From an uncultured delta proteobacterium (GTDB taxonomy: Bacteria; Desulfobacterota; Binatia; Binatales; Binataceae): 64,000 nt of DNA. Positions 1-64,000 of the stretch are shown piece by piece. A model generated the notes under the pieces. The model made no database searches. It saw only the letters and a program-made list of their open reading frames with translations, and was not told where the DNA came from. The position numbers were made by a program, and so were the translations under genes. The stretch covers positions 102,148-166,147 of the forward strand of contig CAWHNS010000020.1 of the NCBI GenBank assembly GCA_963830715.1, read 5' to 3'. Positions within the stretch are counted from its first letter, which is position 1. Each line of letters starts with the position of its first letter.

Positions 1-1341
1 GGATGCGCAGCGCACAATCACACAGATCGGGGTCGAGATCGGCGCTCTCGAACGCGAAGCGATCACCGGGAGCGATCACCATAAGCGAATCGGGGAGTTG
101 CGGTCGGCGTGCACCGCCGAAGAGGAACGTCTGGCCAAGCTCAAGGAGCAGTGGGACAAGGAACGCGAAATAATCGACCAAATCAAGCAGATCCGCGCGA
201 AACTCGAGGAGCAGCGCCGCGCCGCCACGGCCGGCGACGGCGCAAAGGCCGAGCCCTTGCGCGCCGAGCTCGGAAGCCTGAATGCGCCAAGCTGGCCGGG
301 ATCCAGGGCAGGACTCCGATGATGCAGGTCTGCGTCACCGGGCAGACCATCGCGGAGGTCATCTCCGGATGGACCGGGATACCGGTCGGCAAGATGCAGA
401 CCGATGAAATCAACGCCGTGCTGGCGCTCAAGGACAAGCTCGCGGAGCGAGTCGTCGGCCAGAGCTACGCTCTCGAGGCGATTAGCCAGCGGATTCGCAC
501 CGCCCGCGCCAACCTGACCGATCCGCGCCGGCCGATCGGGGTCTTCCTGCTGGTCGGCACCAGCGGTGTCGGCAAGACCGAAACCGCGCTCGCGCTTGCC
601 GATGCGCTCTACGGCGGCGAGCGCAATCTCGTCACTATCAACATGAGCGAATACCAGGAGGCGCACACGGTTTCGTCGCTCAAAGGCTCGCCTCCGGGCT
701 ACGTCGGTTACGGCGAAGGCGGAGTGCTGACGGAGGCCGTGCGGCGCAAGCCGTATTGCGTGGTCCTGCTCGACGAAGTCGAGAAAGCCCATCCCGATGT
801 GATGGAACTTTTCTACCAGGTGTTCGACAAGGGGATGCTCGAAGACGGCGAGGGCCGCGAAATCGACTTCAAGAATACGATCATCCTGCTCACCTCCAAC
901 GCCGGCTCCGACATCGTGATGAAGCTCTGCGCGGATCCCGCGACGCGCCCCGATCCCGAGGGTCTGGTCGAGGCGCTCAGGCCGGAGTTGGTGAAGATCT
1001 TCAAGCCCGCGCTGCTCGGCCGGATGGTAGTGGTTCCGTACTACCCGATCACCGATGAAGTGATGCGCGGGATCATCAAGCTGCAACTCCAGCGGATTGA
1101 GCGGCGGCTGTTGGAGAACCACGGCGCTAAATTCGATTATGACGAAAAACTCGTCAGCGAAATTGCCAATCGCTGCAAGGAGGTCGAAAGCGGCGCGCGC
1201 AACGTCGATCACATATTGACCCGCACGCTGCTTCCCGAAATGTCGAGCCAGTTCCTCGCCCGGATGGCGACCGGGCAGCCGGTCGAGCGTGCGCGGGTAA
1301 CCGTGGACGAGCGCGGCGCCTTCCGCTATGAGGTGAGTTGA
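1..1341 (+). CDS. clpV: ClpV/TssH type VI secretion AAA+ ATPase, C-terminal two-thirds (5' end outside window); apparent -1/+1 frameshift near 285-300 joining frame of ORF 98..322 to ORF 109..1341
   Basis: M-domain coiled coil (EEERLAKLKEQWDKEREIIDQIKQIRAKLEEQ) then D2 ATPase with ClpV-specific motifs VVGQSYALEAI, GTSGVGKTE, GSPPGYVGYGEGG, FYQVFDKGMLEDGEGREIDFKNT; directly upstream of vgrG. Confidence 0.85.
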
Positions 1342-1429
1342 CGCCAATTCTCCCCGCGCGCGGATCGTGGCGGGGAGTCCCTCGCGCGCCCTCGAGGGGG
1401 CGGATACAGAAGCAGGAGGGCGCCGCGTT

Positions 1430-3517
1430 ATGGCCAACGACCTAAACCCGATGGGGTTTTCCACTTCGGCTCCGGGTGGAGACTCCCTCTATCTGATCGA
1501 CCTTGCCGGGACCGAGGGATTGTCCCAGCTCTTCTCGTTCGATCTCCATCTGGTTTCCGAATCCGGCGTCGATACCGAATCATTCGTCGGCCAGAACGCG
1601 GTCGTGTCGATCACGATCGCGCAGGGCGAACGATACATCAACGGCTACATCAACCGGATCGTTGAACTCGATCCGGACAAGCGCTTCCGCCATTATTCGA
1701 TCCGGCTGGTCCCCTGGATGTGGTTCATGACGCGCCGCTCGAACAGCCGCATTTTCCAGAGCATGTCAACCACCGACATTCTGCAGAAGGTCTTCGACGG
1801 TTTCCCGAAGCCAAGCTCGGGCGCCTATAGCGTGGACGTGAGCGGTATCAAGGGGGACATTCCGACCCGCGCGTACTGCGTTCAATACCGCGAAACCGAT
1901 TTCAATTTCGTCTCACGCCTGATGGAGGACGAAGGAATTTTCTACTTCTTCGAACACGACAAGGAATCCCTGGTCCTGAAGCTGGCGGATGATCCGGAGG
2001 CGCACGAGCCCTGTCCGCTTGATTCGGATTTCGAATACCATCCGCAGACCGGCGACCTCCCGCTTCTGCAGGTGATCACGTCGTGGAAGATGGGGCGCGA
2101 TTTCCGCAGCGGAAAATACGCCCTGGCCAGCTCGCACTACCAGAAGCCGCAGGAGAGCTTTCCGGTCGAGGAACCGAGCTCGATCAGCGTCGCCAACAAC
2201 GATCAGTTCGAGCTCTATGACTTCCCCGGCGAGTACGCCAAGAGCTTCGTTGGCGCCGGCCCCGACGACGACCGATCGGCCTCGCAGAACGTAATGCCGC
2301 AGGGCTCGCGGCTGGCGAAGATCCGGATGCAGGAGGAGGAGTTTCAGTACATCGTCGTTGACGCCACCAGCACCTGTCCGACCGCCACCGCGGGATACCG
2401 GTTTACGCTCACGGAGCATCCTCACGACTCGCCGGACGATTGGAATGATCAGTACGTAATCCTTTCGGTGAATCATTCGGCCAGTCAGCCCGGACCCGGC
2501 AGCGAAGCCGGCGAGGCAATGAAATTCTCGAACACCTTCAACTGCATCCCGAACAAGAATGCGTTCCGGCCGCCGCGGGTGACCCGCAAACCCTTCGTTC
2601 AAGGGCCGCAGACGGCGCTGGTGGTTGGCGCCTCAGGGTCGGAGATCTTCAGCGACAAGTTCGGGCGCGTAAAAGTGCAGTTCTACTGGGATCGCGAAGG
2701 CCAGCTCGACGAGAAGAGGCTCGTGCTGGGTGCGGGTTGCGCAAATCTGGGCCGGCAAGCAATGGGGCGCGATCCAGATCCCGCGGGTCGGGCAGGAGGT
2801 GATAATCGACTTCCTGGAAGGCGATCCGGATCAGCCGATCATAACCGGACGCGTCTACAACGCCGAGCAACTGCCCCCCTACGATCTGCCCGATAATCAG
2901 ACGCGAAGTACGATCAAGAGCCGGAGCTCGAAGGGCGGCAGCGCGGACAACTACAACGAGCTCAGGTTCGAGGACAAGAAGGGCTCGGAGCAGCTCTTCG
3001 TTCACGCCGAAAAGGACATGGACCAGCGCGTCAAGAACGACTCCCGCGAGTGGATCGGCGCCAATCGCCATCTGATCGTGACGACCGATCAGAAGGAGTC
3101 GGTCGGCGGCGACAAGCACCTCAGCGTCACGGGTGATCATCTGGAAAAGATCGGCGGCGGCCACGACCTCCAGATCGCGGGTGACCAGAAAGCAAGCATC
3201 GGCGGCGGACAGTCCATCAATGTCGGCACTAACCGCCAGGAGCAGACCGGATCCAGCTGGGCGCACTCCGCCGGCCAGACCATCTACCTGAAGGGCGGGA
3301 TGACGGTGGTGATCGAAGCCGGGATGGAGTTGTCGCTCAAGGGGCCGGGCGGCTTCGTCGATATCGGCCCCGCCGGCGTCACGATCCAGGGCACGCTCGT
3401 ACAGATCAACAGCGGCGGCTCGGCCGGATCCGGGTCGGGCCCGAATCTCCAGAGCCGAAAGATCCCAAGGCGCCCGATCAGGCCGACGACGGCACCAAGG
3501 GCGGCAAGATGTCGTGA
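1430..3517 (+). CDS. vgrG: VgrG/TssI T6SS spike protein; reading frame switches near ~2710 and ~3440 (three ORF-track pieces)
   Basis: VgrG N-domain RYINGYINRIVELDPDKRFRHYSIRLVPWMWFMTRRSNSRIFQ; then SCWVRVAQIWAGKQWGAIQIPRVGQEVIIDFLEGDPDQPIITGRVYN in another frame; gp5-like repeats; C-terminus EPKDPKAPDQADDGTKGGKMS* in a third frame; AGGAGG RBS before ATG 1430. Confidence 0.85.
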
Positions 3518-3524
3518 GGAACCC

Positions 3525-4067
3525 ATGGGAGCACCAGCAGCGCGACTGACAGACATGCACACCTGCCCGATGGTGACCGGCATAGTGCCGCACGTCGGCG
3601 GCCCGATCGTCTCTCCCGGATGCCCGACTGTGTTGATCGGGATGATGCCCGCGGCGCGCGTCAGCGACATGTGCGTCTGCGTTGGGCCTCCTGACACGAT
3701 CATCCTCGGGGCCTTCACGGTCCTGATCGGAGGACAGCCTGCAGCGCGCATCGGAGACATGACCGCGCATGGCGGCGTGATCATCCTGGGCTGTCCCACC
3801 GTGCTGATCGGGACTTCCGGCGCAGGCGCCGCAGGCGGCGCATCGGGCGCCCCAGGCGCCGGCGCGGGCGGCGGGACGGACGATAGCGACGACGACGAAT
3901 CGGGAGGCTCGCAGGATGACGCCGCAGCCAGTTCCGACGACACCCCTGCCCCCAACGCCGACCAAGCCGCTAGCGCCGCGGGCCTCGAACAATCCGCCAT
4001 CTCAGGCGCTCCCCTGTGCGAGGAGTGCATAAAGGCACAGAAGACCGCCCCGCAAGGAAGCGGCTGA
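3525..4067 (+). CDS. PAAR-domain spike-tip protein with Gly/Ala-rich and acidic low-complexity C-terminal tail ending in CEEC motif
   Basis: Own GAGGA RBS + ATG 8 nt after vgrG stop; PAAR motifs ARLTDMHTCPMVTG, AARVSDMCVCVGPPDTI, AARIGDMTAHGGVI, LGCPTVLIG. Confidence 0.8.
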   Translation: MGAPAARLTDMHTCPMVTGIVPHVGGPIVSPGCPTVLIGMMPAARVSDMCVCVGPPDTIILGAFTVLIGGQPAARIGDMTAHGGVIILGCPTVLIGTSGAGAAGGASGAPGAGAGGGTDDSDDDESGGSQDDAAASSDDTPAPNADQAASAAGLEQSAISGAPLCEECIKAQKTAPQGSG

Positions 4068-4071
4068 CGCG

Positions 4072-4606
4072 ATGGCTCAACCCGACCTGCGCCTTGTCCT
4101 CCGCAATCTCTGGTCGGATTTGCCGGATCGCCACAAGGTGTGGGCAATCGTTGATGGCGCTCGGAATGAGCGGATATACGATCTGCTGGCTCAAACGGGA
4201 TTGGCCGAGAGCTTTTGCCTGTACCGTGGCAAACTGGCGCCGCGACTGAAACGCGCCGCGCCGTATATGGTCAGATTGGAACTCGAGGCGCGTCACCGGC
4301 GACCTGATCGGCCAAGGATGGGGGAACAGCTGGGGCGTTTTTTTTCACGCCGACAAGCCTGCGGAGGAGTTGCGCCGCCACTTTCGGCGATTTCTGATCG
4401 TTCAGGACGAAGGCCGCAAGCGGATGATCTTCCGCTACTATGATCCCCGCGTCCTTCGAGTCTATCTGCCTACTTGTCTGGCGCCCGAACTGCGAACAGT
4501 TTTTGGGCCCGTCCGCCGCTTTCTGCTCGAAAGCGAAGATCCTGCATTGATGCTTGAATACAGGTTCGACGGCTTCAAATTGATAGCCAGAGAGGTTCCC
4601 GTTTGA
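4072..4606 (+). CDS. DUF4123 T6SS adaptor/chaperone (Tap/Tec-like); frameshift near ~4290
   Basis: VWAIVDGARNERIYDLLAQ...LYRG...APYMVRLE then GQGWGNSWGVFFHADKPAEELRRHFRRFLIVQDEGRKRMIFRYYDPRVLRVYLPTC (second frame). Confidence 0.75.
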
Positions 4607-4634
4607 GTTATCGATCGAAAGGCAACCAAGACCG

Positions 4635-4988
4635 ATGTTGGTAATTCGTAAAACGCAGATGGAAGCATTCTCGCAATATATGGAGAAGAGCTTCGAGGAT
4701 CGCATGCTGAAGCATCTCCGAGAGTTTTTTCCCGTGCGCTGCGAGGACCTGCAAGAGAGCGAGCTCCGGCAACTGGTCCGTCAGGGCGTTACCCGTGCCG
4801 GCTCGCACGGATTTACCAGCGAACGCGATGTCGCGCGATACACCGATCTGATGTTCGCCTTGGGAGCGAACTTCGACCAACATCGAGCAACTGCTTGGGC
4901 TGCTGCAATCCTCCGTGACAGAAACGCTGCCAACGAAGACAAGCTCCGGCAGTTGTTCGATAAAGCTGGAGAGTCGCTCAAGCGTTAA
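4635..4988 (+). CDS. hypothetical all-alpha 117-aa protein between adaptor and effector (possible co-effector/immunity/chaperone)
   Basis: Clean ORF with stop; position inside vgrG-adaptor-effector module; no recognisable motif. Confidence 0.4.
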   Translation: MLVIRKTQMEAFSQYMEKSFEDRMLKHLREFFPVRCEDLQESELRQLVRQGVTRAGSHGFTSERDVARYTDLMFALGANFDQHRATAWAAAILRDRNAANEDKLRQLFDKAGESLKR

Positions 4989-5026
4989 AAGCGTCTTCGC
5001 ATCGCAAGTTTCAAAGACAACTGCCA

Positions 5027-6434
5027 ATGGCCGCCGGCGACAATAGCGATGCTGGATCACTCTCCGATGCCGGGGAGGGGTGCGATTCGGGGTTTTCGGG
5101 CGGCGAGGTCGGCGGTGGCCGCAACCCTGCCCGCTGCATAAACCGCACATCTGGGTATGGGACGACCCGGACGACAAGGATCGGCGACAGTACGTCAACC
5201 TGCCCGCCGACTGGGTATCCGCGGTGGAAAGAGGATCCGCAGCGGGGAGAGGACGGCGGGCGGAGTTGCTATGGACAGGAAGTCGTGCTTCAAGGCCATG
5301 TCGAGCCGCGTGACCAGGGCGTCGAGGTCACTTTTAACCTTATCCCAAATCCCGGTAATGATACGCTCGCCGACCAAGCCGTCGTCACAACCGGATGCGT
5401 TTCGAAAAAAGATGGCATCGGGCGTGTGAAACTTCACCTGCCCCTCTACGGCGGGACGAAGTTCAAGGTCGGTGGCAAGACCGACTCAATGGACAAGCCG
5501 GTCAACAGTGGCGAGCTCTGGGTCTGGCGCAGGATATTCTACCAGACTACCGAGATGAAAAATTCGCCGGCGCCCGAGAACCTCTCTTTTCGCGCGCCGG
5601 TCGGTATGATCGAGGCGGTGCGCGGCGCGCTTGAAGAAGTGTACTTCGAAATCCAATCCGCCCCGAAATCGAAGGACACTGCCGAGTACCAGAAGCACGT
5701 CATGGAGGAGCAGCGCGCCGCGCTCGCCAGTGTTCTTCGTTCGAAGGCGCAGGATGCTCGTTCGCCTTTCAAGATTAACGTGGTCCTGATCGACCGTGCT
5801 GACATATTTGTCGAGCAGGAGTGGGCATCTGAGGACAGCGCCGACTGGAAAACCGGGACGGTCCGGACGCCTTCGTTTAGACTGGCGAGCGACGATAGCT
5901 ATGAACACAACGTGCTCCGCGCGGAATACCAGACCATCGATGGCGTCTGGAAGAACCTGGAGAACGTCAGAGTCTTGCCGGCTCCGAAGGGCTCCGGCTA
6001 CTCGTATGCAACAGGACGTATCCCCGGCTTCCCGAAGCTCGACATTGTGGTCGCGGTTCGCATCAAATATCGTTACCAACGCGGTAACGCGGGCGGCTGG
6101 GGTGGCGGCGCTGGAACGATATTCGTGTGCATCGGCCGCCGGCGCCGCGAGAATGCAGCAAGCCCGACGGCAGCCGATCTCCAAAACACGCTAACCCATG
6201 AAATCGGTCATGTGTTGGGGTTGGTGCCGAAGAGGCTCCAGCTGGGAAGATCTTTTTTTTGATCCTGGCCGCAGCAGTCACTGCAAGTATCAGGACAGCA
6301 ACGGGAAGCCACGTTGCGCCATGTGGTATATGGAATGCGCGTGCCTGCGTTTCTGTAACAACGATAAGCCCAATGACTGCGCGCATTTCCTGATCCGCAC
6401 AGAATATTCCATGTCTAAAGTCAGTTGGAACTAG
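5027..6434 (+). CDS. putative T6SS effector: HExxH zinc metallopeptidase-like protein with Cys-rich C-terminal extension; true start uncertain (first ~80 aa of ORF look non-coding); +1 T insertion at T8 run 6253-6260 splits it
   Basis: LTHEIGHVLGL motif near 6190-6225; frame 0 continuation DPGRSSHCKYQDSNGKPRCAMWYMECACLRFCNNDKPNDCAHF; location downstream of vgrG-PAAR-DUF4123. Confidence 0.55.
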
Positions 6435-6437
6435 CCT

Positions 6438-7199
6438 GTGGCCGGTAACGAAATTCGCCTTGAGGTTCCGTCTTCCGCGCCCTCGAGCGGCCCGGCTCCT
6501 CTCCGGGTGACCATGATCGCCGATGTGTTGACGTACGCCGCGAACAATGGCATTCTGGACAGCGCGCTGACCTTGGCCGCCGTTGGGCGCAGTCGCCCTG
6601 GCGTAGGGTTCATCGCGAAGGCGGACCCGCGGGCGTTCATGTTACCGAACGACGAGATGCCGCCGATGGATCCCCCGATAGGTGGTCAAGTCACCGAAGA
6701 ACGAACCTTCGATATGCTGGGCTTTGGCGCCCAGCACCCGGGCGCGGCAGAGTACTTCGTCGTGGCGGGGTTCGCGACCGTGGTCTCGGCCGTACACCGC
6801 TTGTCGATCACCGATCCACGCGGGCCGCTGGGATGGCCCGCGTGCGCGCTGCTGCCGCCGGGCAGCGCCGATCTGCGTCGAAGCCTGCCTCCACCGGCCG
6901 CCGAAGGCCTCGTGGCACGACCGTATTATGACAAGTCTCCGTCGATCGAGGGCGCACTGCGGCGGACGGTCCGCATCGCTCTGCCATTTCTAAATCTGGT
7001 GGCATTCCGGCTCGATCCAAAAGGCGGCGGCTGTGCGGGGTCGTTCTTGCTATCGGCAGAGCGCTCGGGAAGCGAGGATTTGGCGTGGTTCTCGGCTTCG
7101 ATGGCCCTACTGATGCCACCGCCGGGCCTAGGGCGCTGGCGCGTTTTCGCCTTCGCCGGCGACGCTAGCGCTGCCCCCTTTGACGTCACGATAGCCTGA
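6438..7199 (+). CDS. hypothetical protein (GTG start), candidate immunity protein for upstream effector
   Basis: 253-aa ORF immediately (4 nt) after effector stop; no known motif. Confidence 0.35.
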   Translation: MAGNEIRLEVPSSAPSSGPAPLRVTMIADVLTYAANNGILDSALTLAAVGRSRPGVGFIAKADPRAFMLPNDEMPPMDPPIGGQVTEERTFDMLGFGAQHPGAAEYFVVAGFATVVSAVHRLSITDPRGPLGWPACALLPPGSADLRRSLPPPAAEGLVARPYYDKSPSIEGALRRTVRIALPFLNLVAFRLDPKGGGCAGSFLLSAERSGSEDLAWFSASMALLMPPPGLGRWRVFAFAGDASAAPFDVTIA

Positions 7200-7270
7200 C
7201 GACGCGGCGCTACGCGCTGCTACCGGGGCACCTGGCAGGTTGTAGCTGCCGAAAATCAGATCCGGAGGTA

Positions 7271-7830
7271 GTGGTAATGCACTCCTGTGGCTACAGAAAA
7301 TCACGACCGCAAGGCTCGCTCAGGCGTCACTTCGGCCTCGCGGCCGGAGTTCTTGTCCTACTGAATCTCATCATCCAGTTGGCGCCGGCTGATGTGTTGG
7401 CCGGGTCGGCCAAGGGCCCGGTACTCTTCGGGCCTGCCGATGCTGGAAAACTTCGGATGACGAACGAGGAATGGGGTCACGTCGCGCGGTCGCGCTCGCT
7501 CTCGACGGGACCGATCATCGCAGTGGAAAAGCCCAAGGTGGACGATATCGACGGCGTTCCCACCATAGCGACGGACACTCCCACCGATCTGCTGGTGGTT
7601 TTCAAGCAGCGCACCGCGCCCGTGGACATGAACTCGCTTGATGTCGAAGCGCGCAAGGGATGGTTCTCGAAGTCGCTGACCGACATGGTGCGGCCTTACG
7701 TCAAGGGAAATACGCTCGACGTTCCGGGGCTCAAATCCCCCCGGGCAAGTTCCTCCTGGATATCAAGATCGCCGATGAGAACGGCGACACGACCGACGAG
7801 AATTATCGCCTCGATATCAATGGGCAATGA
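7271..7830 (+). CDS. hypothetical secreted protein; ORF-track tail (to 7930) is out of frame after C6 run at ~7737, true C-terminus likely ...SPPGKFLLDIKIADENGDTTDENYRLDINGQ*
   Basis: N-terminal signal-like hydrophobic segment LAAGVLVLLNLIIQLAPA; protein-like alternative frame after homopolymer. Confidence 0.45.
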
Positions 7831-7905
7831 GGCCGGGCTTCGACTAGCAGGCTCTGGGGCGCATCGAATCGATTCAGGTCGTTCACTGCCCTTATCAACA
7901 TGTTG

Positions 7906-8508
7906 CTACGGATTCGCGGGTGCGCCGTAGCCCAGGTTTACGACCTGGACGCGGCGATTCTTCTGGCGGCCCTCTTCGGACTCGTTGCTGGCGACAAAAT
8001 GCGACTTGCCGAAACCCTTCGGCATCATCCGTTGCTTCTCGATTCCCGTGCTCTGGCTAAGATAGTCAATGACGCTTTCCGCCCGTTCTTGTGAAAGCTT
8101 CAGATTATAGGCCGCGTCTCCGGTGGCGTCTGTGTATCCCTGCACCTCGAAGCAGCAGGGCTTCAACTCCGCCGAGTTCAGGGCCTGCCCGAGCGTATCG
8201 AGGGTCTTCAGCGCCTGCGGCGTCAACTTGGCGGAATTGACCTCGAACTCCACATCCAGCGCCGCAATATCGGCCTTGGGAGCGAGCTGGATTCCGCGCG
8301 CGGCCTGCTTCCTGAAGTGCGAGCATTCCGGCGGTTGAAGGCTGATCCCGCGCGGCTTGGGGCCCTTGGGGGTCAGCACGTGAACCAGGCTGTCAGAGGT
8401 CAGATTGCTTCCATTCAGGGCCTTGACCTTTTGCGCGAGCACGCCCCTTGCAAACATCACAACCACTGTTCCCGCTACCAGCAGGCAAAGGCAAAGCTTC
8501 CGATACAT
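7906..8508 (-). CDS. OmpA-family (OmpA_C-like) envelope protein
   Basis: FEVNSAKLTPQA...VQGYTDATGDAAYNLKLSQERAESVIDYL...EGRQKNRRVQVV; N-terminal signal peptide. Confidence 0.8.
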   Translation of the reverse strand: MYRKLCLCLLVAGTVVVMFARGVLAQKVKALNGSNLTSDSLVHVLTPKGPKPRGISLQPPECSHFRKQAARGIQLAPKADIAALDVEFEVNSAKLTPQALKTLDTLGQALNSAELKPCCFEVQGYTDATGDAAYNLKLSQERAESVIDYLSQSTGIEKQRMMPKGFGKSHFVASNESEEGRQKNRRVQVVNLGYGAPANP

Positions 8509-8550
8509 TGAAGTTCCTCCTTGCGTATCAGTCGATTATCAACCAGCTAC

Positions 8551-10425
8551 TCAAGACGTTCCAGCAGTCTTGCCGGGCGACTTCAGAACCTCCACGACCT
8601 TGGTGCCCTTGTCCAACGGCTTGGTGTGATCGATCACTTTGGCGAACGAGGCCTTCTCCTGTACCACCGTAATTTCCAGGGAGCCTATCTTCGTCGGCTT
8701 CTGGGCGATGACCACCCCGTTGACGGTGATCGGCTCCTCGACTATCGCGTTCATCCGGCCCCTACCGTTGCGCCCGCGTTGGAGCCCGCGTCGATAACCG
8801 CCTCGTCGCCATCGAGCGCGACGATATGGCCGCGCAGAGGATAATCCTGTTGCACCTGCTTCATGATGTCGGCGGCGGTCTTCTCCGCGACGCCCACTAA
8901 ACCCGCGGTCCCGCTTCCCTGCTCGGAAAGATTGACTTTCACTTCAGTGGTCTCGGTATCGATCATCTGCACGTTGAGCACGTACTGGTCCTTTCCGAGG
9001 AAGACCACGTTCCCGGTTCCGAACAGCCGCGCGATTTTGGTCTGCTGAAGCTTGAGGCGGGTCGCCGGGTCCGAGAGATCCGACATGCTCAGTTGGAGTT
9101 CCTTCAATATGCTGTTCAGCAGTTGACGATCGACAACGGTGACGCGCTTGGTACCCTGGAGCTGCTGGCTGATCTGCGAGACTAGGGCGGCATGCAAGCC
9201 GGCCAGCTCGGGCGACCCTCCGAGCGTGCTGAAATCGATGAACGCGACCACCAACGGCCGTGGCGCAAAGGGGTCGGACGGCCCCTCGTTGTCGAGCCCC
9301 TTTGAGCGTCCTTGCGGTCTGCGCCACGATGTCCTGCTGTGCCTGCGGATCGTTGCGGTATGCGAGGTCCGCGCTGACATCGTCGTTCAGCACGCGCGCC
9401 ACCTGGTTGGTCGGGTCGGTTTTGCTGGCGCTGGCGAACATCGATTGCGCCTTTTCGAGCGACCCGCTTTTCTGCAGATCCATCCCCTGCTGGATCTGGG
9501 ACGCGGCCTGGTTCGCCTGATCCGGCGACGGCGGTTGCAAAGCGCGCGCGACCGGAAAGTTGGTGCCTTCGGCGCGTACGTAAGGATGCTGCTTGTTGCC
9601 GGTCTTTTCCTCCACCTTATCGGTGGCATAGGTGAAAAGATTCAGGATATCGACGCTGCCATCTTTCCCCGCCGCCCCGCCGTTCAAGCCCTCCAGCAAT
9701 GCGTAAGTGAAGACCCCATGCCCCTTGGACTCGCCGGGCATCCTGTAACTGCCGTCCTCCCACGATTCCTCGTCGCCTTCGCTCGAACTCAGGATGTAAG
9801 CCTCAGGCATCTTGGGAGAGAGCTCGCTCACCAGGCTGACTCCACGCGCTCGATGCTGAGTAGTCATCAACTCTTCGAGCCCTCGAACCCGGAAGTTCAG
9901 CGCCGCGGCATGGCAGGTATCTACGATGACGACGGTCTTGCCGAGTTTCGCACTGACCCTCTGCACGGCGCCGGCGAAGTCGGAAACCGGAACTCCTTCC
10001 GTCGTCAGGTTGGACAGATCAGCCGGATATGGAACGTAATAGAAGGTGCCGTTGATGGTTACGCCATGACCCATCAGCGCGATTATCGCGGTGTCGTTGG
10101 GCGAGGCGGGGGCGAAGAACGACTCCATCTGGCTGAGGATCGCCTGCTTCGTCACCTGTTCGTTAACGAGTACATCGGTCTTGACGCTGTCGAAGACGCC
10201 CCTTCCTTCCCGCTGCAGGGCGCTCGCAAGGGTCACGGCGTCATTGTCGCCGAATTGCAGATCGATCGTGCTGTTGCGATAGTGGCTCATTCCGGCCGCG
10301 AATACCCAAAGCGTGCCCTTGGCCTGGGTGTCGCTATGCGCGTCGCGCGGCGACAAAATGGTTCCGCTGCCAATCGCGACGATCAGAAGCATCGAAAATA
10401 TGGAGGCGCGGCGAATGATTTTCAT
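8551..10425 (-). CDS. secreted caspase-domain (peptidase C14) protein fused to C-terminal CsgG-like domain; two apparent frameshifts (~9297 G4 run, ~8755)
   Basis: Signal peptide MKIIRRASIFSMLLIVAIGSG; caspase His/Cys dyad IIALMGHG ... VVIVDTCHAAALN; C-terminal LVVAFIDFSTLGGS...VTVVDRQLLNSILKELQLSMSDLSDP...KIARLFGTGNVVFLG (CsgG-like) continued in a third frame to 8551. Confidence 0.7.
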
Positions 10426-10627
10426 GCCGATGTCACTCGGGGGAACCGGGCTCCGATCGATTGGAGAACTTGGCCGCCACAATTAAACCGCGCACTCGCC
10501 GGAAAATCAATCTCGATTCCGGTGGCCGACATCTGATGCGTGGGCTCATTTCGCCTTGAATTGATGAGCGTTTGCGGCACATGATCTGCTCTTCGAGTAA
10601 CGCCATGGACTTCGAAGCGTGGTCGCG

Positions 10628-11421
10628 ATGAGCCCCCGGAAGGTGCTGCCCTATTGTCTCGGAAGCGCGCTTTGCGCTGCCGTCGCCCTGCTTGCGGCGG
10701 CTGCGCCACGTCCGGCCCAACCAGGACAGCCACAACGGTGGTCGTAGAAAAACCGGGCGTGGCAAAACCGAGCGCGCCAACACCGATTGCACCGGCCATG
10801 GTCACCGTCGCGGTGGCCGAGTTCGAGGGCGGCAGCGTACCGCCCGACAAGAAGACCGAGTTCTGGGGCAGGGCGCTCGCGAGCTTCATCGGCGCCGATC
10901 TCGGCGCGTCGCCAAGCGTGAAGTTGGTCGATCGCGAGCACCTGAACGAAATTCTTCGCGAACAGCGTCTCAGTATGGGCGATCTCTCCGATCCCGACAC
11001 CCGCCTGCGCGTTGGACGGATCGCGGGTGCGAAGTACTTCGTTTTCGGAACATACACTATCGTGGGCGGCACCGCGGCGTTGACCGCGCGCATGGATTCC
11101 GTCGAGACCGGCCAGATTATAGATTCCCGCAGCGTCAGCGGCCCGCCGGACGATATGCGGAAGCTATCGCGGCAACTTAGCGTAGCCTTTCTGGCCCCGA
11201 TCGATAGCATCCTCGCCGAGCAGGAGGCCCACGAAGCGCCGCCACAGGGCGCCCCAGTCGCGGCGGCCACGAGCTACTTCTCACAGGGATTGACGGATGA
11301 ACGGCGCGGAGATTACGAGAAGGCGATCGACATGTACACCAGGGCGCTCACTGTCTCCCCGCATTACCAGGAAGCGCAGGACCATCTGGCGAAAGTATCA
11401 GAGGCCGCAGCCCGCCAGTAG
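10628..11421 (+). CDS. CsgG-like lipoprotein with C-terminal TPR-like helix; signal peptide in a different frame from the domain (frameshift ~10700-10740)
   Basis: MSPRKVLPYCLGSALCAAVALLAAAAP then VTVAVAEFEGGS...VKLVDREHLNEILREQRLSMGDLSDPDTRLRVGRIAGAKYFVFGTYTIVGG (CsgG family pattern). Confidence 0.65.
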
Positions 11422-11441
11422 TTTCGTCTAGGGCGGTATCG

Positions 11442-12302
11442 ATGGGAAAATCCGCCAAGCTTTTGGTGGTCGCCTTGGCAATTGGATTGCTGATCGCGTC
11501 GAACGCGATCGCCCAACGCAGTTCCCCTAATCTGCCCGAAGGGAAGACGGTTCCCGCGCCAGATACCGAGCACCAACTCGCTTTGCTCGTCGCATCGTCG
11601 TTCGCGGGCGAGAGTGAGATGCGCGATGAGACCCACAATGACATTGTGGCGATCGGCGACGGCCTGCGGCAGCGCGGCTTCTCTCCGCAGGAAATCGCGG
11701 TCCTGGAAGGCGCGCCGCTCACTCGCCAATCGCTTACGGAATTCCTGCGCGCGGCCGGGCGCCGAGTCTCACACTGGCAAAGCGGAAAGGTGTTCTTCTA
11801 CTTCGCCGGTCATGGAAACTACGTCGGCAGGAGGGTCGGTCTGCAACTGGCGGACGATCCGGGTGACGAAGAGGGCAGGCCTTCCCGCTCTCTGATGTTC
11901 TGGGATGAAGCGCTGGCATCTCTTGACCTGCCGGCCGGAATCCAACTCTTCTTGCTCCCCGACTCGTGACACACCAACCTTCTCGCCGGCCGTGTGCCGG
12001 CGAACCTGGTTGCGATAGTCATCAAGGCTCCGCCAGGAGCCGAGTTCCTGTGCAAGGCCGGCAACGCATATTTCGACAACGGCCACGGCAAAGCCGTCGA
12101 ACGCGGCGTGATTTCGTACTACGCCGCTCAGTCGCTCCCATCGGCCACTACCGTTGAATCCTGGCTGGCCCGGATCGATGCGTTGATCGAGGTTGACTTT
12201 CGGCGGCATCGACTAGGCCGGCTGGAAAGACCCCCTCTGCAGGTGTTGGGAAATGGGAGAGCGAGCCTTCCCGGGATGGCGGTGTTGCCTGCGCAAGACT
12301 GA
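11442..12302 (+). CDS. secreted metacaspase-like peptidase C14 with in-frame TGA (11967-11969) at the catalytic cysteine position; candidate selenoprotein, or disrupted gene
   Basis: Signal peptide MGKSAKLLVVALAIGLLIASNAIA; HQLALLVASSF, KVFFYFAGHGN (catalytic His), DDEALASLDLPAGIQLFLLPDS-TGA-HTNLLAG matching metacaspase DSCHSG; in-frame continuation 111 codons to 12302. Confidence 0.6.
11976..12011 (+). promoter_or_regulatory. SECIS-like stem-loop 6-40 nt downstream of the in-frame UGA: lower stem aacc/ggtt, internal loop, 8-bp GC upper stem tcgccggc/gccggcga, apical loop CGUGU
   Basis: Perfect 8-bp inverted repeat read directly in sequence; apical loop contains GU; apical loop ~21 nt from UGA (within bacterial SECIS range). 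Confidence 0.45.
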
Positions 12303-12433
12303 CCATCGATCGAGCGATACCGGCGCGACGATCGGATTATAGCGCCGTTCGCTCGACTGCGCGGCGAGCAACTCGCACGCCGAGGATGCTCGAAATCCCG
12401 GCGTAGCAGGTTGCGTTTGCAAAGCGGTTTGAT

Positions 12434-15400
12434 TTGGGCTATCGATCTGCGGACTTTCGGGGGATGCCCGTGCCAAGGTTGGCTTCACAGCGTTTCAGAA
12501 AAAGATGTTCAGCGTTTCTACGCGACGCACATTTCGCGGTCGTGAGGAACGTGTGTCTTCTCGCGTTGGCGCTGCTATTCGCAGGCTGTCTGGATCCCAA
12601 CTGCCCTTCGTGCCCGCCGCCCAAGCGCGCAGCGACGCCAACTCCCAAACCTACGCCTAGACCCCCGACCCCGACGCCCACCCCGACGCCGACGCCAACC
12701 CCACCGCCTCCGCCGACTCCCACGCCTACGCCAACACCGCCTCCGACGCCCACACCGGCGCCATCGCCGTCACCTACGGCGACCGCACCACCTACGCCGA
12801 CTCCGACGCCAACCCCAACACCGCCTCCGACGCCCACACCAACGCCATCGCCGTCACCTACGGCGACCGCACCACCTACGCCGACTCCGACTCCAACACC
12901 GACGCCGACTCCCACGCCGACTCCGACTCCAACTCCGACTCCGACCCCAACTCCGACTCCGACCCCAACGCCGACGCCGACACCCACGCCTACTCCTACG
13001 CCAACGCCGACCCCTACGCCGACTCCAACACCGACGCCGACCCCGACCCCGACGCTAACCCCAACACCGACGCCCACGCCAACGCCGACTCCGACACCAA
13101 CGCCGCCGCCGCCTCCGACTCCAACCCCAACACCGACGGCGACCCAGGTTCCCATCTTCGAAGAGAGTTCGACGCCCACGCCGACCCCGACTCCTGCGCC
13201 CCCACCGATCTTCAACGTTTACGGTCAGGCGATGGGCGGATTTAATCCGATTTCCGGCTCTTCTGTGACGCTTCTCCAGGCCTCCGCCAGCCCAGGAGGC
13301 GGTGCGACTATCCTGGGCACGACGACCAGCGACTCCGGCGGTAACTTCTCGATTGTGCTGCAAGGCTTTCCACCGCAGGGTTCCATCCTGTACCTGCTGG
13401 CGAGCGGCGGTGATGCCGGCGGCGGGGCGAACACCGCGATCGAGCTGATGTCGATCATCGGTCAGGTCGGCAACACCGTGCCTACGACCGGTCCGATAAA
13501 TGCGACGATCAACGAGCTGACCACGGTCGCGTCGGCATACGTGGCCTCGAACTTCATCAGCGACGAGACCAATATCGCGGACAATTCTTTTGGCGCGCTG
13601 GCGGGCGCGGTCTCGGGAATCGGCAACCTCGTTAACGTTCAGACCGGCGGACTGGGGGGCACGATCACGAGGGGCAACAACGATCCGACCAAGCTGGTAA
13701 CGCTGGCGAACGCGCTGGCGAATTGCGTGCAGGCAACTGCAGGCTCAACTCCATGTACGAACCTGTTCAACGCCGCAGATTCGTCGTTCGATACGCTCGC
13801 TGCGATTATCAGCATCAACAAGTATCCCGCGAGCAGCGTCGGCGCGATTCTCGGTTTGGGGTCGAGCGGTCCGTATGCTGCGCCTCCGACGCCGACCCCT
13901 AGCCCGACGCCGACGCCCAGCGACTTGACGCTCGAGGTGAACTTCACTGCCGGTCAGCTGAATGATCCTTCCGGCATTGCGATCGACGGTTCGGACAACG
14001 TCTGGGTGCCGAACCGATTGGGGAACAGTGTGACGGAGTTGAATCCCTCCGGAACCCCGGCGCCCGGGAGTCCCTTTACCGTCGGCGGGCTGGGCCCTGA
14101 CGCCATTGCGATCGATGGCTCCGGCAATGCCTGGATTGCGAACCAAGGGTCGGCAGCGGATGATTTCCTAGCCAACAGTGTAACCGAGTTGAATTCCTTC
14201 GGCATGGCGGTCGGCAATTTCACCGGCGGCGGGCTGGGTGATCCTACAGGCATTGCGATCGACGGCTCCGGCAACGTTTGGGTGTCGAACTATTTTGGCC
14301 TGACTGTAGGCGTGAACGGCGGTGTGACGGAGTTGTTCGGCGGTGACACACCCACTGCTTGCCCGACTATACCCGTGAGCGGCGACACGGGATGTCCGGT
14401 CTCCGGGTCGCCCTTCATCCTCGGCGGGCTAGATGGGCCTTCGGGCATTGCGATCGACGGCTCCGGCAACGCCTGGGTGACGAACGGACAAATTCTGCCA
14501 AACGCCAACAGTGTGACCGAGTTGAATCCCTCCGGCGCCGCGCTCTCACCGGCAAACGGGTTCATGGGCGGCGGGCTGAGCGGTCCTTCTGCCGTCGCGA
14601 TCGACGGCTCCGGCAACGCCTGGGTGACGAACAGCTTCGCCAGCGCAAACAGTGTGACGGAGTTGAATCCCTCTGGCACGGCGGTCGGCAATTTCACCGG
14701 CGGCGGGCTGTCCGGTCCTGCGGGCATTGCAATCGATGGCGCCAACAACGTCTGGGTGGCGAACGCAGGCAGCGACACCGTGACGGAGTTGAATTCCTCA
14801 GGCATCGTTCTCACACCGGCAATCGACGCAAGCGGCGGTGTGGGGGGAGATCCTGATGCGATTGCGATCGACGGGGCGGGCAACGTCTGGGTCGCCATCT
14901 CGGGTAACGCCGTAACCGAGATTATCGGCGCAGGCGCGCCGACCAAGACGCCGTTGCAGGCGCGGCTCGCGTCGCTGCCGGCTGCCGGGCACTTCGTCTA
15001 CACCAACGACGACAACAGTCCCAATACCGTCTCGGGATTTTCAGTCGCATCCAACGGCGTACTGACGCTGCTTGCCGACTCGCCGTTTTCTACCGGCGGC
15101 AGCGGCAGCCCGTTCGGTTTCCACGGAAGTAATCTCATAGTCATCAACGGAACCGTACTGTTTGCCAGCAACAGCGGTGTACCCGCTGGCGGCGGCAGCG
15201 AAAGCATCAGCGTCTTCGCAATCAACCCCAGTAGCGGCGATCTCGTGCCGGTGGCGGGCTCGCCCTTTCCAGTCGGGGCTACGCATAGGGGTGACATCTC
15301 GCTGGCGGTAACTCCCAACGGCCAATTCCTGTTCGCCAGCGACCCTGGAACGTCCGAGATCTTCGCCTTCAGCGTCGGCTCCGGGGGACCATTGACGGCG

Positions 15401-16054
15401 GTGCCCGGCTCGCCTTTCCCGAGTGGCGGGCTAATCGCCGGTGGCACGGAGGTCACAGCGAACAGTCAGTTTTTGGCGGTAGCGCTGGCAGGTTCCAGCG
15501 CGATCGCCACTTTCGGCATCGGCAGCAACGGTGCACTCACGCCCGTGGCTGGCTCGCCCTTTTCTGCGGGAAACGAAGTGGCTGGAATCGACATCAACGC
15601 GACGAGTACTCTTCTGTTTGGAGGCGGCGCTGGCTCTGGCACTACCGTTGACGTCTTCAACCTGGCGTCCAACGGGGCGTTGGCCCCGACCGCCAGCTCA
15701 CCCTTCAGCTTCCCCAGCGTTGGAAGCAGCTCGAGCGTCGTGCGGCTCAGTCCCAGCCAGCAGCTCCTGTTCGTCAGTAACCAAGAGAGCAGCACAGTCA
15801 CGGATTTCACGGTAGACGGCAGCGGCAATTTGACGCTCGTAGCGGGAGCGCCCTTCGCGGTCCCCGGCATCTCGGTGCCCTCCGGAATGGACACAGACCC
15901 TGCTGGTTCGTTCCTGTACGTCGCTGCGTCGGTACCTAACGCCGTCAGCGTATTTTCGATCGCTGGCAATGGAACGCTAACGCCGCTTGGCTCGTTCGGG
16001 ACGGCCCAGGGCGCAACGCTGGCATCCTTAGCGGCATTTCCTGCGACGCGGTGA
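12434..16054 (+). CDS. large lipoprotein/surface protein: lipobox signal, ~190-aa Pro-Thr linker, NHL-repeat beta-propeller, lactonase-type 7-bladed beta-propeller (likely start GTG ~12542)
   Basis: [16 protein letters not shown] lipobox; (TP)n; repeated GIAIDGSGN(A/V)[13 protein letters not shown] units x7; then [25 protein letters not shown] / [12 protein letters not shown] / [14 protein letters not shown] lactonase-propeller repeats. Confidence 0.8.
12640..13200. repeat. hexanucleotide-type tandem repeat (ACN CCN)n encoding the Pro-Thr linker
   Basis: ccgacgccgactccgac... repeated >80 times; the antisense reads as (GV)n ORF 12439..13215. Confidence 0.9.
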
Positions 16055-16134
16055 TGGCAGCTCCCTTTTTGCATATGGGGCCCGAAGATGAAACTCGCAC
16101 GTCAGGTGTCGCCGCAAACGAGGGAGAGCGCGCA

Positions 16135-17538
16135 ATGAACTCGCATCGGCAAATCGCAGCGGTCGGAACTATCGCAGCCGCTCTTGTCGCGCTGGCGTTG
16201 TGCGGGTTTGGCCGGCTTGGGGCCGGACTGGCCTTTGCCGATCAGCCCAAAGGCGCCGCCGCGCCGGCAGGTTCGAGCAATGCCGAGCCGGGCGCGCTGG
16301 TTTCCAGCGGAATCAACGCCTACGATCAGGGCGACTACTCGGGGGCGATAAACGATCTCAGCGCGGCCCAGAAACTCTATCCCACGAACAGCTCGGTTTC
16401 GCTCTATCTGGGCCTGGCCTACCTCAAGCAGGACCGGCTCGCCGACGCGATCGCTGCCTGGCAGCGGTACCTCAAACTGAAGCCCTCCACCGAGGCCGAG
16501 CGGACGGGCGATCTTTCACAGAAAATTCCGCAATATCTGACCATCCTGCTGCGCGAGCACGACCATCAGCAGGCCGAGGAGGCGGTCGCGCACGAGCGCG
16601 AGATCGGTCCCGGCGACCCGCATACGGTCGCGATCACCTACTACCGCAATCTTGGCTCTCCGTTTCTGAACGTCCTTCGCAAGGGCTTGGCCGCGCTTCT
16701 GATCGATGACGTTTCCAAGGTGCCGGGTATCAAGGTGGTCGAGCGCGATCGGATGCAAGCCCTGCTCGACGAGATGAAGCTCGGTTCCAGCGGCTTGGCC
16801 AGCTCCACGACCGCCGCGCGGACAGGGCGTCTCCTGGGCGCAGGACGAGTGGCAACCGGCAGCTACGTGGACCCAACAGCGGCGGAACTCAATATCGACT
16901 CCGCGCTGATGGATACGTCCGCAGCGCATGGCGGGTCTACTCAGGCCGCGAACGGAAGGACCGCCCAGTTCTACGAGATCGAGAAGCAACTTGCCGCCAA
17001 GCTCTTGAAGGACCTTGGTCACGACGAGAGCACTCTGCCCGAAGGCGTCGTGCGGGAGATACAGAAACCGCAGACCGTTCGCTATTCGGCATTCGAGAGC
17101 TTCTCGAGAGGCCTCGACGCGAGGGATCGGCAAGACTATCCGGCGGCGCGCGGCTTTTTCCAGCAAGCGCTGACCTACGACCCGAACTTCAAGCTGGCCG
17201 GATTGGAGCTGCTCTATACTCCAACGGCGCCACTTGCAGTTCGTGCGATCCAGAGCAATGTCCGCTCCTCGGCGCCATCCGCGTCTGCGGCGGCGGCTGC
17301 CGCTGCGGCCGCGGCTGCGAGCGCTGGAGCGGGGGTATCGACTGCGACAGGCGGCGGATCGACCGGCGGCGGATCGACCGGCGGCGGATCGACCGGCGGG
17401 CCGACTGGCGGCGTGCCGACGGGTGGCGCGCCAGCGGTGCCGATAGGCGGGTTGACAAATGGCGCGACGATTCCCCCCGTGCCACCGCCATGCCCGCCAT
17501 TGATCTGTCCGGCATGCGTGGTAGCGGTGCACAGATGA
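16135..17538 (+). CDS. lipoprotein with TPR repeats flanking a CsgG-like domain; Ala-rich and GGST-repeat C-terminal low-complexity tail
   Basis: MNSHRQIAAVGTIAAALVALALCGFG; TPR-like YDQGDYSGAINDLSAAQKLYPTNSSVSLYLGLAYLKQDRLADAIAAWQRYL; TVAITYYRNLGSPFLNVLRKGLAALLIDDVSKVPGIKVVERDRMQALLDEMKLGSSG. Confidence 0.65.
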   Translation: MNSHRQIAAVGTIAAALVALALCGFGRLGAGLAFADQPKGAAAPAGSSNAEPGALVSSGINAYDQGDYSGAINDLSAAQKLYPTNSSVSLYLGLAYLKQDRLADAIAAWQRYLKLKPSTEAERTGDLSQKIPQYLTILLREHDHQQAEEAVAHEREIGPGDPHTVAITYYRNLGSPFLNVLRKGLAALLIDDVSKVPGIKVVERDRMQALLDEMKLGSSGLASSTTAARTGRLLGAGRVATGSYVDPTAAELNIDSALMDTSAAHGGSTQAANGRTAQFYEIEKQLAAKLLKDLGHDESTLPEGVVREIQKPQTVRYSAFESFSRGLDARDRQDYPAARGFFQQALTYDPNFKLAGLELLYTPTAPLAVRAIQSNVRSSAPSASAAAAAAAAAAASAGAGVSTATGGGSTGGGSTGGGSTGGPTGGVPTGGAPAVPIGGLTNGATIPPVPPPCPPLICPACVVAVHR

Positions 17539-18338
17539 GAACCTCGACTTCGAGACGCCGCCACGGCTGCCTATTGACGGCGTCGACCGGGTGGATGGCA
17601 TTGAGCATGATCCTGCTCGCCATCGGCTCCGGATGGTGCCAGAGCGCAGGTCCTTCTCCGGCGACGCCGAGCAGCATCCTTTCGGATCCATTGGCGATCC
17701 AGCGGCCCGGCCAGCTAAGTCTTCTGTTGTTCGGCGGCGGGTACCGGAGCGACGAGTCCGCTACTACTGAGGAGGGATTTCAGCTCGAACAGAGCCTGAC
17801 AAAGGACATCGGGGTGGTCGCGCGCGCGATCGGGTATCAGCTTTACATGGGAGCCGGCTTCGGCGATCCTCTGGCGCCGAGCGAGGGCCATAACGCGCGA
17901 TTTAATTTCGGCCGCTTTGAAGGCGGATTCGATTTCGCGCTGGTCCCCGGCACCAACTTCTACATATTGGGCGGCGGCGATGCCGCCGACAGTCACGCAG
18001 GAGTGGTCGAAGGCGACTTCACGAGTTGGCTGTTCATGCGAAGCAGCCATCCGATCAACCTCGCGATGAGCGCCAACTACGACTCGCAGAATCGCGTAAC
18101 CAGCAGCGAGATCGACCTTCGCATGATTCTGTATTCAAATGAGCAGATGCTGCTGATCGGCGGCGTGGGCGGAGCGATCTTCGGCGGCGGATTCGTGCCG
18201 AACGTGGATGGCGAAGGCGGGGGAATCGTAGGAATCTATTTTCCCAAGTGGCAGATCGGATTGGACGGCCAGCGCCGGCTACGGGGGAGCAAAGACCTAC
18301 GGTCAGGTAAGCCTTTACAAGCGCTTCCGCTGGACTGA
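17535..18338 (+). CDS. putative outer-membrane beta-barrel protein (signal peptide; Gly/aromatic-rich); C-terminal end possibly frameshifted (~18260)
   Basis: MRTSTSRRRHGCLLTASTGWMALSMILLAIGSGWCQSAG; alternating G/Y/F-rich strands; alternative frame gives ...GYGGAKTYGQVSLYKRFRWTE*. Confidence 0.45.
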   Translation: MRTSTSRRRHGCLLTASTGWMALSMILLAIGSGWCQSAGPSPATPSSILSDPLAIQRPGQLSLLLFGGGYRSDESATTEEGFQLEQSLTKDIGVVARAIGYQLYMGAGFGDPLAPSEGHNARFNFGRFEGGFDFALVPGTNFYILGGGDAADSHAGVVEGDFTSWLFMRSSHPINLAMSANYDSQNRVTSSEIDLRMILYSNEQMLLIGGVGGAIFGGGFVPNVDGEGGGIVGIYFPKWQIGLDGQRRLRGSKDLRSGKPLQALPLD

Positions 18339-18384
18339 GTAGAGAGCAGAGTCCCCGGTCGTCGATCTCGGGCCTTGTGTCGCG

Positions 18385-19467
18385 GTGTCCGATGTTGCTA
18401 GAGTTAGCGTCAAGATGACGCAAAGCGAACTCATCCGCCCGGACTCGAACCCGAAGAACGCCTCCCGCAACGGTTGCATATCCGCCGCCGAGCTGCACCG
18501 GAAGCTGAGCGTGATCGATCCCGACGCCTACAATCGGGCCGTTTGCGAGCGCCACGCGGACACGATCGCTGAAGTGGCAAGGCTCAAGGCCGAGCGCCGC
18601 GCGATCATTCTGGCGCACAACTACCAGCGCCCCGAGATCTTCGAGGTCGCGGACTTTATCGGCGATTCGCTCGAGCTGGCGCGCAAGGCCAAGGAGGTGC
18701 GCGAGGCCGATATCATCGTGTTCTGCGGCGTGCATTTCATGGCCGAAACCGCCAAGGTGTTCAATCCCGATCGGATGGTGCTGCTGCCCGACCTGAGGGC
18801 CGGATGCTCGCTGGCGGACAGCGTCACCGCCGAGGCGCTGGCCGACCGCAAGCAGGAGCTCGCGCAACTGTATCCCGATCTCAAGGTCGTCTCATACGTC
18901 AACTGCACGGCCGACGTTAAGGCGCTCTCCGATGCCTGCTGCACTTCCGCCAACGCGGCTCAGGTCGTCAACGCGATCGATTCCGAGCACGTCCTGTTCG
19001 TCCCCGATCAGAACCTCGCCAACTACGTCCAGAGCCAGACCCGCAAGCAGATCATCTCATGGGACGGCAACTGCTACGTCCATCACCAGATAACTCCGGC
19101 GGAAGTGGAAAAGGTCAAGCGCGCAATTCCCGGAATCAAGGTGCTGGCTCATCCGGAATGCCGCAAGGACGTGCTCGCCCTGGCCGACGCCGTTCTCTCG
19201 ACCAGCGCGATGGTGCGTTACGCGGCGGAGAGCGAAGCGGACAAATTTCTGGTGGTGACCGAATGCGGCCTCTCCGACCGCCTGCTGATGGAGATCCCGA
19301 ACAAGCACTTCTACAAGTCCTGCAAGCTCTGCCGGTTCATGAAGATGATAACCCTCGAAGGCACGCTCGATTCGCTGCAAAACCTTCGCTACGAAATAAA
19401 GCTCGGCGGCGACGTCCGCGACGGTGCGCGCCGCGCGCTCGAGCGGATGCTCGAACTGAGCGCGTAG
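18385..19467 (+). CDS. nadA: quinolinate synthase NadA
   Basis: ILAHNYQRPEI, IIVFCGVHFMAETAK, ISWDGNCYVH, conserved Cys ligands; full length. Confidence 0.9.
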   Translation: MSDVARVSVKMTQSELIRPDSNPKNASRNGCISAAELHRKLSVIDPDAYNRAVCERHADTIAEVARLKAERRAIILAHNYQRPEIFEVADFIGDSLELARKAKEVREADIIVFCGVHFMAETAKVFNPDRMVLLPDLRAGCSLADSVTAEALADRKQELAQLYPDLKVVSYVNCTADVKALSDACCTSANAAQVVNAIDSEHVLFVPDQNLANYVQSQTRKQIISWDGNCYVHHQITPAEVEKVKRAIPGIKVLAHPECRKDVLALADAVLSTSAMVRYAAESEADKFLVVTECGLSDRLLMEIPNKHFYKSCKLCRFMKMITLEGTLDSLQNLRYEIKLGGDVRDGARRALERMLELSA

Positions 19468-19490
19468 CCTTATCTTCGGAGTCCGCGCCA

Positions 19491-20250
19491 TTGCCGTCGC
19501 TCGAATCGGCGCAAGACCGTGCCCGCCAGGCCCTCTCGCCGAGGCGCGAGCTCGCCCCGGCGGACTATCCGCTCCGGTCGCGAACCGCGGGCAATCGACT
19601 CGCCCGGCCGAAAGTCGCCGTCGACACCGTTCTGTTCGCGATCGACGCCGGGCGCCTCAAGGCGTATCTGGTGCAGCTTCGCCGCGGAGCGCTCCGGCGC
19701 AGATGGGCGTTCGCGGGCGGGCTGGTCCAGGTCGGCGAGAGCCTGGAGGGAGCGGCGCGGCGCGAACTGCTGGCCGCGACGGGCGTCAGCGGCTCGTACC
19801 TCGAGCAGTTGTTCACCTTCGGCGATCCTTCGCGCGATCCAAAGGCGCACGTCGTTTCGGTGGCGTACATGGCGCTGATCTCCGATCCGGCGGCGGTCCG
19901 GACCGGCTCGAGCAAATACAGCGGCGGCAGATGGTTCGAAGTTTCAGCGCTGCCGGAGCTCGCATATGATCACTCGGTGATGGCGCGGCACGCGGTCAAC
20001 CGCCTGCGGTCAAAGCTGGAGTACACCAATATCGCCTGCAACCTGCTGCCGCGTACGTTCGCCTTCGCGCAACTCGAGGCCCTCTACTCCCTGATACTCG
20101 ACCGCCCGATCGATCGCCGCAACTTCCGCCGCCGGATTCTCGCGATGGGCCTGCTGAAGAGGTTGCCCGCCGAGCGCCGCGGGCTCATCGCCCGGCCGCC
20201 CTCTACAGTTTCGCGCGGCACAGCCCGCAGGTCGTGGAGATGCTATAATT
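19491..20250 (+). CDS. nrtR: NrtR (Nudix-related transcriptional regulator of NAD metabolism); TTG start; C-terminal frameshift ~20195 (true end ...RPAALYSFARHSPQVVEML*)
   Basis: Nudix fold DTVLFAIDAGRLKAYLVQLRRG...WAFAGGLVQVGESLEGAARREL; winged-helix tail FAFAQLEALYSLILDRPIDRRNFRRRILAMGLLKRL; adjacent to nadA. Confidence 0.75.
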
Positions 20251-20266
20251 GCTCGGAGAACGGCAG

Positions 20267-20686
20267 ATGTTTATCCGATCCAAAGCACTGTTGGCGCTGC
20301 TAGTCGGAGCGGCCGTGTTCGCGGCGCTCTCGTACGCCAGCTCTGAGGACGCTCGAAGTTCCGCCTCCGATCGTTCCTACTGTTGCGCGATCGGCTCAGC
20401 ACATGCGTCGGAGACGCTCGACCCGGCGCTTTTCAACGGCGAAGTTCGCGAGGCCTACGATCAGGCGCGGCACAATCCCGCGTTGCTCGCGCAGCTCCAC
20501 TGCTATTGCGGCTGCGACAAGATCAACGGCCACCGAAACCTTCTCGACTGTTTCCGCGATACCCACGGCAGCCGCTGCGAGATTTGCGTCGGCGAGGCGC
20601 TCGAAGCGAAGAGTCTGGCCGAGCAGGGAACTCCGGTCGCGCAAATCCGCGACGCGCTGCGCCGGCGCTTCGCCCCGGAGTTCTGA
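20267..20686 (+). CDS. secreted Cys-rich protein (CYCGC...C...CxxC motifs), possible periplasmic metal/redox-binding protein
   Basis: Signal peptide MFIRSKALLALLVGAAVFAALSYA; CCAIGSAH, HCYCGCDKINGHRNLLDCFRDTHGSRCEICVGEA. Confidence 0.5.
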   Translation: MFIRSKALLALLVGAAVFAALSYASSEDARSSASDRSYCCAIGSAHASETLDPALFNGEVREAYDQARHNPALLAQLHCYCGCDKINGHRNLLDCFRDTHGSRCEICVGEALEAKSLAEQGTPVAQIRDALRRRFAPEF

Positions 20687-20740
20687 TTCTGACAGTTGGT
20701 TTTGGAAAGATAGGCCGGCACGAAGGCCGCTCCAGACCCG

Positions 20741-22297
20741 ATGAGGAAACAGCCTCAGGGTAGCGGCCTCCCGGTGGGCCACGCGATTCCCGAAATCGCG
20801 CAGGCGGTCAAACTCGATATGGAGCTCTATTTTCCGGCTCTCAATCTCAAGGCCAAGCTGATGGCCTTGATAATGGTGTTGCTGGCGCTGACGCTTGGCG
20901 CGGAGGTGATCGTCAGCCTCGGAACGCAGGAGGCGATTGTCGAAGCTACCCAGGACAAGGTGCGAGACCTCGCCACGGCGATACAGATGAGCGTCCAGGA
21001 GCTGACTTCCGTCCGCAGCACCGACCGCGATCGTCTGGAGGATTTCCAGCGCAATCTGCGGGGCAGAAGCCTCGATGAAGTTACGATCGCGTCGAGCGAG
21101 AACCTAATCATCAACAGCTCGAATCCGACCCTGATCGGCACCCTGCTGGGATCGACGAGCAAGATGTCTTCCGCGATCGAGGGCGCCAGCCGTGGCGACG
21201 GCGCGAAGCGCGGCGGCGACGGAGTTCGGGTCTTCACGGTCGGACCGCCGGACGAGCAAACCACCGTCTATCAGATTCCGGTCAAGGTCGAGGATCACAC
21301 TTTCGGCTACGTCCGGGTCAGGGCCAATTTCGGCAACTTCGCAAAACCGCTTCGGGACAGCCGTTTCCATCTGATCACGCTGGGCCTGCTGATCTTCGCG
21401 ATCGCATTGGTATTCTCGTACGTGCTGGCCGAACGCTACGTCGATCCGATTCACGCCGTCGCCGCGGCGGCGCAGAATATCGCGGCGCGCGGGCTCGAGC
21501 CGGTTCCCGAAGCGCACCGGCGCGACGAGATCGGGTTGTTGACGCGAAGCTTCAACGAGATGGTCGCCCAGATGCGCCGCGCGCGAGAACGCGAAGTGGA
21601 GCTCAACCGGCTCGAACGTTTCACCGCGCTCGGCCAGCTCGCCGGCGGCCTCGCCCATGAAATCAAGAATCCGCTCAACTTCATCAGCCTGGCCGTCGAT
21701 CAGCTTCGCGCGCGCTATGCGCCGCAACTGAACCATGATCGCGAGAACTTCCTGCGCCAGCTCGGCATGATGAAGGACGAGATCCATCGGCTCTCGGAGC
21801 TGATCCAGAGCTTTCTGCACTACGGCAAGCCGATCGAGGTCCGCACCGCGCCGACCGATATCCGGCGCGTCGTGCGCGACGTGCTGGCGCTTTCCGAATC
21901 CAAGCTCAAGAGCCAGGGGATCGAAGCCGCCGAAGACGGCGTCGAGATTCCGGCGGTGCTCAACGTCGATGCCGAAAAAATCCGCACCTGCTTCATCAAT
22001 GTGGTCGCCAATGCCGTCCAGTCGATGCCGGACGGGGGCGTGCTGCGGATCGGATATGGCCGCGACGCCGCCAACTTCGTGATCACCTTCAGCGACAGCG
22101 GCAGCGGGATCCATCCGGAGGTGGTCGCCCACGTCTTCGAGCCGTTCTTCACCACCAAGCCCGAAGGCATCGGGATCGGCCTGTTCCTCTCGAAGGCGAT
22201 AATGGAAGGTCACGGCGGCACGATCACGCTCGCGCCCAACCAGTCGGGCTACGGCACCACCGCTACTTTCACTTTCCCGCTGAGCAGGCAGTCATGA
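20741..22297 (+). CDS. sensor histidine kinase (TM, HAMP, HisKA, HATPase_c), NtrB/ZraS-like
   Basis: LAGGLAHEIKNPLNFI H-box; FEPFFTTKPEGIGIGLFLSKAIMEGHGGTI G-boxes; 4-nt overlap with downstream regulator. Confidence 0.85.
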   Translation: MRKQPQGSGLPVGHAIPEIAQAVKLDMELYFPALNLKAKLMALIMVLLALTLGAEVIVSLGTQEAIVEATQDKVRDLATAIQMSVQELTSVRSTDRDRLEDFQRNLRGRSLDEVTIASSENLIINSSNPTLIGTLLGSTSKMSSAIEGASRGDGAKRGGDGVRVFTVGPPDEQTTVYQIPVKVEDHTFGYVRVRANFGNFAKPLRDSRFHLITLGLLIFAIALVFSYVLAERYVDPIHAVAAAAQNIAARGLEPVPEAHRRDEIGLLTRSFNEMVAQMRRAREREVELNRLERFTALGQLAGGLAHEIKNPLNFISLAVDQLRARYAPQLNHDRENFLRQLGMMKDEIHRLSELIQSFLHYGKPIEVRTAPTDIRRVVRDVLALSESKLKSQGIEAAEDGVEIPAVLNVDAEKIRTCFINVVANAVQSMPDGGVLRIGYGRDAANFVITFSDSGSGIHPEVVAHVFEPFFTTKPEGIGIGLFLSKAIMEGHGGTITLAPNQSGYGTTATFTFPLSRQS

Positions 22298-23712
22298 AGC
22301 AGGCCTCGGTGCTGGTGGTCGAGGACAACGACCCCGAACGGCAGATAACCGCCGACACGCTGCGCGAGGAAGGCTTCGCGGTCGAAGAGGCCGCGGTCGG
22401 CAAGCGCGCGATGGAGTTGCTCGCGCTCGGCCAGTTCGACGTGGTGCTGACCGACCTCATGATGCCTGGCATGTCGGGCGACGAGCTGCTCGCCAAGGTG
22501 CGCTCGGCTTATCCGGCGACTCAGGTCGTGATGCTCACCGCGCACGGCACGGTCGACAACGCCGTCAAGGCGATGAAAACCGGGGCATTCTACTATCTGA
22601 CCAAGCCGACCGATCGCGAGACCCTGGTGATGACCGTCGCCAAAGCGGCGGAACTGGCCAATGAGAAGCAGGAGAACCTGCTGCTGCGCACGCGGCTCGG
22701 CGGCAAGCTCGCGATAGAAGGAATCATCGGACAGGACCCCGCGATCCTGGAGGTGATCCGGATCGTCCACAAGGTGGCGCCCTCCAGCTCGACGGTCTCG
22801 ATCCAGGGCGAGAGCGGCACCGGCAAGGAGATAATCGCGCGCGCGATTCACAAGCTCTCGCCGCGCGGCGCGCGCCCGTTTATCGCGATCAACTGCTCCG
22901 CTATCCCCGACAACCTGATCGAGAACGAGCTGTTCGGGCACGAACGCGGCGCCTTCACCGGCGCGACCGAGCGCAAGATCGGGCTTATCGAGACCGCTGA
23001 CAAGTCGACGCTGTTTCTCGACGAGATCGCCGACCTCGGGATCGGCATGCAGGCCAAGATCCTGCGCGTGCTCCAGGAGAAGGAGCTGCGCCGGGTCGGC
23101 GGCAACGAGTCGCTGCGGGTCGATGCGCGCCTGGTCGCGGCCACTAATCGCAACCTCGCCGAGGAAGTCGCCGAGGGGCGCTTCCGCGAAGACCTCTATT
23201 ACCGGATCAACGTGGTCACGATAACCCTGCCGCCCTTGCGCGATCGCCGCTCGGACATCCCGGTCCTGGCGAATCACGCGCTCGCCAAGTTCTCGCATCT
23301 GGCGAGCGGACGGGTGAAGGAGATCAGCCGCGAGGCGATGGAGGCCCTGATCGATTACTGGTGGCCGGGAAATGTGCGCCAGCTCGAATCGGCGATCGAA
23401 CGCGCGATCCTGCTATGCGAGGGCGACCGAGTCATGCGCGGCGATCTGCCGCAGGACGTGCTGGCGAGAAAGGGCGTGACGCGCGGCGCGGAACTCAAGC
23501 GCTCCGACAAATTCGAGATCCCGGCCGAGGGAATCGACTTCGAGAAATTCGAGCGCGACCTGATCCTGCAAGCGATGGAAAAGGCCGAGTGGGTAATCGC
23601 CAAGGCCGCCAAGCTGCTGGGAATGAGTTACCGCACGCTCCAGTACCGGCTCGAGAAGTTCGACATCAAGAAGCCCGACGCAAAGCCCCCTCCCGCGGAC
23701 GTGGAAGCGTGA
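22294..23712 (+). CDS. sigma-54-dependent response regulator (REC + AAA+ + Fis HTH), NtrC/ZraR family
   Basis: VLVVEDNDPER...DVVLTDLMMPGMSG; ESGTGKEIIARAIH; GAFTGA; ESLRVDARLVAATNRNL; C-terminal HTH AAKLLGMSYRTLQYRL. Confidence 0.9.
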   Translation: MKQASVLVVEDNDPERQITADTLREEGFAVEEAAVGKRAMELLALGQFDVVLTDLMMPGMSGDELLAKVRSAYPATQVVMLTAHGTVDNAVKAMKTGAFYYLTKPTDRETLVMTVAKAAELANEKQENLLLRTRLGGKLAIEGIIGQDPAILEVIRIVHKVAPSSSTVSIQGESGTGKEIIARAIHKLSPRGARPFIAINCSAIPDNLIENELFGHERGAFTGATERKIGLIETADKSTLFLDEIADLGIGMQAKILRVLQEKELRRVGGNESLRVDARLVAATNRNLAEEVAEGRFREDLYYRINVVTITLPPLRDRRSDIPVLANHALAKFSHLASGRVKEISREAMEALIDYWWPGNVRQLESAIERAILLCEGDRVMRGDLPQDVLARKGVTRGAELKRSDKFEIPAEGIDFEKFERDLILQAMEKAEWVIAKAAKLLGMSYRTLQYRLEKFDIKKPDAKPPPADVEA

Positions 23713-24033
23713 GGGAGCAGCGCGCGAATCTCGCAAACGTCCCTCGCCCAGATAGTCCCTCGCCATCGAGGTCATTGCGCCGCGGAAGGCCGGCACTCGG
23801 CCAGGTGCCGCTCGTAGTCCGCGACATTGCGTGCCGGCCCACGCGCCACCGACCAGATTCCGCCGGTGTCGAGCGTTCCAGCAGTATTGCACGCGAGATC
23901 AATCGCGCGGCCCTGCCGTCGCCGCATTTGTGAGACACAACCGAAATCATCGCCGGAACAGGCACATAAAGCTTGAACGATTCATCACATCATGATATGA
24001 TGATTTCAAACTCTGAGAAGCAACCTAAGCGCC

Positions 24034-24382
24034 GTGAATGAAGCCAAACGCGACTATGAACTGGAAGTGCTTCTGGATCTTCATGGTCACGAGTTCGACT
24101 TCGCCGGGAGCTACATCGTCAAGTACGAAGTACGCCGGGTTACGGGTACGCGGGGCCGTCCATCCGGGATCAAATACAGCCTCACGCTACACGACCCGAA
24201 GGGTAGGAGGATTTACGGAATTGACAACGCACACAAGGCGCGACGGCGACGCGAATTTGACCATTCGGCATCCGTATGGATCGACCAAACTCGTCGCTTA
24301 TGAATATCGCGGCCCGGCGGTTCTGCTTGAAGACTTCCTCCGGGAAGTCGAGCGAATCCTGACAGAACGAGGTGTCCTATGA
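24034..24382 (+). CDS. TumE-like/DUF6516-like putative toxin; frameshift ~24230-24300 (ORFs 24034..24303 and 24038..24382)
   Basis: EVLLDLHGHEFDFAGSYIVKYEV...YSLTLHDPKGRRIYGIDNAH ... IRHPYGSTKLVAYEYRGPAVLLEDFLREVERIL; ATGA-type overlap with downstream HTH gene. Confidence 0.45.
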
Positions 24383-24802
24383 AGAAGCCCACGCGAAAGC
24401 CCGGAACCTTCAAAACGGGAAGCTTTCGGGAATTCAAGGAATTCACGCTCGCCGTCGTACGAGGCGAGCGCAAAGTAGACCCGGCCGAGCCAAAAATCTG
24501 GGTCGAATCAGCCGATCCTTCCGAGAAGAGAGCCACTCTGGTTCAGTTCCAGTCGCTCAGAAGCCGGCGCGAAGCTTCTGTCGCCAAAGAACCGCGCTCT
24601 GTTGCGCCTGATCGCGGACCGGCAACCGAAATCGGTAAGCGAGCTCGCCACCCTGACCCGCCGCGCTGAACAGAACCTCCTGCGGACGCTGCACAAGCTG
24701 TCGGAAGCAGGTCTCGTACGCCTCGATAGAGGCGAGGGCCGCGCCTACCAGCCTGTAGTTACAGCGCGAAGGGTCCATTTCGAAATCGACCTTCTGGGCT
24801 GA
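24379..24802 (+). CDS. HVO_A0114-family-like winged-helix DNA-binding protein (putative antitoxin/regulator); frameshift ~24550
   Basis: FREFKEFTLAVVRGERKVDPAEPKIWVES... then KNRALLRLIADRQPKSVSELATLTRRAEQNLLRTLHKLSEAGLVRL. Confidence 0.45.
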
Positions 24803-24904
24803 ACCATACCCGTGTGGACCGAGCGCGCGAAGGCCATCGGGCTTATTTCTTTCAGGAGAGCAAGAGGTGCGGAAGAACGAAAATATCGTGCGATTTTCGG
24901 CTGA
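24803..24904 (+). pseudogene. brnT: BrnT (DUF497) toxin remnant: only the C-terminal ~30 codons remain, abutting the stop of the upstream gene
   Basis: PVWTERAKAIGLISFRRARGAEERKYRAIFG* matches BrnT C-terminus (..VVYTER...IRIISARKATKKERRIY); overlaps start of brnA as in intact brnTA operons. Confidence 0.5.
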
Positions 24905-25244
24905 CAAGGTCAGACGGAAGATTGCGCGCGGCGAGAGCAAGACTGACTGGAAGCGCGTCGAGGCGATGCCGCTGTCGGAAGTTGAACGGCTCGCCGACAA
25001 GGACGAAGGTTCCCTGGCCCCGAACTGGGAAAGCACGGTCGTGGTTGGATTGCCGCCCGCCAAACAGGATATTCACATTCGTCTTGATGGCGATATCCTG
25101 GACTGGTTCAAGGCGCGCGGCAGAGGCTACCAGACACGCATCAATGCCGTCCTCCGCGCGTTCGTCCAGACGCGGCAGCGGGTCGAACCCAAGTCCGCGA
25201 TCCGAAGTCGGTCGCGGTCGCGGCCGAAGCAACCCGTCATGTGA
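24867..25244 (+). CDS. brnA: BrnA-like antitoxin (DUF4415/RHH)
   Basis: DWKRVEAMPLSEVERLADKDEG...IHIRLDGDILDWFKARGRGYQTRINAVLRAFV. Confidence 0.7.
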   Translation: MRKNENIVRFSADKVRRKIARGESKTDWKRVEAMPLSEVERLADKDEGSLAPNWESTVVVGLPPAKQDIHIRLDGDILDWFKARGRGYQTRINAVLRAFVQTRQRVEPKSAIRSRSRSRPKQPVM

Positions 25245-26486
25245 GACCCCACCTTGGTTCGCGCGGATTCGCGGCGAGATTCACGAGCAGTAGCAGCATC
25301 ACGAGGGTCGCACCCAGTGCGAGCTCCATCGAGAGGCGCGCACCCGACGTCGCTAGCGCGAATCCCATCATCCACGGGACAAACGCCGCGCCCAGCGCGC
25401 CTCCGGCGGAGACCGTGGACGTCATGCGCCCGACGTCGGCGGGAAAGCTGGCGGCGCCGATCGCGATCATGTTCGGAAACACGGGACCGAAACCAACGCC
25501 CGCCAGCACGATCATTGCGGCGCCAAATCCGGGGCTTCCCGCTGAGAGAATCAACCCTGAAAGCGCAGTGACGCATAGCGTCGCGGCCAGGATCGACATC
25601 GGCTTGGGGGAAGATCGATTCGCCAGCGCTCCGCCGAGCATCCGGCCCGCGATTAGACCCAGCCAGAACAACGATACCGCCCACGATGCTACCGACGCAG
25701 ACAGAGCGCTGGTCGCGCGAAGGTACGAGAACAACCACGCGCCGATTCCGGCTTCCGCACCGACGTACAAAAACAGGATCAGGCCGATCATCCGAACCAG
25801 CGGATGAACGAGAACAGAAAAAGTGCCGACGGCTTCCGGGAGCGCGAGGCGAGCGCCGGCGGAAGGAGCAGCAGGAATCATCGGCGCGATCAGCACTGAC
25901 ACGGCCGCGCCCGACGCAAATGTGATCGCGTACGAGATTCCCCGCGCCATCGCGAAGCCCGCGATAATCGGGCCCAGCAGAGTCTCCGATGCCGAACATC
26001 ACGTGGAGATAATTGAGCGCGGCACCGAGCCGATTACGGTTCAAGTCGGCCACCAGAGCGTTGGCCGCGATGTCGATCGCGCCCTGGCCGAGCCCGGCCA
26101 CGAACGCTCCCCCGAGCAACAGCGGCAGACGAGTTGCGATCGCTATGCCGAACAGGTCCGCTGCCGACCAGCACCATCGCGGCGGCCAGCAATCGTTGGG
26201 TGCCGCGCTGCGCGATTTCACCCGCCGCGAGCAACGCCACCAGGTATCCGGCGGCCATCGCGCTGACGGCCAGCCCGCTGCGGTCGATCGCGACGTGAAG
26301 CGAATTCGCCATTGCGGGCAGAAAGGGACCGATCCAGCCCGCGTTCACGCCTTGAACAAGCATGCAGGCGTAAGCGAGCCGGGTGAGCCTTCGGCTGCTT
26401 GCCGCATCGGGCCGCTGCGCGCCCTCGAATTTGCGGGCGCCGGTCATTCTGTCGTCAGGCGCGATGTCGGCACGTAGAGCCAGCAT
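25237..26486 (-). CDS. MFS transporter, reading frame broken (N-terminal half ORF 26034..26486, C-terminal half ORF 25237..25950)
   Basis: 12-TM pattern; LAYACMLVQGVNAGWIGPFLP...; C-half FVPWMMGFALATSGARLSMELALGATLVMLLLLVNLAA. Confidence 0.65.
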
Positions 26487-26779
26487 CGTATCGTTCGTCC
26501 GGCTGCGTCGATCACTTCGGTGCGTTCGCGCGTATACAACATCGGCACTTCCTCGTAAGCGTCGAGCGCCGCGAGATCGGAATCGCGGAGATCGAGCAGC
26601 ACGAGGCCGGCGACCTCGCGATTTTTGCGCCTGACAATGTAGAAATACCGGCCGCGCCTGCGCTCGTATCCGGCGAGCCGCGCCGCGATCGTCTCCACGG
26701 ATCTGCCCAGGAGCCGATCTCTGAACGAGGCGTCGATCAGGCTCCCATAGACGAACAGCGATGCTGTTTCCCGGCTCAT
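26444..26779 (-). CDS. gamma-glutamyl cyclotransferase-like (AIG2/GGCT) protein
   Basis: MSRETASLFVYGSLIDASFRDRLLG... ; rest of ORF 26444..27628 is antisense to mlaE and spurious. Confidence 0.6.
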   Translation of the reverse strand: MSRETASLFVYGSLIDASFRDRLLGRSVETIAARLAGYERRRGRYFYIVRRKNREVAGLVLLDLRDSDLAALDAYEEVPMLYTRERTEVIDAAGRTIRCWLYVPTSRLTTE

Positions 26780-26866
26780 CGAGATCCCTTGTTGCAGCGC
26801 TTCTGAGCTTCGCTTACGCTCGGACCTTCGACACAGGCTAAAGCCTGTGCCACCTTCGTTAATGCC

Positions 26867-27619
26867 TTGTACCGATTTCTCGAGCAGCTCGGCGATGTCG
26901 GCCTTCTGACCCGCGATTTTCTCCGATACCTGTTCAGGCGGCCTTTCGAACTGCGCCTCCTCGTCGAGCAGATGGACAGTATCGGGGTCCGCTCGCTCAA
27001 CGTCGTCAATCTCACCGGAATCTTTGCCGGGATGGTGCTGGCCTTGCAAATGGGCCACTTCCTGGCCAAGTTCGGCGCCAAGATCTACGTCAGCCGGATA
27101 ATGGGGTTGTCGCTGCTGCGCGAGATGGGTCCGGTGCTGACCGCGCTGATGATCGGCGCGCGAGTCGGCGCCGGTATCGCCTCCGAGCTTGGCACGATGA
27201 AGGTCACCGAGCAGATCGACGCGATGCGCGCGCTCGGCTCGAGTCCGGTCCAGAAGCTGGTCGTGCCGCGAGTGCTGGCCGCGATCCTGATGCTGCCGGC
27301 GCTCACCGTCATCGCCGACGCGGTCGGTCTCTTCGGCGGTCTGCTGATCGCGGTCACCCAGCTTGGCTTGACCGGGACCTTCTTCTTCGCCTCCCTGATG
27401 CACAGCACGAGTGTCGAGGATTTCCTGAGCGGTATCGCCAAATCGGTATTCTTCGGCTACCTGATCGCCATAATCGCGTGCGCCAAGGGGCTCGGCGCCA
27501 GCGGAGGCGCTGACGGAGTGGGCCGCGCTACAACTTCGGCGGTGGTCGCCTCCGCGATAAGCGTGCTGGTCTCGGATTTCTTCCTGACCAAGCTCTTGCT
27601 TTCGTTTCCGTCCTTCTGA
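26867..27619 (+). CDS. mlaE: ABC transporter permease MlaE
   Basis: VRSLNVVNLTGIFAGMVLALQ, TEQIDAMRALGSSPVQKLVVPRVLA. Confidence 0.85.
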   Translation: MYRFLEQLGDVGLLTRDFLRYLFRRPFELRLLVEQMDSIGVRSLNVVNLTGIFAGMVLALQMGHFLAKFGAKIYVSRIMGLSLLREMGPVLTALMIGARVGAGIASELGTMKVTEQIDAMRALGSSPVQKLVVPRVLAAILMLPALTVIADAVGLFGGLLIAVTQLGLTGTFFFASLMHSTSVEDFLSGIAKSVFFGYLIAIIACAKGLGASGGADGVGRATTSAVVASAISVLVSDFFLTKLLLSFPSF

Positions 27620-28368
27620 TGGGCACAAATTCCAACCATCCGTTTATATGCGTCCGCGGCCTGAAGAAAGCCTACCACGGCAAGCCGGTGCTGCGCGGGG
27701 TGGACCTCGAAGTCAACGAGGGTGAGACCCTGGTCGTGCTCGGCGGAAGCGGCGAGGGCAAGAGCGTCCTGCTGCGGCACCTGAACGGCCTGGAACGGCC
27801 CGACGCGGGGGAGGTTGTGGTCGGCGGACGCAATCTCAACGACCTCAGCGAGGAGCAGCTTGGGCCGCTGCGATTGGAAGTGGCGATGGTCTTTCAGCCC
27901 GGTGCGCTCTTCGATTCGCTCACCGTCTACGAGAACGTCAGCTACACGCTGCGCGAGCATCAGAGGATCGACGAGGGCGCGATTCGGCGGCGGGTGACCG
28001 AGCTGCTCGCGATGGTCGAGTTGGAGGGCACCGAGAATCTCTACCCCGCCGAGCTTTCGGGCGGGATGATCAAGCGGGTCGCCTTGGCCCGCGCGATCGC
28101 GAACCAGCCCAAGGCGGTGCTGTACGACGAGCCCACGACCGGGTTGGACCCCCTGGTCACGCACAAGATAAACTTGCTCATCCGTGGTCTTCAGCAGCGG
28201 CTTTGCTACACCTCGGTGGTCGTGACTCATGACTTGAAGAGCGCATTCATGGTAGGCGATCGATTTGCCCTGCTCGACGGCGGCCGGATTCGGTTCGGCG
28301 GTACGGCAGACGAGGTGCGCAACAGTCGGGACGCATTGATGAGCGAATTCGTGAGGACCGCCCTTTAG
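27619..28368 (+). CDS. mlaF: ABC transporter ATP-binding protein MlaF
   Basis: Walker A GGSGEGKS, signature LSGGMIKRVALARA, Walker B VLYDEPTTGLD. Confidence 0.85.
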   Translation: MGTNSNHPFICVRGLKKAYHGKPVLRGVDLEVNEGETLVVLGGSGEGKSVLLRHLNGLERPDAGEVVVGGRNLNDLSEEQLGPLRLEVAMVFQPGALFDSLTVYENVSYTLREHQRIDEGAIRRRVTELLAMVELEGTENLYPAELSGGMIKRVALARAIANQPKAVLYDEPTTGLDPLVTHKINLLIRGLQQRLCYTSVVVTHDLKSAFMVGDRFALLDGGRIRFGGTADEVRNSRDALMSEFVRTAL

Positions 28369-28384
28369 AATACGAGCTGAAACC

Positions 28385-29495
28385 ATGGCCCGATCCTCGA
28401 GTCTGCGCGTCGGACTGGTTATCGCGATTGCGATCGCGATCGCGGCCGCGGCTACTTTTTCGATCGGGCAGGGAAAGCGCTTTCTAAGCGGCGCCGAGCT
28501 TCTGGAAGCGCACTTCCGGCGTATCAACGGGCTCCAGACCGGCGCGCCGGTGAGCCTGTCGGGCGTGAACATCGGGGCGGTTGAATCGATCCGGTTCCCG
28601 CAGGATCCGCAGGCCAACTACGTCGTCGTCAAGTTGTGGGTCGAAGGCCTGGCCGCGCCGCGAGTGCATATCGACTCGCAGGCGCAGATCGAATCGATGG
28701 GGCTGCTGGGGGACAAATTCCTCGAATTGACGCCCGGCACTCCGAACGCTCCCGCCGCGGAGCCAGGCACGATCCTGAACAGCACGGACCCGATAGACTA
28801 TGAGGCGATGCTGCGGACCACCAGCCAGGGAGACTTCCTCGCCAATGTGGTAACGACGACGCAATCGCTCCGCGTGATCCTAGACCGGCTGGAAAACGGC
28901 AAGGGTCTATTGAGCGAACTCATCCGCGGCAACGAGAGCGGCGGCAAGCAGTTGAAGATGGCCTCGCTGATGGAAACGCTCGATCGCCTGGACCGCGTCG
29001 CCGGACAACTCGAAGAGACCCTCAACCGCCTGAACCACGGGAACAATCTGGCCGCCGCGATGCTGAGCAACAAGACCAACGGCCGCCGGATGATGGCCGA
29101 CCTGTCCTCCTCAGCCGCGTCGCTGCGAACGACGAGCGCGCGCCTCGACCAGTTGACCGCGCGCCTGGAGAAAGCCCGCGGGACGCTGCCGCAATTGGTT
29201 GAAGATCGCCAATATGCCGCCGATTTGCTTCCGCAAATCAAACAGTCGAACTCGGGACCTGCAGGAAATCCTTCAGAAGATCAATTCCGGACAAGGAACT
29301 TTGGGCCAGATGGTGAACGATCCGTCGCTGTACGACGAGGCAAAGGGACTCGTCGGGGGCGGCGGTTGGGGATCGTCCGTGCTGCGCGGCCTCTATAGCG
29401 TGACTCATCCGTTCCGTAGCGCACCGACGCCGGGTGACGCGCCGCAGCCCGCCGCAGCCACTTCCACTTCTGCGGACCCCCCAGCTGCGCATTGA
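28385..29495 (+). CDS. mlaD: MCE-domain protein MlaD; frameshift ~29230-29270
   Basis: TM anchor + LQTGAPVSLSGVNIGAVESIRF; tail in second frame LQEILQKINSGQGTLGQMVNDPSLYDEAKGLV. Confidence 0.75.
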
Positions 29496-29595
29496 CATCG
29501 AGCGGGCCGATGTCCCAGTCGTGCGCAGATCGCGATCGAGGAGTTGCCGTGCGGCGAATGGCGTGCTAGCTGGACGATCGAGTCTCGCAGACGCG

Positions 29596-30096
29596 ATGTT
29601 CTTGAAGCATTTTATTGTCCGCGCCGGCCTGCTCGGATTTGCGTTCGCGGTTCTGTCCTGCGCGGCGGCATCGACCGGGCGCCTTGAAACCGGGATGACC
29701 CCGGACCAGGCGGTGCAGGCGATGGGTCAGCCGGACTTGAAGGACGCGGTGCCCGATCCGCGCGGCAGCGGCGGCACGGTTGTGCGCTACGCCTGGATCG
29801 GACCCGGCAAACTCGCTACCTTCGGTGCGGACAACCGGCTGGCCGAAATCGGCGATCTTCCGGCCGGCACCGCCGCTCCCGCCGCGGCTGCTCTCGCGAA
29901 CACCGGGGCTCCTGCGGCGAGTGCCGCCGCCGATTCGACGCCGCCGGCTCGCGCCTCGTTCGATCCGATCCAGACTCCGCTCAACTACATCTTCTATCCA
30001 CTGAACTTCGGGTTCACATGGCTGGGCGCGGGAGTCAACTGCGTGGCCGAGGGCCAGTGCCGGAAGCCGGAGGTAAAACCGCCCGATGCAGGGTAG
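29596..30096 (+). CDS. BamE/SmpA_OmlA-like lipoprotein
   Basis: MFLKHFIVRAGLLGFAFAVLSCAAA lipobox; GMTPDQAVQAMGQPD. Confidence 0.55.
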   Translation: MFLKHFIVRAGLLGFAFAVLSCAAASTGRLETGMTPDQAVQAMGQPDLKDAVPDPRGSGGTVVRYAWIGPGKLATFGADNRLAEIGDLPAGTAAPAAAALANTGAPAASAAADSTPPARASFDPIQTPLNYIFYPLNFGFTWLGAGVNCVAEGQCRKPEVKPPDAG

Positions 30097-30375
30097 TCGA
30101 GGCTGCGTTTCCGAGGGCCGAACTGGAAAGGATCGAAATCTGACCAGGGAAGCGGGCGAAGGCCCCCCTTTCTCTTCGCCCGGGAACCCAAGCCGCCGTA
30201 AACTGAAGGTTCACTCTACATAGTCCCGTTGTCGCCGTCAACTCAAATGCACATGCCGAAAGGGGACTGATGCGGGCCATTTGAACTCCGGTTTGGTCCT
30301 GACTACACTGGCCGCCGGCACTGGATGATTCTGATCCAATAGCGGATCGTGGAAGAGAAGAAAAAACTCGACTCG

Positions 30376-31160
30376 CCGATGGAGCTCCCTCTTCAGGCGC
30401 ATCGTCGCGTCGTCCGCAGAAAAAGTTGCCGGCAAACTGGAGGCGTGGAAGAAGCCGGAGCGTGAATTGCGGCGCCTGGTGCACAAGGATTACGTGCGAT
30501 CGCTGCGCCGCCATCTTGGCTACAGGCAATTGACGACGCTGATTTCGGCGGTCGAGGAAATCTTCTCCGACCTCGGCGGCGACCGTCTCGTCCTGTTCGA
30601 CGATCGACGGAATGCGCGAGATGGCATCGCGCCATGGCCTGCACTTCCAGGCCGGGCCATTTGAAGGCGCCGAAGGACTCGCCCTGCGGGGCTTCTACGC
30701 CGAAGCAGACCGGTGGAATCTCGAGCGGCCGCTGATCTACGTCAACAGCGCTCATGTCCCGCTTGCGGTAGCGGCAACCTTCTGCCATGAGTTCACGCAC
30801 TATCTTAGTTCCCGATTGCTCGACGCCGAGCCGCAGCCGATGCACTTCTTCTACGACACGGCATACGCTTCGCACCTCGACGATCCGGCCGAACTGGCGG
30901 CGGACGCGATCGTGACCCTGCGGGGATATCCGCGAGCCTCCGCGGTCGAGATTTTCGCCACTCCCTGGAATTGGGGCCTGGTCGCGAGAACCGGCAGCCT
31001 CACCGGAGAAGCATTCGAGCAGGTGCGCGTCCATTTCAGGAAGAGGGGCCGCTTCGACTTCCCGCTGACCCTGCCGGCCCATCAGAATTTGCACTATCTG
31101 GCTGGCATGATTCATTACGCCAAGTTACGATGGGCATTGCTCGCCGAGTACGATCTATGA
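30376..31160 (+). CDS. ImmA/IrrE-family (COG2856) zinc metallopeptidase; at least one frameshift (~30610)
   Basis: HExxH in VAATFCHEFTHYLSSRLLD; N-terminal part in ORF 30467..30664; ATGA overlap with downstream XRE gene. Confidence 0.6.
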
Positions 31161-31585
31161 AAAAGACCCTGGGATCAGTTCTGAGGAACCGCCGCGAAGC
31201 GATGAGGCTGTCGCAACGCGAGCTGGCGCGGCGACTCGACGTCAAGGCCAGCCATGTCGGATACCTGGAGACCGGCAAGCGGCGCCCGTCGCTGCCATTG
31301 CTGGGCCGCCTGGCCAGCGTGCTGGGGCTGGAGCGCGAGCCCCTTTTCCTGCTCGCCCATCCGGAGGCCAAGGCATTGCTGGAGCGGCCGCAGCCGGATC
31401 GCGCCGCGAGGCCGGATCACGCCTGGCGCAGCTTCATCGGCGACAAGAGCCTGCTGCTCCGCAACAACGTGACCAAGCGCGAGTTGCGCGTGCTTTCGCA
31501 GGTAAAGACCTTGGGCATAGTATCGTCACCGCGCCACTTCATCTTCATTCTCAATGCGATGCGGCAGGCGATGGACGAAGAGTAG
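31158..31585 (+). CDS. XRE-family helix-turn-helix transcriptional regulator
   Basis: LRNRREAMRLSQRELARRLDVKASHVGYLETGKRRPSLPLLGRLASVLGLE. Confidence 0.8.
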
Positions 31586-31603
31586 CCGCCGCCGAGCCGC
31601 AAT

Positions 31604-32458
31604 CTAACGGCCCTTGGCGGCGGGCACTCCAATGCCCTTCAGAAACTCGCTTCGGGCCGTCATCGGATCGCGGCTCGTCGCCACGTTGTAGGCGTTCATC
31701 AGCGTTCGCGCATCCTCCGAGCACATCACGCCCGTCATCTCGGCCCGCTCGATACACAGCCCGGTCTCGAGGTCGCGATCCGCGCCGAGATGGACCGCGC
31801 GCTTGATCGCGGCGATCGAACCTGGAGGGCGCCGCGCAAGGGTCCGCGCCCACTCCATCGCGAACGACATCAAGGTCTCGGGCGGCAGCACGCGGTTGAC
31901 CATCCCCATCCGCTCCGCTTCGCGAGGCGAATAAACGTTCCCGAACAGCATCGCTTCGAGCGCCCGGGCCTTGCCGATCAGCCGCGGCAGGCGCTGCGTG
32001 CCGCCCCCGCCGGGCAGGATTCCCAGCATCGCTTCGGGCAGCCCGATCTGGAAGGCGCCGTCGGCCGCCAGGCGGAAATCACACGCCAGCGCGAGCTCGT
32101 AGCCCCCGCCCATGCAATCGCCGTTGATCGCCGCGATCACCGCCTTCGGCATCAGCATGACCCGATTGAGCATCCGGTGAAAACCGGCCCCGAGTCGCGG
32201 GAAAGTTCGCGCGCATTCGGCCGGATCGGCCACCATCGCGGCCAGTTCATCCACGCTGTAGTGGGTGATGAACTTGCCTTCGACGCCGCCGGTCAGAATC
32301 AGGGCGCGGGTATGCTCGTCGGCCTCGACGCGGCCAATCAACTCCAGCAACTCCGCGCTCATCGGCCCGGTCATGTAGTTCATCGGCGGATTGGTGATGG
32401 TCCAGACCTGGACGTGATCGTGCTGTTCGACATTGAAATGCTCGAAGTGCTTCATCAT
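31604..32458 (-). CDS. enoyl-CoA hydratase/isomerase (crotonase) family protein
   Basis: ALILTGGVEGKFITHYSVDEL, AAINGDCMGGGYELALACDFRLAA, LGILPGGGGTQRLPRLIG. Confidence 0.85.
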   Translation of the reverse strand: MMKHFEHFNVEQHDHVQVWTITNPPMNYMTGPMSAELLELIGRVEADEHTRALILTGGVEGKFITHYSVDELAAMVADPAECARTFPRLGAGFHRMLNRVMLMPKAVIAAINGDCMGGGYELALACDFRLAADGAFQIGLPEAMLGILPGGGGTQRLPRLIGKARALEAMLFGNVYSPREAERMGMVNRVLPPETLMSFAMEWARTLARRPPGSIAAIKRAVHLGADRDLETGLCIERAEMTGVMCSEDARTLMNAYNVATSRDPMTARSEFLKGIGVPAAKGR

Positions 32459-32578
32459 TTGATCCTCGCAAGGTCGCGACTAGCGATGTGCCGCCGGGAA
32501 GTCAAGGCCAGACCGGGCCGGCAGGTTGTGAACAGCGAGAGGTTGGTCTAGGCTCAGACCAGTGGACGGTGCCGGGGA

Positions 32579-32839
32579 ATGAAGATCGATCTGGATCTCA
32601 AGGCGGGCTTCCTGCAGAGTCTCAAGCGCGAGTTGCTGGACAAGCTGACCGCCGAGGAACGCGTCCTAATCGAGGTCTCGACCGGCGAAATGGGCAACAA
32701 GCCCGACGCGGTCAAGCTCGGATGGCTCAAGATGCGGACCAAGGAAGTCTGGACCAAGCAGCGCTACGTCAAGGCCCTCGATCGCACCATCAAAAAGCTG
32801 CGCGACGCCGTCGCCGCCGACACCGCCAGGAAGGAGTGA
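32579..32839 (+). CDS. hypothetical 86-aa protein
   Basis: intact ORF, Lys/Glu-rich helical. Confidence 0.4.
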   Translation: MKIDLDLKAGFLQSLKRELLDKLTAEERVLIEVSTGEMGNKPDAVKLGWLKMRTKEVWTKQRYVKALDRTIKKLRDAVAADTARKE

Positions 32840-32843
32840 TCGG

Positions 32844-34169
32844 TCATCGCTCGATTCGCGCGACGCGCCGCTTGCCGACTTCCACCACCTTGTGCTCGCC
32901 GGGAACGAACCGGAAGTTCACGTCGGTTACGGTCTGCCCGTCGACCTTTACGGCGCCCTGCCCAACCAGCCGTCGCGCCTCGCTGGTGGAGGACACGAAC
33001 CGCAACTGCTTGAGCAGCTCGCAGATCCACAACTCGGCGGCGATCTTGTAGACCGGCGCCTCGTCCGGCACCTGGCGGCGCTGGTACTTGGTCTCGAAAT
33101 ACGCGCGCGCGCGGCTCGCCTCCTGCTTGCCGTGATATTCCTCGACGATCATCGCGGCCAGCGCCTTCTTCGCCTCCATCGGATGAATCGCGCCCGATTT
33201 CACCGCCTGCAATTGATCGGGCGGCGTCTCGGTGAGCAGTTCGTAGTAGCGGTTCATCAAGCTGTCCGAGATCGACATCACCTTGCCGTACATTTCCTCC
33301 GGCTTATCGGTAATCCCGATGTAATTGCCGTAGGATTTCGACATTTTGCGCACCCCGTCGGTCCCTTCCAGCAACGGCATCGTCATCACGATTTGCGGCG
33401 GATAGCCAAATGCGCGCTGCAGTTCGCGGCCGACCAGAAGATTGAACTTCTGGTCGGTACCGCCGATCTCGACGTCGGCCTGGAGCGCGACGGAGTCATA
33501 GCCCTGGATCAGAGGATAGAGCAGCTCGTGAAGAAAGAGCGGCTCCTGCCGCTCGAGGCGCTGCTCGAAGTCGTCGCGCTCGAGCAGGCGCGCGACGCTC
33601 AGCCGCGCGGCGATCCTGATCAGCTCGCTCACGCCCAGCCGCTGCATCCATTCACTGTTGAAGCGGATCTCCGTGCGCTGGGGGTCCAAAATCTTGAAGA
33701 CCTGGCCGCGATAAGTTTCGGCGTTGACCGTTATCTGCTCGCGGCTGAGCGGCTTTCGGGTTTCGGACCTGCCGGTTGGATCGCCGATCATGGCGGTGAA
33801 ATCACCGACCAGGAAGATCACGGTATGGCCGTCGCGCTGGAAGTCCCGCAGCTTCTTGAGCACAACTGAATGTCCCAGGTGCAGGTCCGGCGCCGTCGGA
33901 TCCATCCCGAGCTTGACCCGCAGCGGCCTGCCCTCGGCGAGCCTGGTGGCGAGTTCGGCCGCCGATATTAGCTCGACCGCGCCGCGAGCAAGTCTAGCCG
34001 CTCGTGCTTTGGCCTCGTCCTGATCCACTGCCGCGCCTCCACGCAGATGGTAAGCGTACAAGAAAGCGGCGACGCCGAGAAATACGAGTCGCGGGGGCGG
34101 GTAATGCCCTAAGATTTTCGCTGAGAGCTGGCCGGCTGCGGCGACATTCGCATCGGTCAGCGCTCGCAC
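32844..34169 (-). CDS. tyrS: tyrosine--tRNA ligase
   Basis: HLGH motif (DPTAPDLHLGHSVVL), KMSKS (VRKMSKSYGNYIGI), C-terminal S4 domain. Confidence 0.95.
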   Translation of the reverse strand: MRALTDANVAAAGQLSAKILGHYPPPRLVFLGVAAFLYAYHLRGGAAVDQDEAKARAARLARGAVELISAAELATRLAEGRPLRVKLGMDPTAPDLHLGHSVVLKKLRDFQRDGHTVIFLVGDFTAMIGDPTGRSETRKPLSREQITVNAETYRGQVFKILDPQRTEIRFNSEWMQRLGVSELIRIAARLSVARLLERDDFEQRLERQEPLFLHELLYPLIQGYDSVALQADVEIGGTDQKFNLLVGRELQRAFGYPPQIVMTMPLLEGTDGVRKMSKSYGNYIGITDKPEEMYGKVMSISDSLMNRYYELLTETPPDQLQAVKSGAIHPMEAKKALAAMIVEEYHGKQEASRARAYFETKYQRRQVPDEAPVYKIAAELWICELLKQLRFVSSTSEARRLVGQGAVKVDGQTVTDVNFRFVPGEHKVVEVGKRRVARIER

Positions 34170-34469
34170 CGTGGAATCCTCTTTCTCTGCCGGGGCGGCC
34201 TGCGTGAAGGCGAGTTCTTCCTTTGATGTCGAAACCGGGCGAGGCGTAGAGTGAGATCGCCGGCGTGTTGAAGGTTTCCTGCACGAGCCGCACTTGAGTG
34301 ACTCTGTTGCGGTCCGCGTACTCGATCGCGTCCCTCATCAGCTCGGCCGATCCCCAATCCTTGATATGGCAGGTTTCGGCAGGCGCCGTCGCGGGCTTCA
34401 GCCCGTGATCCTTGCTGCGATTCGCGTGGCCAGGTCTATGGGCGGGGACTACTCGATCTCGCTCTGCTG

Positions 34470-34803
34470 CTTCAACTGATCGATCTCCCGGCGCTGCTGC
34501 TCGATTTCCTGCTGTTGCTGCTGAGTCTGGGAATCGGTCTCGGCCTGTTGCGTCTCCTGATTCTGCAAGGCGTTGCCGATTCAGGGCTCCGCCTGCGAGG
34601 CCCAGCGCTCCACCAATTGCCGCACCGGCGCCGGGCGCGCCGATTGCCGCGCCGATGATCGCGCCGGTCCCCGCACCGAGCACGCCACCCACCGCGGTGC
34701 CCTTCTCGCGGGTCGTGAGCGGCTGCCCGGAGCATCCGGCGAGGAAAATAAGCGCGGCCAGCGCGAGAACGCCAGCCCCGACTATCCCCTTGCTCCTCAC
34801 CAC
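34470..34803 (-). CDS. glycine-zipper lipoprotein with Gln-rich coiled-coil tail, paralog B (1-nt insertion near 34570 breaks frame in ORF track)
   Basis: MVRSKGIVGAGVLALAALIFLAGCSGQPLTTREKGTAVGGVLGAGTGAIIGAAIG...; tail QNQETQQAETDSQTQQQQQEIEQQRREIDQLKQQSEIE* in shifted frame. Confidence 0.6.
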
Positions 34804-34818
34804 GGTTCCGCTCCTCTT

Positions 34819-35175
34819 TTACTCGGTCTCAGATTGCTGCTTCATCTGCTCGATCTGCTGGCGCTGCTGCTCGATCTCCTGCTGCTGCTGCTGGATTTGA
34901 GATTGAGTCTGAGCGGTCTGCGCTTCCTGATTCTGCATCTGGTTGCCGACCAAAGCTCCACCGCCTAGACCAAGCGCGCCGCCGATCGCTGCGCCCGCCG
35001 CCGGATGCCCCACTGCGACGCCGATTATCGCGCCGGTGCCGGCGCCGAGTACGGTGCCGATTCCGGCCCCTTCTTCACGAGTCGACAATGGTTGTCCCGA
35101 ACATCCTGCCAGAAAGATGATTCCGGCCAACATGATCCCGATTGCCGCAAGAAATCTGTTTCGAAGTCCGAGCAT
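34819..35175 (-). CDS. glycine-zipper lipoprotein with Gln-rich coiled-coil tail, paralog A
   Basis: MLGLRNRFLAAIGIMLAGIIFLAGCSGQPLSTREEGAGIGTVLGAGTGAIIGVAVG...QNQEAQTAQTQSQIQQQQQEIEQQRQQIEQMKQQSETE. Confidence 0.7.
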   Translation of the reverse strand: MLGLRNRFLAAIGIMLAGIIFLAGCSGQPLSTREEGAGIGTVLGAGTGAIIGVAVGHPAAGAAIGGALGLGGGALVGNQMQNQEAQTAQTQSQIQQQQQEIEQQRQQIEQMKQQSETE

Positions 35176-35502
35176 ACTGGTCGCGCCTCCTGTTCGACTT
35201 CCTGATGCTACCTGATGCTACGAAAGGCCCGATTGTTGGTTACTGATTCGCAATTGCAGGCACATCACCGAATTTCCGGACACGGTTTCCCGCCGTTCCC
35301 CTCAATGCTCTAGCAGCTTACGTGCCCATTGGTTCGACAAGGCCCAACCTCAGATTGCGGCCCGAACGGGCGTCGCGTTTGCTGCTTCCACAACCCTTCT
35401 GGTGCATATTTTACACACGCCGGAAGCTCGCGTCATCAGTCAATGCGAAGCCGTTCTAATATGATTCCATTTCTAAACACGATTTTGACTCTATGCCGAA
35501 GG

Positions 35503-36288
35503 TCAGGGAAGGACGGCGAAGATTCGCGTCGGCGCTCCGGTTCCATCGCCGATTTTCATCGGGATACAGAACAGGGTCGCGCCGGCTTGCGGCAGCTTGT
35601 CCGCGTTGGCCAGGTTCTCGAATCCGGGCTTGTTGGCGCCCAGCCACAGCCGATGCACCGGAAAATCCTTCGATACGCCGGGATCCATGCTGGGCGTGTC
35701 AATCGCGATCGCGATGACGCTTCGACTTTTCAGCAGGAACCGGATCGCCTCGGGCGAGAATCCCGGGAAGTGCAGCCCTGCAACATCGCCGGGCTTGTCA
35801 GTACCCAGATAGTTCTTCTTGTCGGGCCAGAATCTGCCCCATCCTGACCGCGCGACGACGATCGCGCCGTCGGGGATTTTCCCAAAGGCCGCCTCGTAGC
35901 GGTTGAGGTCATCGATGCTGAGCGTGGCGTCGCGATCGTTCGCCGCCCGCGCGGAAAAGTCGATGACCGCGGCCGGCCCGATAAACTGGCTCAGCGGCAG
36001 CCGGTCAACGGTCGCGCCGTTGCGGTTGAAATGAATCGGCGCGTCCATGTGAGTACCGCCGTGCTCCGGCGCCGCGAATTTCGCCGAGGCGTAGAAGTAA
36101 CCGCCCGGCTCCATCCCATAATGCTCGCGCTCGTGCACCATCGGCTTCTCGGTCGGCCAGTAGATGGTCGTGGAATCGAAGGTGTAGGTAAGGTCCACAA
36201 TTTTCGACGGATCGATCATGCCGGCGGCAAGACTGGTGCTCACTCCGATCAGGATCGAGCAAGCAATGGCAAGAACGCAACTCTTCAT
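35503..36288 (-). CDS. secreted cyclase-family protein (kynurenine formamidase-like, PF04199-type)
   Basis: signal peptide; HGGTHMDAPIHF; conserved cyclase fold motifs. Confidence 0.75.
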   Translation of the reverse strand: MKSCVLAIACSILIGVSTSLAAGMIDPSKIVDLTYTFDSTTIYWPTEKPMVHEREHYGMEPGGYFYASAKFAAPEHGGTHMDAPIHFNRNGATVDRLPLSQFIGPAAVIDFSARAANDRDATLSIDDLNRYEAAFGKIPDGAIVVARSGWGRFWPDKKNYLGTDKPGDVAGLHFPGFSPEAIRFLLKSRSVIAIAIDTPSMDPGVSKDFPVHRLWLGANKPGFENLANADKLPQAGATLFCIPMKIGDGTGAPTRIFAVLP

Positions 36289-36298
36289 GGCTCGCTCC

Positions 36299-38068
36299 TT
36301 ACCAGCCTACCGCCTGCGCGGGCATCGGCCCTGCGATTTGCCCGCGCGGATCGGCGCCGCCCGCCAGGATGCCGCGCTGGCGGTCGATTTCGACCGCGAG
36401 CACGCGACCCTCGCACCACGGCGGCCTTAGCTCGACCTTGTGCCCGCGCGCGGACAGCTCGGCGCGAACGCTCTCGCCGATGCGGCTTTCGATTCGCAGC
36501 ACGCCCGGACGCGCGCTATGCGGGAAAAAGGTCGAGGGAAAGTGGGCGCTCGAGAACTTGGGGGCCTCGATCGCCTCCTGGATGTTCATTCCGAATTCCA
36601 CGACATTGAGGAAAAACTGAAGCGTCCATTGGTCCTGCTGGTCGCCGCCTTCGGTTCCGAAAGCAAGGTACGGCCTGCCGGCGCGCATCGCGAGCGAGGG
36701 CGTGAGCGTGGTGCGCGGGCGCTTGCGAGGCGCAACGGCGTTCGGATGCCGCTCGTCGAGGTAGAAGGTCTGCATCCGCGTTCCCAGCGGAAAACCGAGA
36801 TCGTCGATTACCGGCGAGCTCGGAATCCATCCGCCGCTCGCCGTGATCGCGATCAGATTGCCGGCGCGATCCGCCGCGGCCACATGGGTCGTACCCGCTC
36901 CCCATGGGCGCGGCTGGACGGCACTGCCCGCAAGCGCGCGCATGTTAGCCGGGTCGCCCGGCCGAAGATCCATCGAGGCGCGCCGCGAGTCGATCAGCTC
37001 GCGGCGCAGCGCAGCGTAACGGGGCGAGAGCAAGGCCTCGACGGGAACGGCCACGAAATCCGGGTCGGCGTAAAAAGCCTCGCGATCGGCGAAGGCCAGC
37101 TTCGCGGCTTCGGTCACAAGGTGGATATAGTCGGCCGAATTGTGGCCCATCGCGCGCAAGTCGGTGCCCTCGAGGATGCGAAGCTGCTGGAGGAAAACCG
37201 GGCCCTGCGACCAGGGCGGGCACTTGGCCACCTCGATCCCGCGATACTCGGCGCGGATCGGATCTTCGATTTTGGTGACGAAAGCGGCGAGATCTTCCAG
37301 AGCAAGTAGTCCGCCGTTGGCCTCCGACCAGGCGACAATCTCTCGCGCGATATCGCCGCGATAAAACCGATCGCGAGCCGCCTCGAGTCCGGCCTCGCGG
37401 CCGCGATTGCGCGCGGACCCTTCGGCATCGAGGAGCCGGCGAAAGCATCGCGCCAGAGCGGGGTTCTTCAGTACCGTGCCGGCCGCCGGCGCTTTGCCGT
37501 CCGGCAGATAGACTCGCCCGCTGGACGGCCACGCGCTGAGAAAGCGCTCCGCGTTGGCCGCGATCGAGGCGCCCCGGCGCATCGCGGGGCTGTCGCCGGC
37601 CGACCCGGACGAATCGCCCGCCAGGCCGGCATGAATCGGGAAGCCGTCTTCGGCTAGCGCGAGAGCCGGCTCGAGGACATCGGCGAGCTTCATTGTTCCG
37701 AACTTGGCCAGCGCGGTCGTGAGAGCATCGAAGGCGGATGGCGTGCCGGCCGCGAGCAGACCCTCGCCGGGGATCAGGTCGAGGCCGAGCGATCGATAGT
37801 GCGCGATCGTCGCTCGCGCAGGCGCCATCATGTTGCCGTTGACCGCGAACGTCCGGCGCAAAGCCGCCGAATAGACCAGCATCGGGGCTTCGCCGCCGAT
37901 CGTATGCATATGCGGGTTGACAACGCCCTCCGCGAACACACCCGCTATAGCGGCATCAACTGCGTTGCCGCGTCGAGCGAAAATCCGTGCGCCAGCCGAA
38001 GCGGAAAGGTAATGCTCGGTCGCGACCATCACCTCGCGGCCCATCACCAGGGGATAGAGCGTAGGCAT
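36299..38068 (-). CDS. ggt: gamma-glutamyltransferase
   Basis: GGT family: GAGTTHVAAADRAGNLIAITASGGW (autocatalytic Thr), TEGGDQQDQWTLQ, full-length 589 aa. Confidence 0.9.
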   Translation of the reverse strand: MPTLYPLVMGREVMVATEHYLSASAGARIFARRGNAVDAAIAGVFAEGVVNPHMHTIGGEAPMLVYSAALRRTFAVNGNMMAPARATIAHYRSLGLDLIPGEGLLAAGTPSAFDALTTALAKFGTMKLADVLEPALALAEDGFPIHAGLAGDSSGSAGDSPAMRRGASIAANAERFLSAWPSSGRVYLPDGKAPAAGTVLKNPALARCFRRLLDAEGSARNRGREAGLEAARDRFYRGDIAREIVAWSEANGGLLALEDLAAFVTKIEDPIRAEYRGIEVAKCPPWSQGPVFLQQLRILEGTDLRAMGHNSADYIHLVTEAAKLAFADREAFYADPDFVAVPVEALLSPRYAALRRELIDSRRASMDLRPGDPANMRALAGSAVQPRPWGAGTTHVAAADRAGNLIAITASGGWIPSSPVIDDLGFPLGTRMQTFYLDERHPNAVAPRKRPRTTLTPSLAMRAGRPYLAFGTEGGDQQDQWTLQFFLNVVEFGMNIQEAIEAPKFSSAHFPSTFFPHSARPGVLRIESRIGESVRAELSARGHKVELRPPWCEGRVLAVEIDRQRGILAGGADPRGQIAGPMPAQAVGW

Positions 38069-38357
38069 AGTTGGCGCTAACCGGAGTTTCGCATAGCGCT
38101 ACGGAATCTTATCAGACATCGTGGGTATCGCCCACGCCGCGAGCAGCAATTGCTCACACCAAAGCGCAGTCTCATCGGCGCAACTGGTATATCGAGAGTA
38201 GCGCAAAATGCGGAATTCGTATGCAAAACTTCAAACTTCTGTAACACACTACGTGCTAATGAAGAGCAGGTAGGCACTACTGGATGCTCGAATTTGATTG
38301 CCAGCCGGAGCGTCAAAATATCAGGTACGATGATTGCGTACATAAGGCCGGTAGAAA

Positions 38358-38597
38358 GTGGTGAACCGCGCAGACGAAATAGAAAGAAGGACCCCTATGG
38401 AAACGCAAACTGAGCTGCTCGTTGGCCGGCGGTGCCGGTTACTGAAGCCGGTGCGGGACCACGAAGGGCGCAGCCGCTTCAACGAAGAGCCGAGGGTCGT
38501 CCGCGAAATCGAGAACCTCGGCCGGCGGATGTACCTCGTACAATTCAATGACGGCGCCACTACCTTCCTGTTCCCGGACGAAGTAGTCGTCGAGTAG
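38358..38597 (+). CDS. small DUF1918-like protein
   Basis: LLVGRRCRLL...GRSRFNEEPRVVREIENLGRRMYLVQFNDGATTFLFPDEVVV. Confidence 0.45.
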   Translation: MVNRADEIERRTPMETQTELLVGRRCRLLKPVRDHEGRSRFNEEPRVVREIENLGRRMYLVQFNDGATTFLFPDEVVVE

Positions 38598-38705
38598 CCG
38601 GCCCGATTCCAGACGCATACAACCGCCGCGCGTGTCGATGGCCCGGCAGGGCGTCAGCCCCAGGATAGCCGCGACGCGCGCAGCGGTATTTTGCACGCTC
38701 GCAAT

Positions 38706-38972
38706 TCATTCGTTACGGATGCGGCGGACCATAGCGGCGCAATTGGAGACATCTTCGGCATTATTCAAGCCGCCGAACGCGGCGTGCCCCCGGCAGGCAT
38801 CCGAGAGGGCTTTGTAGTCAGCGCACGCCGACTGCTCGCCGCCGTCGCATTCGATCTTCAACCGCTCGGATTCTTGCGGGGCTTGCTTGGCATCAGCCGC
38901 ATCCTGCCCGGAGCATCCCCAGACCACCACCGCCATCGAAAGAATCGCGATCGATCCCCAGCGCTTGAGCAC
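38706..38972 (-). CDS. small Cys-containing lipoprotein
   Basis: MLKRWGSIAILSMAVVVWGCSG lipobox. Confidence 0.45.
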   Translation of the reverse strand: MLKRWGSIAILSMAVVVWGCSGQDAADAKQAPQESERLKIECDGGEQSACADYKALSDACRGHAAFGGLNNAEDVSNCAAMVRRIRNE

Positions 38973-39014
38973 GCGTCCCTCCAGGCCGGCCTCCGTGCCG
39001 GCCTTCCGATTCTC

Positions 39015-39636
39015 TCACACCGGATTGCGCACCTCGAACTCTCGCGTAGCCGGGAAGCTGCTGGTCGCTGTCGATCTTCATCGGCAGCGAGATCTCGCGC
39101 AGGATCGGGACCTTCTCGATCACCGTCCCCGAGGCCGGCGCATCGCGCGGCACCGTGACGACTTCCGTGCCGACGAACCGCACGATCGTGGGCAGCACCT
39201 TGCCGGTATCAAGGTAGTGCGCGTGGCTTACCTTGAAGACTGTATCCGACTTGAACAGCTTCGATCCCGCCCGGATCAGATACTGATTCTCGCCCATCGG
39301 CCGGACCAGAATCGCCTCGCTGATCACATAAATACGGCCCACGGTCGGGCGTAGCAGACCCGGCATCAGGGGATTCACGCCCAGCCAGAACGGGATGATC
39401 ACGCGACGGCCGTGCGGCCATCCGGTGAGTCTCACTTCGGCTTCGCGGTCGTCGCGACCGAGGACGAAATCGCGGCCGTCGAAGTCCTTGAGGATCTGCC
39501 GGCTGAGCTCATCCTGGGGCGGCGCAGTGGTCTCGCCGGTCGGCCCGAAGTCGAGCGCGCGATCGGGCGTGCATCCCGATCCGGCGGCTGTCGCCGCAAT
39601 CGCGACGGCGAACAGGAACGCGCCCGCGAACCTCAT
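39015..39636 (-). CDS. paralogous ~200-aa lipoprotein B (C-terminal frameshift; true end likely ...GYARFEVRNPV*)
   Basis: MRFAGAFLFAVAIAATAAGSGC; shares IPFWLGVNPLMPGLLRP / YVISEAILV / LREISLPMK blocks with paralog A; ATGA overlap with paralog A stop. Confidence 0.55.
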
Positions 39637-40229
39637 CGCACCTCGAACCTCGCGTAGCTCGCGGGGATCGGACCGCCGAGCGTCCACTTCATCGGAAGCG
39701 ATACCTCTCTCAACACGGGAATCTCGACCGTGCTCCCGTCGCCTCTGGTAAATTTTCGCATCCCGGTGAACTGGACGATCATCGGCAGCATCTTGCCCGC
39801 CGATCTGAATCGCGTGCGGGTGGTGGCGAGCACGGCTTCCTTCTTGATGAGCGAGCTGCCCGCCTCGATCAGCCATTCGTCCGGACTGTCCAGCCGCTTC
39901 ACCAGTAGCGCTTCGCTGATAACGTAGTAATCGCCCTCGCTGGGCTGCAATACGCCGGGCACCAGGATGTTCGTGCCGAGCCAGAACGGCAGCTCTAGGA
40001 CGCGATCGCCGGGGCCGTTGCCGGGCGTCAGCATCGCGACCTTGTTGTTGTCTCCCAGCACGAAGCTCTGTCCGCGAAAGTTCATTTCGATTTGCTCCGC
40101 GCGCGCATACGGCGAGCGCGGCCCGGCAGGGACCGGCCGAATGCATCCGCACAGCGCCAACCCCAGCGCGGCGGCGGCCGCAAGCTTCGCGATTAAAGTT
40201 GAAACCGTCATAGTCATGGTCGTTTGCAA
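39633..40229 (-). CDS. paralogous ~190-aa lipoprotein A
   Basis: LAAAAALGLALCGC lipobox; LPFWLGTNILVPGVLQP, YVISEALLV, LREVSLPMK. Confidence 0.6.
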   Translation of the reverse strand: MQTTMTMTVSTLIAKLAAAAALGLALCGCIRPVPAGPRSPYARAEQIEMNFRGQSFVLGDNNKVAMLTPGNGPGDRVLELPFWLGTNILVPGVLQPSEGDYYVISEALLVKRLDSPDEWLIEAGSSLIKKEAVLATTRTRFRSAGKMLPMIVQFTGMRKFTRGDGSTVEIPVLREVSLPMKWTLGGPIPASYARFEVR

Positions 40230-40261
40230 GGCGGCTCACGAAGATATTAACTCTCATCCGC

Positions 40262-41071
40262 ATGGGAGCGCATTCGCCCCGCGATGGGGGCGGATGCGCT
40301 TCCATGCGGGCGCCCCTACGGGGAGAGCACGGCGTGAAAGTCACCATACTTGGGGCGGGCGATGCGTTCGGCAGTCGCGGGTATTGCCAGGCCTGCTACG
40401 TAATCGAGGCCGATGGCAAGACGATTCTGATGGAGGCCGGGCCGTGCCTGCTCCCTTCGATCAAGCGCGCCGGGTTCTCGCCCTCCGACTTCGATCTTGC
40501 CCTGATAAGCCATCTGCACGGCGATCACTTCGCCGGATTGCCGTTCCTGATTCTCGAATACATGTGGGAGAGCAAGCCCAGGCGCGCGTTGACGATCGCC
40601 GGTCCGCGACGGCTGGAGCAGCGCACCTGGAAGCTCTTCCAGAACATGTATTCCCACTTTCCCGAAGAGAAGGTCGTTCGCCTGCTGAAGTTCGAGGTGC
40701 TGGAGCCTGCCAGGAGCCGGAATTTCGACGGCGTGCATGTCACCACGATTCGCACGCCGCATACCAGGCCCGACGTCTCGCTCGCCTTCCGAATCGCGAT
40801 CGGCGGCAAGACGGTGGTGTTTTCCGGCGACACCGGATGGACCGAAGAGCTGGTTCCATTCGCCCAGGGCGCCGACCTGTTCATCTGTGAATGCACTTAT
40901 TTCGGCAGCACGGACCTGGACTTCCATCTCAACTATCCGCTCATAGCGCGGCATCGCTCGCGCTTCGACGTGAAACGGATGGTCCTCACGCACATCGGGC
41001 GCGAGGTCCTGGAACGCAAATCCGACGTGAAGATCGAAATGGCCTACGACGGAATGGAGATCAAGGTCTGA
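40262..41071 (+). CDS. MBL-fold metallo-hydrolase
   Basis: LISHLHGDHFAGLP (HxHxDH), later His ligands. Confidence 0.8.
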   Translation: MGAHSPRDGGGCASMRAPLRGEHGVKVTILGAGDAFGSRGYCQACYVIEADGKTILMEAGPCLLPSIKRAGFSPSDFDLALISHLHGDHFAGLPFLILEYMWESKPRRALTIAGPRRLEQRTWKLFQNMYSHFPEEKVVRLLKFEVLEPARSRNFDGVHVTTIRTPHTRPDVSLAFRIAIGGKTVVFSGDTGWTEELVPFAQGADLFICECTYFGSTDLDFHLNYPLIARHRSRFDVKRMVLTHIGREVLERKSDVKIEMAYDGMEIKV

Positions 41072-41379
41072 GAGCGGACGGTCCGCAGACTAACCACGGA
41101 TTGACGCAAAGCCAGCTTCGCGGCGGCGAAGCTGGCTGCGATCAGCGTCCACCTGTCTTCATCTCGGCATTCAGGTAGGCCCGATCTATTGTTTTCAATC
41201 GCTAATCGTACCATCGAAGCTTTCGACCCGCAGTGAAGGTTCAACCTGACCTTGCACTGCGCGGCCGGTAGTGTGATATCGTCGTTTTGACTGAGCCACC
41301 GAACCCAAGGAGAGGGAAATGACAACGTCCATGTCCATTCAGAGAGCGGTTTTCACCCATCAGAAGGACATGGCGTTTC

Positions 41380-43200
41380 ATGCGAACTCTACATTCCGAG
41401 GGTCCGGCGCGCGTAGGCGCCGATAAAACAAGGCTGGCCGAGCGGGCCGCGACTCGATTCGCGGGCTCGCGAGCCAAAAAGTTCCTTTCCTACTACAAGC
41501 CGTATCGAGGTCTGCTTTTCGCGGACCTTCTATGCGCCATCATCATATCGGCGGCGGCACTGCTCCTGCCCGTCTGTGCGAATTTCATCACTAAGAAGCT
41601 GCTGGCAACTCAGGGCGGACCCGGCGCGCTCGACAAGATCTATGCGCTGGGCGTTGCCATGCTCGCGCTCGTCGGCCTCCAAGCCCTATGCACGTTGTTC
41701 GTCGATTACCAGGGACACGTGATGGGCGCGAAGATGGAGCGAGACATGCGCCGAGAGCTGTTCGAGCATTACCAGAAACTATCGTTCAGCTTTTACGACC
41801 GGCAGAGAACCGGCCAGCTCATGGCTCGGATCACCAACGATCTCCTCTCCCTCGCTGAGCTCTATCATCACGGACCGGAAGATCTCGCGATCGCGGCCCT
41901 GGAGCTAATAGGGGTGCTGGTCATCCTCGCACATATCGACAGGACGCTCACGCTAATCGTGCTGTGCTTCCTGCCCGTGATGTTCCTCTTCGCGCTGCAT
42001 TTCAGTCGGCGCATGATCGCCGCGCTCAGATTGAGCAAAGACCGCATCGGCGACATCAACGCGCGCGTCGAAGATTCGCTCGCGGGGATACGGGTGGTTA
42101 AGTCCTTCACCAACGAGGCGTTCGAGACCGCGCGCTTCAACTACGAGAACGATCGCTTTCTCGCGAGCAGGAGCGAGGGCTATCGGAGCGAGGCATGGTT
42201 CTCCGGCGGGATGGCCGCTTTCACGCAGCTCATCACGATTGCCGTGATCGTGTTCGGTGCAGCGGGCGTCGCGCGGGCGGCGCTCGACCTCGCCGACCTG
42301 CTTACCTTCCTGATGTGCGTCGCTGTGCTCATCGACCCGATCCGCCGACTCGTGAATCTCGCGCGGCTCTATCAGGAAGGGAGCACCGGGTTTGACCGGT
42401 TCTTTGAGATGCTGCAGATGGAGCCGGACATGCCCGACCAGGCTGGCGCCGCCGAGCTGACGCAGGTGCGGGGAGACATCACGTTCCGCAACGTAAGCTT
42501 CCGATACAGCGACGATTCGCCCTTCGTGCTGACAAACTTATCTCTCGAGATAAGAGCCGGCGAGTTTGTCGCGCTGGTAGGCGCTTCGGGCGTTGGCAAG
42601 ACCACGCTCTGCTCGCTGATCCCGCGCTTCTATGACGCGACCGCTGGCGACGTCCTCATTGATGGCAGGAACGTCAGGGATATCCGGCCGCGGTCCCTGC
42701 GGCAAAATATCGGCATCGTGCAGCAGGACGTTTATCTGTTCGCGGGAACGGTCGCGGAGAATCTCGGCTATGGCAAGCCCGATGCGAGCCCCGACGAAAT
42801 CATCGAAGCCGCGAAACTGGCCCATGCGCACGACTTCATCATGGCGCTGCCGAACGCCTACGATACGGAGATCGGCGAACGCGGCGTGAAGCTCTCGGGC
42901 GGGCAAAAGCAGAGGCTCAGCATCGCCCGCGTCTTTCTCAAAAATCCACCCATCCTGATTTTCGACGAGGCCACAAGCGCGCTCGACAATGAAAGCGAAC
43001 GGTCGGTCCAGGAGTCCCTGCACCGGCTCGCGCGCAATCGCACGACGCTCGTTATTGCCCATCGGCTATCGACCGTGAGGAACGTGGGGAGAATTGTTGT
43101 GCTGACCGAGGATGGGATCGCTGAAGAAGGCACTCATGCTGAGCTCGTCACGTCGTGCGGCGCGTATTCGCGACTCTACAACACTCAGGCGAGCATATGA
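41380..43200 (+). CDS. ABC transporter permease/ATP-binding fusion (MsbA-like exporter)
   Basis: 6-TM domain + Walker A GASGVGKTT, signature LSGGQKQRLSIAR, Walker B ILIFDEATSALD. Confidence 0.9.
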   Translation: MRTLHSEGPARVGADKTRLAERAATRFAGSRAKKFLSYYKPYRGLLFADLLCAIIISAAALLLPVCANFITKKLLATQGGPGALDKIYALGVAMLALVGLQALCTLFVDYQGHVMGAKMERDMRRELFEHYQKLSFSFYDRQRTGQLMARITNDLLSLAELYHHGPEDLAIAALELIGVLVILAHIDRTLTLIVLCFLPVMFLFALHFSRRMIAALRLSKDRIGDINARVEDSLAGIRVVKSFTNEAFETARFNYENDRFLASRSEGYRSEAWFSGGMAAFTQLITIAVIVFGAAGVARAALDLADLLTFLMCVAVLIDPIRRLVNLARLYQEGSTGFDRFFEMLQMEPDMPDQAGAAELTQVRGDITFRNVSFRYSDDSPFVLTNLSLEIRAGEFVALVGASGVGKTTLCSLIPRFYDATAGDVLIDGRNVRDIRPRSLRQNIGIVQQDVYLFAGTVAENLGYGKPDASPDEIIEAAKLAHAHDFIMALPNAYDTEIGERGVKLSGGQKQRLSIARVFLKNPPILIFDEATSALDNESERSVQESLHRLARNRTTLVIAHRLSTVRNVGRIVVLTEDGIAEEGTHAELVTSCGAYSRLYNTQASI

Positions 43201-43475
43201 GACATGATTGATCTTGAGATAGGAACCGACGGCGCAGTTCCAGCGGGCGCGGCCTTGAGGCCGAGGCCAAACGCACCGCAGGTTAAGCTCCTCAGTTTCC
43301 CGTTCGGAGCTGCATCCGGCGGAAGTGAAGAGCGGTCTCGTCATTCTGGACATGCTCGCGCTGGTCGTTGCCTCTTTTCTGCTCGCGGCGGGCTCTTCCA
43401 ATCCTCGCGGCTTCGCGAAAATATAAGGCCATACGTCCGCCGAAGCATGACCATGATCCAAAAGGCGGGGTCCAG

Positions 43476-44249
43476 ATGGGTATAGCCGACGGGAAACATG
43501 CGCTCGTGGTGGGGGTGGCCAACGAGAAAAGCCTCGCGTGGTCGATCGCGCGCGAGCTCGCCGCGCAGGGCGCGTCAGTCGCGATGACGTACCAAGGCGA
43601 GATTCTGGAGAAGCGGGTGCGTCCGCTCGCCGAACAGATTCGCGCGACCCTGATCGGCGAACTCGACGTTACCCGCGACGATCAGATCGCCTCGGTGCTC
43701 TCGGCGGTCAGGGAATTGTGGGGCGGGCTCGACATGCTCGTGCACGCGGTCGCATTCGCCGAGCGCGAAGACCTGCGCGATCGGTTCCTGAACGTGAATC
43801 GCGCCAACTTCGCGCGCTCGATCGAGATCAGCGCCTATTCGCTGGTGGCGCTGGCGCGCGCGGCGGAACCGCTGATGGTGTCGCGGGGCGGCGGTTCGAT
43901 CCTGACGCTGAGCTACCTTGGCGCGGTCCGCGCGGTGCCGAATTACAACGTGATGGGCGTGGCCAAGGCCGCCCTGGAAGCCTGCGTCCGCTATCTGGCG
44001 CTCGACCTCGGCCCCGGCAACATCCGGGTCAACGCGCTCAGCGCGGCTCCGGCGCGCACGCTCTCATCGGCGGCGATTCGCGGCTTTCACGACATGGCCC
44101 ATGAGGTCGAGGCGCGCGCGCCGATGCGCCGGGCGATGAACCCCGACGAGGTCGGCAAGATGGCCGCCGCGATGCTGAGCGATCTGGCCAGCGGCGTCAC
44201 CGGCCAGACGGTGTACGTAGACGTAGGCTATAGTATCGTCGGCCTCTGA
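43476..44249 (+). CDS. fabI: enoyl-[acyl-carrier-protein] reductase (NADH) FabI
   Basis: GKHALVVGVANEKSLAWSIARELAAQGA; SYLGAVRAVPNYNVMGVAKAALEA (Tyr/Lys catalytic). Confidence 0.9.
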   Translation: MGIADGKHALVVGVANEKSLAWSIARELAAQGASVAMTYQGEILEKRVRPLAEQIRATLIGELDVTRDDQIASVLSAVRELWGGLDMLVHAVAFAEREDLRDRFLNVNRANFARSIEISAYSLVALARAAEPLMVSRGGGSILTLSYLGAVRAVPNYNVMGVAKAALEACVRYLALDLGPGNIRVNALSAAPARTLSSAAIRGFHDMAHEVEARAPMRRAMNPDEVGKMAAAMLSDLASGVTGQTVYVDVGYSIVGL

Positions 44250-44280
44250 GCCGATTTCCCGATTACGCAGGGAGGACGCT

Positions 44281-45056
44281 GTGGCGATCGTTCCTGTCTC
44301 TCAACTCTCCGACAATTTCGCGTACCTGGTAATCGACGACGACGCCAAAGTCTGCGGCGTTGTGGACTGCGCCGAAGCCGGCAAGGTACTGGCCGAGGTC
44401 TCGCGCCGCGCACTCGATCTGGTCGCGGTGCTCTCGACGCACTGGCATTTCGATCACGTCGGCGGCAACCAGGATCTGCTCAGGCTCGCCCGAAGCTCAA
44501 GGTGTACGGCGCGCGCGCCGAGGGCGGGCGGATTCCCGGCCTGACCAATCCGCTCGACGACGGCGACACGCTGGCGATCGGATCGCTGGAAGGACAGGTA
44601 ATCGGAATCCCCGCTCACACCAGCGGACATATCGCTTATTACTTCCCGCAGATCAAAGCGGCGTTTACGGGAGACACGTTGTTCATCGCCGGATGCGGCC
44701 GCGTCTTCGAGGGCAAAGCGGCGACGATGGTGGAATCGCTGCGCAAGCTGGCCGCGCTGCCCGACGACACGCAGGTCTTCTGCGGGCATGAGTACACCGA
44801 GAAGAACCTGCGCTTCGCGTTGACGCTGGAGCCCAACAACCAGGCGATAAGGCACAAGCACGCCTGGGCGGCCAAGATGCGCTCCGAGGGGAAGTGGACG
44901 GTGCCGTCAACGATCGGAGAGGAGAAGCGGATCAACCCTTTTCTGCGAATCGACAGCGCCGAGCTGCGCGCATCGCTCAAGCGCCAGGACCCGTCGCTCG
45001 CCGACGACCCGGTCGCGATTTTCGCGAAAACGCGCGAATTGAAGGACCGTTTCTAG
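44281..45056 (+). CDS. gloB: hydroxyacylglutathione hydrolase GloB (glyoxalase II); 1-nt deletion in C-run near 44495 splits ORF
   Basis: FAYLVIDDDAKVCGVVD, THWHFDHVGGN; second piece CGHEYTEKNLRFALTLEPNN. Confidence 0.85.
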
Positions 45057-45128
45057 GGCGCGTGCAGCAGGTTTGCATTGGCAGGTGGCTCGGGGCAATG
45101 ATGGTAGCGAAGTAGTACAGGACCTACA

Positions 45129-45398
45129 ATGCGGCGAGACATGGTTGCTTCCAAACGTCGCGTGCCTCGAGCGCTGGCGACAAGCCGTCTTACCAGCAAG
45201 GGGCAGGCTACGGTTCCGATATCGGTGAGACACAAGCTTCGTCTGAGGCCCGGCGATACTATCATCTTTGAGGAGTCGGACGCGGGAATCGGCCTTCGCA
45301 AAGCCGAGCCGCTGGACATCGAGTATCTGTCCGCCCTGGAGACCAGCTTGTCCGAGTGGAGTTCGAAGAACGACAACCTGGCCTATCGTGACCTGTAG
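45129..45398 (+). CDS. mazE: MazE/AbrB-family antitoxin
   Basis: SKGQATVPISVRHKLRLRPGDTIIFEE (SpoVT/AbrB swapped-hairpin). Confidence 0.7.
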   Translation: MRRDMVASKRRVPRALATSRLTSKGQATVPISVRHKLRLRPGDTIIFEESDAGIGLRKAEPLDIEYLSALETSLSEWSSKNDNLAYRDL

Positions 45399-45725
45399 TC
45401 CGTACGATGTTGTTGTCGTGCCATTTCCTTTCGCTGACCGCCGCGGGGGCAAACGTAGACCAGCACTCGCCTTATGCCGGGAAGAGTTCAGTGCAACCAG
45501 TGGTCATACGATTCTGGCAATGATCACCAGCGCGCAGAATCCGCCGTGGCCAATGGATGTCGTCAAGATTCGAAGCGGGCCGGTCTTCAGGCGCCATCGA
45601 AAGTGCGCATGAAAATCTTCACGCTGGATAATCGCCTCGTCTTGCACAGGATTGGAAGACTCGCGCAGCCGGACCGGGAATCGGTCGCGGCAGTGATAAG
45701 GAGACTGTTGCCGGAACATTCCTGA
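45388..45725 (+). CDS. mazF: MazF/PemK-family endoribonuclease toxin (GTG start overlapping mazE; frameshift ~45585)
   Basis: YDVVVVPFPFADRRGGKRRPALAL...GHTILAMITSAQNPPWPMDV then VRMKIFTLDNRLVLHRIGRLAQPDRESVAAVIRRLL. Confidence 0.7.
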
Positions 45726-45769
45726 GCAGAGCCGAATGAACTAACCGAACACCGTTTGAGGCAACGACG

Positions 45770-47020
45770 ATGAAAAATCAGTGGCGTAGTCGAATGGGCC
45801 GGCGCGAGTTTATCAAGCGCGGCGCGATTGCGGGACTGGGCCTCGGGATGTTTTCCGTTGCCGGCAAGGCGGTCGCGGCGATATCGCGCTCCGGCGTGGG
45901 CCGCTACGCTCCGCTTGGCCGCACCGGGATGCGCATCTCGGATATCTCGTTCGGTTCGAGCAGCCTGAGCACGGGCCAGGAAAATCTCGTCCTGCAAGCC
46001 TTCGACAGCGGAATCAACTACTTCGACACCGCCAATGACTATACCGGCGGCGAATCGGAAACGACTATCGGCCGCGCGCTTCGCGGCAAACGCGACAAAG
46101 TTTTTGTTACCTCCAAGGTCTTCGCCGGACCCGACGATCGCAAAGAATCGATCATGCACGAGCTCGAGGAAAGTCTGCGCCGCCTCCAGACCGATCACGT
46201 CGATGTGTACTTCAATCACGCGGTGAACAATGTCGCGCGTTTGAAAAATCCCGAATGGTACGAATTCGCCGAGCAGGCGAAACAGCAGGGCAAGCTTCGC
46301 TTCACGGGAGTTTCGGGCCACGCGGGACGGCTCACCGAATGCCTCGACTACGCGATCGATTCCGGCCGCTTCGACGTGATCCTGGCCGCGTACAACTTCG
46401 GCCAGCAACCGGGCTTCACACAGCGCCTGCTGCGCCGTCTCGACATTATCGCCGTGCAGCCCGAGATGCCGCGCCTGATCAAAAAGGCCAAGGCCAAGGG
46501 GATGGGTTTCATCGCGATGAAAACCCTGATGGGCGCGCGGCTCAACGACATGCGCCCCTATGAGGCCAACGGCTCGACTTTTTCGCAAGCCGCGTTTCGA
46601 TGGGTGCTCTCGAATCCGGATGTTGACGCGCTGATCGTCACGATGAAGAGTCCCGCGATCATTGACGAGTACCTCGGCGCTTCGGGCTCGCGTGCCGCGG
46701 TCGAGGAAGACGCGCCGCTGCTCCAGCGCTATCTTGGCCTCAATGGCTCGTCCCACTGCCGCCAGGGATGCGGCATATGCGAGAGCGCCTGCCCGGCCGG
46801 CGTGCCGATCGCCGACGTTCTGCGGACCCGGATGTACGCGAACGACTACGGCGACATGCGCCTGGCCCGCAGCGAGTATGCGCGCCTCGGCGCCGGCGCC
46901 TCGGCATGCATCACCTGTGCGCATCACGCCTGCGCCGGCGCCTGTCCGCACGGAGTGCAGACCGAGGCGCTGCTCGGACCGACGCACGCGATGCTCTCCA
47001 AAGCTTCAGTGGTCCATTGA
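45770..47020 (+). CDS. Tat-exported aldo/keto reductase fused to C-terminal 2x[4Fe-4S]-type Cys-cluster domain
   Basis: Twin-arginine signal MGRREFIKRGAIAGLGLGM; AKR fold (FDTANDYTGGESE); CRQGCGICESACP and CITCAHHACAGACP. Confidence 0.8.
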   Translation: MKNQWRSRMGRREFIKRGAIAGLGLGMFSVAGKAVAAISRSGVGRYAPLGRTGMRISDISFGSSSLSTGQENLVLQAFDSGINYFDTANDYTGGESETTIGRALRGKRDKVFVTSKVFAGPDDRKESIMHELEESLRRLQTDHVDVYFNHAVNNVARLKNPEWYEFAEQAKQQGKLRFTGVSGHAGRLTECLDYAIDSGRFDVILAAYNFGQQPGFTQRLLRRLDIIAVQPEMPRLIKKAKAKGMGFIAMKTLMGARLNDMRPYEANGSTFSQAAFRWVLSNPDVDALIVTMKSPAIIDEYLGASGSRAAVEEDAPLLQRYLGLNGSSHCRQGCGICESACPAGVPIADVLRTRMYANDYGDMRLARSEYARLGAGASACITCAHHACAGACPHGVQTEALLGPTHAMLSKASVVH

Positions 47021-47081
47021 TCGGCGGGATCGCGCAGCGTTGGCCGTGGCGATCAGGCGAAATCGCCGGCGCGGAAACGCG

Positions 47082-48260
47082 ATGAAGGAGGAGCAGCGCG
47101 GCGATCCGGAAGAGCGCCGCCGCGACCCCGAGGCTTTTCTCGATCTCGTTGCGAGCTCGCAAAAGGGCAGGCTCAAGATCTACGTCGGCGGAGCGGCCGG
47201 GGTTGGCAAGACCTACCGGATGCTCCAGGAGGCGCACGATCTGCGCGCCCAGGGCCGCGACGTGGTGCTCGGCGCGATCGAGACGCACGCCCGCGCCGAC
47301 ACCGCGGCGCTGCTCGGCGGCCTCGAAATGATTCCACTGCGCGACATGCCGTATCGCGGGAGCGTCCTCAAAGAGATGGACCTCGACGCGATCATTGCGC
47401 GCAAGCCCGAGATCGCCGTGGTCGATGAGCTGGCTCATACCAACGCCCCCGGATCGCGCCACGAGAAGCGCTATCAGGACGTGGAGGAACTGCTCGCCTG
47501 CGGGATCAACGTAATTACCGCGGTCAACATTCAGCATCTCGAAGGCCTGCGGCCGCTGGTCAAACGGATTACCGGCATCGAGGTCAAGGAGACGCTCCCG
47601 GATGCCTTCCTGTCGCGCGCCGATCAGGTGGTCACCGTCGACATTTCGGTCGAGGAGCTCCGCCAACGCCTTCGTGAAGGAAAAATCTACCCTCAGGAGC
47701 AGGTCGAGCAGGCGCTCAAGAATTTCTTCAAGCCGAGCAACATCGCTTCGCTGCGCGAGCTGGCCCTGCGCGAGGTCGCGCGCGACCAGAGCCGTCAGCG
47801 CGAGGAACTGGAGGAGCTCAAGCGCCAGGGTGGACGCCGCGCGGCCGTAACCGAACGGATGATGGTCTGTCTGTCGTCGAATCCGGTCGGCGGCGATGAT
47901 TTGCTGCGCAAGGCCGCGCGCCGGGCCAGCCAGCTGAACGCCGACTGGTACGCGGTCCATATCGAGACGCCGGCAGAGTCGGTCCAGAAGATCAGCACCA
48001 GCGATTTCCGGGCGCTGCTCGACAACATCAATCTGGCCGCCGACCTGGGAGCCGAGATCGTCTGGCTTAAGGCGCCCGAGGTGGTGAAAGCGCTGCTGGA
48101 TTTCGCGCACGAGAAAGGGATCACGCGTATAGTGGCCGGCCGGACGAGTCCCACTTTTCTGAATCGACTGCTGCGCCGTTCGGTAACCAACAAGCTCGTC
48201 TCTGCGGCGCGCGACTTTGACGTCGAAGTCCTGAGCCTGACCGACGCGCGCACGCAGTAG
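47082..48260 (+). CDS. KdpD N-terminal sensor domain + universal stress protein domain (no histidine kinase core)
   Basis: LKIYVGGAAGVGKTYRMLQEAHDLRAQGRDVVLGAIETH; IAVVDELAHTNAPGSRHEKRYQDVEELL; USP-like C-terminus. Confidence 0.8.
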   Translation: MKEEQRGDPEERRRDPEAFLDLVASSQKGRLKIYVGGAAGVGKTYRMLQEAHDLRAQGRDVVLGAIETHARADTAALLGGLEMIPLRDMPYRGSVLKEMDLDAIIARKPEIAVVDELAHTNAPGSRHEKRYQDVEELLACGINVITAVNIQHLEGLRPLVKRITGIEVKETLPDAFLSRADQVVTVDISVEELRQRLREGKIYPQEQVEQALKNFFKPSNIASLRELALREVARDQSRQREELEELKRQGGRRAAVTERMMVCLSSNPVGGDDLLRKAARRASQLNADWYAVHIETPAESVQKISTSDFRALLDNINLAADLGAEIVWLKAPEVVKALLDFAHEKGITRIVAGRTSPTFLNRLLRRSVTNKLVSAARDFDVEVLSLTDARTQ

Positions 48261-48377
48261 GGCAGGCTCTCATTTGAGGTAAACCCTTCACGCAACAGGC
48301 GAATACGACCTCCGTCGGCGTGAGAATGCTGCCCCGAGGTCGCGTTCCGGACCTTCGCGGCCACGCTCGAGCGCCGG

Positions 48378-49043
48378 CTAGAGCAGCTTGTCCTGTGGCT
48401 TTGGTTCCGCTTCCGCGCGTCGCTTTATCCCGCGGAGTTGCCGCGCCTGCATAACACCGTGGCCAAGCAGGGCGACAGGGGCCATCAGCCAGCGCGGAGT
48501 TCTCGCGAGCAACGCATAGACGCGTTCGATTGGGCGAGGCGAGGCCGGTTTCGCCGCTTGGCTCCCCGGCCATTGCGCGCCGACACGTCCTCGCACGAGC
48601 AAACGCGTCCGGCGTTGAGCCAGCGGTTCGAGGAAGAACTCCCACGTCACCAGAAGGCCTCCGCCTTCGGCGGGCACAGTCAGGATGAGATCACGCTCCG
48701 GCTCCAAGGCGCCGACGATGAAAGAATCCTTCGCCCCCGGAAGAGACGGCAGCACATCCCCCGGCGCAACCTGCTGAAGCTCAGGAATAATCTCCGTCGC
48801 GCTGGGACGGCCGTCGTTGTCCACCCAATCATAGCTGTACCAGCCGGCGCGGCCGGAACCCATCTGCACGAGCCACGGCCACACTCTTTCCTGCGCTGCG
48901 GCGATCGTGATGGCGTGCATGACAGTAACCGCCGCGTCCGGGATCAAGGCATCGCCAGGGAGGGCTCGTTGACGCTCCCCAGGCGTGGCGCGGACGTTCA
49001 CAAAGGACATGACCTGAAATACTGACTGGCGGTCGGGTCGCAA
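48378..49043 (-). CDS. SRPBCC (START/Bet v1-like, polyketide cyclase-like) family protein
   Basis: fold-level pattern only. Confidence 0.45.
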   Translation of the reverse strand: MRPDRQSVFQVMSFVNVRATPGERQRALPGDALIPDAAVTVMHAITIAAAQERVWPWLVQMGSGRAGWYSYDWVDNDGRPSATEIIPELQQVAPGDVLPSLPGAKDSFIVGALEPERDLILTVPAEGGGLLVTWEFFLEPLAQRRTRLLVRGRVGAQWPGSQAAKPASPRPIERVYALLARTPRWLMAPVALLGHGVMQARQLRGIKRRAEAEPKPQDKLL

Positions 49044-49155
49044 TGCAAATGAACTAAAACAGGTCCGCTGGGGGCGCTGGTCCGATAGTTGCTCTGCGAT
49101 TCGCTGACACGCTCGCCGCTTGATCGGCGACGGCTCGTATCAAGGAGCGGAATCG

Positions 49156-49679
49156 ATGAAACAGAGCCACTTGTTTCAGCCGGCAGCGATAGAGCGGGCA
49201 CTCAACCGGCTGTTCGGCGCAGGCTTCGGCCTGCGCCGCAATCATTTGCTTGCGGCTGTAGCGGTGATTGCCGGGATGGTTTCCTTTCCGACGCATGCTC
49301 GCGCGCAGGCGACCGCGGGCCGGATCGAGGCTCGCCTGCTCGGATTGGCAAGCGACACGGGAACGGCGCGCTGCTGGCTGTTCGCGTCGGAACAGGGATG
49401 GCCCGCGGATCGGTCGAAGGTCTTCAGGCAAGCATCGTCGAAGATCGATCAGCATCAGGCCTCCTGCGTCTTCGACAGTGTTCCACCAGGCACCTACGCG
49501 ATCACCGCGATTCACGACGTGAACGACAACGGGAAACTGGACAAGAACTTCCTGGGCGTGCCAACCGACCCTATGGGTTCTCCAATGATGCGCGCGGGAC
49601 GATGTCACCGCCGAAATTCTCCGCGGCGAGCTTCGAGTACCGCGGCGGCGCGCTCAACCTGGCCTTCACGTTGAAGTAG
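49156..49679 (+). CDS. DUF2141 family secreted protein; frameshift ~49580
   Basis: signal peptide; YAITAIHDVNDNGKLDKNFLGVPTDPMGFSNDARGTMSPPKFSAASFEYRGGALNLAFTLK (tail in second frame). Confidence 0.6.
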
Positions 49680-49700
49680 GACCGGGCGCAGAAAGCAGCT

Positions 49701-50186
49701 ATGCCTGTTCAGGCGATGCCCTCCACACCACGCGTCCTTCCTCCGAAAGCGCTGCTTCTGAGCATTCTCGCACAGCTTCCGCTCGCGGTCTGGATGTGGC
49801 CTTTGCACCCGAGCGTAGTCGAGGTAGCGCTCGGCAGCGTCCTGCTTATTGCCGGAATTGCGTTGAACCTCCGGGCGGAGAGGCTGTTCCGACGCAGCGA
49901 TGTAGGAGTTCGTCCCTTCAGTCCAGCATCTCAGTTGATACAAAGCGGACCCTACCGGTTCAGCAGAAATCCGATGTACCTGGGCATGGTCCTCATCTGC
50001 GCAGCGGTCGCCCTGCTTTCAGGTATCATCCTGAATATCAGTGCCGCGTTGGCTCTGGCTGTCTGGCTGGAGTTCCGGTTCATTCGCCGCGAAGAGGAGT
50101 TTCTGGACAATCTCTTCGGAGCTCCGTTTCAGCGGTACATGCGACAGACGCCAAGATGGCTCGGGCGGCCGAAACGCGCAACATAG
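49701..50186 (+). CDS. isoprenylcysteine carboxyl methyltransferase (ICMT)/phospholipid methyltransferase family membrane protein
   Basis: QSGPYRFSRNPMYLGMVLI...EFRFIRREEEFL. Confidence 0.75.
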   Translation: MPVQAMPSTPRVLPPKALLLSILAQLPLAVWMWPLHPSVVEVALGSVLLIAGIALNLRAERLFRRSDVGVRPFSPASQLIQSGPYRFSRNPMYLGMVLICAAVALLSGIILNISAALALAVWLEFRFIRREEEFLDNLFGAPFQRYMRQTPRWLGRPKRAT

Positions 50187-50236
50187 GTTGCGCGAGGCTG
50201 GTGGCCAATCAAGGGGAGCATCGCCGCAGCCGTGTC

Positions 50237-50791
50237 TCACCTCATTGGGCGGGAGAAGACGATCGCGGCAGGTCGCGCCACCAGCGCGACACAAAGGCCG
50301 TAAACGATGTGAACCACGAGGCTCGGATAGATCGTGTCGAACCCCAATTCCCAGGGCGTCGGGTCTCCAAAGACGAAAGGCAAGGCCAGAGAGTTGACCG
50401 CGGCGTAAAACGCAGCACCGTAGACAGCGCCGATTAGAAGACGAACGCGTCGATCTGCGATGCTGCCAAGCAGCACGAGCAAGGGCACCGCGGCCATCCA
50501 ACTGATGACCAGATGCTGCATCAACGTAAGCAGGTAGTGCAGGGGCACCGTTACCTGCCCGACGAGCAGTTCGAGTGTCTTTCTCCCGTACTCGTTGACC
50601 CGCAGGCCGAGCGCTCGGAACATTGCAGCGAAGGGGATCATGGCGAGACACGCGACGGTTCCTGAGCGCAGCGCCTCACGGACCAACCGGATCCGCGCCT
50701 CCCGACTACCGAGCGAACTCATCACGTCGCTGGACTCTTCTTCTCCAACTCCAAGGGTTCGAGACTTACCACCGGCTGCGAAGATGCGCAT
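50237..50791 (-). CDS. hypothetical multi-pass membrane protein (DUF1440-like)
   Basis: 4-5 hydrophobic helices. Confidence 0.45.
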   Translation of the reverse strand: MRIFAAGGKSRTLGVGEEESSDVMSSLGSREARIRLVREALRSGTVACLAMIPFAAMFRALGLRVNEYGRKTLELLVGQVTVPLHYLLTLMQHLVISWMAAVPLLVLLGSIADRRVRLLIGAVYGAAFYAAVNSLALPFVFGDPTPWELGFDTIYPSLVVHIVYGLCVALVARPAAIVFSRPMR

Positions 50792-51086
50792 CAGCTACGT
50801 CGATTTTCGACTGGACGTCGCGGCAGGCCAAGGGGCTCGGACTTTTTGGCTGGACAGCGCACTGTGACGAAATTGAATCGAGCCGAAAGTGCGATCGTGA
50901 TACGCGTCCCCACTCCATTGGCGTTTGCACGCCGAACGTCAACATCCCATCGACCGCATAGCGGGTGAACAGTTGGGTCATCTCGGTGTCGAATTCTCGC
51001 GACCCTTTCCGGCCGAGGTGATCTTCCGACCCGGTCGCGCGCGAGCGCAGCGCCGGCGGCGCGGCAGGCGACTCAGGGTCGTCCGG

Positions 51087-51502
51087 CTAGAACGGCTTCA
51101 AGATCGCGAGCAGTAGGATCGCCAGCAGCAGCACGCTGATGATCCCATGGAGCATCCTGAATTCGCCGGCGGTTGCGGCGCTGCCCGGCTCATTCTCGAT
51201 CGCGACGACCCGCCGATAGAGCCGGATTTGGAGGACGATCAGCACCACGACCAGCAGCAGCTTCGTGTGCAGCCATCCCTGGCGCAGCACCCGGGCTCGA
51301 ACGGGATCAGCAGGAATCCGAACGCGATCGCGAGCGCCGCGCCGATATTGCATCCGATGAACAGTCGGCGGACCGCGACGATGAATCGCTCCTTGGCGAC
51401 CCCGACTTCGTCAGGCACCAGCGCGAGCAGTCTGGTGATCGCGAGCAATCCGCCGAGCCAGAAGACGACTCCGAAAAGATGCAGGGTGAGGATCCAGGGC
51501 AC
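51087..51502 (-). CDS. hemJ: protoporphyrinogen IX oxidase HemJ; frameshift ~51300
   Basis: ILTLHLFGVVFWLGGLLAITRLLA ... GWLHTKLLLVVVLIVLQ (UPF0093/HemJ pattern). Confidence 0.6.
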
Positions 51503-51522
51503 GATTGTTTACCGGCTGCGGG

Positions 51523-52737
51523 TCAAGCAGGGTCCAAGTTTATTTCACGAGTCAGGATCAATGCCACCATCGTGACGATTGCACCGCCGACGTATGGCGC
51601 GGCCGGACCGAGCGCCGCGTACGCGGCCGCTCCCGCAATCGGGCCGAAAATCCTCGCCAGCGAGAGCGCGGACTGGTTGATGCCGAGCACTTCGCCCTGC
51701 ACGTCGCGTTCGCTGCTTTTCGAGATGAGGCTCGCCACCGATGGACTCGCCAGGCCGTAGCCGGCGGCGATCAGCGCGAGCATCACCAGTAGCGCCGCAT
51801 GCGATCCGACGCTGCCCAGCGGCGCAAGGCCGATCGCGAGCGTGACCGCGCCGATTCGAACGATCGACAATTCCCCGAATCGCGGGACAATCCTTCCCAG
51901 CAGGTAACCTTGCGCGACCGCCTGCAACAGTCCGGTGTAGGCGAGCAACATTCCCACTCCGAGACTGCCGTATCCGTACACTCGCGGGACCGTCAGCGCG
52001 ATAGTCGCCTCGAGCGCGCCGAGTGCGAACGTCAGCAGGAACGCCAGCGAAAAAAGCCGGGCGAGGCGATGCGTCGCGAGATCGCGCGGCAGGCGAACGA
52101 GCGGCTCCACGAGATGCGCGAGCGTGAGGCGCGCGCCCGGCGCGGCTTCGTGCGACTCCGGCAGCCTGGCCGCCGCAAACAGAAAATTCACGAAGGTGAG
52201 CGCGCTGGCGAAGAAGACCGGGGTGCGGAGGCTGCGATGGCCCAGCAGACCGCCGAGCGCCGGCCCCAGCACAAATCCCAGCCCGAAGGCCGCTCCGATC
52301 ATTCCCATCCCGCGCGCACGCTCCGATTCGCTGGTCGTGTCGGCCACGTACGCCTGCGCGGTCGAGACCGTCGCGGCGCAGGCTCCGTGTACCGCTCGCG
52401 ACAGCATCAGCAACCAGAACGAATCCGCGAAGCCATAGATCAGGTAGCTCGCCGCCGATCCTAGCAGGCCGAGCATGATTATCGGGCGGCGGCCGACTCG
52501 ATCCGAGACTCGTCCGAGCATCGGCGCGCATAGCAGTTGCATCAGCGAATAGACCGCCAGGATCGGGCCGACCGCGCTCGCTCCGATCCCCATCCGCTGC
52601 GCAAACATCGGCAGGAACGGAATCACTATTCCGAAACCGAGCAGATCGACGAAGACGGTCAGGAACAGGATCGCGAGCGGCGCGCCGCTGCGGCGCGCTG
52701 AATCGGGCGCTTGCGTGAAAGCTTCGACCGTCGGCAT
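51523..52737 (-). CDS. MFS transporter (DHA1/TCR-like)
   Basis: GFGIVIPFLPMFAQRMG, MLGRVSDRVGRRPIIM; 12 TM. Confidence 0.85.
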   Translation of the reverse strand: MPTVEAFTQAPDSARRSGAPLAILFLTVFVDLLGFGIVIPFLPMFAQRMGIGASAVGPILAVYSLMQLLCAPMLGRVSDRVGRRPIIMLGLLGSAASYLIYGFADSFWLLMLSRAVHGACAATVSTAQAYVADTTSESERARGMGMIGAAFGLGFVLGPALGGLLGHRSLRTPVFFASALTFVNFLFAAARLPESHEAAPGARLTLAHLVEPLVRLPRDLATHRLARLFSLAFLLTFALGALEATIALTVPRVYGYGSLGVGMLLAYTGLLQAVAQGYLLGRIVPRFGELSIVRIGAVTLAIGLAPLGSVGSHAALLVMLALIAAGYGLASPSVASLISKSSERDVQGEVLGINQSALSLARIFGPIAGAAAYAALGPAAPYVGGAIVTMVALILTREINLDPA

Positions 52738-52825
52738 TGAAATCGATGAAGGCGCGATTGCCGACAGAATCTTACGCGATCAGCGGAGCGCGCGTGAGCG
52801 GGAATCTCTGACGGACGCTGTCCGT

Positions 52826-53143
52826 TTATCGATCTGCATCGGGGGCGTCTGGGTCGAATCGATAAACCAGCTCGCCCGGGCGCGCGAAGCCCAACTCGCT
52901 GCGCACCAGCCGTTCGATATAGCGGTCGTCCGAACGGAGCTTCTCAGCCTTGGTCTCAAGCTCGGCGTTTTCCGTTGTCAGCCGGCGCAGCTCCGCTTCC
53001 AGGGCCATCCTGTTCTGCCGCAGCACTATCAGATCGCTTGCCCCTTTAGGCGCGGTCAGGCAGTTGATCACCAACCCCATCGTGATCAGCCCCAGGATAA
53101 GGCTGAGCCATGCCCGCCTGAGGCGTTCGCTTAACGCAGACAT
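52826..53143 (-). CDS. ftsB: cell division protein FtsB/DivIC family
   Basis: TM + coiled coil LRRLTTENAELETKAEKLRSDDRYIERLVRSELGFARPGELVY. Confidence 0.75.
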   Translation of the reverse strand: MSALSERLRRAWLSLILGLITMGLVINCLTAPKGASDLIVLRQNRMALEAELRRLTTENAELETKAEKLRSDDRYIERLVRSELGFARPGELVYRFDPDAPDADR

Positions 53144-53278
53144 CGGCGTATCGTAAACGAGTCCCGTTGGTCACTTCAAGCCGGCTTATGCCCGCCGTTC
53201 GATCATCGCCGATAATCCCAATGACTTCGGGCTCTCGCGCGACTTTAGAATTTCTTTCTAAAGATCGTCGCGATTCTC

Positions 53279-53313
53279 TTGATCATTCGATAACGTTTTT
53301 ATATTATGCGTTC
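53279..53313 (+). promoter_or_regulatory. sigma-70-like promoter (TTGATC -17 nt- TATTAT) in AT-rich divergent region
   Basis: ttgatcattcgataacgtttttatattat; only AT-rich stretch in neighbourhood. Confidence 0.4.
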
Positions 53314-53398
53314 AGTCGGGTGGATAATTGATGGCCACCTATAAGTTTCGGTGCTTGTTCAGCGACAGTGGGGAAACAGGAGGTGTCTATGCCAGCGA

Positions 53399-53497
53399 AG
53401 CGACGGGGCGTCAAGAAGGCGCCCAAATCCAAATTTAGACTCAAGGCAAAGATGAAGAAAAAGGCCGGCAAGAAAAAGAAGAAGTAACTTCCAGACT
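53399..53497 (+). CDS. 32-aa polybasic small protein MPAKRRGVKKAPKSKFRLKAKMKKKAGKKKKK
   Basis: AGGAGG RBS 5 nt upstream of ATG; promoter upstream; two hairpins incl. intrinsic terminator downstream. Confidence 0.5.
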
Positions 53498-53581
53498 GTC
53501 TATCCTCCGAGCAAATCGGAGGCTGGCTGAAGATGCCTAGCTCGTCGCTGAACTAAGCCGGGGCGAACAGGCCTCGTAGAC

Positions 53582-53622
53582 CGACCGGAAGCCCCCTCGA
53601 AAGAGGGGGCTTCCTTTTTTTG
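53582..53622 (+). terminator. Rho-independent terminator
   Basis: gaagccccctc-gaaa-gagggggcttcc followed by ttttttt. Confidence 0.8.
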
Positions 53623-53785
53623 GCTCCGTCCGCACCGCTATTTTCACCCTATTTCCCCGCTGGGCCGCGGGCTCCATGATGTCGGGAGTCGGGGCCGCAA
53701 CTCCGGCGTCAACGCCTGCGATCTCGCGAACCCTGAATGTCGAACCGAAAATGCCGCTGATGGTACGCCAGATGAGAGCGGCCTG

Positions 53786-54619
53786 ATGCACATCGAGCTG
53801 GGGCGTTTTCCGGCCCAGGTTGAGCGGCCGGAACCGATCAAGTTCGCGTGGCCGATTCTCCTGCTTCCGGAACTTTTCACGACCGTCGCCCATCTCGCGA
53901 TCCCGCTCGGATACCTGGCGACGATCGGATGGGAAGTGTACGCGCCCGATCTTCGCGCCGCGGCGGGGCGCTCGCCCACCCCGGCGTTGGGACGGCTGCG
54001 ATTCGCCGATCTCGCCGGGCTGGTTGCGGATGCGCTCGAGGCGATCGGCCGCGAAACGATCGTGATCGGCCACGGGATCGGCGGCCTGCTCGCGCTCAAG
54101 ATGGCGGAGCGGACCGGCGTGAAGGCCGGCGTGGCCTTCGCCCCGCTGGTCCCGGGATTCCGCACCCCGCTCTTCATGCGCGCGCGGAACATTCCGGCGC
54201 TCTGGATGGGCCGCCCGCTCAGCCCTCCGACTGGTCGCGCGCTCTTCGACTTCGTCGCGGACGCCGATCCGTTCAATCGCGAAAAGCTGATCAAGGGCCT
54301 GGTGCCTGACGCCGCGGCCGCGGCGCGCGAGGTCGCACGCGGGAAAATCAGCTTTGCATCCGCGGACCGGTCGGCCCCCAGGCTGATCGTCGCCGGCGAC
54401 AGCGATCCCTTTGCGCCGCTTGCGCTCGTGAGCACGTTCGCAAACTCGATCGGCGCGCCCCTCAAGACCATTGCGGGCCGCGGCCATTGGATAATCGGCG
54501 GACGCGCACTCGAGCGCGCGATCAACGAGGCGCATCGCTTCCTGGTCCGCTCGCTGGGCCAGGACCTGCTGCTGCTTTATCCCGAAGAATGGAAAAAGCA
54601 GGGCGACGACAACCGATGA
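53786..54619 (+). CDS. alpha/beta-fold hydrolase
   Basis: IGHGIGGLLA (GxSxG-like nucleophile elbow variant), overall fold pattern. Confidence 0.7.
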   Translation: MHIELGRFPAQVERPEPIKFAWPILLLPELFTTVAHLAIPLGYLATIGWEVYAPDLRAAAGRSPTPALGRLRFADLAGLVADALEAIGRETIVIGHGIGGLLALKMAERTGVKAGVAFAPLVPGFRTPLFMRARNIPALWMGRPLSPPTGRALFDFVADADPFNREKLIKGLVPDAAAAAREVARGKISFASADRSAPRLIVAGDSDPFAPLALVSTFANSIGAPLKTIAGRGHWIIGGRALERAINEAHRFLVRSLGQDLLLLYPEEWKKQGDDNR

Positions 54620-54695
54620 CCGACGCTACCCCATCTCATTTCGCCATTGCCCGCGAAAGCGGCGCGGACCTAAACTCGATCCGGAGGAGCCGCCG

Positions 54696-55472
54696 ATGTC
54701 CGAGCAGAATCTGCTGATCGAGGAAGAACAGGGCCTGGCGACAATCACGATGAACCGGCCCGAAAAGCGCAACCCGCTCTCCTCCGCGATGATGGGCGAT
54801 CTGATCGCGGCGTTGCGCGGAATCGGCGAGCGGAACGATCTGCGCGCGGTGATTATCGCGGGCGCCGGCTCGGCCTTCAGCGCCGGTCACGACTTGAGCG
54901 AACTGCGCGATCGCGATCTCGGCTTCTACCGCCGGGTCTTCGATTTGTGCGCGGACCTGATGCGGACCGTGCAGGCGATTCCTCAGCCGGTGATCGCGCG
55001 GGTCCACGGTATCGCGACCGCCGCCGGATGCCAGCTTGCCGCCACCTGCGATCTGGTGGTCGCCGCCGAGAGCGCGAAGTTCGCCACCCCCGGCGTGCGC
55101 ATCGGGCTGTTCTGTTCCACCCCGATGGTTGCGCTGACGCGCGCGGTCGGCCGCAAGCATGCGATGGAGATGCTGCTCACCGGCCAGCTGATCGACGCCC
55201 GCACCGCGGCCCAGTGGGGGCTGGTCAACCGTGTCGTGCCCGACCCCGACCTCGCCGCCGAGACCCGCAAGCTCGCTATACAAATTGTAGAGGCAAGCCC
55301 GCTGACGGTCGCGATCGGAAAGCAGGCCTTTTACGCGCAGATCGACCTCGATCAGCACAAGGCCTACGACTACACCCGCGAAGTGATGAGCCTGAACGCG
55401 ATGGCGGCCGACGCGCAGGAAGGCATCGGCGCTTTCCTGGAAAAGCGAAAGCCCCGCTGGTGCGGAAAATAA
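54696..55472 (+). CDS. enoyl-CoA hydratase/isomerase family protein
   Basis: LATITMNRPEKRNPLS, VIIAGAGSAFSAGHDL, VHGIATAAGCQLAATCDLVVAA. Confidence 0.85.
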   Translation: MSEQNLLIEEEQGLATITMNRPEKRNPLSSAMMGDLIAALRGIGERNDLRAVIIAGAGSAFSAGHDLSELRDRDLGFYRRVFDLCADLMRTVQAIPQPVIARVHGIATAAGCQLAATCDLVVAAESAKFATPGVRIGLFCSTPMVALTRAVGRKHAMEMLLTGQLIDARTAAQWGLVNRVVPDPDLAAETRKLAIQIVEASPLTVAIGKQAFYAQIDLDQHKAYDYTREVMSLNAMAADAQEGIGAFLEKRKPRWCGK

Positions 55473-55572
55473 ACGCCGGCTCGGCGCCGCAACCACCAGC
55501 GCCGCCTTCCGCGACCCGCGGCTCCTGGTGCGTCGGCTGACTTTCGCCCTGGTTTGGTAGCGCGAGGAAGAA

Positions 55573-58089
55573 ATGCCGAATCGAAGCCATTTTGCCGGAC
55601 CTTACGCGCAGCCTCCCGAGCCATTGGCGGAGCTGGCGTTGGACCTGCGGAACTGCTGGGACCATACCACCGATCCGGTGTGGAGCAAGATCGACCCCGA
55701 GCTATGGTCGCTCACGCACAATCCCTGGCTGGTCCTGCAGACGGCCTCGCGAAAGAGAATCGAGGCGCTCGAAGCCGATCCGGAATTCCACGCGCAGGTG
55801 CGCGAACTCGCCAGCAGCGGGCGGGAGTATCTGAAACGCCCAGCGTGGTTCCAGCATGCTCACGCCAACTCACCGCTCGGCCGCGTCGCATACTTCAGCA
55901 TGGAGTTCGCCCTGAGCGAGGCGCTCCCAATCTACTCCGGCGGACTGGGTAACGTCGCCGGCGATTATCTGAAAGCCGCCAGCGACCTGGCAGTCCCGGT
56001 TGTGGGGGTCGGGCTTCTTTATCAGCAGGGATATTTCCGCCAGATTATCGACCCGGACGGCACTCAGCGCGCGTTGAACCCCTACAACGATCCCGGGCAG
56101 CTTCCCATAACCCCGGTGCGCGACAGCGACGGCGAATGGTTCCGTCTCAGCGTCAACTTGCCGGGCCACCGACTCTGGCTGCGCGCCTGGCAGGTACGGG
56201 TCGGCCGGCTCAAACTGTACCTGCTCGATAGCAACGACCTTGCGAACCAGCCGGCGTATCGAGGCATCACCAGCGAACTCTACGGCGGCGGCCCAGAGTT
56301 GCGTCTCACGCAGGAACTGGTGCTGGGGATCGGCGGCTGGCGCTTGCTTCGCGGTCTCGGGATCAAACCGGAAGTCTGCCATCTCAACGAGGGACACGCC
56401 GCGTTCGTCGTGCTCGAACGCGCCCGAGACTTCATGGAGGAAACCGGTCAGCCGTTCGAGGTTGCCCTCGGCGTAACGCGCGTCGGCAACCTGTTTACGA
56501 CTCACACCCCCGTCGCGGCCGGCTTCGATCGCTTCGCACCGGGCCTGATCGGCGAATACGCCACGCGCTACGCGCAGGAGCAACTCCAGATCGATCTTTC
56601 GCGCCTGCTCGCACTGGGCCGCGAGCACCCGGACGATCCCAATGAACCCTTCAGCATGGCCTATCTGGCAATCCGTGGCTGCGGAGCGATCAACGGAGTC
56701 AGCCGCCTGCACGCCGTCGTGAGCCGCCGGATATTCCAATGCCTGTTTCCACGCTGGCCCCAGGCTGAAGTGCCCGTTGGCCACGTCACCAACGGCGTGC
56801 ATACGCCGACCTGGGACTCGGCGGCGGCGGATGCGCTATGGACCGGGGCCTGCGGTCGAGAGCGCTGGCGCGGCACATTGGAAACCGTCGCGAGTGATAT
56901 ATCTCGCGTCTCGGACGCCGACCTGTGGGAGCTTCGCGCGACCAATCGCCTCGAACTGGTGCGATTCGTGCGGGAGCGCGCTGCGAGGGAACTGGCCGCG
57001 CGCGGTGGCGATGCCGCGATCGCGCGGTCGATATTCGATCCAAATGCGCTCACGCTGGGCTTTGCGCGCCGGTTCACGGCATACAAGCGGCCCAACCAGC
57101 TTCTTCACGATCCTGAACGCCTCGTTCGCATCCTCACCAATCCGGATCGCCCTCTTCAATTGGTGATCGCGGGTAAGGCTCATCCGGAGGACAAATCCGC
57201 CCAGGCAATGATCCAGGCGTGGGTGCACTTCGTTCAGCGTCCCGACGTGCGCCGCCACGCCGTTTTTCTCAGTGACTATGACCTGTTGCTCGCGGAGCGT
57301 CTGGTTCAGGGCGCGGACCTGTGGCTCAACACTCCGCGCCGTCCCTGGGAGGCCAGTGGAACCAGCGGCATGAAGACGCTCGTCAATGGCGGCCTCAACC
57401 TGTCGGAACTGGACGGCTGGTGGGACGAAGCCTACTCGCCGGAAACAGGCTGGGCGCTTGGGGACGGAAATGAGCACGGAGAAGACCCCGCCTGGGACGC
57501 GATCGAAGCGGATGCGCTGTACAAAATTCTCGAAGATCAGGTCATTCCGGCTTTCTATGCGCGCGACGCCAAGGGCATACCAACTCAATGGGTCTCGCGG
57601 ATGCGCGCGAGCATGGTCCGCCTGACGCCCCGGTTCTCGGCTAACCGCGTCGTGCGTGAGTATACGGACAACTACTATGTCGCCGCGGCCACCGCGTACC
57701 GCGACCGCGCTCGCGAGCACGGCGCACTTGTCGTATCGCTGCTTGAGTGGCAAAGAGCGCTCTCACAGCATTGGCCTGATGCGCGATTTGGTGAGATGCA
57801 GATCAAGACGCGCGATGGCAGCCATCTGTTTCAGGTTCAGGTTTATCTTGGCGATTTGAGCCCGGAGCAGGTACGCGTGGAACTCTACGCAGAGTCGATC
57901 GATGGGGCTCCCGCAATCCGACAGGAAATGACGCGCGGAAATCCGCTGCCCGGCTCCGCGAAAGCATTTGTGTACGGCGCAGAAGTTGCTGCATCGCGGC
58001 CGCCTTCAGACTACACGCCCCGAGTGGTCCCGTATCATCCCGCCGCACAGATCCCTCTGGAGGACGCCCACATTCTCTGGTTCCGCTAG
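55573..58089 (+). CDS. glgP: alpha-glucan (glycogen/maltodextrin) phosphorylase, GT35 alpha-glucan family
   Basis: YFSMEFALSEALPIYSGGLGNVAGD; LNEGHAAFV; GTSGMKTLVNGGLNLSELDGWW (PLP Lys). Confidence 0.9.
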   Translation: MPNRSHFAGPYAQPPEPLAELALDLRNCWDHTTDPVWSKIDPELWSLTHNPWLVLQTASRKRIEALEADPEFHAQVRELASSGREYLKRPAWFQHAHANSPLGRVAYFSMEFALSEALPIYSGGLGNVAGDYLKAASDLAVPVVGVGLLYQQGYFRQIIDPDGTQRALNPYNDPGQLPITPVRDSDGEWFRLSVNLPGHRLWLRAWQVRVGRLKLYLLDSNDLANQPAYRGITSELYGGGPELRLTQELVLGIGGWRLLRGLGIKPEVCHLNEGHAAFVVLERARDFMEETGQPFEVALGVTRVGNLFTTHTPVAAGFDRFAPGLIGEYATRYAQEQLQIDLSRLLALGREHPDDPNEPFSMAYLAIRGCGAINGVSRLHAVVSRRIFQCLFPRWPQAEVPVGHVTNGVHTPTWDSAAADALWTGACGRERWRGTLETVASDISRVSDADLWELRATNRLELVRFVRERAARELAARGGDAAIARSIFDPNALTLGFARRFTAYKRPNQLLHDPERLVRILTNPDRPLQLVIAGKAHPEDKSAQAMIQAWVHFVQRPDVRRHAVFLSDYDLLLAERLVQGADLWLNTPRRPWEASGTSGMKTLVNGGLNLSELDGWWDEAYSPETGWALGDGNEHGEDPAWDAIEADALYKILEDQVIPAFYARDAKGIPTQWVSRMRASMVRLTPRFSANRVVREYTDNYYVAAATAYRDRAREHGALVVSLLEWQRALSQHWPDARFGEMQIKTRDGSHLFQVQVYLGDLSPEQVRVELYAESIDGAPAIRQEMTRGNPLPGSAKAFVYGAEVAASRPPSDYTPRVVPYHPAAQIPLEDAHILWFR

Positions 58090-58134
58090 GCAAGTGAGGA
58101 GTCACGAGAGCTTGCAGAATGGAGGAACGACCCG

Positions 58135-59001
58135 ATGCGTTTCACACTGATGCTTTCCCGAGGAGAATATCGGGATTTCCAGACGATCGCTCGAGCCGCC
58201 GAGGCCTCCGGCTGGACTTCGATTACGATTCCGGACAGCCTGTTCTTTCCGCGCGTTACCGAGTCCGATTATCCTTACGCCGATACCGACAACATCCGGG
58301 AATATATTTCGGCGACTCCCTTCATCGAACCTATTGTCGCGATGACCTGGATGGCGGCGGTGACGAAGACGCTGCGCTTCTACCCCGCGGTCATGAAGGT
58401 GCCGGTACGCCAGCCGCTGGTGCTCGCCAAGGCGCTGAGCTCGCTGGCAGTCATTTCGGGCAACCGCGTCAGTCTCGGCGCGGGTCTTGGTCCCTGGCGC
58501 GAGGACTTTACCTACAATGGCGTCGCTTTCGAGAAGCGCGGCAGGCTGATGGACGAGTGCATCGAAATCATCCGGGGCGCCTTGCGCGGCGGCTACTTCG
58601 AATTTCATAGCGACAACTACGACATCGGACCGATGAAGATGAATCCCGTGCCCGACAAACCGGTGCCAATCCTGTTCGGCGGGCACAGCAAGGCCGCGCT
58701 CGCCCGCGCCGCCCGCCTGTGTGATGGGTGGATCTCGGCGAATGCCGATACCGAAACCTTGAAGAGTCTCATCGGTGGACTGAATGCCCAGCGCGAACGG
58801 TATGGAACGCTGGGCAGGCCCGATTTCGAGATTCATGTCATGGACGTCACGGCGAGCGCCGCCGATGATTTCAGGCGCCTTGCGGATCTCGGCGCTACCG
58901 ACATCGTTACGGGCTTTGCGAGCGAGGGCCAGGACATGATCGATCACGTGCGCCGCTTCGGCGAGACAATAATCGCGAAGATCGGAACGGGCCGCTCCTG
59001 A
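58135..59001 (+). CDS. LLM-class (luciferase-like) flavin/F420-dependent oxidoreductase
   Basis: TIM-barrel LLM pattern GWTSITIPDSLFFP...VMKVPVRQPLVLAKALSSLAVISGNRVSLGAGLG. Confidence 0.75.
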   Translation: MRFTLMLSRGEYRDFQTIARAAEASGWTSITIPDSLFFPRVTESDYPYADTDNIREYISATPFIEPIVAMTWMAAVTKTLRFYPAVMKVPVRQPLVLAKALSSLAVISGNRVSLGAGLGPWREDFTYNGVAFEKRGRLMDECIEIIRGALRGGYFEFHSDNYDIGPMKMNPVPDKPVPILFGGHSKAALARAARLCDGWISANADTETLKSLIGGLNAQRERYGTLGRPDFEIHVMDVTASAADDFRRLADLGATDIVTGFASEGQDMIDHVRRFGETIIAKIGTGRS

Positions 59002-59094
59002 GAGGCCGAACCAGACGGTTCGGATCGCCCATCTGGTCACGGTGATCGCGCAGCGCGCGCCAGTCGGACGGCGAACTATCAGGGACCGGAAAAG

Positions 59095-60090
59095 ATGAGC
59101 GCTGGGCGGAGATTCGTCATCGCGCTTGCCGTCCTCGTTTTCCTGACGGCAGCGGGCACGACCGGCTACATCCTGATCGAAGGAATGTCGCTGATCGATG
59201 CGGTTTACATGTCGGTCATCACGATTTCCACGGTCGGGTTTGGAGAAGTCAAGCCGCTCAGCCCCGCCTGCCGGCTGTTTACGATTGGACTCATCGTCAC
59301 CGGCGTCGGTACCGCGCTTTATCTGTTCGCGGTGGTCGCCGAATTGCTGATCGAAGGACGGTTGCGCGAATACCTTGGGAAAAGTGCGATGGAACACAAG
59401 ATTCATCAGCTCGAAAATCACGTCGTGGTCTGCGGCTATGGACGTTTCGGCAAAGTCGTGGCGGAGGAGATCTCGCGTAATTCGATACCGGTGGTCGTTA
59501 TCGATCACGATCCGACTATGCAGGCGGAGCTGGCGCAGGCCGGCCTGCCCTACGTGATCGGGTCTGCTCTTCAGGAGAGTGTGCTGGAAGAAGCGGGAAT
59601 CCGGCGCGCGCGTGCGATCGTCATCGCGACCGCTTCCGATGCCGACAACGTCTACATCACGCTCTCGGCGCGCGAGAAGAATCCCGCGCTGCGGATCCAT
59701 GCGCGGGCCGAATCAGAGGCCGGCGCCCGCCGCATGAAGCTCGCCGGCGCCGATCAGGTGCTGTGGATTTACCAGTGGGGCGCGTTCAGGATGGCGGCGT
59801 CGATTATCCGGCCCTCGGTGGTGGACTTTCTCGAACTGTCCGTTCCCGGGCGCGGAGCTGAAGTCGATCTCGAGGAAATCAGGGTCGCATCCGGAAGTCC
59901 GATGGTCGGAAAGACGATCCGATCGCTGGAAGATGGAACCGAGCGGCTCAGGATCGTGGCGCTCAAGAAACAGGGAGGCGACATTTCCCTCATCCCCGAC
60001 TCCGCCACTACGATCGGCGTCGGAGATTACCTGGTGGTCATCGGCGAAAGCACCGGCATCAAGAAGCTGAGCGCGATGATTTCAGGTTAG
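59095..60090 (+). CDS. two-TM potassium channel with RCK (TrkA_N + TrkA_C) gating domains
   Basis: selectivity filter TISTVGFGE; Rossmann VVCGYGRFGKVVA; TrkA_C. Confidence 0.85.
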   Translation: MSAGRRFVIALAVLVFLTAAGTTGYILIEGMSLIDAVYMSVITISTVGFGEVKPLSPACRLFTIGLIVTGVGTALYLFAVVAELLIEGRLREYLGKSAMEHKIHQLENHVVVCGYGRFGKVVAEEISRNSIPVVVIDHDPTMQAELAQAGLPYVIGSALQESVLEEAGIRRARAIVIATASDADNVYITLSAREKNPALRIHARAESEAGARRMKLAGADQVLWIYQWGAFRMAASIIRPSVVDFLELSVPGRGAEVDLEEIRVASGSPMVGKTIRSLEDGTERLRIVALKKQGGDISLIPDSATTIGVGDYLVVIGESTGIKKLSAMISG

Positions 60091-60124
60091 GGGCGGGAGC
60101 GGCTCTGCCCCCCGGGAGCTTCCG

Positions 60125-62125
60125 TCACGTCGCCTCGTCCTCGGCTTCCTGCAAGACCGCGGTGGGCAGGACCTCGGGGTTCAGGTCTTCAAGGAATCGC
60201 GAAGCGCGGCCGATCACGTGGCCCATCGCGCGATCGAACATGTACATCGGGTAGGATATGTAGAGTTCGTCGCGGGCGCGCGTGACGGCGACGTACATCA
60301 GGCGGCGCTCCTCCTCCAGGTCCTCCGGCGAGGCGCTCTGCGGCGCCGGGAAGCGGCCGTCGGCGGCCCAGATCAGAAACACCGCCTTCCACTCCAGGCC
60401 CTTCGCGGAGTGGATCGTGCTGAGGGTGACGTAGCCTTCCTCCGGATCGACCGCGAGTATGTCTCCGATCGAATCGTTCGGCGGTTCGAGCGCCATGTCG
60501 GCGAGCATCGACTGGAGGCTCCGGTAGCGCTCCGTGATGGCCTGGAAGTGCTCGAGGTCGCGCTCGCGCTTGGGATAGTCGTCGGGATACGCCTCGCGCA
60601 TCAGCGGAAGGTAGTAGCCGAGCACGATCGCGAGCTGATCGGCGGGACGATCCGGCTTCGCGCGCAGCTCCGACAGCAGCGCCGAAAGCCGCTCGAGCGT
60701 CGGCTCTCCCTTGCCCGCCCCCTTCGCCGCCGTGGCGAGCGCCTGCTCGGGCGCCGGCGAGTTGATCACCGCCTCGACCACCCGCTCGGCGCGCCGTGGG
60801 CCGATCCCGCGCACGATCATCAGCACCCGCAGCCACGAGACCGCGTCGGCGGGATTGGCGATCACGCGCAGATGGGCGAGCACGTCCTTGATGTGCGCGG
60901 TCTCGATGAACTTGAATCCGCCGCGCTTGATGAACGGGATGTCGCGGCGCTGCAGTTCGAGCTCCAGGTCGAAGGAGTGAAAGCTCGATCGAAACAACAC
61001 CGCCAGCTCGCCGAGCGCGGCGCCTTCCTCGCGCAGCTCCAGGATTCGCTGCGCGACGAAGCGCGACTGGGTATGCTCGTCCTGCGCGCGCACCAGCAGC
61101 GGGCGAAAGCCGCCGCGACGGCGCGTGAACAGCACCTTGGTGTAGCTCTCCTGCGCGCGGGAGATGACCTGGTTGGCGGCGTCCAGAATGCCCTGCAGCG
61201 ATCGGTAGTTCTCCTCCAGCTTCACCACCCGCGCGCCGGGGAACAGCGCGGGGAATTCGATGATGTTGCGGAAGTTGGCGCCGCGGAACGAGTAGATCGA
61301 TTGCGCGTCGTCGCCGACCGCCATCACGTTGCGATGAGTCGCCGCGAGCAGCTTGACCAGCTCGGCCTGGATCAGGTTGGTGTCCTGATACTCATCAATC
61401 ATTATGTAGCGATAACTGTCCGACAGGCGGTGTCGCGCCGCTTCATGATCTCGCAGCAGCTCGGCCAGCCGGTAGAGCAGATCGTCGTAGTCGAGCAGCG
61501 CGCGCTCGCGCTTGTAGGCCTCGTACTTGCCGGCCAGTTGCAGAATCTCGCCCTGATGCTCGCGGAGATGGCGAAAGTCGGCCTCGATCTCGGCTTCGAG
61601 CGCGCGGGCCTTGTTGCGCGCCATGCTGATGACCTCGGCCAGCGAAGCCTTCTTCGGGAAACGGCGCTCGCGCGAGGCCAAGCCCATCCGCGTCCGCAGC
61701 AGGTTGAGCACGTCCTCCATGTCGGAGCGATCGAGAATCGTGAAATTGGGCTGGATTCCGATCGGCGCGCCGTGGCGGCGCAGGATCATGTTGGCGAACG
61801 AATGGAAGGTGCCGCCCGCGACCGCCCGCGAGCGATCGCCGACCAGGCGCTCCGCGCGGCGGAGCATCTCCTGCGCCGCCCGCCGCGTGAAGGTCAGCAG
61901 CAGGATCGCGCCCGGAGCAACGCCGCTCTCGATCAGGCGCGCGACCCGATAGATCAGCGTCCGTGTCTTGCCCGAGCCTGCGCCCGCAATCACCAGCAGC
62001 GGCCCCTCGCGATGCCTGACCGCCTCGAGCTGCGCCGGGTTCAGGACTTCTTCGTACCTGATCTTGAAGCTGCGCTCGTCCGGCGGCGGCGAATCTTTCT
62101 TGAGAGCGATTACCTTGTCGGCCAC
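60125..62125 (-). CDS. uvrD: UvrD/PcrA/Rep-family ATP-dependent DNA helicase
   Basis: Walker A AGAGSGKTRTLIYRV; IMIDEYQDTN; helicase motifs V-VI. Confidence 0.9.
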   Translation of the reverse strand: MADKVIALKKDSPPPDERSFKIRYEEVLNPAQLEAVRHREGPLLVIAGAGSGKTRTLIYRVARLIESGVAPGAILLLTFTRRAAQEMLRRAERLVGDRSRAVAGGTFHSFANMILRRHGAPIGIQPNFTILDRSDMEDVLNLLRTRMGLASRERRFPKKASLAEVISMARNKARALEAEIEADFRHLREHQGEILQLAGKYEAYKRERALLDYDDLLYRLAELLRDHEAARHRLSDSYRYIMIDEYQDTNLIQAELVKLLAATHRNVMAVGDDAQSIYSFRGANFRNIIEFPALFPGARVVKLEENYRSLQGILDAANQVISRAQESYTKVLFTRRRGGFRPLLVRAQDEHTQSRFVAQRILELREEGAALGELAVLFRSSFHSFDLELELQRRDIPFIKRGGFKFIETAHIKDVLAHLRVIANPADAVSWLRVLMIVRGIGPRRAERVVEAVINSPAPEQALATAAKGAGKGEPTLERLSALLSELRAKPDRPADQLAIVLGYYLPLMREAYPDDYPKRERDLEHFQAITERYRSLQSMLADMALEPPNDSIGDILAVDPEEGYVTLSTIHSAKGLEWKAVFLIWAADGRFPAPQSASPEDLEEERRLMYVAVTRARDELYISYPMYMFDRAMGHVIGRASRFLEDLNPEVLPTAVLQEAEDEAT

Positions 62126-62172
62126 TTCGCCGCGATCCTATCACGGCAAGCCGCGCCGGTAATCGCGATCAG

Positions 62173-62751
62173 GTGCCGCTGCAAACTACGGCGCGCTGGG
62201 GCATATTCTCCGCCGCATCTGTGGCATATTCTTGCTGTCGCGGAGATAGCGGAAGCCGGCGACGGGGTAATGACGAAGTGCATGCGCGGAATTCGAGGGA
62301 CGATTCGAGCTTGAGGGCATCGCTGTCCGGCCCTATCGCCTGTTTGATCCTCGCCGCCACGCAGGCCGGATGCGGACTGTGGCAGCAAAACCAGAGCGCG
62401 CAGCGGCGCGCGAGCGCTCAGCAGATCGAGCCCTTGCTCGAACAAGCCGGCTTTCAGCGGCTGCCGGCCGAGACCACGGCCCAGGTGAGCGAGCTCAATT
62501 CGCTCGAGCCGCTCACGCTCAGCCGTTCGAACGACACTCGCAAGGGCACGCGCTATTGGTTCGCCGACCCCTACCTGTGCGGATGCATGTATGCCGGCAA
62601 CGAGGCCGCATATCAGCGCTATCGGGAGATCAGACGCACTCAGCAGCTCTCCGACCAGATGAAGGCCAGCCAGCGCCTCAACGAGCAGGCCTGGGACCAG
62701 GTGAGCGAAGCTCCCGAGATAAATATGTTCAACCCCGTGTTCGCGCCCTAG
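62173..62751 (+). CDS. hypothetical lipoprotein
   Basis: LILAATQAGC lipobox-like; no other motif. Confidence 0.4.
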   Translation: MPLQTTARWGIFSAASVAYSCCRGDSGSRRRGNDEVHARNSRDDSSLRASLSGPIACLILAATQAGCGLWQQNQSAQRRASAQQIEPLLEQAGFQRLPAETTAQVSELNSLEPLTLSRSNDTRKGTRYWFADPYLCGCMYAGNEAAYQRYREIRRTQQLSDQMKASQRLNEQAWDQVSEAPEINMFNPVFAP

Positions 62752-62793
62752 AGTTTGGAGTTTGACCGGATTTCCGCGCCGTGCCAGCGATGC

Positions 62794-63474
62794 TCATTGA
62801 GTATCGTGGCGATCGGCCAGCAACTCCACCTTGCCTGTGTCGAGGCGGTAGATGCCGCCGGCGATCTTGAGTTCGCCGCTTTGCACCATCGCGCGCAGCG
62901 GCTCCGATTCCTTCAGCTTGCTGACGGTCAGTTCCACGTTGGCGCGGATCGCGTTCGCGACCGGATCGCCCGGCATCCCTTTGGTCGCAGTCACGGCGGG
63001 ACGCAACTCCGCGAGCATCGGGCCAACGTCGCCGGGTTCTTCATGCCCAATCACCGCCGCCGTCACGGCGCCGCATCGATCGTGTCCGAGGACGAGCACG
63101 AGCCGCGTGCCCAGATGCTTGACGGCGTAGTCGATGCTTTCGATGGCGACCGGATCCGCCACGTTGCCCGCGAGCCGCACGGCAAAGAGGTCGCCGAGTC
63201 CCTGGTCGAAGACGATTTCGGGTGGGACACGCGAATCGGAGCATCCGAGGATAGCGGCGAACGGATGCTGCCCGTTTGCAAGTTCGGTGCGGCGGTCCTG
63301 GTTCTGATTCCGGCAGGCCGCCTTGCCGTCAACGTAGCGCTGATTTCCGTCGAGGAGTTGCCTCAGCGCCTGCGCGCCATCGATCGACGGCGCAGGATGA
63401 TCGGATGCCGTAACGACTGCGCCGGCAACCGCGAGCAGGACCAACGAGCCGATCCACACCGAAGTTTTTCTCAT
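62794..63474 (-). CDS. secreted beta-class carbonic anhydrase
   Basis: signal peptide MRKTSVWIGSLVLLAVAGAVVTA; FAAILGCSDSRVPPEIVFD; VLVLGHDRCGAV. Confidence 0.85.
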   Translation of the reverse strand: MRKTSVWIGSLVLLAVAGAVVTASDHPAPSIDGAQALRQLLDGNQRYVDGKAACRNQNQDRRTELANGQHPFAAILGCSDSRVPPEIVFDQGLGDLFAVRLAGNVADPVAIESIDYAVKHLGTRLVLVLGHDRCGAVTAAVIGHEEPGDVGPMLAELRPAVTATKGMPGDPVANAIRANVELTVSKLKESEPLRAMVQSGELKIAGGIYRLDTGKVELLADRHDTQ

Positions 63475-63786
63475 CACATAACCCTCCCCGGCAATCGGCC
63501 ACCGACCGCGGACTCCGATCATCACCCACGCGAGCAGATGAGGGGCAGAGGCGGTCTGGCGGCAAGCTCCTTCTGAGCCGTCTACCCGCCAAACCGATCT
63601 TTTTCGTCCGCCGACCCAGCGATAGGCTAGACGAACCGCAACGCCCGTGCCATCAGCGGGGGCGGGAATGGCTTAAACTGTCTCAATTCTGAAAATCCCG
63701 GACTTCATCGCGTTGACAGATTGGCAGATCGTTTGCGGTATTCTGGTTGCGTTCTCTCCATGCTGGAATCTGGAGGAGATTGAAAA

Positions 63787-64000
63787 ATGGAAGGCCTGCG
63801 AGTTCGCGATATCATGACCGCGGAAGTCACCACCCTCAAGCGGAACGATAAGCTCACGCTTGCCGACGACATCATGCAACTCGGGCGGATCCGGCACCTG
63901 CCGGTACTCGAAGATGACGGGAAGCAACTGATCGGAATCGTGAGCCAGCGCGACCTCTTTCGTGGCGCCTTGGCCGGCGCGCTTGGCTACGGCAAGCACG
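63787..64000 (+). CDS. CBS-domain protein (3' end outside window)
   Basis: GGAGGAG RBS; VRDIMTAEVTTLKRNDKLTLADDIMQLGRIRHLPVLED. Confidence 0.6.
   Translation, partial: MEGLRVRDIMTAEVTTLKRNDKLTLADDIMQLGRIRHLPVLEDDGKQLIGIVSQRDLFRGALAGALGYGKH

Follow-up and report, generated by a model that had tools for sequence, protein, structure and literature searches.

A Candidate Envelope-Resident Caspase Module in Uncultured Binataceae, Joined in One Genome by a Predicted Selenocysteine Caspase

INTRODUCTION

Why should genes for caspase-type proteases and CsgG-like periplasmic domains lie side by side in an uncultured bacterium, and what could their products do together? The question is raised by a window of 64,000 nucleotides (the whole stretch of DNA analysed here) from a member of the Binataceae. 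An initial annotation had suggested for the region from 8551 to 18338 a surface-protease or a programmed cell death/surface-signalling apparatus in which the two domains co-occur in two arrangements. Its domain content, gene divergence and in-frame TGA were all recovered, and the neighbourhood proved to be conserved, but its intact reading frames, its placing of an OmpA gene and some of its lipoboxes were not recovered. Its C14 and CsgG assignments, the non-random association and the envelope location likewise stand; cell death finds no support, and a repeated co-occurrence in two arrangements is limited to the window genome.

In this study, we compare the window with 10 related loci, giving a set of 11 Binataceae-type loci (Table 1 lists the window's features). 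The comparison establishes domain identities, model folds, neighbourhood conservation, a kept UGA, a hairpin downstream of it and Cys forms of the same protein. Judged from sequence, the gene cluster is real and is kept in uncultured Binataceae soil bacteria. Its products seem to hold a caspase-type protease in the periplasm, beneath the outer membrane and bound both to that membrane and to peptidoglycan, and we lean, by a small margin over even, towards the view that the locus is an envelope-resident proteolytic module typical of the Binataceae (Candidatus Binatia).

Table 1. Features of the window (position 1 is its first nucleotide)
Feature	Position	Strand	Remarks
Type VI secretion flank: ClpV, VgrG-PAAR, DUF4123 adaptor, cargo ORFs	109..7930	+	context; Pfam
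OmpA-type peptidoglycan-binding protein, 200 aa, signal peptide	7906..8508	-	PF00691 5e-22
Secreted fusion, caspase - TPR-like helices - TolB-N/CsgG-like - beta domain, ~624 aa	8551..10425	-	two frameshifts
Beta domain of fusion, after alpha/beta domain	8554-8849	-	
TolB-N/CsgG/LpoB-like alpha/beta domain of fusion	8850..9272	-	
Peptidase_C14 caspase domain of fusion	9571..10293	-	catalytic His120 (MGHG), Cys171 (DTCHA)
Divergent intergenic region, fusion vs lipoprotein gene, 202 bp	10426..10627	.	
Outer-membrane lipoprotein, TolB-N/CsgG-like domain + C-terminal TPR-like helices	10628..11421	+	frameshift ~10690-10697
Secreted stand-alone caspase-fold protein, 286 aa, predicted selenoprotein	11442..12302	+	PF00656 2.4e-8
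In-frame UGA, predicted selenocysteine codon	11967..11969	+	TGA kept in homologues; Cys forms
Candidate bacterial SECIS hairpin, 8-bp stem, CGUGU loop	11983..12003	+	loop 21 nt past UGA
Giant secreted protein, 1206 aa: LLFAGC, ~230-aa Pro-Thr linker, NHL/SGL + lactonase-type beta-propellers	12434..16054	+	Pfam
Periplasmic TPR + TolB-N/CsgG-like protein	16051..17538	+	probable start ATG 16135; TPR_2 1.6e-14
Gly-rich secreted protein, ~265 aa (first annotated as a beta-barrel OMP)	17535..18342	+	frameshift ~18262

RESULTS

The core genes and their domains

The two expected Peptidase_C14 domains both exceed the Pfam gathering cut-off of 21.4, the minus-strand gene reaching 69.8 bits and the UGA gene 34.4 bits. 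The minus-strand gene does join a caspase to a CsgG-like domain as first described, but it is more than one open reading frame, the frame changing at ~9299 and ~8757-8762. Its three reading-frame pieces align end to end with 11 intact homologues of 610-650 aa. The fusion family comprises ~30 full-length clusters (46-71% identity) with names from Candidatus Binataceae or Binatia, and His120 and Cys171 are invariant in the homologue alignment. The predicted structure of a homologue 71% identical to the window protein (P0032, pTM 0.78) consists of the caspase, four helices, the alpha/beta domain and the beta domain.

Three CsgG-like domains had been counted. Two exceed the Pfam CsgG cut-off of 20.8 (29.6 bits in the gene at 10654-11421 and 30.3 bits in that at 16051-17538), while the third, in the fusion, falls below it at 16.5 bits yet is clearly paralogous, and some fusion homologues carry precomputed PF03783 or PF13036 matches. 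The HMM searches thus uphold the assignment to C14 as well as that to the CsgG family. The matches above cut-off cover only positions ~10-97 of the 210 in the profile, the modelled domain has short strands only, and its sequence similarity to solved structures reaches only E~1. The "CsgG-like" domain is a small scaffold fold of the TolB-N/FlgT/PelC/LpoB/CsgG kind. Calling it a secretion/anchoring fold was right as to the CsgG family, but the channel-forming transmembrane hairpins of CsgG and curli partner genes are both absent.

The lipoprotein gene contains its CsgG-like domain, but two frames are needed to read it: that of the ATG at 10628 for the signal peptide and that of 10654 for the rest of the gene. 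The shift between them falls immediately ahead of the lipobox Cys, a residue that is invariant across 65 lipoprotein homologue clusters. The divergent region shared with the fusion, put at about 200 bp, measures 202 bp; no sigma-70-like site was found in it, nor any motif common to it and 9 related loci. On the far side of the fusion, the OmpA-family protein has an OmpA domain of 78.5 bits (Pfam), and its gene, preceded by GGAGGAA, starts 42 nt past the fusion gene, outside the range in which it had been placed. An earlier study had already recorded OmpA in 14 operons with metacaspases (PMC3501461).

Conservation of the neighbourhood

The lipoprotein gene is divergent from the fusion in 10 of the 11 loci (the window, L007, L008, L010-L013 and L140-L142), and at least 8 other fusion clusters come from contigs equal in length to that of a lipoprotein cluster. 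OmpA orthologues (63-72% identity) directly follow the fusion in L006, L008, L010, L011, L013, L140 and L141. Because the divergent pair with OmpA recurs at this frequency and at 46-71% identity, it is not a chance neighbourhood, as had been proposed for the adjacency of the two domains. The outer flanks vary from locus to locus. Other Binatia loci, as well as loci of Myxococcales and HR30, have independent architectures that combine a caspase with a TolB-N/CsgG-like domain.

Beyond this core, the trio of TPR-CsgG-like, OMP-like and giant NHL genes lies beside it in only 4 of the 11 loci, being syntenic in the window, L008 and L142 and partly so in L007. Every product of the locus bears an N-terminal signal sequence, identified by eye, which makes an envelope location reasonable; export would follow from these signals. 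The further claim that the remaining proteins carry signal peptides or lipoboxes is true of the signals but only in part of the lipoboxes. The giant protein has the NHL, SGL and Lactonase matches and the long Pro-Thr linker reported for it, but its LLFAGC lipobox is confined to the window; its relatives (1447-2933 aa, 44-46% identity over ~570 aa), which adjoin the module in L007, L008 and L142, begin with ordinary signal peptides. The same holds for homologues of the TPR/CsgG-like protein, first described as a lipoprotein, which have no lipobox; its orthologues (49-57% identity) are found in L008 and L142. The Gly-rich protein, once its frame is corrected, has the C-terminus ...AGYGGAKTYGQVSLYKRFRWTE and matches nothing in Pfam or NCBIfam. 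Orthologues of it are encoded directly behind the TPR-CsgG-like protein in L008 and L142, and ahead of the giant protein in L007.

An in-frame UGA in the stand-alone caspase

In the annotated UGA-metacaspase the in-frame TGA does fall exactly at the expected catalytic Cys (FLLPDS-U-HTNLL). TGA is otherwise the commonest stop codon of the window, ending 19 of 31 genes. Across 43 homologous loci the catalytic codon is TGA in 42 and TGC in one, and the frame beyond it continues and is conserved. At least 10 full-length homologues have Cys at this position, and others are truncated at the same codon. Over 31 distinct sequences the candidate SECIS hairpin has 90% of its cells paired, and in three of the pairs both partners have changed; the segment containing it folds at -27.1 kcal/mol (z -3.5). 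From these comparisons the UGA very likely encodes selenocysteine. Neither a tRNA nor sel genes of the selenocysteine machinery were found within the window.

The protease assignment of this family is less firm. Its similarity to C14 is weak (E<=0.01 in only 5 of 13 members), and hhalign relates it to the fusion family at E 0.002. The canonical GHG histidine is missing from several of the Cys forms, so the family may be non-proteolytic. A literature search turned up no description of a caspase or other peptidase that uses selenocysteine, and the words caspase, peptidase and protease are absent from a 2026 review of the prokaryotic selenoproteome (PMC13188914).

The stand-alone gene, whose ATG lies 20 nt from the lipoprotein stop, is missing from all 10 related loci, and its homologues elsewhere have unrelated neighbourhoods. 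The two arrangements of caspase and CsgG-like domain therefore occur together in the window genome only, non-random as the association is. Gene context does not place the stand-alone caspase among the conserved members of the module.

DISCUSSION

From these data we infer export, oligomerisation, tethering, protease activity, substrates and actual selenocysteine insertion as follows. At the core would be a cysteine protease of the caspase type, exported by Sec and with its His/Cys dyad intact, joined through four TPR-like helices to the TolB-N/FlgT/PelC/LpoB/CsgG-fold domain and the beta domain. The divergent lipoprotein, which carries a paralogue of the fusion's alpha/beta domain plus TPR-like helices, would be lipid-anchored and would assemble with that domain beneath the outer membrane. 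Characterised relatives of the fold assemble as rings or anchors; since monomeric binders (TolB-N, LpoB) share this alpha/beta fold, a ring is no more than a guess here. The OmpA protein encoded next to the fusion would link the assembly to peptidoglycan. The caspase domain would thereby stay in the periplasm, where outer membrane and peptidoglycan meet, with envelope or exported proteins as its substrates. The most obvious candidate client or partner is the optional sub-module of TPR-CsgG-like, Gly-rich secreted and giant NHL/propeller proteins. In the window genome a second, stand-alone secreted caspase-fold protein would have been inserted, its selenocysteine decoded from UGA through the downstream SECIS hairpin; a selenol nucleophile would withstand irreversible oxidation in the oxidising periplasm.

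A type VI secretion system (T6SS) cluster, missed in the initial annotation, converges on the OmpA gene, and the same arrangement is found in L008, L011, L140 and L141. It is conceivable, though improbable, that the module is an accessory of this T6SS, OmpA and the CsgG-like lipoprotein anchoring or gating the apparatus and the caspase processing a T6SS component or effector, or destroying incoming effectors. OmpA-type peptidoglycan anchors are usual T6SS accessories. The T6SS end (VgrG/PAAR, adaptor/HEAT cargo, ClpV, TssE/F/G, Hcp) abuts the OmpA end of the module in 5 of 11 loci, other flanks differing, and the window's frameshifts strike T6SS and module genes alike. However, L006, L007, L010 and L013 show neither VgrG nor ClpV in ~10 kb of flank, and the synteny is explicable by common ancestry inside one family. 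The TssL-long OmpA model does match the OmpA protein at 56 bits, but the cut-off of that model, 139.8, is far higher, and many other OmpA models score at least as well. A literature search turned up no T6SS that relies on a caspase or a CsgG-like lipoprotein, and none is known.

An outer-membrane exporter of the CsgG/PelC type seems equally doubtful. Here the TPR-CsgG-like, OMP-like and lipoprotein products would together make up a channel for the export or display of the giant NHL protein (or of a polymer), with the caspases acting in maturation or like a sortase, as does PorU of the type IX secretion system (T9SS). Two of the Pfam CsgG matches exceed cut-off, and the trio is wholly or partly syntenic where it occurs. 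TPR repeats with a PelC-like domain, accompanied by a secreted Gly-rich protein as a separate product, also recall PelB (TPR plus porin) together with PelC. Yet the domain, matched over less than half of the profile and modelled with short strands only, lacks the transmembrane hairpins of CsgG, neither curli nor Pel partner genes are present, the C-terminal residue of the putative OMP is not aromatic, and 7 of 11 loci do without the trio. The giant protein's match to PorZ is weak, at 18.7 bits against a cut-off of 260.

Still less probable is a decaying or mis-assembled region without current function, that is, a run of pseudogenes in which the UGA is a plain nonsense mutation. At least six homology-confirmed frameshifts, which had also gone unnoticed, lie between 2.7 and 18.3 kb (VgrG, the DUF4123 adaptor, two in the fusion, the lipoprotein and the OMP-like gene), and none was seen in ~30 ORFs from 18.4 to 64 kb. 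If real, they would leave the module dead in the window organism. But all are single-base indels with the protein sequence conserved right past each shift, which fits consensus errors of a long-read MAG; no nonsense codons or deletions were seen among the disrupted genes. The closest genome (an MFD MAG, 359-kb contig) has a +1 shift in its own fusion gene at another site, and every module gene has intact orthologues elsewhere. The clustered frameshifts are probably long-read assembly errors. The nonsense reading of the UGA was rejected, since 42 of 43 homologues keep the codon and the frame downstream of it is intact.

A cell-death, abortive-infection or other conflict system (cf. CHAT/SAVED, gasdermin-activating or EACC1-associated caspases) is very improbable: caspase domains are frequent effectors there, "caspase, EACC1-associated type" is the closest NCBIfam match of the fusion's caspase domain and PADLOC gives a weak 24-bit "caspase" match, but the NCBIfam score, at 62.5 bits, does not reach its cut-off of 140, the signal sequences speak against it, NTPase, sensor, gasdermin and nuclease partners are absent, and PADLOC, with no system component beyond generic OmpA/MotB similarity, points to neither death nor defence.

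Read as an envelope-resident proteolytic module, the locus has its closest known counterparts in several systems. Among them are the bacterial metacaspases and orthocaspases (Peptidase C14; for example Geobacter GSU0716, PDB 3bij; Microcystis MaOC1), from which the fusion differs in being exported, in being joined to TolB-N/CsgG-like and beta domains and in having fixed lipoprotein and OmpA partners, and the window's second caspase in the selenocysteine predicted to replace Cys. Compared with the TolB N-terminal, FlgT-FlgO H-ring, PelC, LpoB and CsgG periplasmic domains, the window's fold is without CsgG hairpins and without curli, Pel, flagellar or PBP partners, and is joined to TPR helices or a protease. 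The PelB-PelC exopolysaccharide exporter likewise brings TPR repeats, a PelC-like domain and a putative OMP together within a single operon, but in the window the TPR is fused to the PelC-like domain, the putative barrel is separate and polysaccharide synthesis genes are absent, so the likeness is one of analogy only. The T9SS attachment complex (PorU, PorZ, PorV/PorQ) also combines a clan-CD cysteine protease, a large beta-propeller and small outer-membrane proteins; the window differs in its C14 rather than C25 protease, in lacking T9SS genes and C-terminal sorting domains, and in the low PorZ score. Finally, the stand-alone caspase resembles bacterial selenoproteins in its kept in-frame UGA, its Cys homologues and a hairpin whose apical loop, containing G/U, lies 21 nt past the UGA. 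Known families with selenocysteine in place of a catalytic Cys are almost all redox enzymes, whereas this family has a caspase fold and would be exported.

Results

Gene layout and domain content

Seven genes occupy 7.9-18.4 kb of the window, and each product begins with a signal sequence as judged by eye. Two of them diverge: a minus-strand gene for an exported caspase carrying a CsgG-like domain (the fusion) and a plus-strand gene for a CsgG-like/TPR lipoprotein. The domain calls of the initial annotation (C14 caspase, CsgG family, OmpA, NHL/lactonase) were supported by Pfam, with the CsgG copy of the fusion falling under the cut-off. Matches of the two CsgG-family proteins above the cut-off span only positions ~10-97 of the 210 in the Pfam profile, and all three CsgG-like segments align with one another as paralogues.

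Coordinates of the genes and their Pfam matches (score versus cut-off, bits)
Feature	Position	Strand	Size	Pfam match	Remarks
ClpV	109-1341				window opens inside this gene
VgrG fused to PAAR	1367-4067				
DUF4123 adaptor	~4060-4650				
ORF with HEIGHVLGL	5027-6400				apparently continues in another frame
ORF	7271-7930				relatives adjoin VgrG in loci L008 and L141; C-terminus seemingly frameshifted too
OmpA-domain protein	8508-7906	minus	200 aa	OmpA 78.5 vs 27.2	42 nt after fusion; ribosome-binding site GGAGGAA ahead
Fusion	10425 (ATG) to 8551 (stop)	minus		Peptidase_C14 (PF00656) 69.8 vs 21.4; CsgG (PF03783) 16.5, under 20.8	
Gap between fusion and lipoprotein			202 bp		divergent genes
CsgG-family/TPR protein (lipoprotein)	10628-11421	plus		CsgG 29.6 vs 20.8, in 10654-11421	
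Caspase-family protein (UGA caspase)	11442-12302	plus		Peptidase_C14 34.4 vs 21.4	in-frame TGA
Giant protein, Pro-Thr linker and NHL/SGL/lactonase propellers	12434-16054	plus	1206 aa		
TPR and CsgG-family protein	16051-17538	plus		CsgG 30.3 vs 20.8	
Gly-rich protein	17535-18342	plus		no family matches	

The Pro-Thr linker of the giant protein is encoded by ~700 bp of near-perfect (ACN-CCN)n repeat at 12560-13250, whose length in an assembly may be unreliable and whose complement yields a long artefactual Gly-Val ORF (12439-13215). Directly 3' of the module, at 18385-20686, lie genes for NadA, an NrtR-type Nudix regulator and a PCYCGC-motif protein, which are ordinary housekeeping genes and form its right-hand boundary. 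A histidine kinase and a sigma-54 response regulator are encoded at 20741-23712, 2.4 kb downstream of the module, and regulators are also found near other module loci (two sigma-54 activators at 12870-15825 in L007, a CHASE2 protein at 101-1255 in L142). An Rfam scan of 7.5-18.8 kb gave no relevant match, a promoter scan found no sigma-70-like site, and the two terminator-like sites recovered both lie within genes. A 10-mer common to 10 loci was sought in the gap between the divergent genes, and the search returned only GC-rich background.

Conservation of the module

With the reconstructed fusion as query, ~30 full-length clusters were recovered at 46-71% identity, the named ones belonging to Candidatus Binataceae or Binatia; in species-representative genomes, three Candidatus Binataceae MAGs encode full-length relatives, as does a further MAG that bears the label 'uncultured delta proteobacterium'. 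Neighbourhoods were compared at eleven loci, the window included, and they bear out the claim that the genes are not together by chance. The lipoprotein gene is divergent from the fusion in 10 of the 11, L006 being the locus without it, and an OmpA gene lies 3' of the fusion in 8 of the 11. At least eight further fusion clusters are on contigs that match the contig of a lipoprotein cluster in size. The TPR-CsgG-like, Gly-rich and giant NHL genes adjoin this three-gene core in the window, in L008 and L142 and partly in L007, with a different gene order in those other loci, and the outer flanks vary by locus, with NadA in the window and glycosyltransferases, transposase-like genes or hydrolases elsewhere.

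More distant caspases, at 33-38% identity, have additional envelope architectures and form two other exported families (loci L014, L015, L017, L020, L027, L030, L037; L022, L025, L039-L041). In Desulfobacterota an N-terminal alpha/beta region and repeated beta domains precede a C-terminal caspase; in the second family, from other Binatia, bacterium HR30 and a MAG of the Myxococcales, the caspase is followed by a TolB-N-like domain and a conserved C-terminal domain ending ...GGKWKI. Because these distant caspases of other lineages show further envelope architectures, the association of an exported caspase with the scaffold fold is recurrent. Literature searches for Peptidase_C14 or caspase together with CsgG returned nothing relevant.

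The best-supported reading of this arrangement is a periplasmic protease that would be tethered to the outer membrane. In this picture the lipoprotein would supply the lipid anchor, its CsgG-like domain may assemble with the paralogous domain of the fusion, and the OmpA protein would bind peptidoglycan. Envelope or exported proteins would be the targets of the caspase domain, with the giant propeller protein, the TPR-CsgG-like protein and the Gly-rich protein as candidate clients or partners.

Type VI secretion neighbours

From the ClpV gene onward, the VgrG-PAAR gene, the DUF4123 adaptor and cargo ORFs all converge on the OmpA gene. The same convergent layout is found in L140 (Hcp, TssE/F/G, ClpV, VgrG and a HEAT protein), L141, L008 and L011, where VgrG-PAAR lies 120 nt from OmpA. 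In a rival reading, the module might be an accessory of the type VI secretion system (T6SS), whose genes adjoin it in 5 of the 11 loci; at four loci the available flank, ~10 kb, contains none. The adjacency could reflect a functional link or inherited synteny. Searches of the literature for Binatota and type VI secretion returned nothing relevant.

Fold of the caspase and CsgG-like domains

His120 (MGHG) and Cys171 (DTCHA) are invariant across 12 fusion-family sequences, and the fusion thereby shows the catalytic dyad pattern of Peptidase C14 (G-H-G, D-x-C-H). The model of P0032, a 71%-identical orthologue (pTM 0.78), starts with a domain of the caspase/haemoglobinase fold, in which the catalytic Cys is immediately followed by a disordered loop; the other parts are four TPR-like helices, an alpha/beta domain and a beta domain.

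In a PDB sequence comparison with the profile of the CsgG-like domain, CsgG and FlgO appeared at E~1 at best, so that comparison of folds was needed. The alpha/beta domain of the fusion structurally matches several members of the TolB-N/LpoB/PelC/FlgT-like scaffold group, and that of the lipoprotein model (pLDDT 85.8) retrieves the same list: the TolB N-domain (13.8), an LPHT-ring protein (12.1), CsgG (11.5), PelC (11.1), HpaA (10.7) and LpoB (10.5). A PelBC/CsgG-like export device equipped with maturation proteases is another rival to the tethered protease. CsgG-type transmembrane beta-hairpins, two per protomer, are absent from the models, and none of the genes of 5-18.4 kb has a Pfam or NCBIfam match to the curli partners csgA/B/E/F; a genuine curli channel is thus rejected.

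Frameshifts: consensus errors or decay

The initial annotation was largely right as an observation, and the neighbourhood proved to be conserved. Not all of the genes are intact in the window: the fusion, the lipoprotein and the Gly-rich gene are frameshifted. The fusion was put together from three pieces (frame 0 to ~9299, frame +1 to 8751, frame 0 onward), and the joined pieces match single-ORF homologues of 610-650 aa end to end. The signal peptide of the lipoprotein is in the frame of the ATG at 10628 and its body, from the invariant lipobox Cys, in the frame of 10654. The Gly-rich gene shifts frame near 18262 and reaches its orthologue-like C-terminus, ...YKRFRWTE, only after the shift. 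VgrG is broken within its Phage_base_V domain by a frameshift near 2712, and the DUF4123 adaptor covers positions 1-118 of the 119-position profile (2e-28) only with two frames joined. In all, at least six single-base frameshifts, near 2712, 4330, 8757-8762, 9299, 10690-10697 and 18262, were confirmed and two more suspected within the 16 kb of 2.7-18.3 kb; in the other 46 kb, 18.4-64 kb, domains are complete in ~30 ORFs.

Long-read consensus errors are a likelier source than decay, because all lesions are 1-nt indels, nonsense codons are absent and the protein sequence is still conserved past each shift. A further reason is that the fusion orthologue of the closest genome (L013, MAG MFD03044.bin.2.84, on a 359-kb contig) is shifted at a different site of the same gene, with its own +1 shift at 11113-11115, ~30 codons from the first shift of the window. 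Programmed frameshifting is rejected, since each orthologue is encoded by a single ORF and the position of the shift varies between genomes. The clustering means either a badly polished stretch (strain heterogeneity or low coverage) or joint decay of the T6SS and caspase module. That the region is dead and the module without current function is a reading that hinges on the frameshifts being genuine. Two Logan contigs (run ERR12036785) span 7771-8749 and 10741-12788 and reach no frameshift site, the second being identical to the window.

The UGA caspase, a predicted selenoprotein

The stand-alone caspase reads ...FLLPDS-TGA-HTNLLAGRVPAN..., with its His within FAGHGN, and the TGA takes the place of the catalytic Cys codon; full-length relatives have Cys. 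Past the TGA the frame holds ~100 conserved codons, the peptide immediately downstream included. In a search with the repaired protein, the other 30 clusters measured 162-218 aa, and all 13 retrieved end ...LLPDS. Across the metagenome loci and the window the catalytic codon is TGA in 42 of 43 and TGC in one (L090), or TGA in 33 of 34 distinct sequences. An exhaustive profile search gave 155 representative proteins, of which 150 are listed; the majority of these stop at the catalytic codon, with lengths of ~100-175 aa. In 11 full-length forms the residue aligned with Sec is Cys, in an invariant column (PD-C-C-x in 10 of the 11). Residues preceding this position differ as well: the Cys forms (P0158, P0211-P0266, alignment A8) carry a Cys-Cys doublet, and the Sec forms have S/T/N/A before U.

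The candidate SECIS element is a hairpin, GCCGGC-CGKGU-GCCGGC with two extra pairs (8 bp), whose loop lies 21 nt after the UGA. Pairing is kept in 90% of cells over 31 distinct sequences, against 10-68% in slid controls, and three pairs are changed on both sides, with U-A in place of C-G at two positions that vary in separate sequences. For the RNA from the window, the fold has an energy of -27.1 kcal/mol and a z-score of -3.5, and Rfam gave no match. In L090 (1717-1775) the GCCGGC hairpin is lost and another perfect one, GGAAGG-CTC-CCTTCC, lies at the same place. Reassignment of UGA is rejected, since apart from this site TGA ends more genes of the window than any other stop codon. No tRNA was found in the window and no sel genes among its annotated ORFs. 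By the criteria accepted for bacterial selenoproteins, Sec machinery aside, the sequence predicts that the UGA caspase is one.

Only 5 of 13 family members match PF00656 at E<=0.01, and the family is a divergent C14 branch. Its peptidase chemistry is probable and yet uncertain, because a second Cys, 28 residues downstream of the Sec/Cys position, is invariant and several Cys forms are without the canonical His at the GHG position. Together with the Cys doublet, these features hint at redox control or non-protease chemistry. Homologues sit in unrelated neighbourhoods and the gene is absent from all 10 related module loci, so it does not belong to the conserved part of the module; it is an addition peculiar to the window genome.

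Discussion

Nothing in the locus is more surprising than the caspase with its predicted selenocysteine. A 2026 review of the prokaryotic selenoproteome makes no mention of caspases, peptidases or proteases (PMC13188914), and a full-text literature search for selenocysteine with metacaspase returned nothing relevant. Rather doubtfully, we entertain a larger picture: the stand-alone caspase may be one of a family of exported caspase-fold enzymes that is widespread in soil and has selenocysteine as its catalytic nucleophile; it would be the first natural seleno-peptidase, recruited in Binataceae into an outer-membrane-tethered, T6SS-linked caspase apparatus that acts on giant surface proteins. 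If true, Sec at the catalytic position of a caspase-fold family would extend selenocysteine to hydrolytic enzymes, and such caspases would be a natural test of the choice between selenium and sulfur in an oxidising compartment. The genes are annotated as truncated hypothetical proteins of ~165 aa, and the whole family escapes current pipelines.

In bacteria, homologues of caspases are for the most part treated as cytoplasmic effectors of cell death or defence. The caspase of the fusion is predicted to be exported and would be built into a conserved assembly in the envelope, where a lipoprotein serves as scaffold and an OmpA protein as anchor to peptidoglycan; this suggests a different job: envelope proteolysis, surface-protein maturation or T6SS support. 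The programmed cell death first suggested for the locus found no evidence, and a cell-death or defence system is disfavoured, as the signal peptides count against it and PADLOC reported no defence system, returning only a 24-bit generic caspase match and generic OmpA/MotB (ZorB) similarity.

The module consists of known parts in an uncharacterised variant, and offers a defined three-gene unit for testing. The initial interpretation survives as an envelope caspase module and fails as a CsgG channel. The term 'CsgG-like' is correct as a name for the fold family. Judging from the models, the domain is a small periplasmic scaffold and not a channel, because the Pfam match does not extend beyond the first half of the CsgG profile, hairpins are lacking in the models and curli genes are missing. 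It differs in this from the CsgG curli channel, which builds its barrel from two such hairpins per protomer.

Follow-up and report, generated by a model that had tools for sequence, protein, structure and literature searches.

A probable selenocysteine codon at the nucleophile position of a metacaspase-like gene from an uncultured Binatia bacterium

The window, a 64-kb stretch of DNA (64,000 nucleotides) from an uncultured member of the Binatales (GenBank assembly GCA_963830715.1, contig CAWHNS010000020.1), carries on its plus strand an ATG-started frame of 286 codons at 11442-12302, in which an in-frame TGA at 11967-11969 separates 175 upstream codons from 110 downstream sense codons and a terminator TGA (12300-12302). 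The frame and a match to PF00656 (Peptidase_C14) mark it as a complete gene for a predicted selenoprotein, with one UGA for Sec176, and bear out the in-frame UGA and open frame to 12302 given in a preliminary description made without database searches. Gene callers split the locus into ORFs of 175 and 102 aa, and the peptide around the codon reads ...FLLPDS-stop-HTNLLAGRVP.... A probable Sec-type signal peptide (11442-11513, +; MGKSAKLLVVALAIGLLIASNAIA followed by QR) was recognized by eye from its charged n-region, hydrophobic core, and A-x-A site (A-I-A); homologues also have N-terminal hydrophobic or twin-arginine leaders, several Cys forms being twin-arginine-like (again by eye). Window positions 10741-12788, TGA included, recur without change (0 mismatches in 2048 bases) in an independent Logan assembly of run ERR12036785. 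The TyrRS encoded in the window shares 75-78% identity with Candidatus Binatus and Binataceae proteins, which marks the host as a Binatota-like MAG, here on a contig of 487 kb.

The gene lies within a cluster of cell-envelope genes. On the minus strand lie genes for OmpA (7906-8508) and for a C14 protein of the Cys type that carries a signal peptide (8944-10425). On the plus strand a gene for a CsgG-like protein with TPR (10654-11421; Pfam CsgG and TPR) ends 20 nt before the start codon and is a possible operon partner. Genes for a 1206-aa NHL/beta-propeller protein (12434-16054) and a TPR plus CsgG-like protein (16051-17538) complete the cluster. The neighbouring C14 gene was considered as a Cys paralogue and rejected: by BLASTP its product has no significant similarity to the Sec protein (E = 1.2) and so is not its Cys partner, and the internal Cys/Sec pair proposed earlier for these two genes falls away, the neighbour being read on the minus strand from 10425 to 8944. 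Proteins with a D-C-C motif, found elsewhere and described below, are the true Cys counterparts.

Translated with Cys in place of the stop, the protein exceeds the Pfam cut-off for PF00656, as do metacaspases and orthocaspases (family C14, clan CD), with E = 2.4e-8 and 34.4 bits vs a cut-off of 21.4; the model is matched by seven of ten family members, and unlike in metacaspases only the p20 half of the protein is detected. A phmmer search of the PDB with the single read-through protein gave no match. A family profile of ten read-through sequences matched Arabidopsis metacaspase 4 (AtMC4; 6w8s, E = 3.3e-4), Geobacter GSU0716 (3bij), and metacaspase 9 in the PDB, with sfsGHGt aligned to HYSGHGT and llPDS-C-Htn to IISDSCHSG. 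By residue count in the AtMC4 alignment, the GHG histidine (His124 of F-A-G-H-G, 11811-11813, +, invariant in all Sec forms) falls on His86 and the UGA on Cys139, the catalytic dyad of that enzyme (PMC7206013), and in the GSU0716 alignment the UGA pairs with the Cys of the DSCHSG motif. The UGA column is thus that of the catalytic Cys, as had been proposed from the sequence; the KVFFYFAGHG motif with its catalytic His is also present, and the DS-C-HSG motif reported with it is not, the residues after the stop being H-T-N. Asp67 (11640-11642, +) of the N-D motif (N66, D67) is invariant across Sec and Cys forms and pairs with V-N-D of AtMC4; by analogy with metacaspase structures it is a possible S1-pocket acid, and this aligned N-D is all that hints at an acidic S1 pocket. 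The protein shares with metacaspases the G-H-G histidine, the D-S-[nucleophile]-H motif, and the N-D motif, and differs from them in its UGA nucleophile codon and in being a small protein with a signal peptide. Because His124, Sec176, and Asp67 match metacaspase active-site columns, an orthocaspase-like peptidase is the default reading of its function.

Homologues were sought in a protein search space of 5.8 billion sequences, where 30 relatives of 42-50% identity were found, all 30 terminating exactly at ...LLPDS. The DNA of the homologues came from soil metagenomes (56 loci), from three contigs 15-18 kb long, and from a single Planctomycetota MAG; a peptide-profile scan of genome contigs gave no match, and a DNA-pattern scan of genome contigs gave one MAG only. 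The codon after LLPDS is TGA in all of the approximately 45 loci covering the site and never TAA, TAG, TGC, or TGT. Beyond it the frame is conserved for 97-136 codons (mostly 111-112), starting HTNLLAGRVPAN, so that the comparison of orthologues suggested in the preliminary description came out for TGA at every locus, with TGC at none. Median pairwise dN/dS (225 pairs) is 0.166 downstream of the TGA vs 0.14 upstream, which indicates that the downstream part is translated and under purifying selection.

These data bear on whether the TGA could be a sequencing or assembly error, the mark of a pseudogene, or a sense codon of a reassigned code. The contig is a MAG, and related long-read contigs L062 (119 kb) and L059 carry frameshifts, L062 being unusable. 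An error would have to recur as the same TGA at some 45 independent loci and in an independent assembly of identical sequence, and a dN/dS well under 1 both before and after the codon speaks against a pseudogene. TGA is the commonest ordinary stop in the window, ending 18 of the 30 confident, Pfam-supported genes, this gene among them, and the genetic code is therefore standard; together with the varied true terminators of the homologues (TAG in most, otherwise TAA or TGA), this makes the recoding site-specific. Error, pseudogene, and reassigned code are effectively refuted by these observations, and we give them next to no credence.

The same alignments speak to the possibility that the TGA is a true stop and the locus makes two polypeptides, a p20-like one of 175 aa without a nucleophile and a p10-like one of approximately 102 aa initiated at GTG 11994, together forming a split or pseudo-caspase. 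The gene callers of every database annotate two ORFs, the GTG lies 9 codons past the TGA, caspases naturally function as p20/p10 pairs, and Sec machinery is undemonstrated. The stop at this position is nevertheless always TGA, whereas the true terminators of the family vary as described above. The eight codons that follow it (HTNLLAGR, between TGA and GTG) are conserved as protein, varying almost exclusively at synonymous positions, and the GTG, the first possible restart, is GTA or GTC, non-start codons, in relatives L043, L059, and L008; both observations argue against a separately initiated second gene. A break at this codon would, moreover, delete precisely the single catalytic residue.

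Further evidence against a true stop comes from homologues that are not interrupted. An exhaustive HMMER search with the C-terminal 110 residues against 1.84 billion representatives returned 98 matches, most of them pieces of 59-147 aa (typically about 100) starting just after the UGA, which are split Sec forms; ten inspected matches are continuous proteins of 239-326 aa. A D-C-C motif occurs in twelve representatives, ten of full length (P0032 and P0051 among them) and two shorter fragments spanning the site, and P0068, which also spans it, has neither motif there. The Cys forms read D-C-C-[HYFL]-x-N-L-L vs D-S-U-H-T-N-L-L in the Sec forms: S/T-U is found in every Sec form and C-C in every Cys form, and Cys204 (12051-12053, +; 28 residues downstream of Sec176) is invariant in both. 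The canonical His, invariant in Sec forms, is C, R, N, S, or G in seven of ten Cys forms. In their vicinal C-C, often without the canonical His, the Cys forms differ from metacaspases, as does the whole family in its extra invariant Cys 28 residues downstream. The closest Cys homologue, P0032, shares 46% identity with the window protein and belongs to a cluster in which one protein is named Candidatus Binatus sp.

The fold was assessed on an AF2 model of P0032 and not of the window protein. The model has a mean pLDDT of 83.8 (core above 90), and its top Foldseek matches are MALT1, AtMC9, a Candida metacaspase, legumain, and caspases (E from 3e-9 to about 1e-7), so that this Cys-form relative, like the metacaspases, models as a caspase-hemoglobinase fold. 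Its C-terminal half contributes strands and helices to the caspase fold, and both halves are needed. Going by this model, a product ending at residue 175 would be without the nucleophile and part of the sheet, and the C-terminal p10-like half (11970-12299, +), whose translation is supported by dN/dS and whose place in the fold is that of the P0032 model, is made only with the UGA decoded. With continuous Cys homologues known and both halves required by the fold, we regard a true stop with two polypeptides as very unlikely.

Six nucleotides beyond the UGA begins a bSECIS-like hairpin (11975-12012, +), which is supported by its fold, its fit to the bSECIS model, and covariation. Its lower stem CAACC/GGUUG pairs 11975-11979 with 12008-12012, its upper stem of 8 bp pairs 11983-11990 with 11996-12003, and its apical loop CGUGU (11991-11995) lies 21 nt from the UGA with G at loop position 2. 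The upper stem has the length reported in the preliminary description and consists of seven G-C pairs and one U-A. Folding of 66 nt gave an MFE of -27.1 kcal/mol (z = -3.54; 0 of 200 shuffles equal). The published bSECIS model (PMC13188914) calls for a loop of 3-9 nt with a G within its first two positions, an upper stem 4-16 bp long, a distance of 16-37 nt from the UGA, and an MFE of at most -7.5 kcal/mol. Under this model the window hairpin scores -21.4 kcal/mol with 8 bp and 21 nt spacing, so that RNA fold and model together confirm the start 6 nt after the UGA, the CGUGU loop, and the spacing within the bSECIS range that had been noted from the sequence.

Comparison of 29 distinct sequences, aligned from the TGA onward, showed that 28 satisfy the bSECIS model, typically with a loop CG[G/U]GU, 21 nt spacing, and a stem of 6-8 bp. 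RNAalifold recovered a 6-bp core of the upper stem from the 29 sequences, and 90% of upper-stem cells are paired in the named structure; shifting the 3' partners by 1-3 columns lowers pairing from 85% to 11%-58%. Compensatory change occurs at two pairs (alignment columns 21/33 and 24/30), from C-G via U-G to U-A; all four positions are third positions of codons (for Ala, Pro, Gly, and Val), and covariation support is limited to these two pairs. Third-position (synonymous) entropy is 0.57 bits in stem codons vs 1.03 bits in similar codons in the rest of the gene; some of the sequence conservation of the stem is protein-driven, since the LAGRVPA peptide is conserved as well. Conservation of the lower stem is weak (76% paired). 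In the soil clade an alternative fold is possible with the register shifted by 3 nt (loop GUG), and the compensatory changes agree with the CGGGU register.

Among random TGA triplets in this window of 63% GC, 73 of 250 (29%) also pass the bSECIS model and 2 of 250 have a hairpin as good as this one. The hairpin alone is thus only moderately unusual here and, given the background pass rate, is by itself suggestive and not decisive. It is not an intrinsic terminator, since it lacks a T tract (it is followed by AACCTGGTTGCG), and no terminator-like site was found in 10400-12600. No Rfam family matched the hairpin, and the E-value mode gave only noise.

A conserved UGA with a downstream hairpin might also be read through without selenium, a near-cognate tRNA inserting Trp, Cys, or Arg with the help of the UGA-C context and the hairpin. 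UGA followed by C is a leaky, weak termination context, and C directly follows the UGA in 28 of the 29 sequences; downstream hairpins can promote readthrough, and Sec machinery is unverified here. The codon, however, occupies a nucleophile position, where function is kept by Cys or Sec only and where relatives have Cys, and inefficient insertion of Trp would yield a dead enzyme. The hairpin has the geometry of a SelB-type SECIS (a loop with G as its second nucleotide, spaced 21 nt from the UGA), and the retention of TGA rather than TGY across lineages about 50% diverged and belonging to at least two phyla (Binatota-like and Planctomycetota) is the classical signature of Sec. Selenium-independent readthrough accordingly keeps a small chance in our assessment and is considered unlikely.

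Genes for selenocysteine synthesis and insertion were sought in the available DNA. A Pfam scan of approximately 40 ORFs, confined to the 64-kb window, found no SelA, SelB, or SelD domains; selA, selB, and selD were absent from the window and from every fetched locus, the rest of the genome being outside the search; and ARAGORN and Rfam detected no tRNA-Sec in the window or fetched loci. No literature on Sec use in Binatota was found.

We consider it likely, and hold this with good confidence, that 11442-12302 is a genuine selenoprotein gene, Sec insertion being inferred and the Sec machinery unseen within the searched DNA. The central claim of the preliminary description, Sec at a metacaspase-like nucleophile with a SECIS downstream, is supported by the invariant TGA, the dN/dS of the translated downstream frame, the structured RNA, the alignment of the UGA (U176 in D-S-U-H-T-N) to AtMC4 Cys139, and the Cys homologues. 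The gene very probably represents a new selenoprotein family, the first with a caspase/cysteine-peptidase fold. Its product would be a single exported polypeptide of approximately 286 residues with a caspase/metacaspase fold (clan CD, C14-like), the UGA being read as Sec. For this we envisage that the hairpin 6 nt past the UGA works as a bacterial SECIS, with the loop CGUGU here and CGGGU in relatives; that SelB, loaded with GTP and Sec-tRNA(Sec), attaches to the apical part of the hairpin while the mRNA is being translated and, competing with RF2, supplies Sec; and that translation then proceeds through the p10-like half to the stop at 12300-12302. This scheme is inferred from the established bacterial SelB pathway (PMC13188914).

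The signal-peptide-like N-terminus and the twin-arginine-like leaders of Cys forms suggest that the protein is probably extracytoplasmic, and the mature form, for which export is inferred, is probably periplasmic or cell-envelope located. Its His124/Sec176 dyad would have the conserved residues Asp67 and Cys204 close by, Cys204 being a candidate resolving or partner thiol whose role is inferred. Most likely it acts, with a selenol as nucleophile, as an orthocaspase-like peptidase or transpeptidase, this activity again being an inference; that it is an active peptidase we rate as evenly balanced, with no activity data to tip the judgement. The S/T-U vs C-C difference and the invariant Cys204 are a hint of redox control or chemistry at the active site, and the replacement of the canonical His in seven of ten Cys forms means that the wider family may not use a classical His-Cys dyad. 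A peroxide-tolerant protease, a transpeptidase, and a redox enzyme are all possible.

A selenol resists irreversible over-oxidation, and selenium may protect the nucleophile from such damage outside the cytoplasm. A more far-reaching proposal, which we put forward only tentatively and consider rather doubtful, is that the protein is a natural, catalytically active selenol enzyme built on the scaffold of a cysteine peptidase, performing the first natural selenol acyl transfer on peptide bonds, and that C-C was exchanged for S-U for an advantage conferred by selenium. The advantage could be oxidation resistance in the oxidizing cell envelope, or else the acyl intermediate could be steered from hydrolysis to aminolysis; if the latter is true, the protein would be a transpeptidase or ligase that depends on Sec, with the legumain ligases of clan CD and GPI transamidase as its counterparts.

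The recoding itself is standard and its novelty is the position, the nucleophile of a clan-CD peptidase fold. As in fdhF-type SelB-dependent genes, an in-frame UGA is immediately followed by a stem-loop within the 16-37 nt spacing, and Cys homologues exist (PMC13188914). Unlike known bacterial selenoproteins, the family is absent from the catalogues, and unlike in known bacterial selenoprotein systems the Sec machinery is unobserved in the window and loci available here. Table 1 of a May 2026 review, covering 119 prokaryotic families and subfamilies, contains no caspase, peptidase, or protease selenoprotein (PMC13188914), BSepDB and deep-Sep contain no caspase or peptidase selenoprotein, and the family is not represented by any model in NCBIfam release 20, which gives just one match, below threshold, to caspase_w_EACC1. 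A full-text literature search combining selenoprotein or selenocysteine with metacaspase, orthocaspase, caspase domain, or Peptidase_C14 found no such selenoprotein, and the earlier supposition that a Sec-caspase or Sec-metacaspase is undescribed holds for the 119-family catalogue, BSepDB, deep-Sep, and NCBIfam.

Sec is unusual as an acyl-transfer nucleophile; most selenoproteins, and to our knowledge nearly all known ones, are redox enzymes. In 2025 deep-Sep predicted a Sec-containing glutamine amidotransferase (CTP-synthase C-terminal-related selenoprotein) in Desulfobacterota (PMC12013277). It is the nearest conceptual precedent, like the present protein in having Sec at a Cys-nucleophile position and unlike it in its unrelated fold, cytoplasmic location, and amide-group rather than peptide-bond substrate. 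With Sec in place of the Cys nucleophile, it presumably follows an acyl-enzyme mechanism and not a redox one. In the selenosubtilisin of Wu and Hilvert a selenol likewise serves as nucleophile in the active site of a protease, on a serine-protease fold and, unlike in the present protein, by human design; this semisynthetic enzyme is said to be less a protease than a peroxidase and acyl transferase and to favour aminolysis, behaviour which warns that a natural Sec protein may not be a simple hydrolase.

Selenium in acyl transfer has so far been studied mainly through semisynthetic selenosubtilisin, and predicted Sec at the peptidase nucleophile position in most detected family members would offer a natural test of selenium in acyl-transfer catalysis. 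The family also supplies a compact, well-defined bSECIS for recoding studies. Annotation pipelines systematically break these genes into two 'hypothetical proteins'. Candidate Sec use is widened by the family to aerobic soil lineages (Binatota-like and Planctomycetota MAGs). The soil clade does not share the gene neighbourhood seen in the window, and alpha/beta-hydrolase genes come after the gene there.

The residue preceding the nucleophile correlates strictly with the form of the protein throughout the family: homologues with TGA at the nucleophile codon carry D-S/T-U (window 11964-11969), versus a vicinal D-C-C in the continuous homologues with Cys at that site (P0032, P0051, P0054, P0057, P0058, P0086, P0122, P0123, P0128, and P0140). 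Cysteine C204 (window 12051-12053), located 28 residues downstream of the nucleophile site, is invariant in both forms. Together, the motif correlation and the shared cysteine suggest, on sequence grounds, that the active site may be redox-coupled. The canonical dyad histidine of G-H-G, H124 (window 11811-11813), is invariant in the Sec forms; in the alignment with Cys-form homologues (A4), seven of ten Cys forms have C, R, N, S, or G at this position, often with another histidine approximately three residues later. Comparison by eye of the N-termini of P0051, P0057, P0058, and P0123 with window 11442-11513 revealed twin-arginine (Tat-like) leaders in several Cys forms (e.g. SRRAFGV and TRRNWLL), in contrast to the Sec-type leaders of the Sec forms seen.

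L061 (CAWHGR010000004.1 7866-7937, minus strand), a copy in the Planctomycetota MAG MFD02134.bin.2.236, represents a third TGA-form lineage and belongs to a phylum other than that of the Binatota-like window. The hairpins of L061 and the window share the apical loop CGUGU, which, together with the difference in phylum, suggests that the Sec form arose long ago or has spread horizontally. Among the TGA-form loci from soil metagenomes (soil clade), the hairpin segment GCCGGCCGGGUGCCGGCC (columns 19-36 of A2, the alignment of TGA-form sequences from the TGA onward) has two possible folding registers, one giving the loop CGGGU and the other the loop GUG. Compensatory changes in A2 support the CGGGU register as the predicted fold, and the window and L061 have no other register available to them.

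Within the window, the Sec gene lies in a cell-envelope gene cluster (7906-17538) encoding an OmpA-like protein, two C14 caspase-domain proteins (one Cys and one Sec), two CsgG-like/TPR proteins, and a 1206-aa NHL beta-propeller protein. Conservation of this cluster does not extend to the loci of the soil-clade homologues. T6SS or phage-baseplate-like genes, namely a ClpV/ClpB-type AAA ATPase, VgrG (Phage_GPD), and a gp5-C/PAAR fusion, are located at 109-4067.

The neighbouring Cys-type C14 gene region spans window 8551-10482 on the minus strand. Arginine-rich low-complexity sequence begins after roughly 400 residues, and the gene overlaps other minus-strand ORFs (8751-9380 and 8551-8754). A TPR tail disrupted by a frameshift or by an assembly indel is one possible cause, and would account for the preliminary description having extended the gene to 8551. 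Elsewhere in the family, some copies are aberrant. Those at L059 (1888-1960) and L062 (10001-11020) are frameshifted and are either pseudogenes or products of long-read indel errors; the ACR_tran gene next to the L062 copy is fragmented too. The copy at L020 (around 809-1220) carries an insertion of approximately 25 residues in its C-terminal half.
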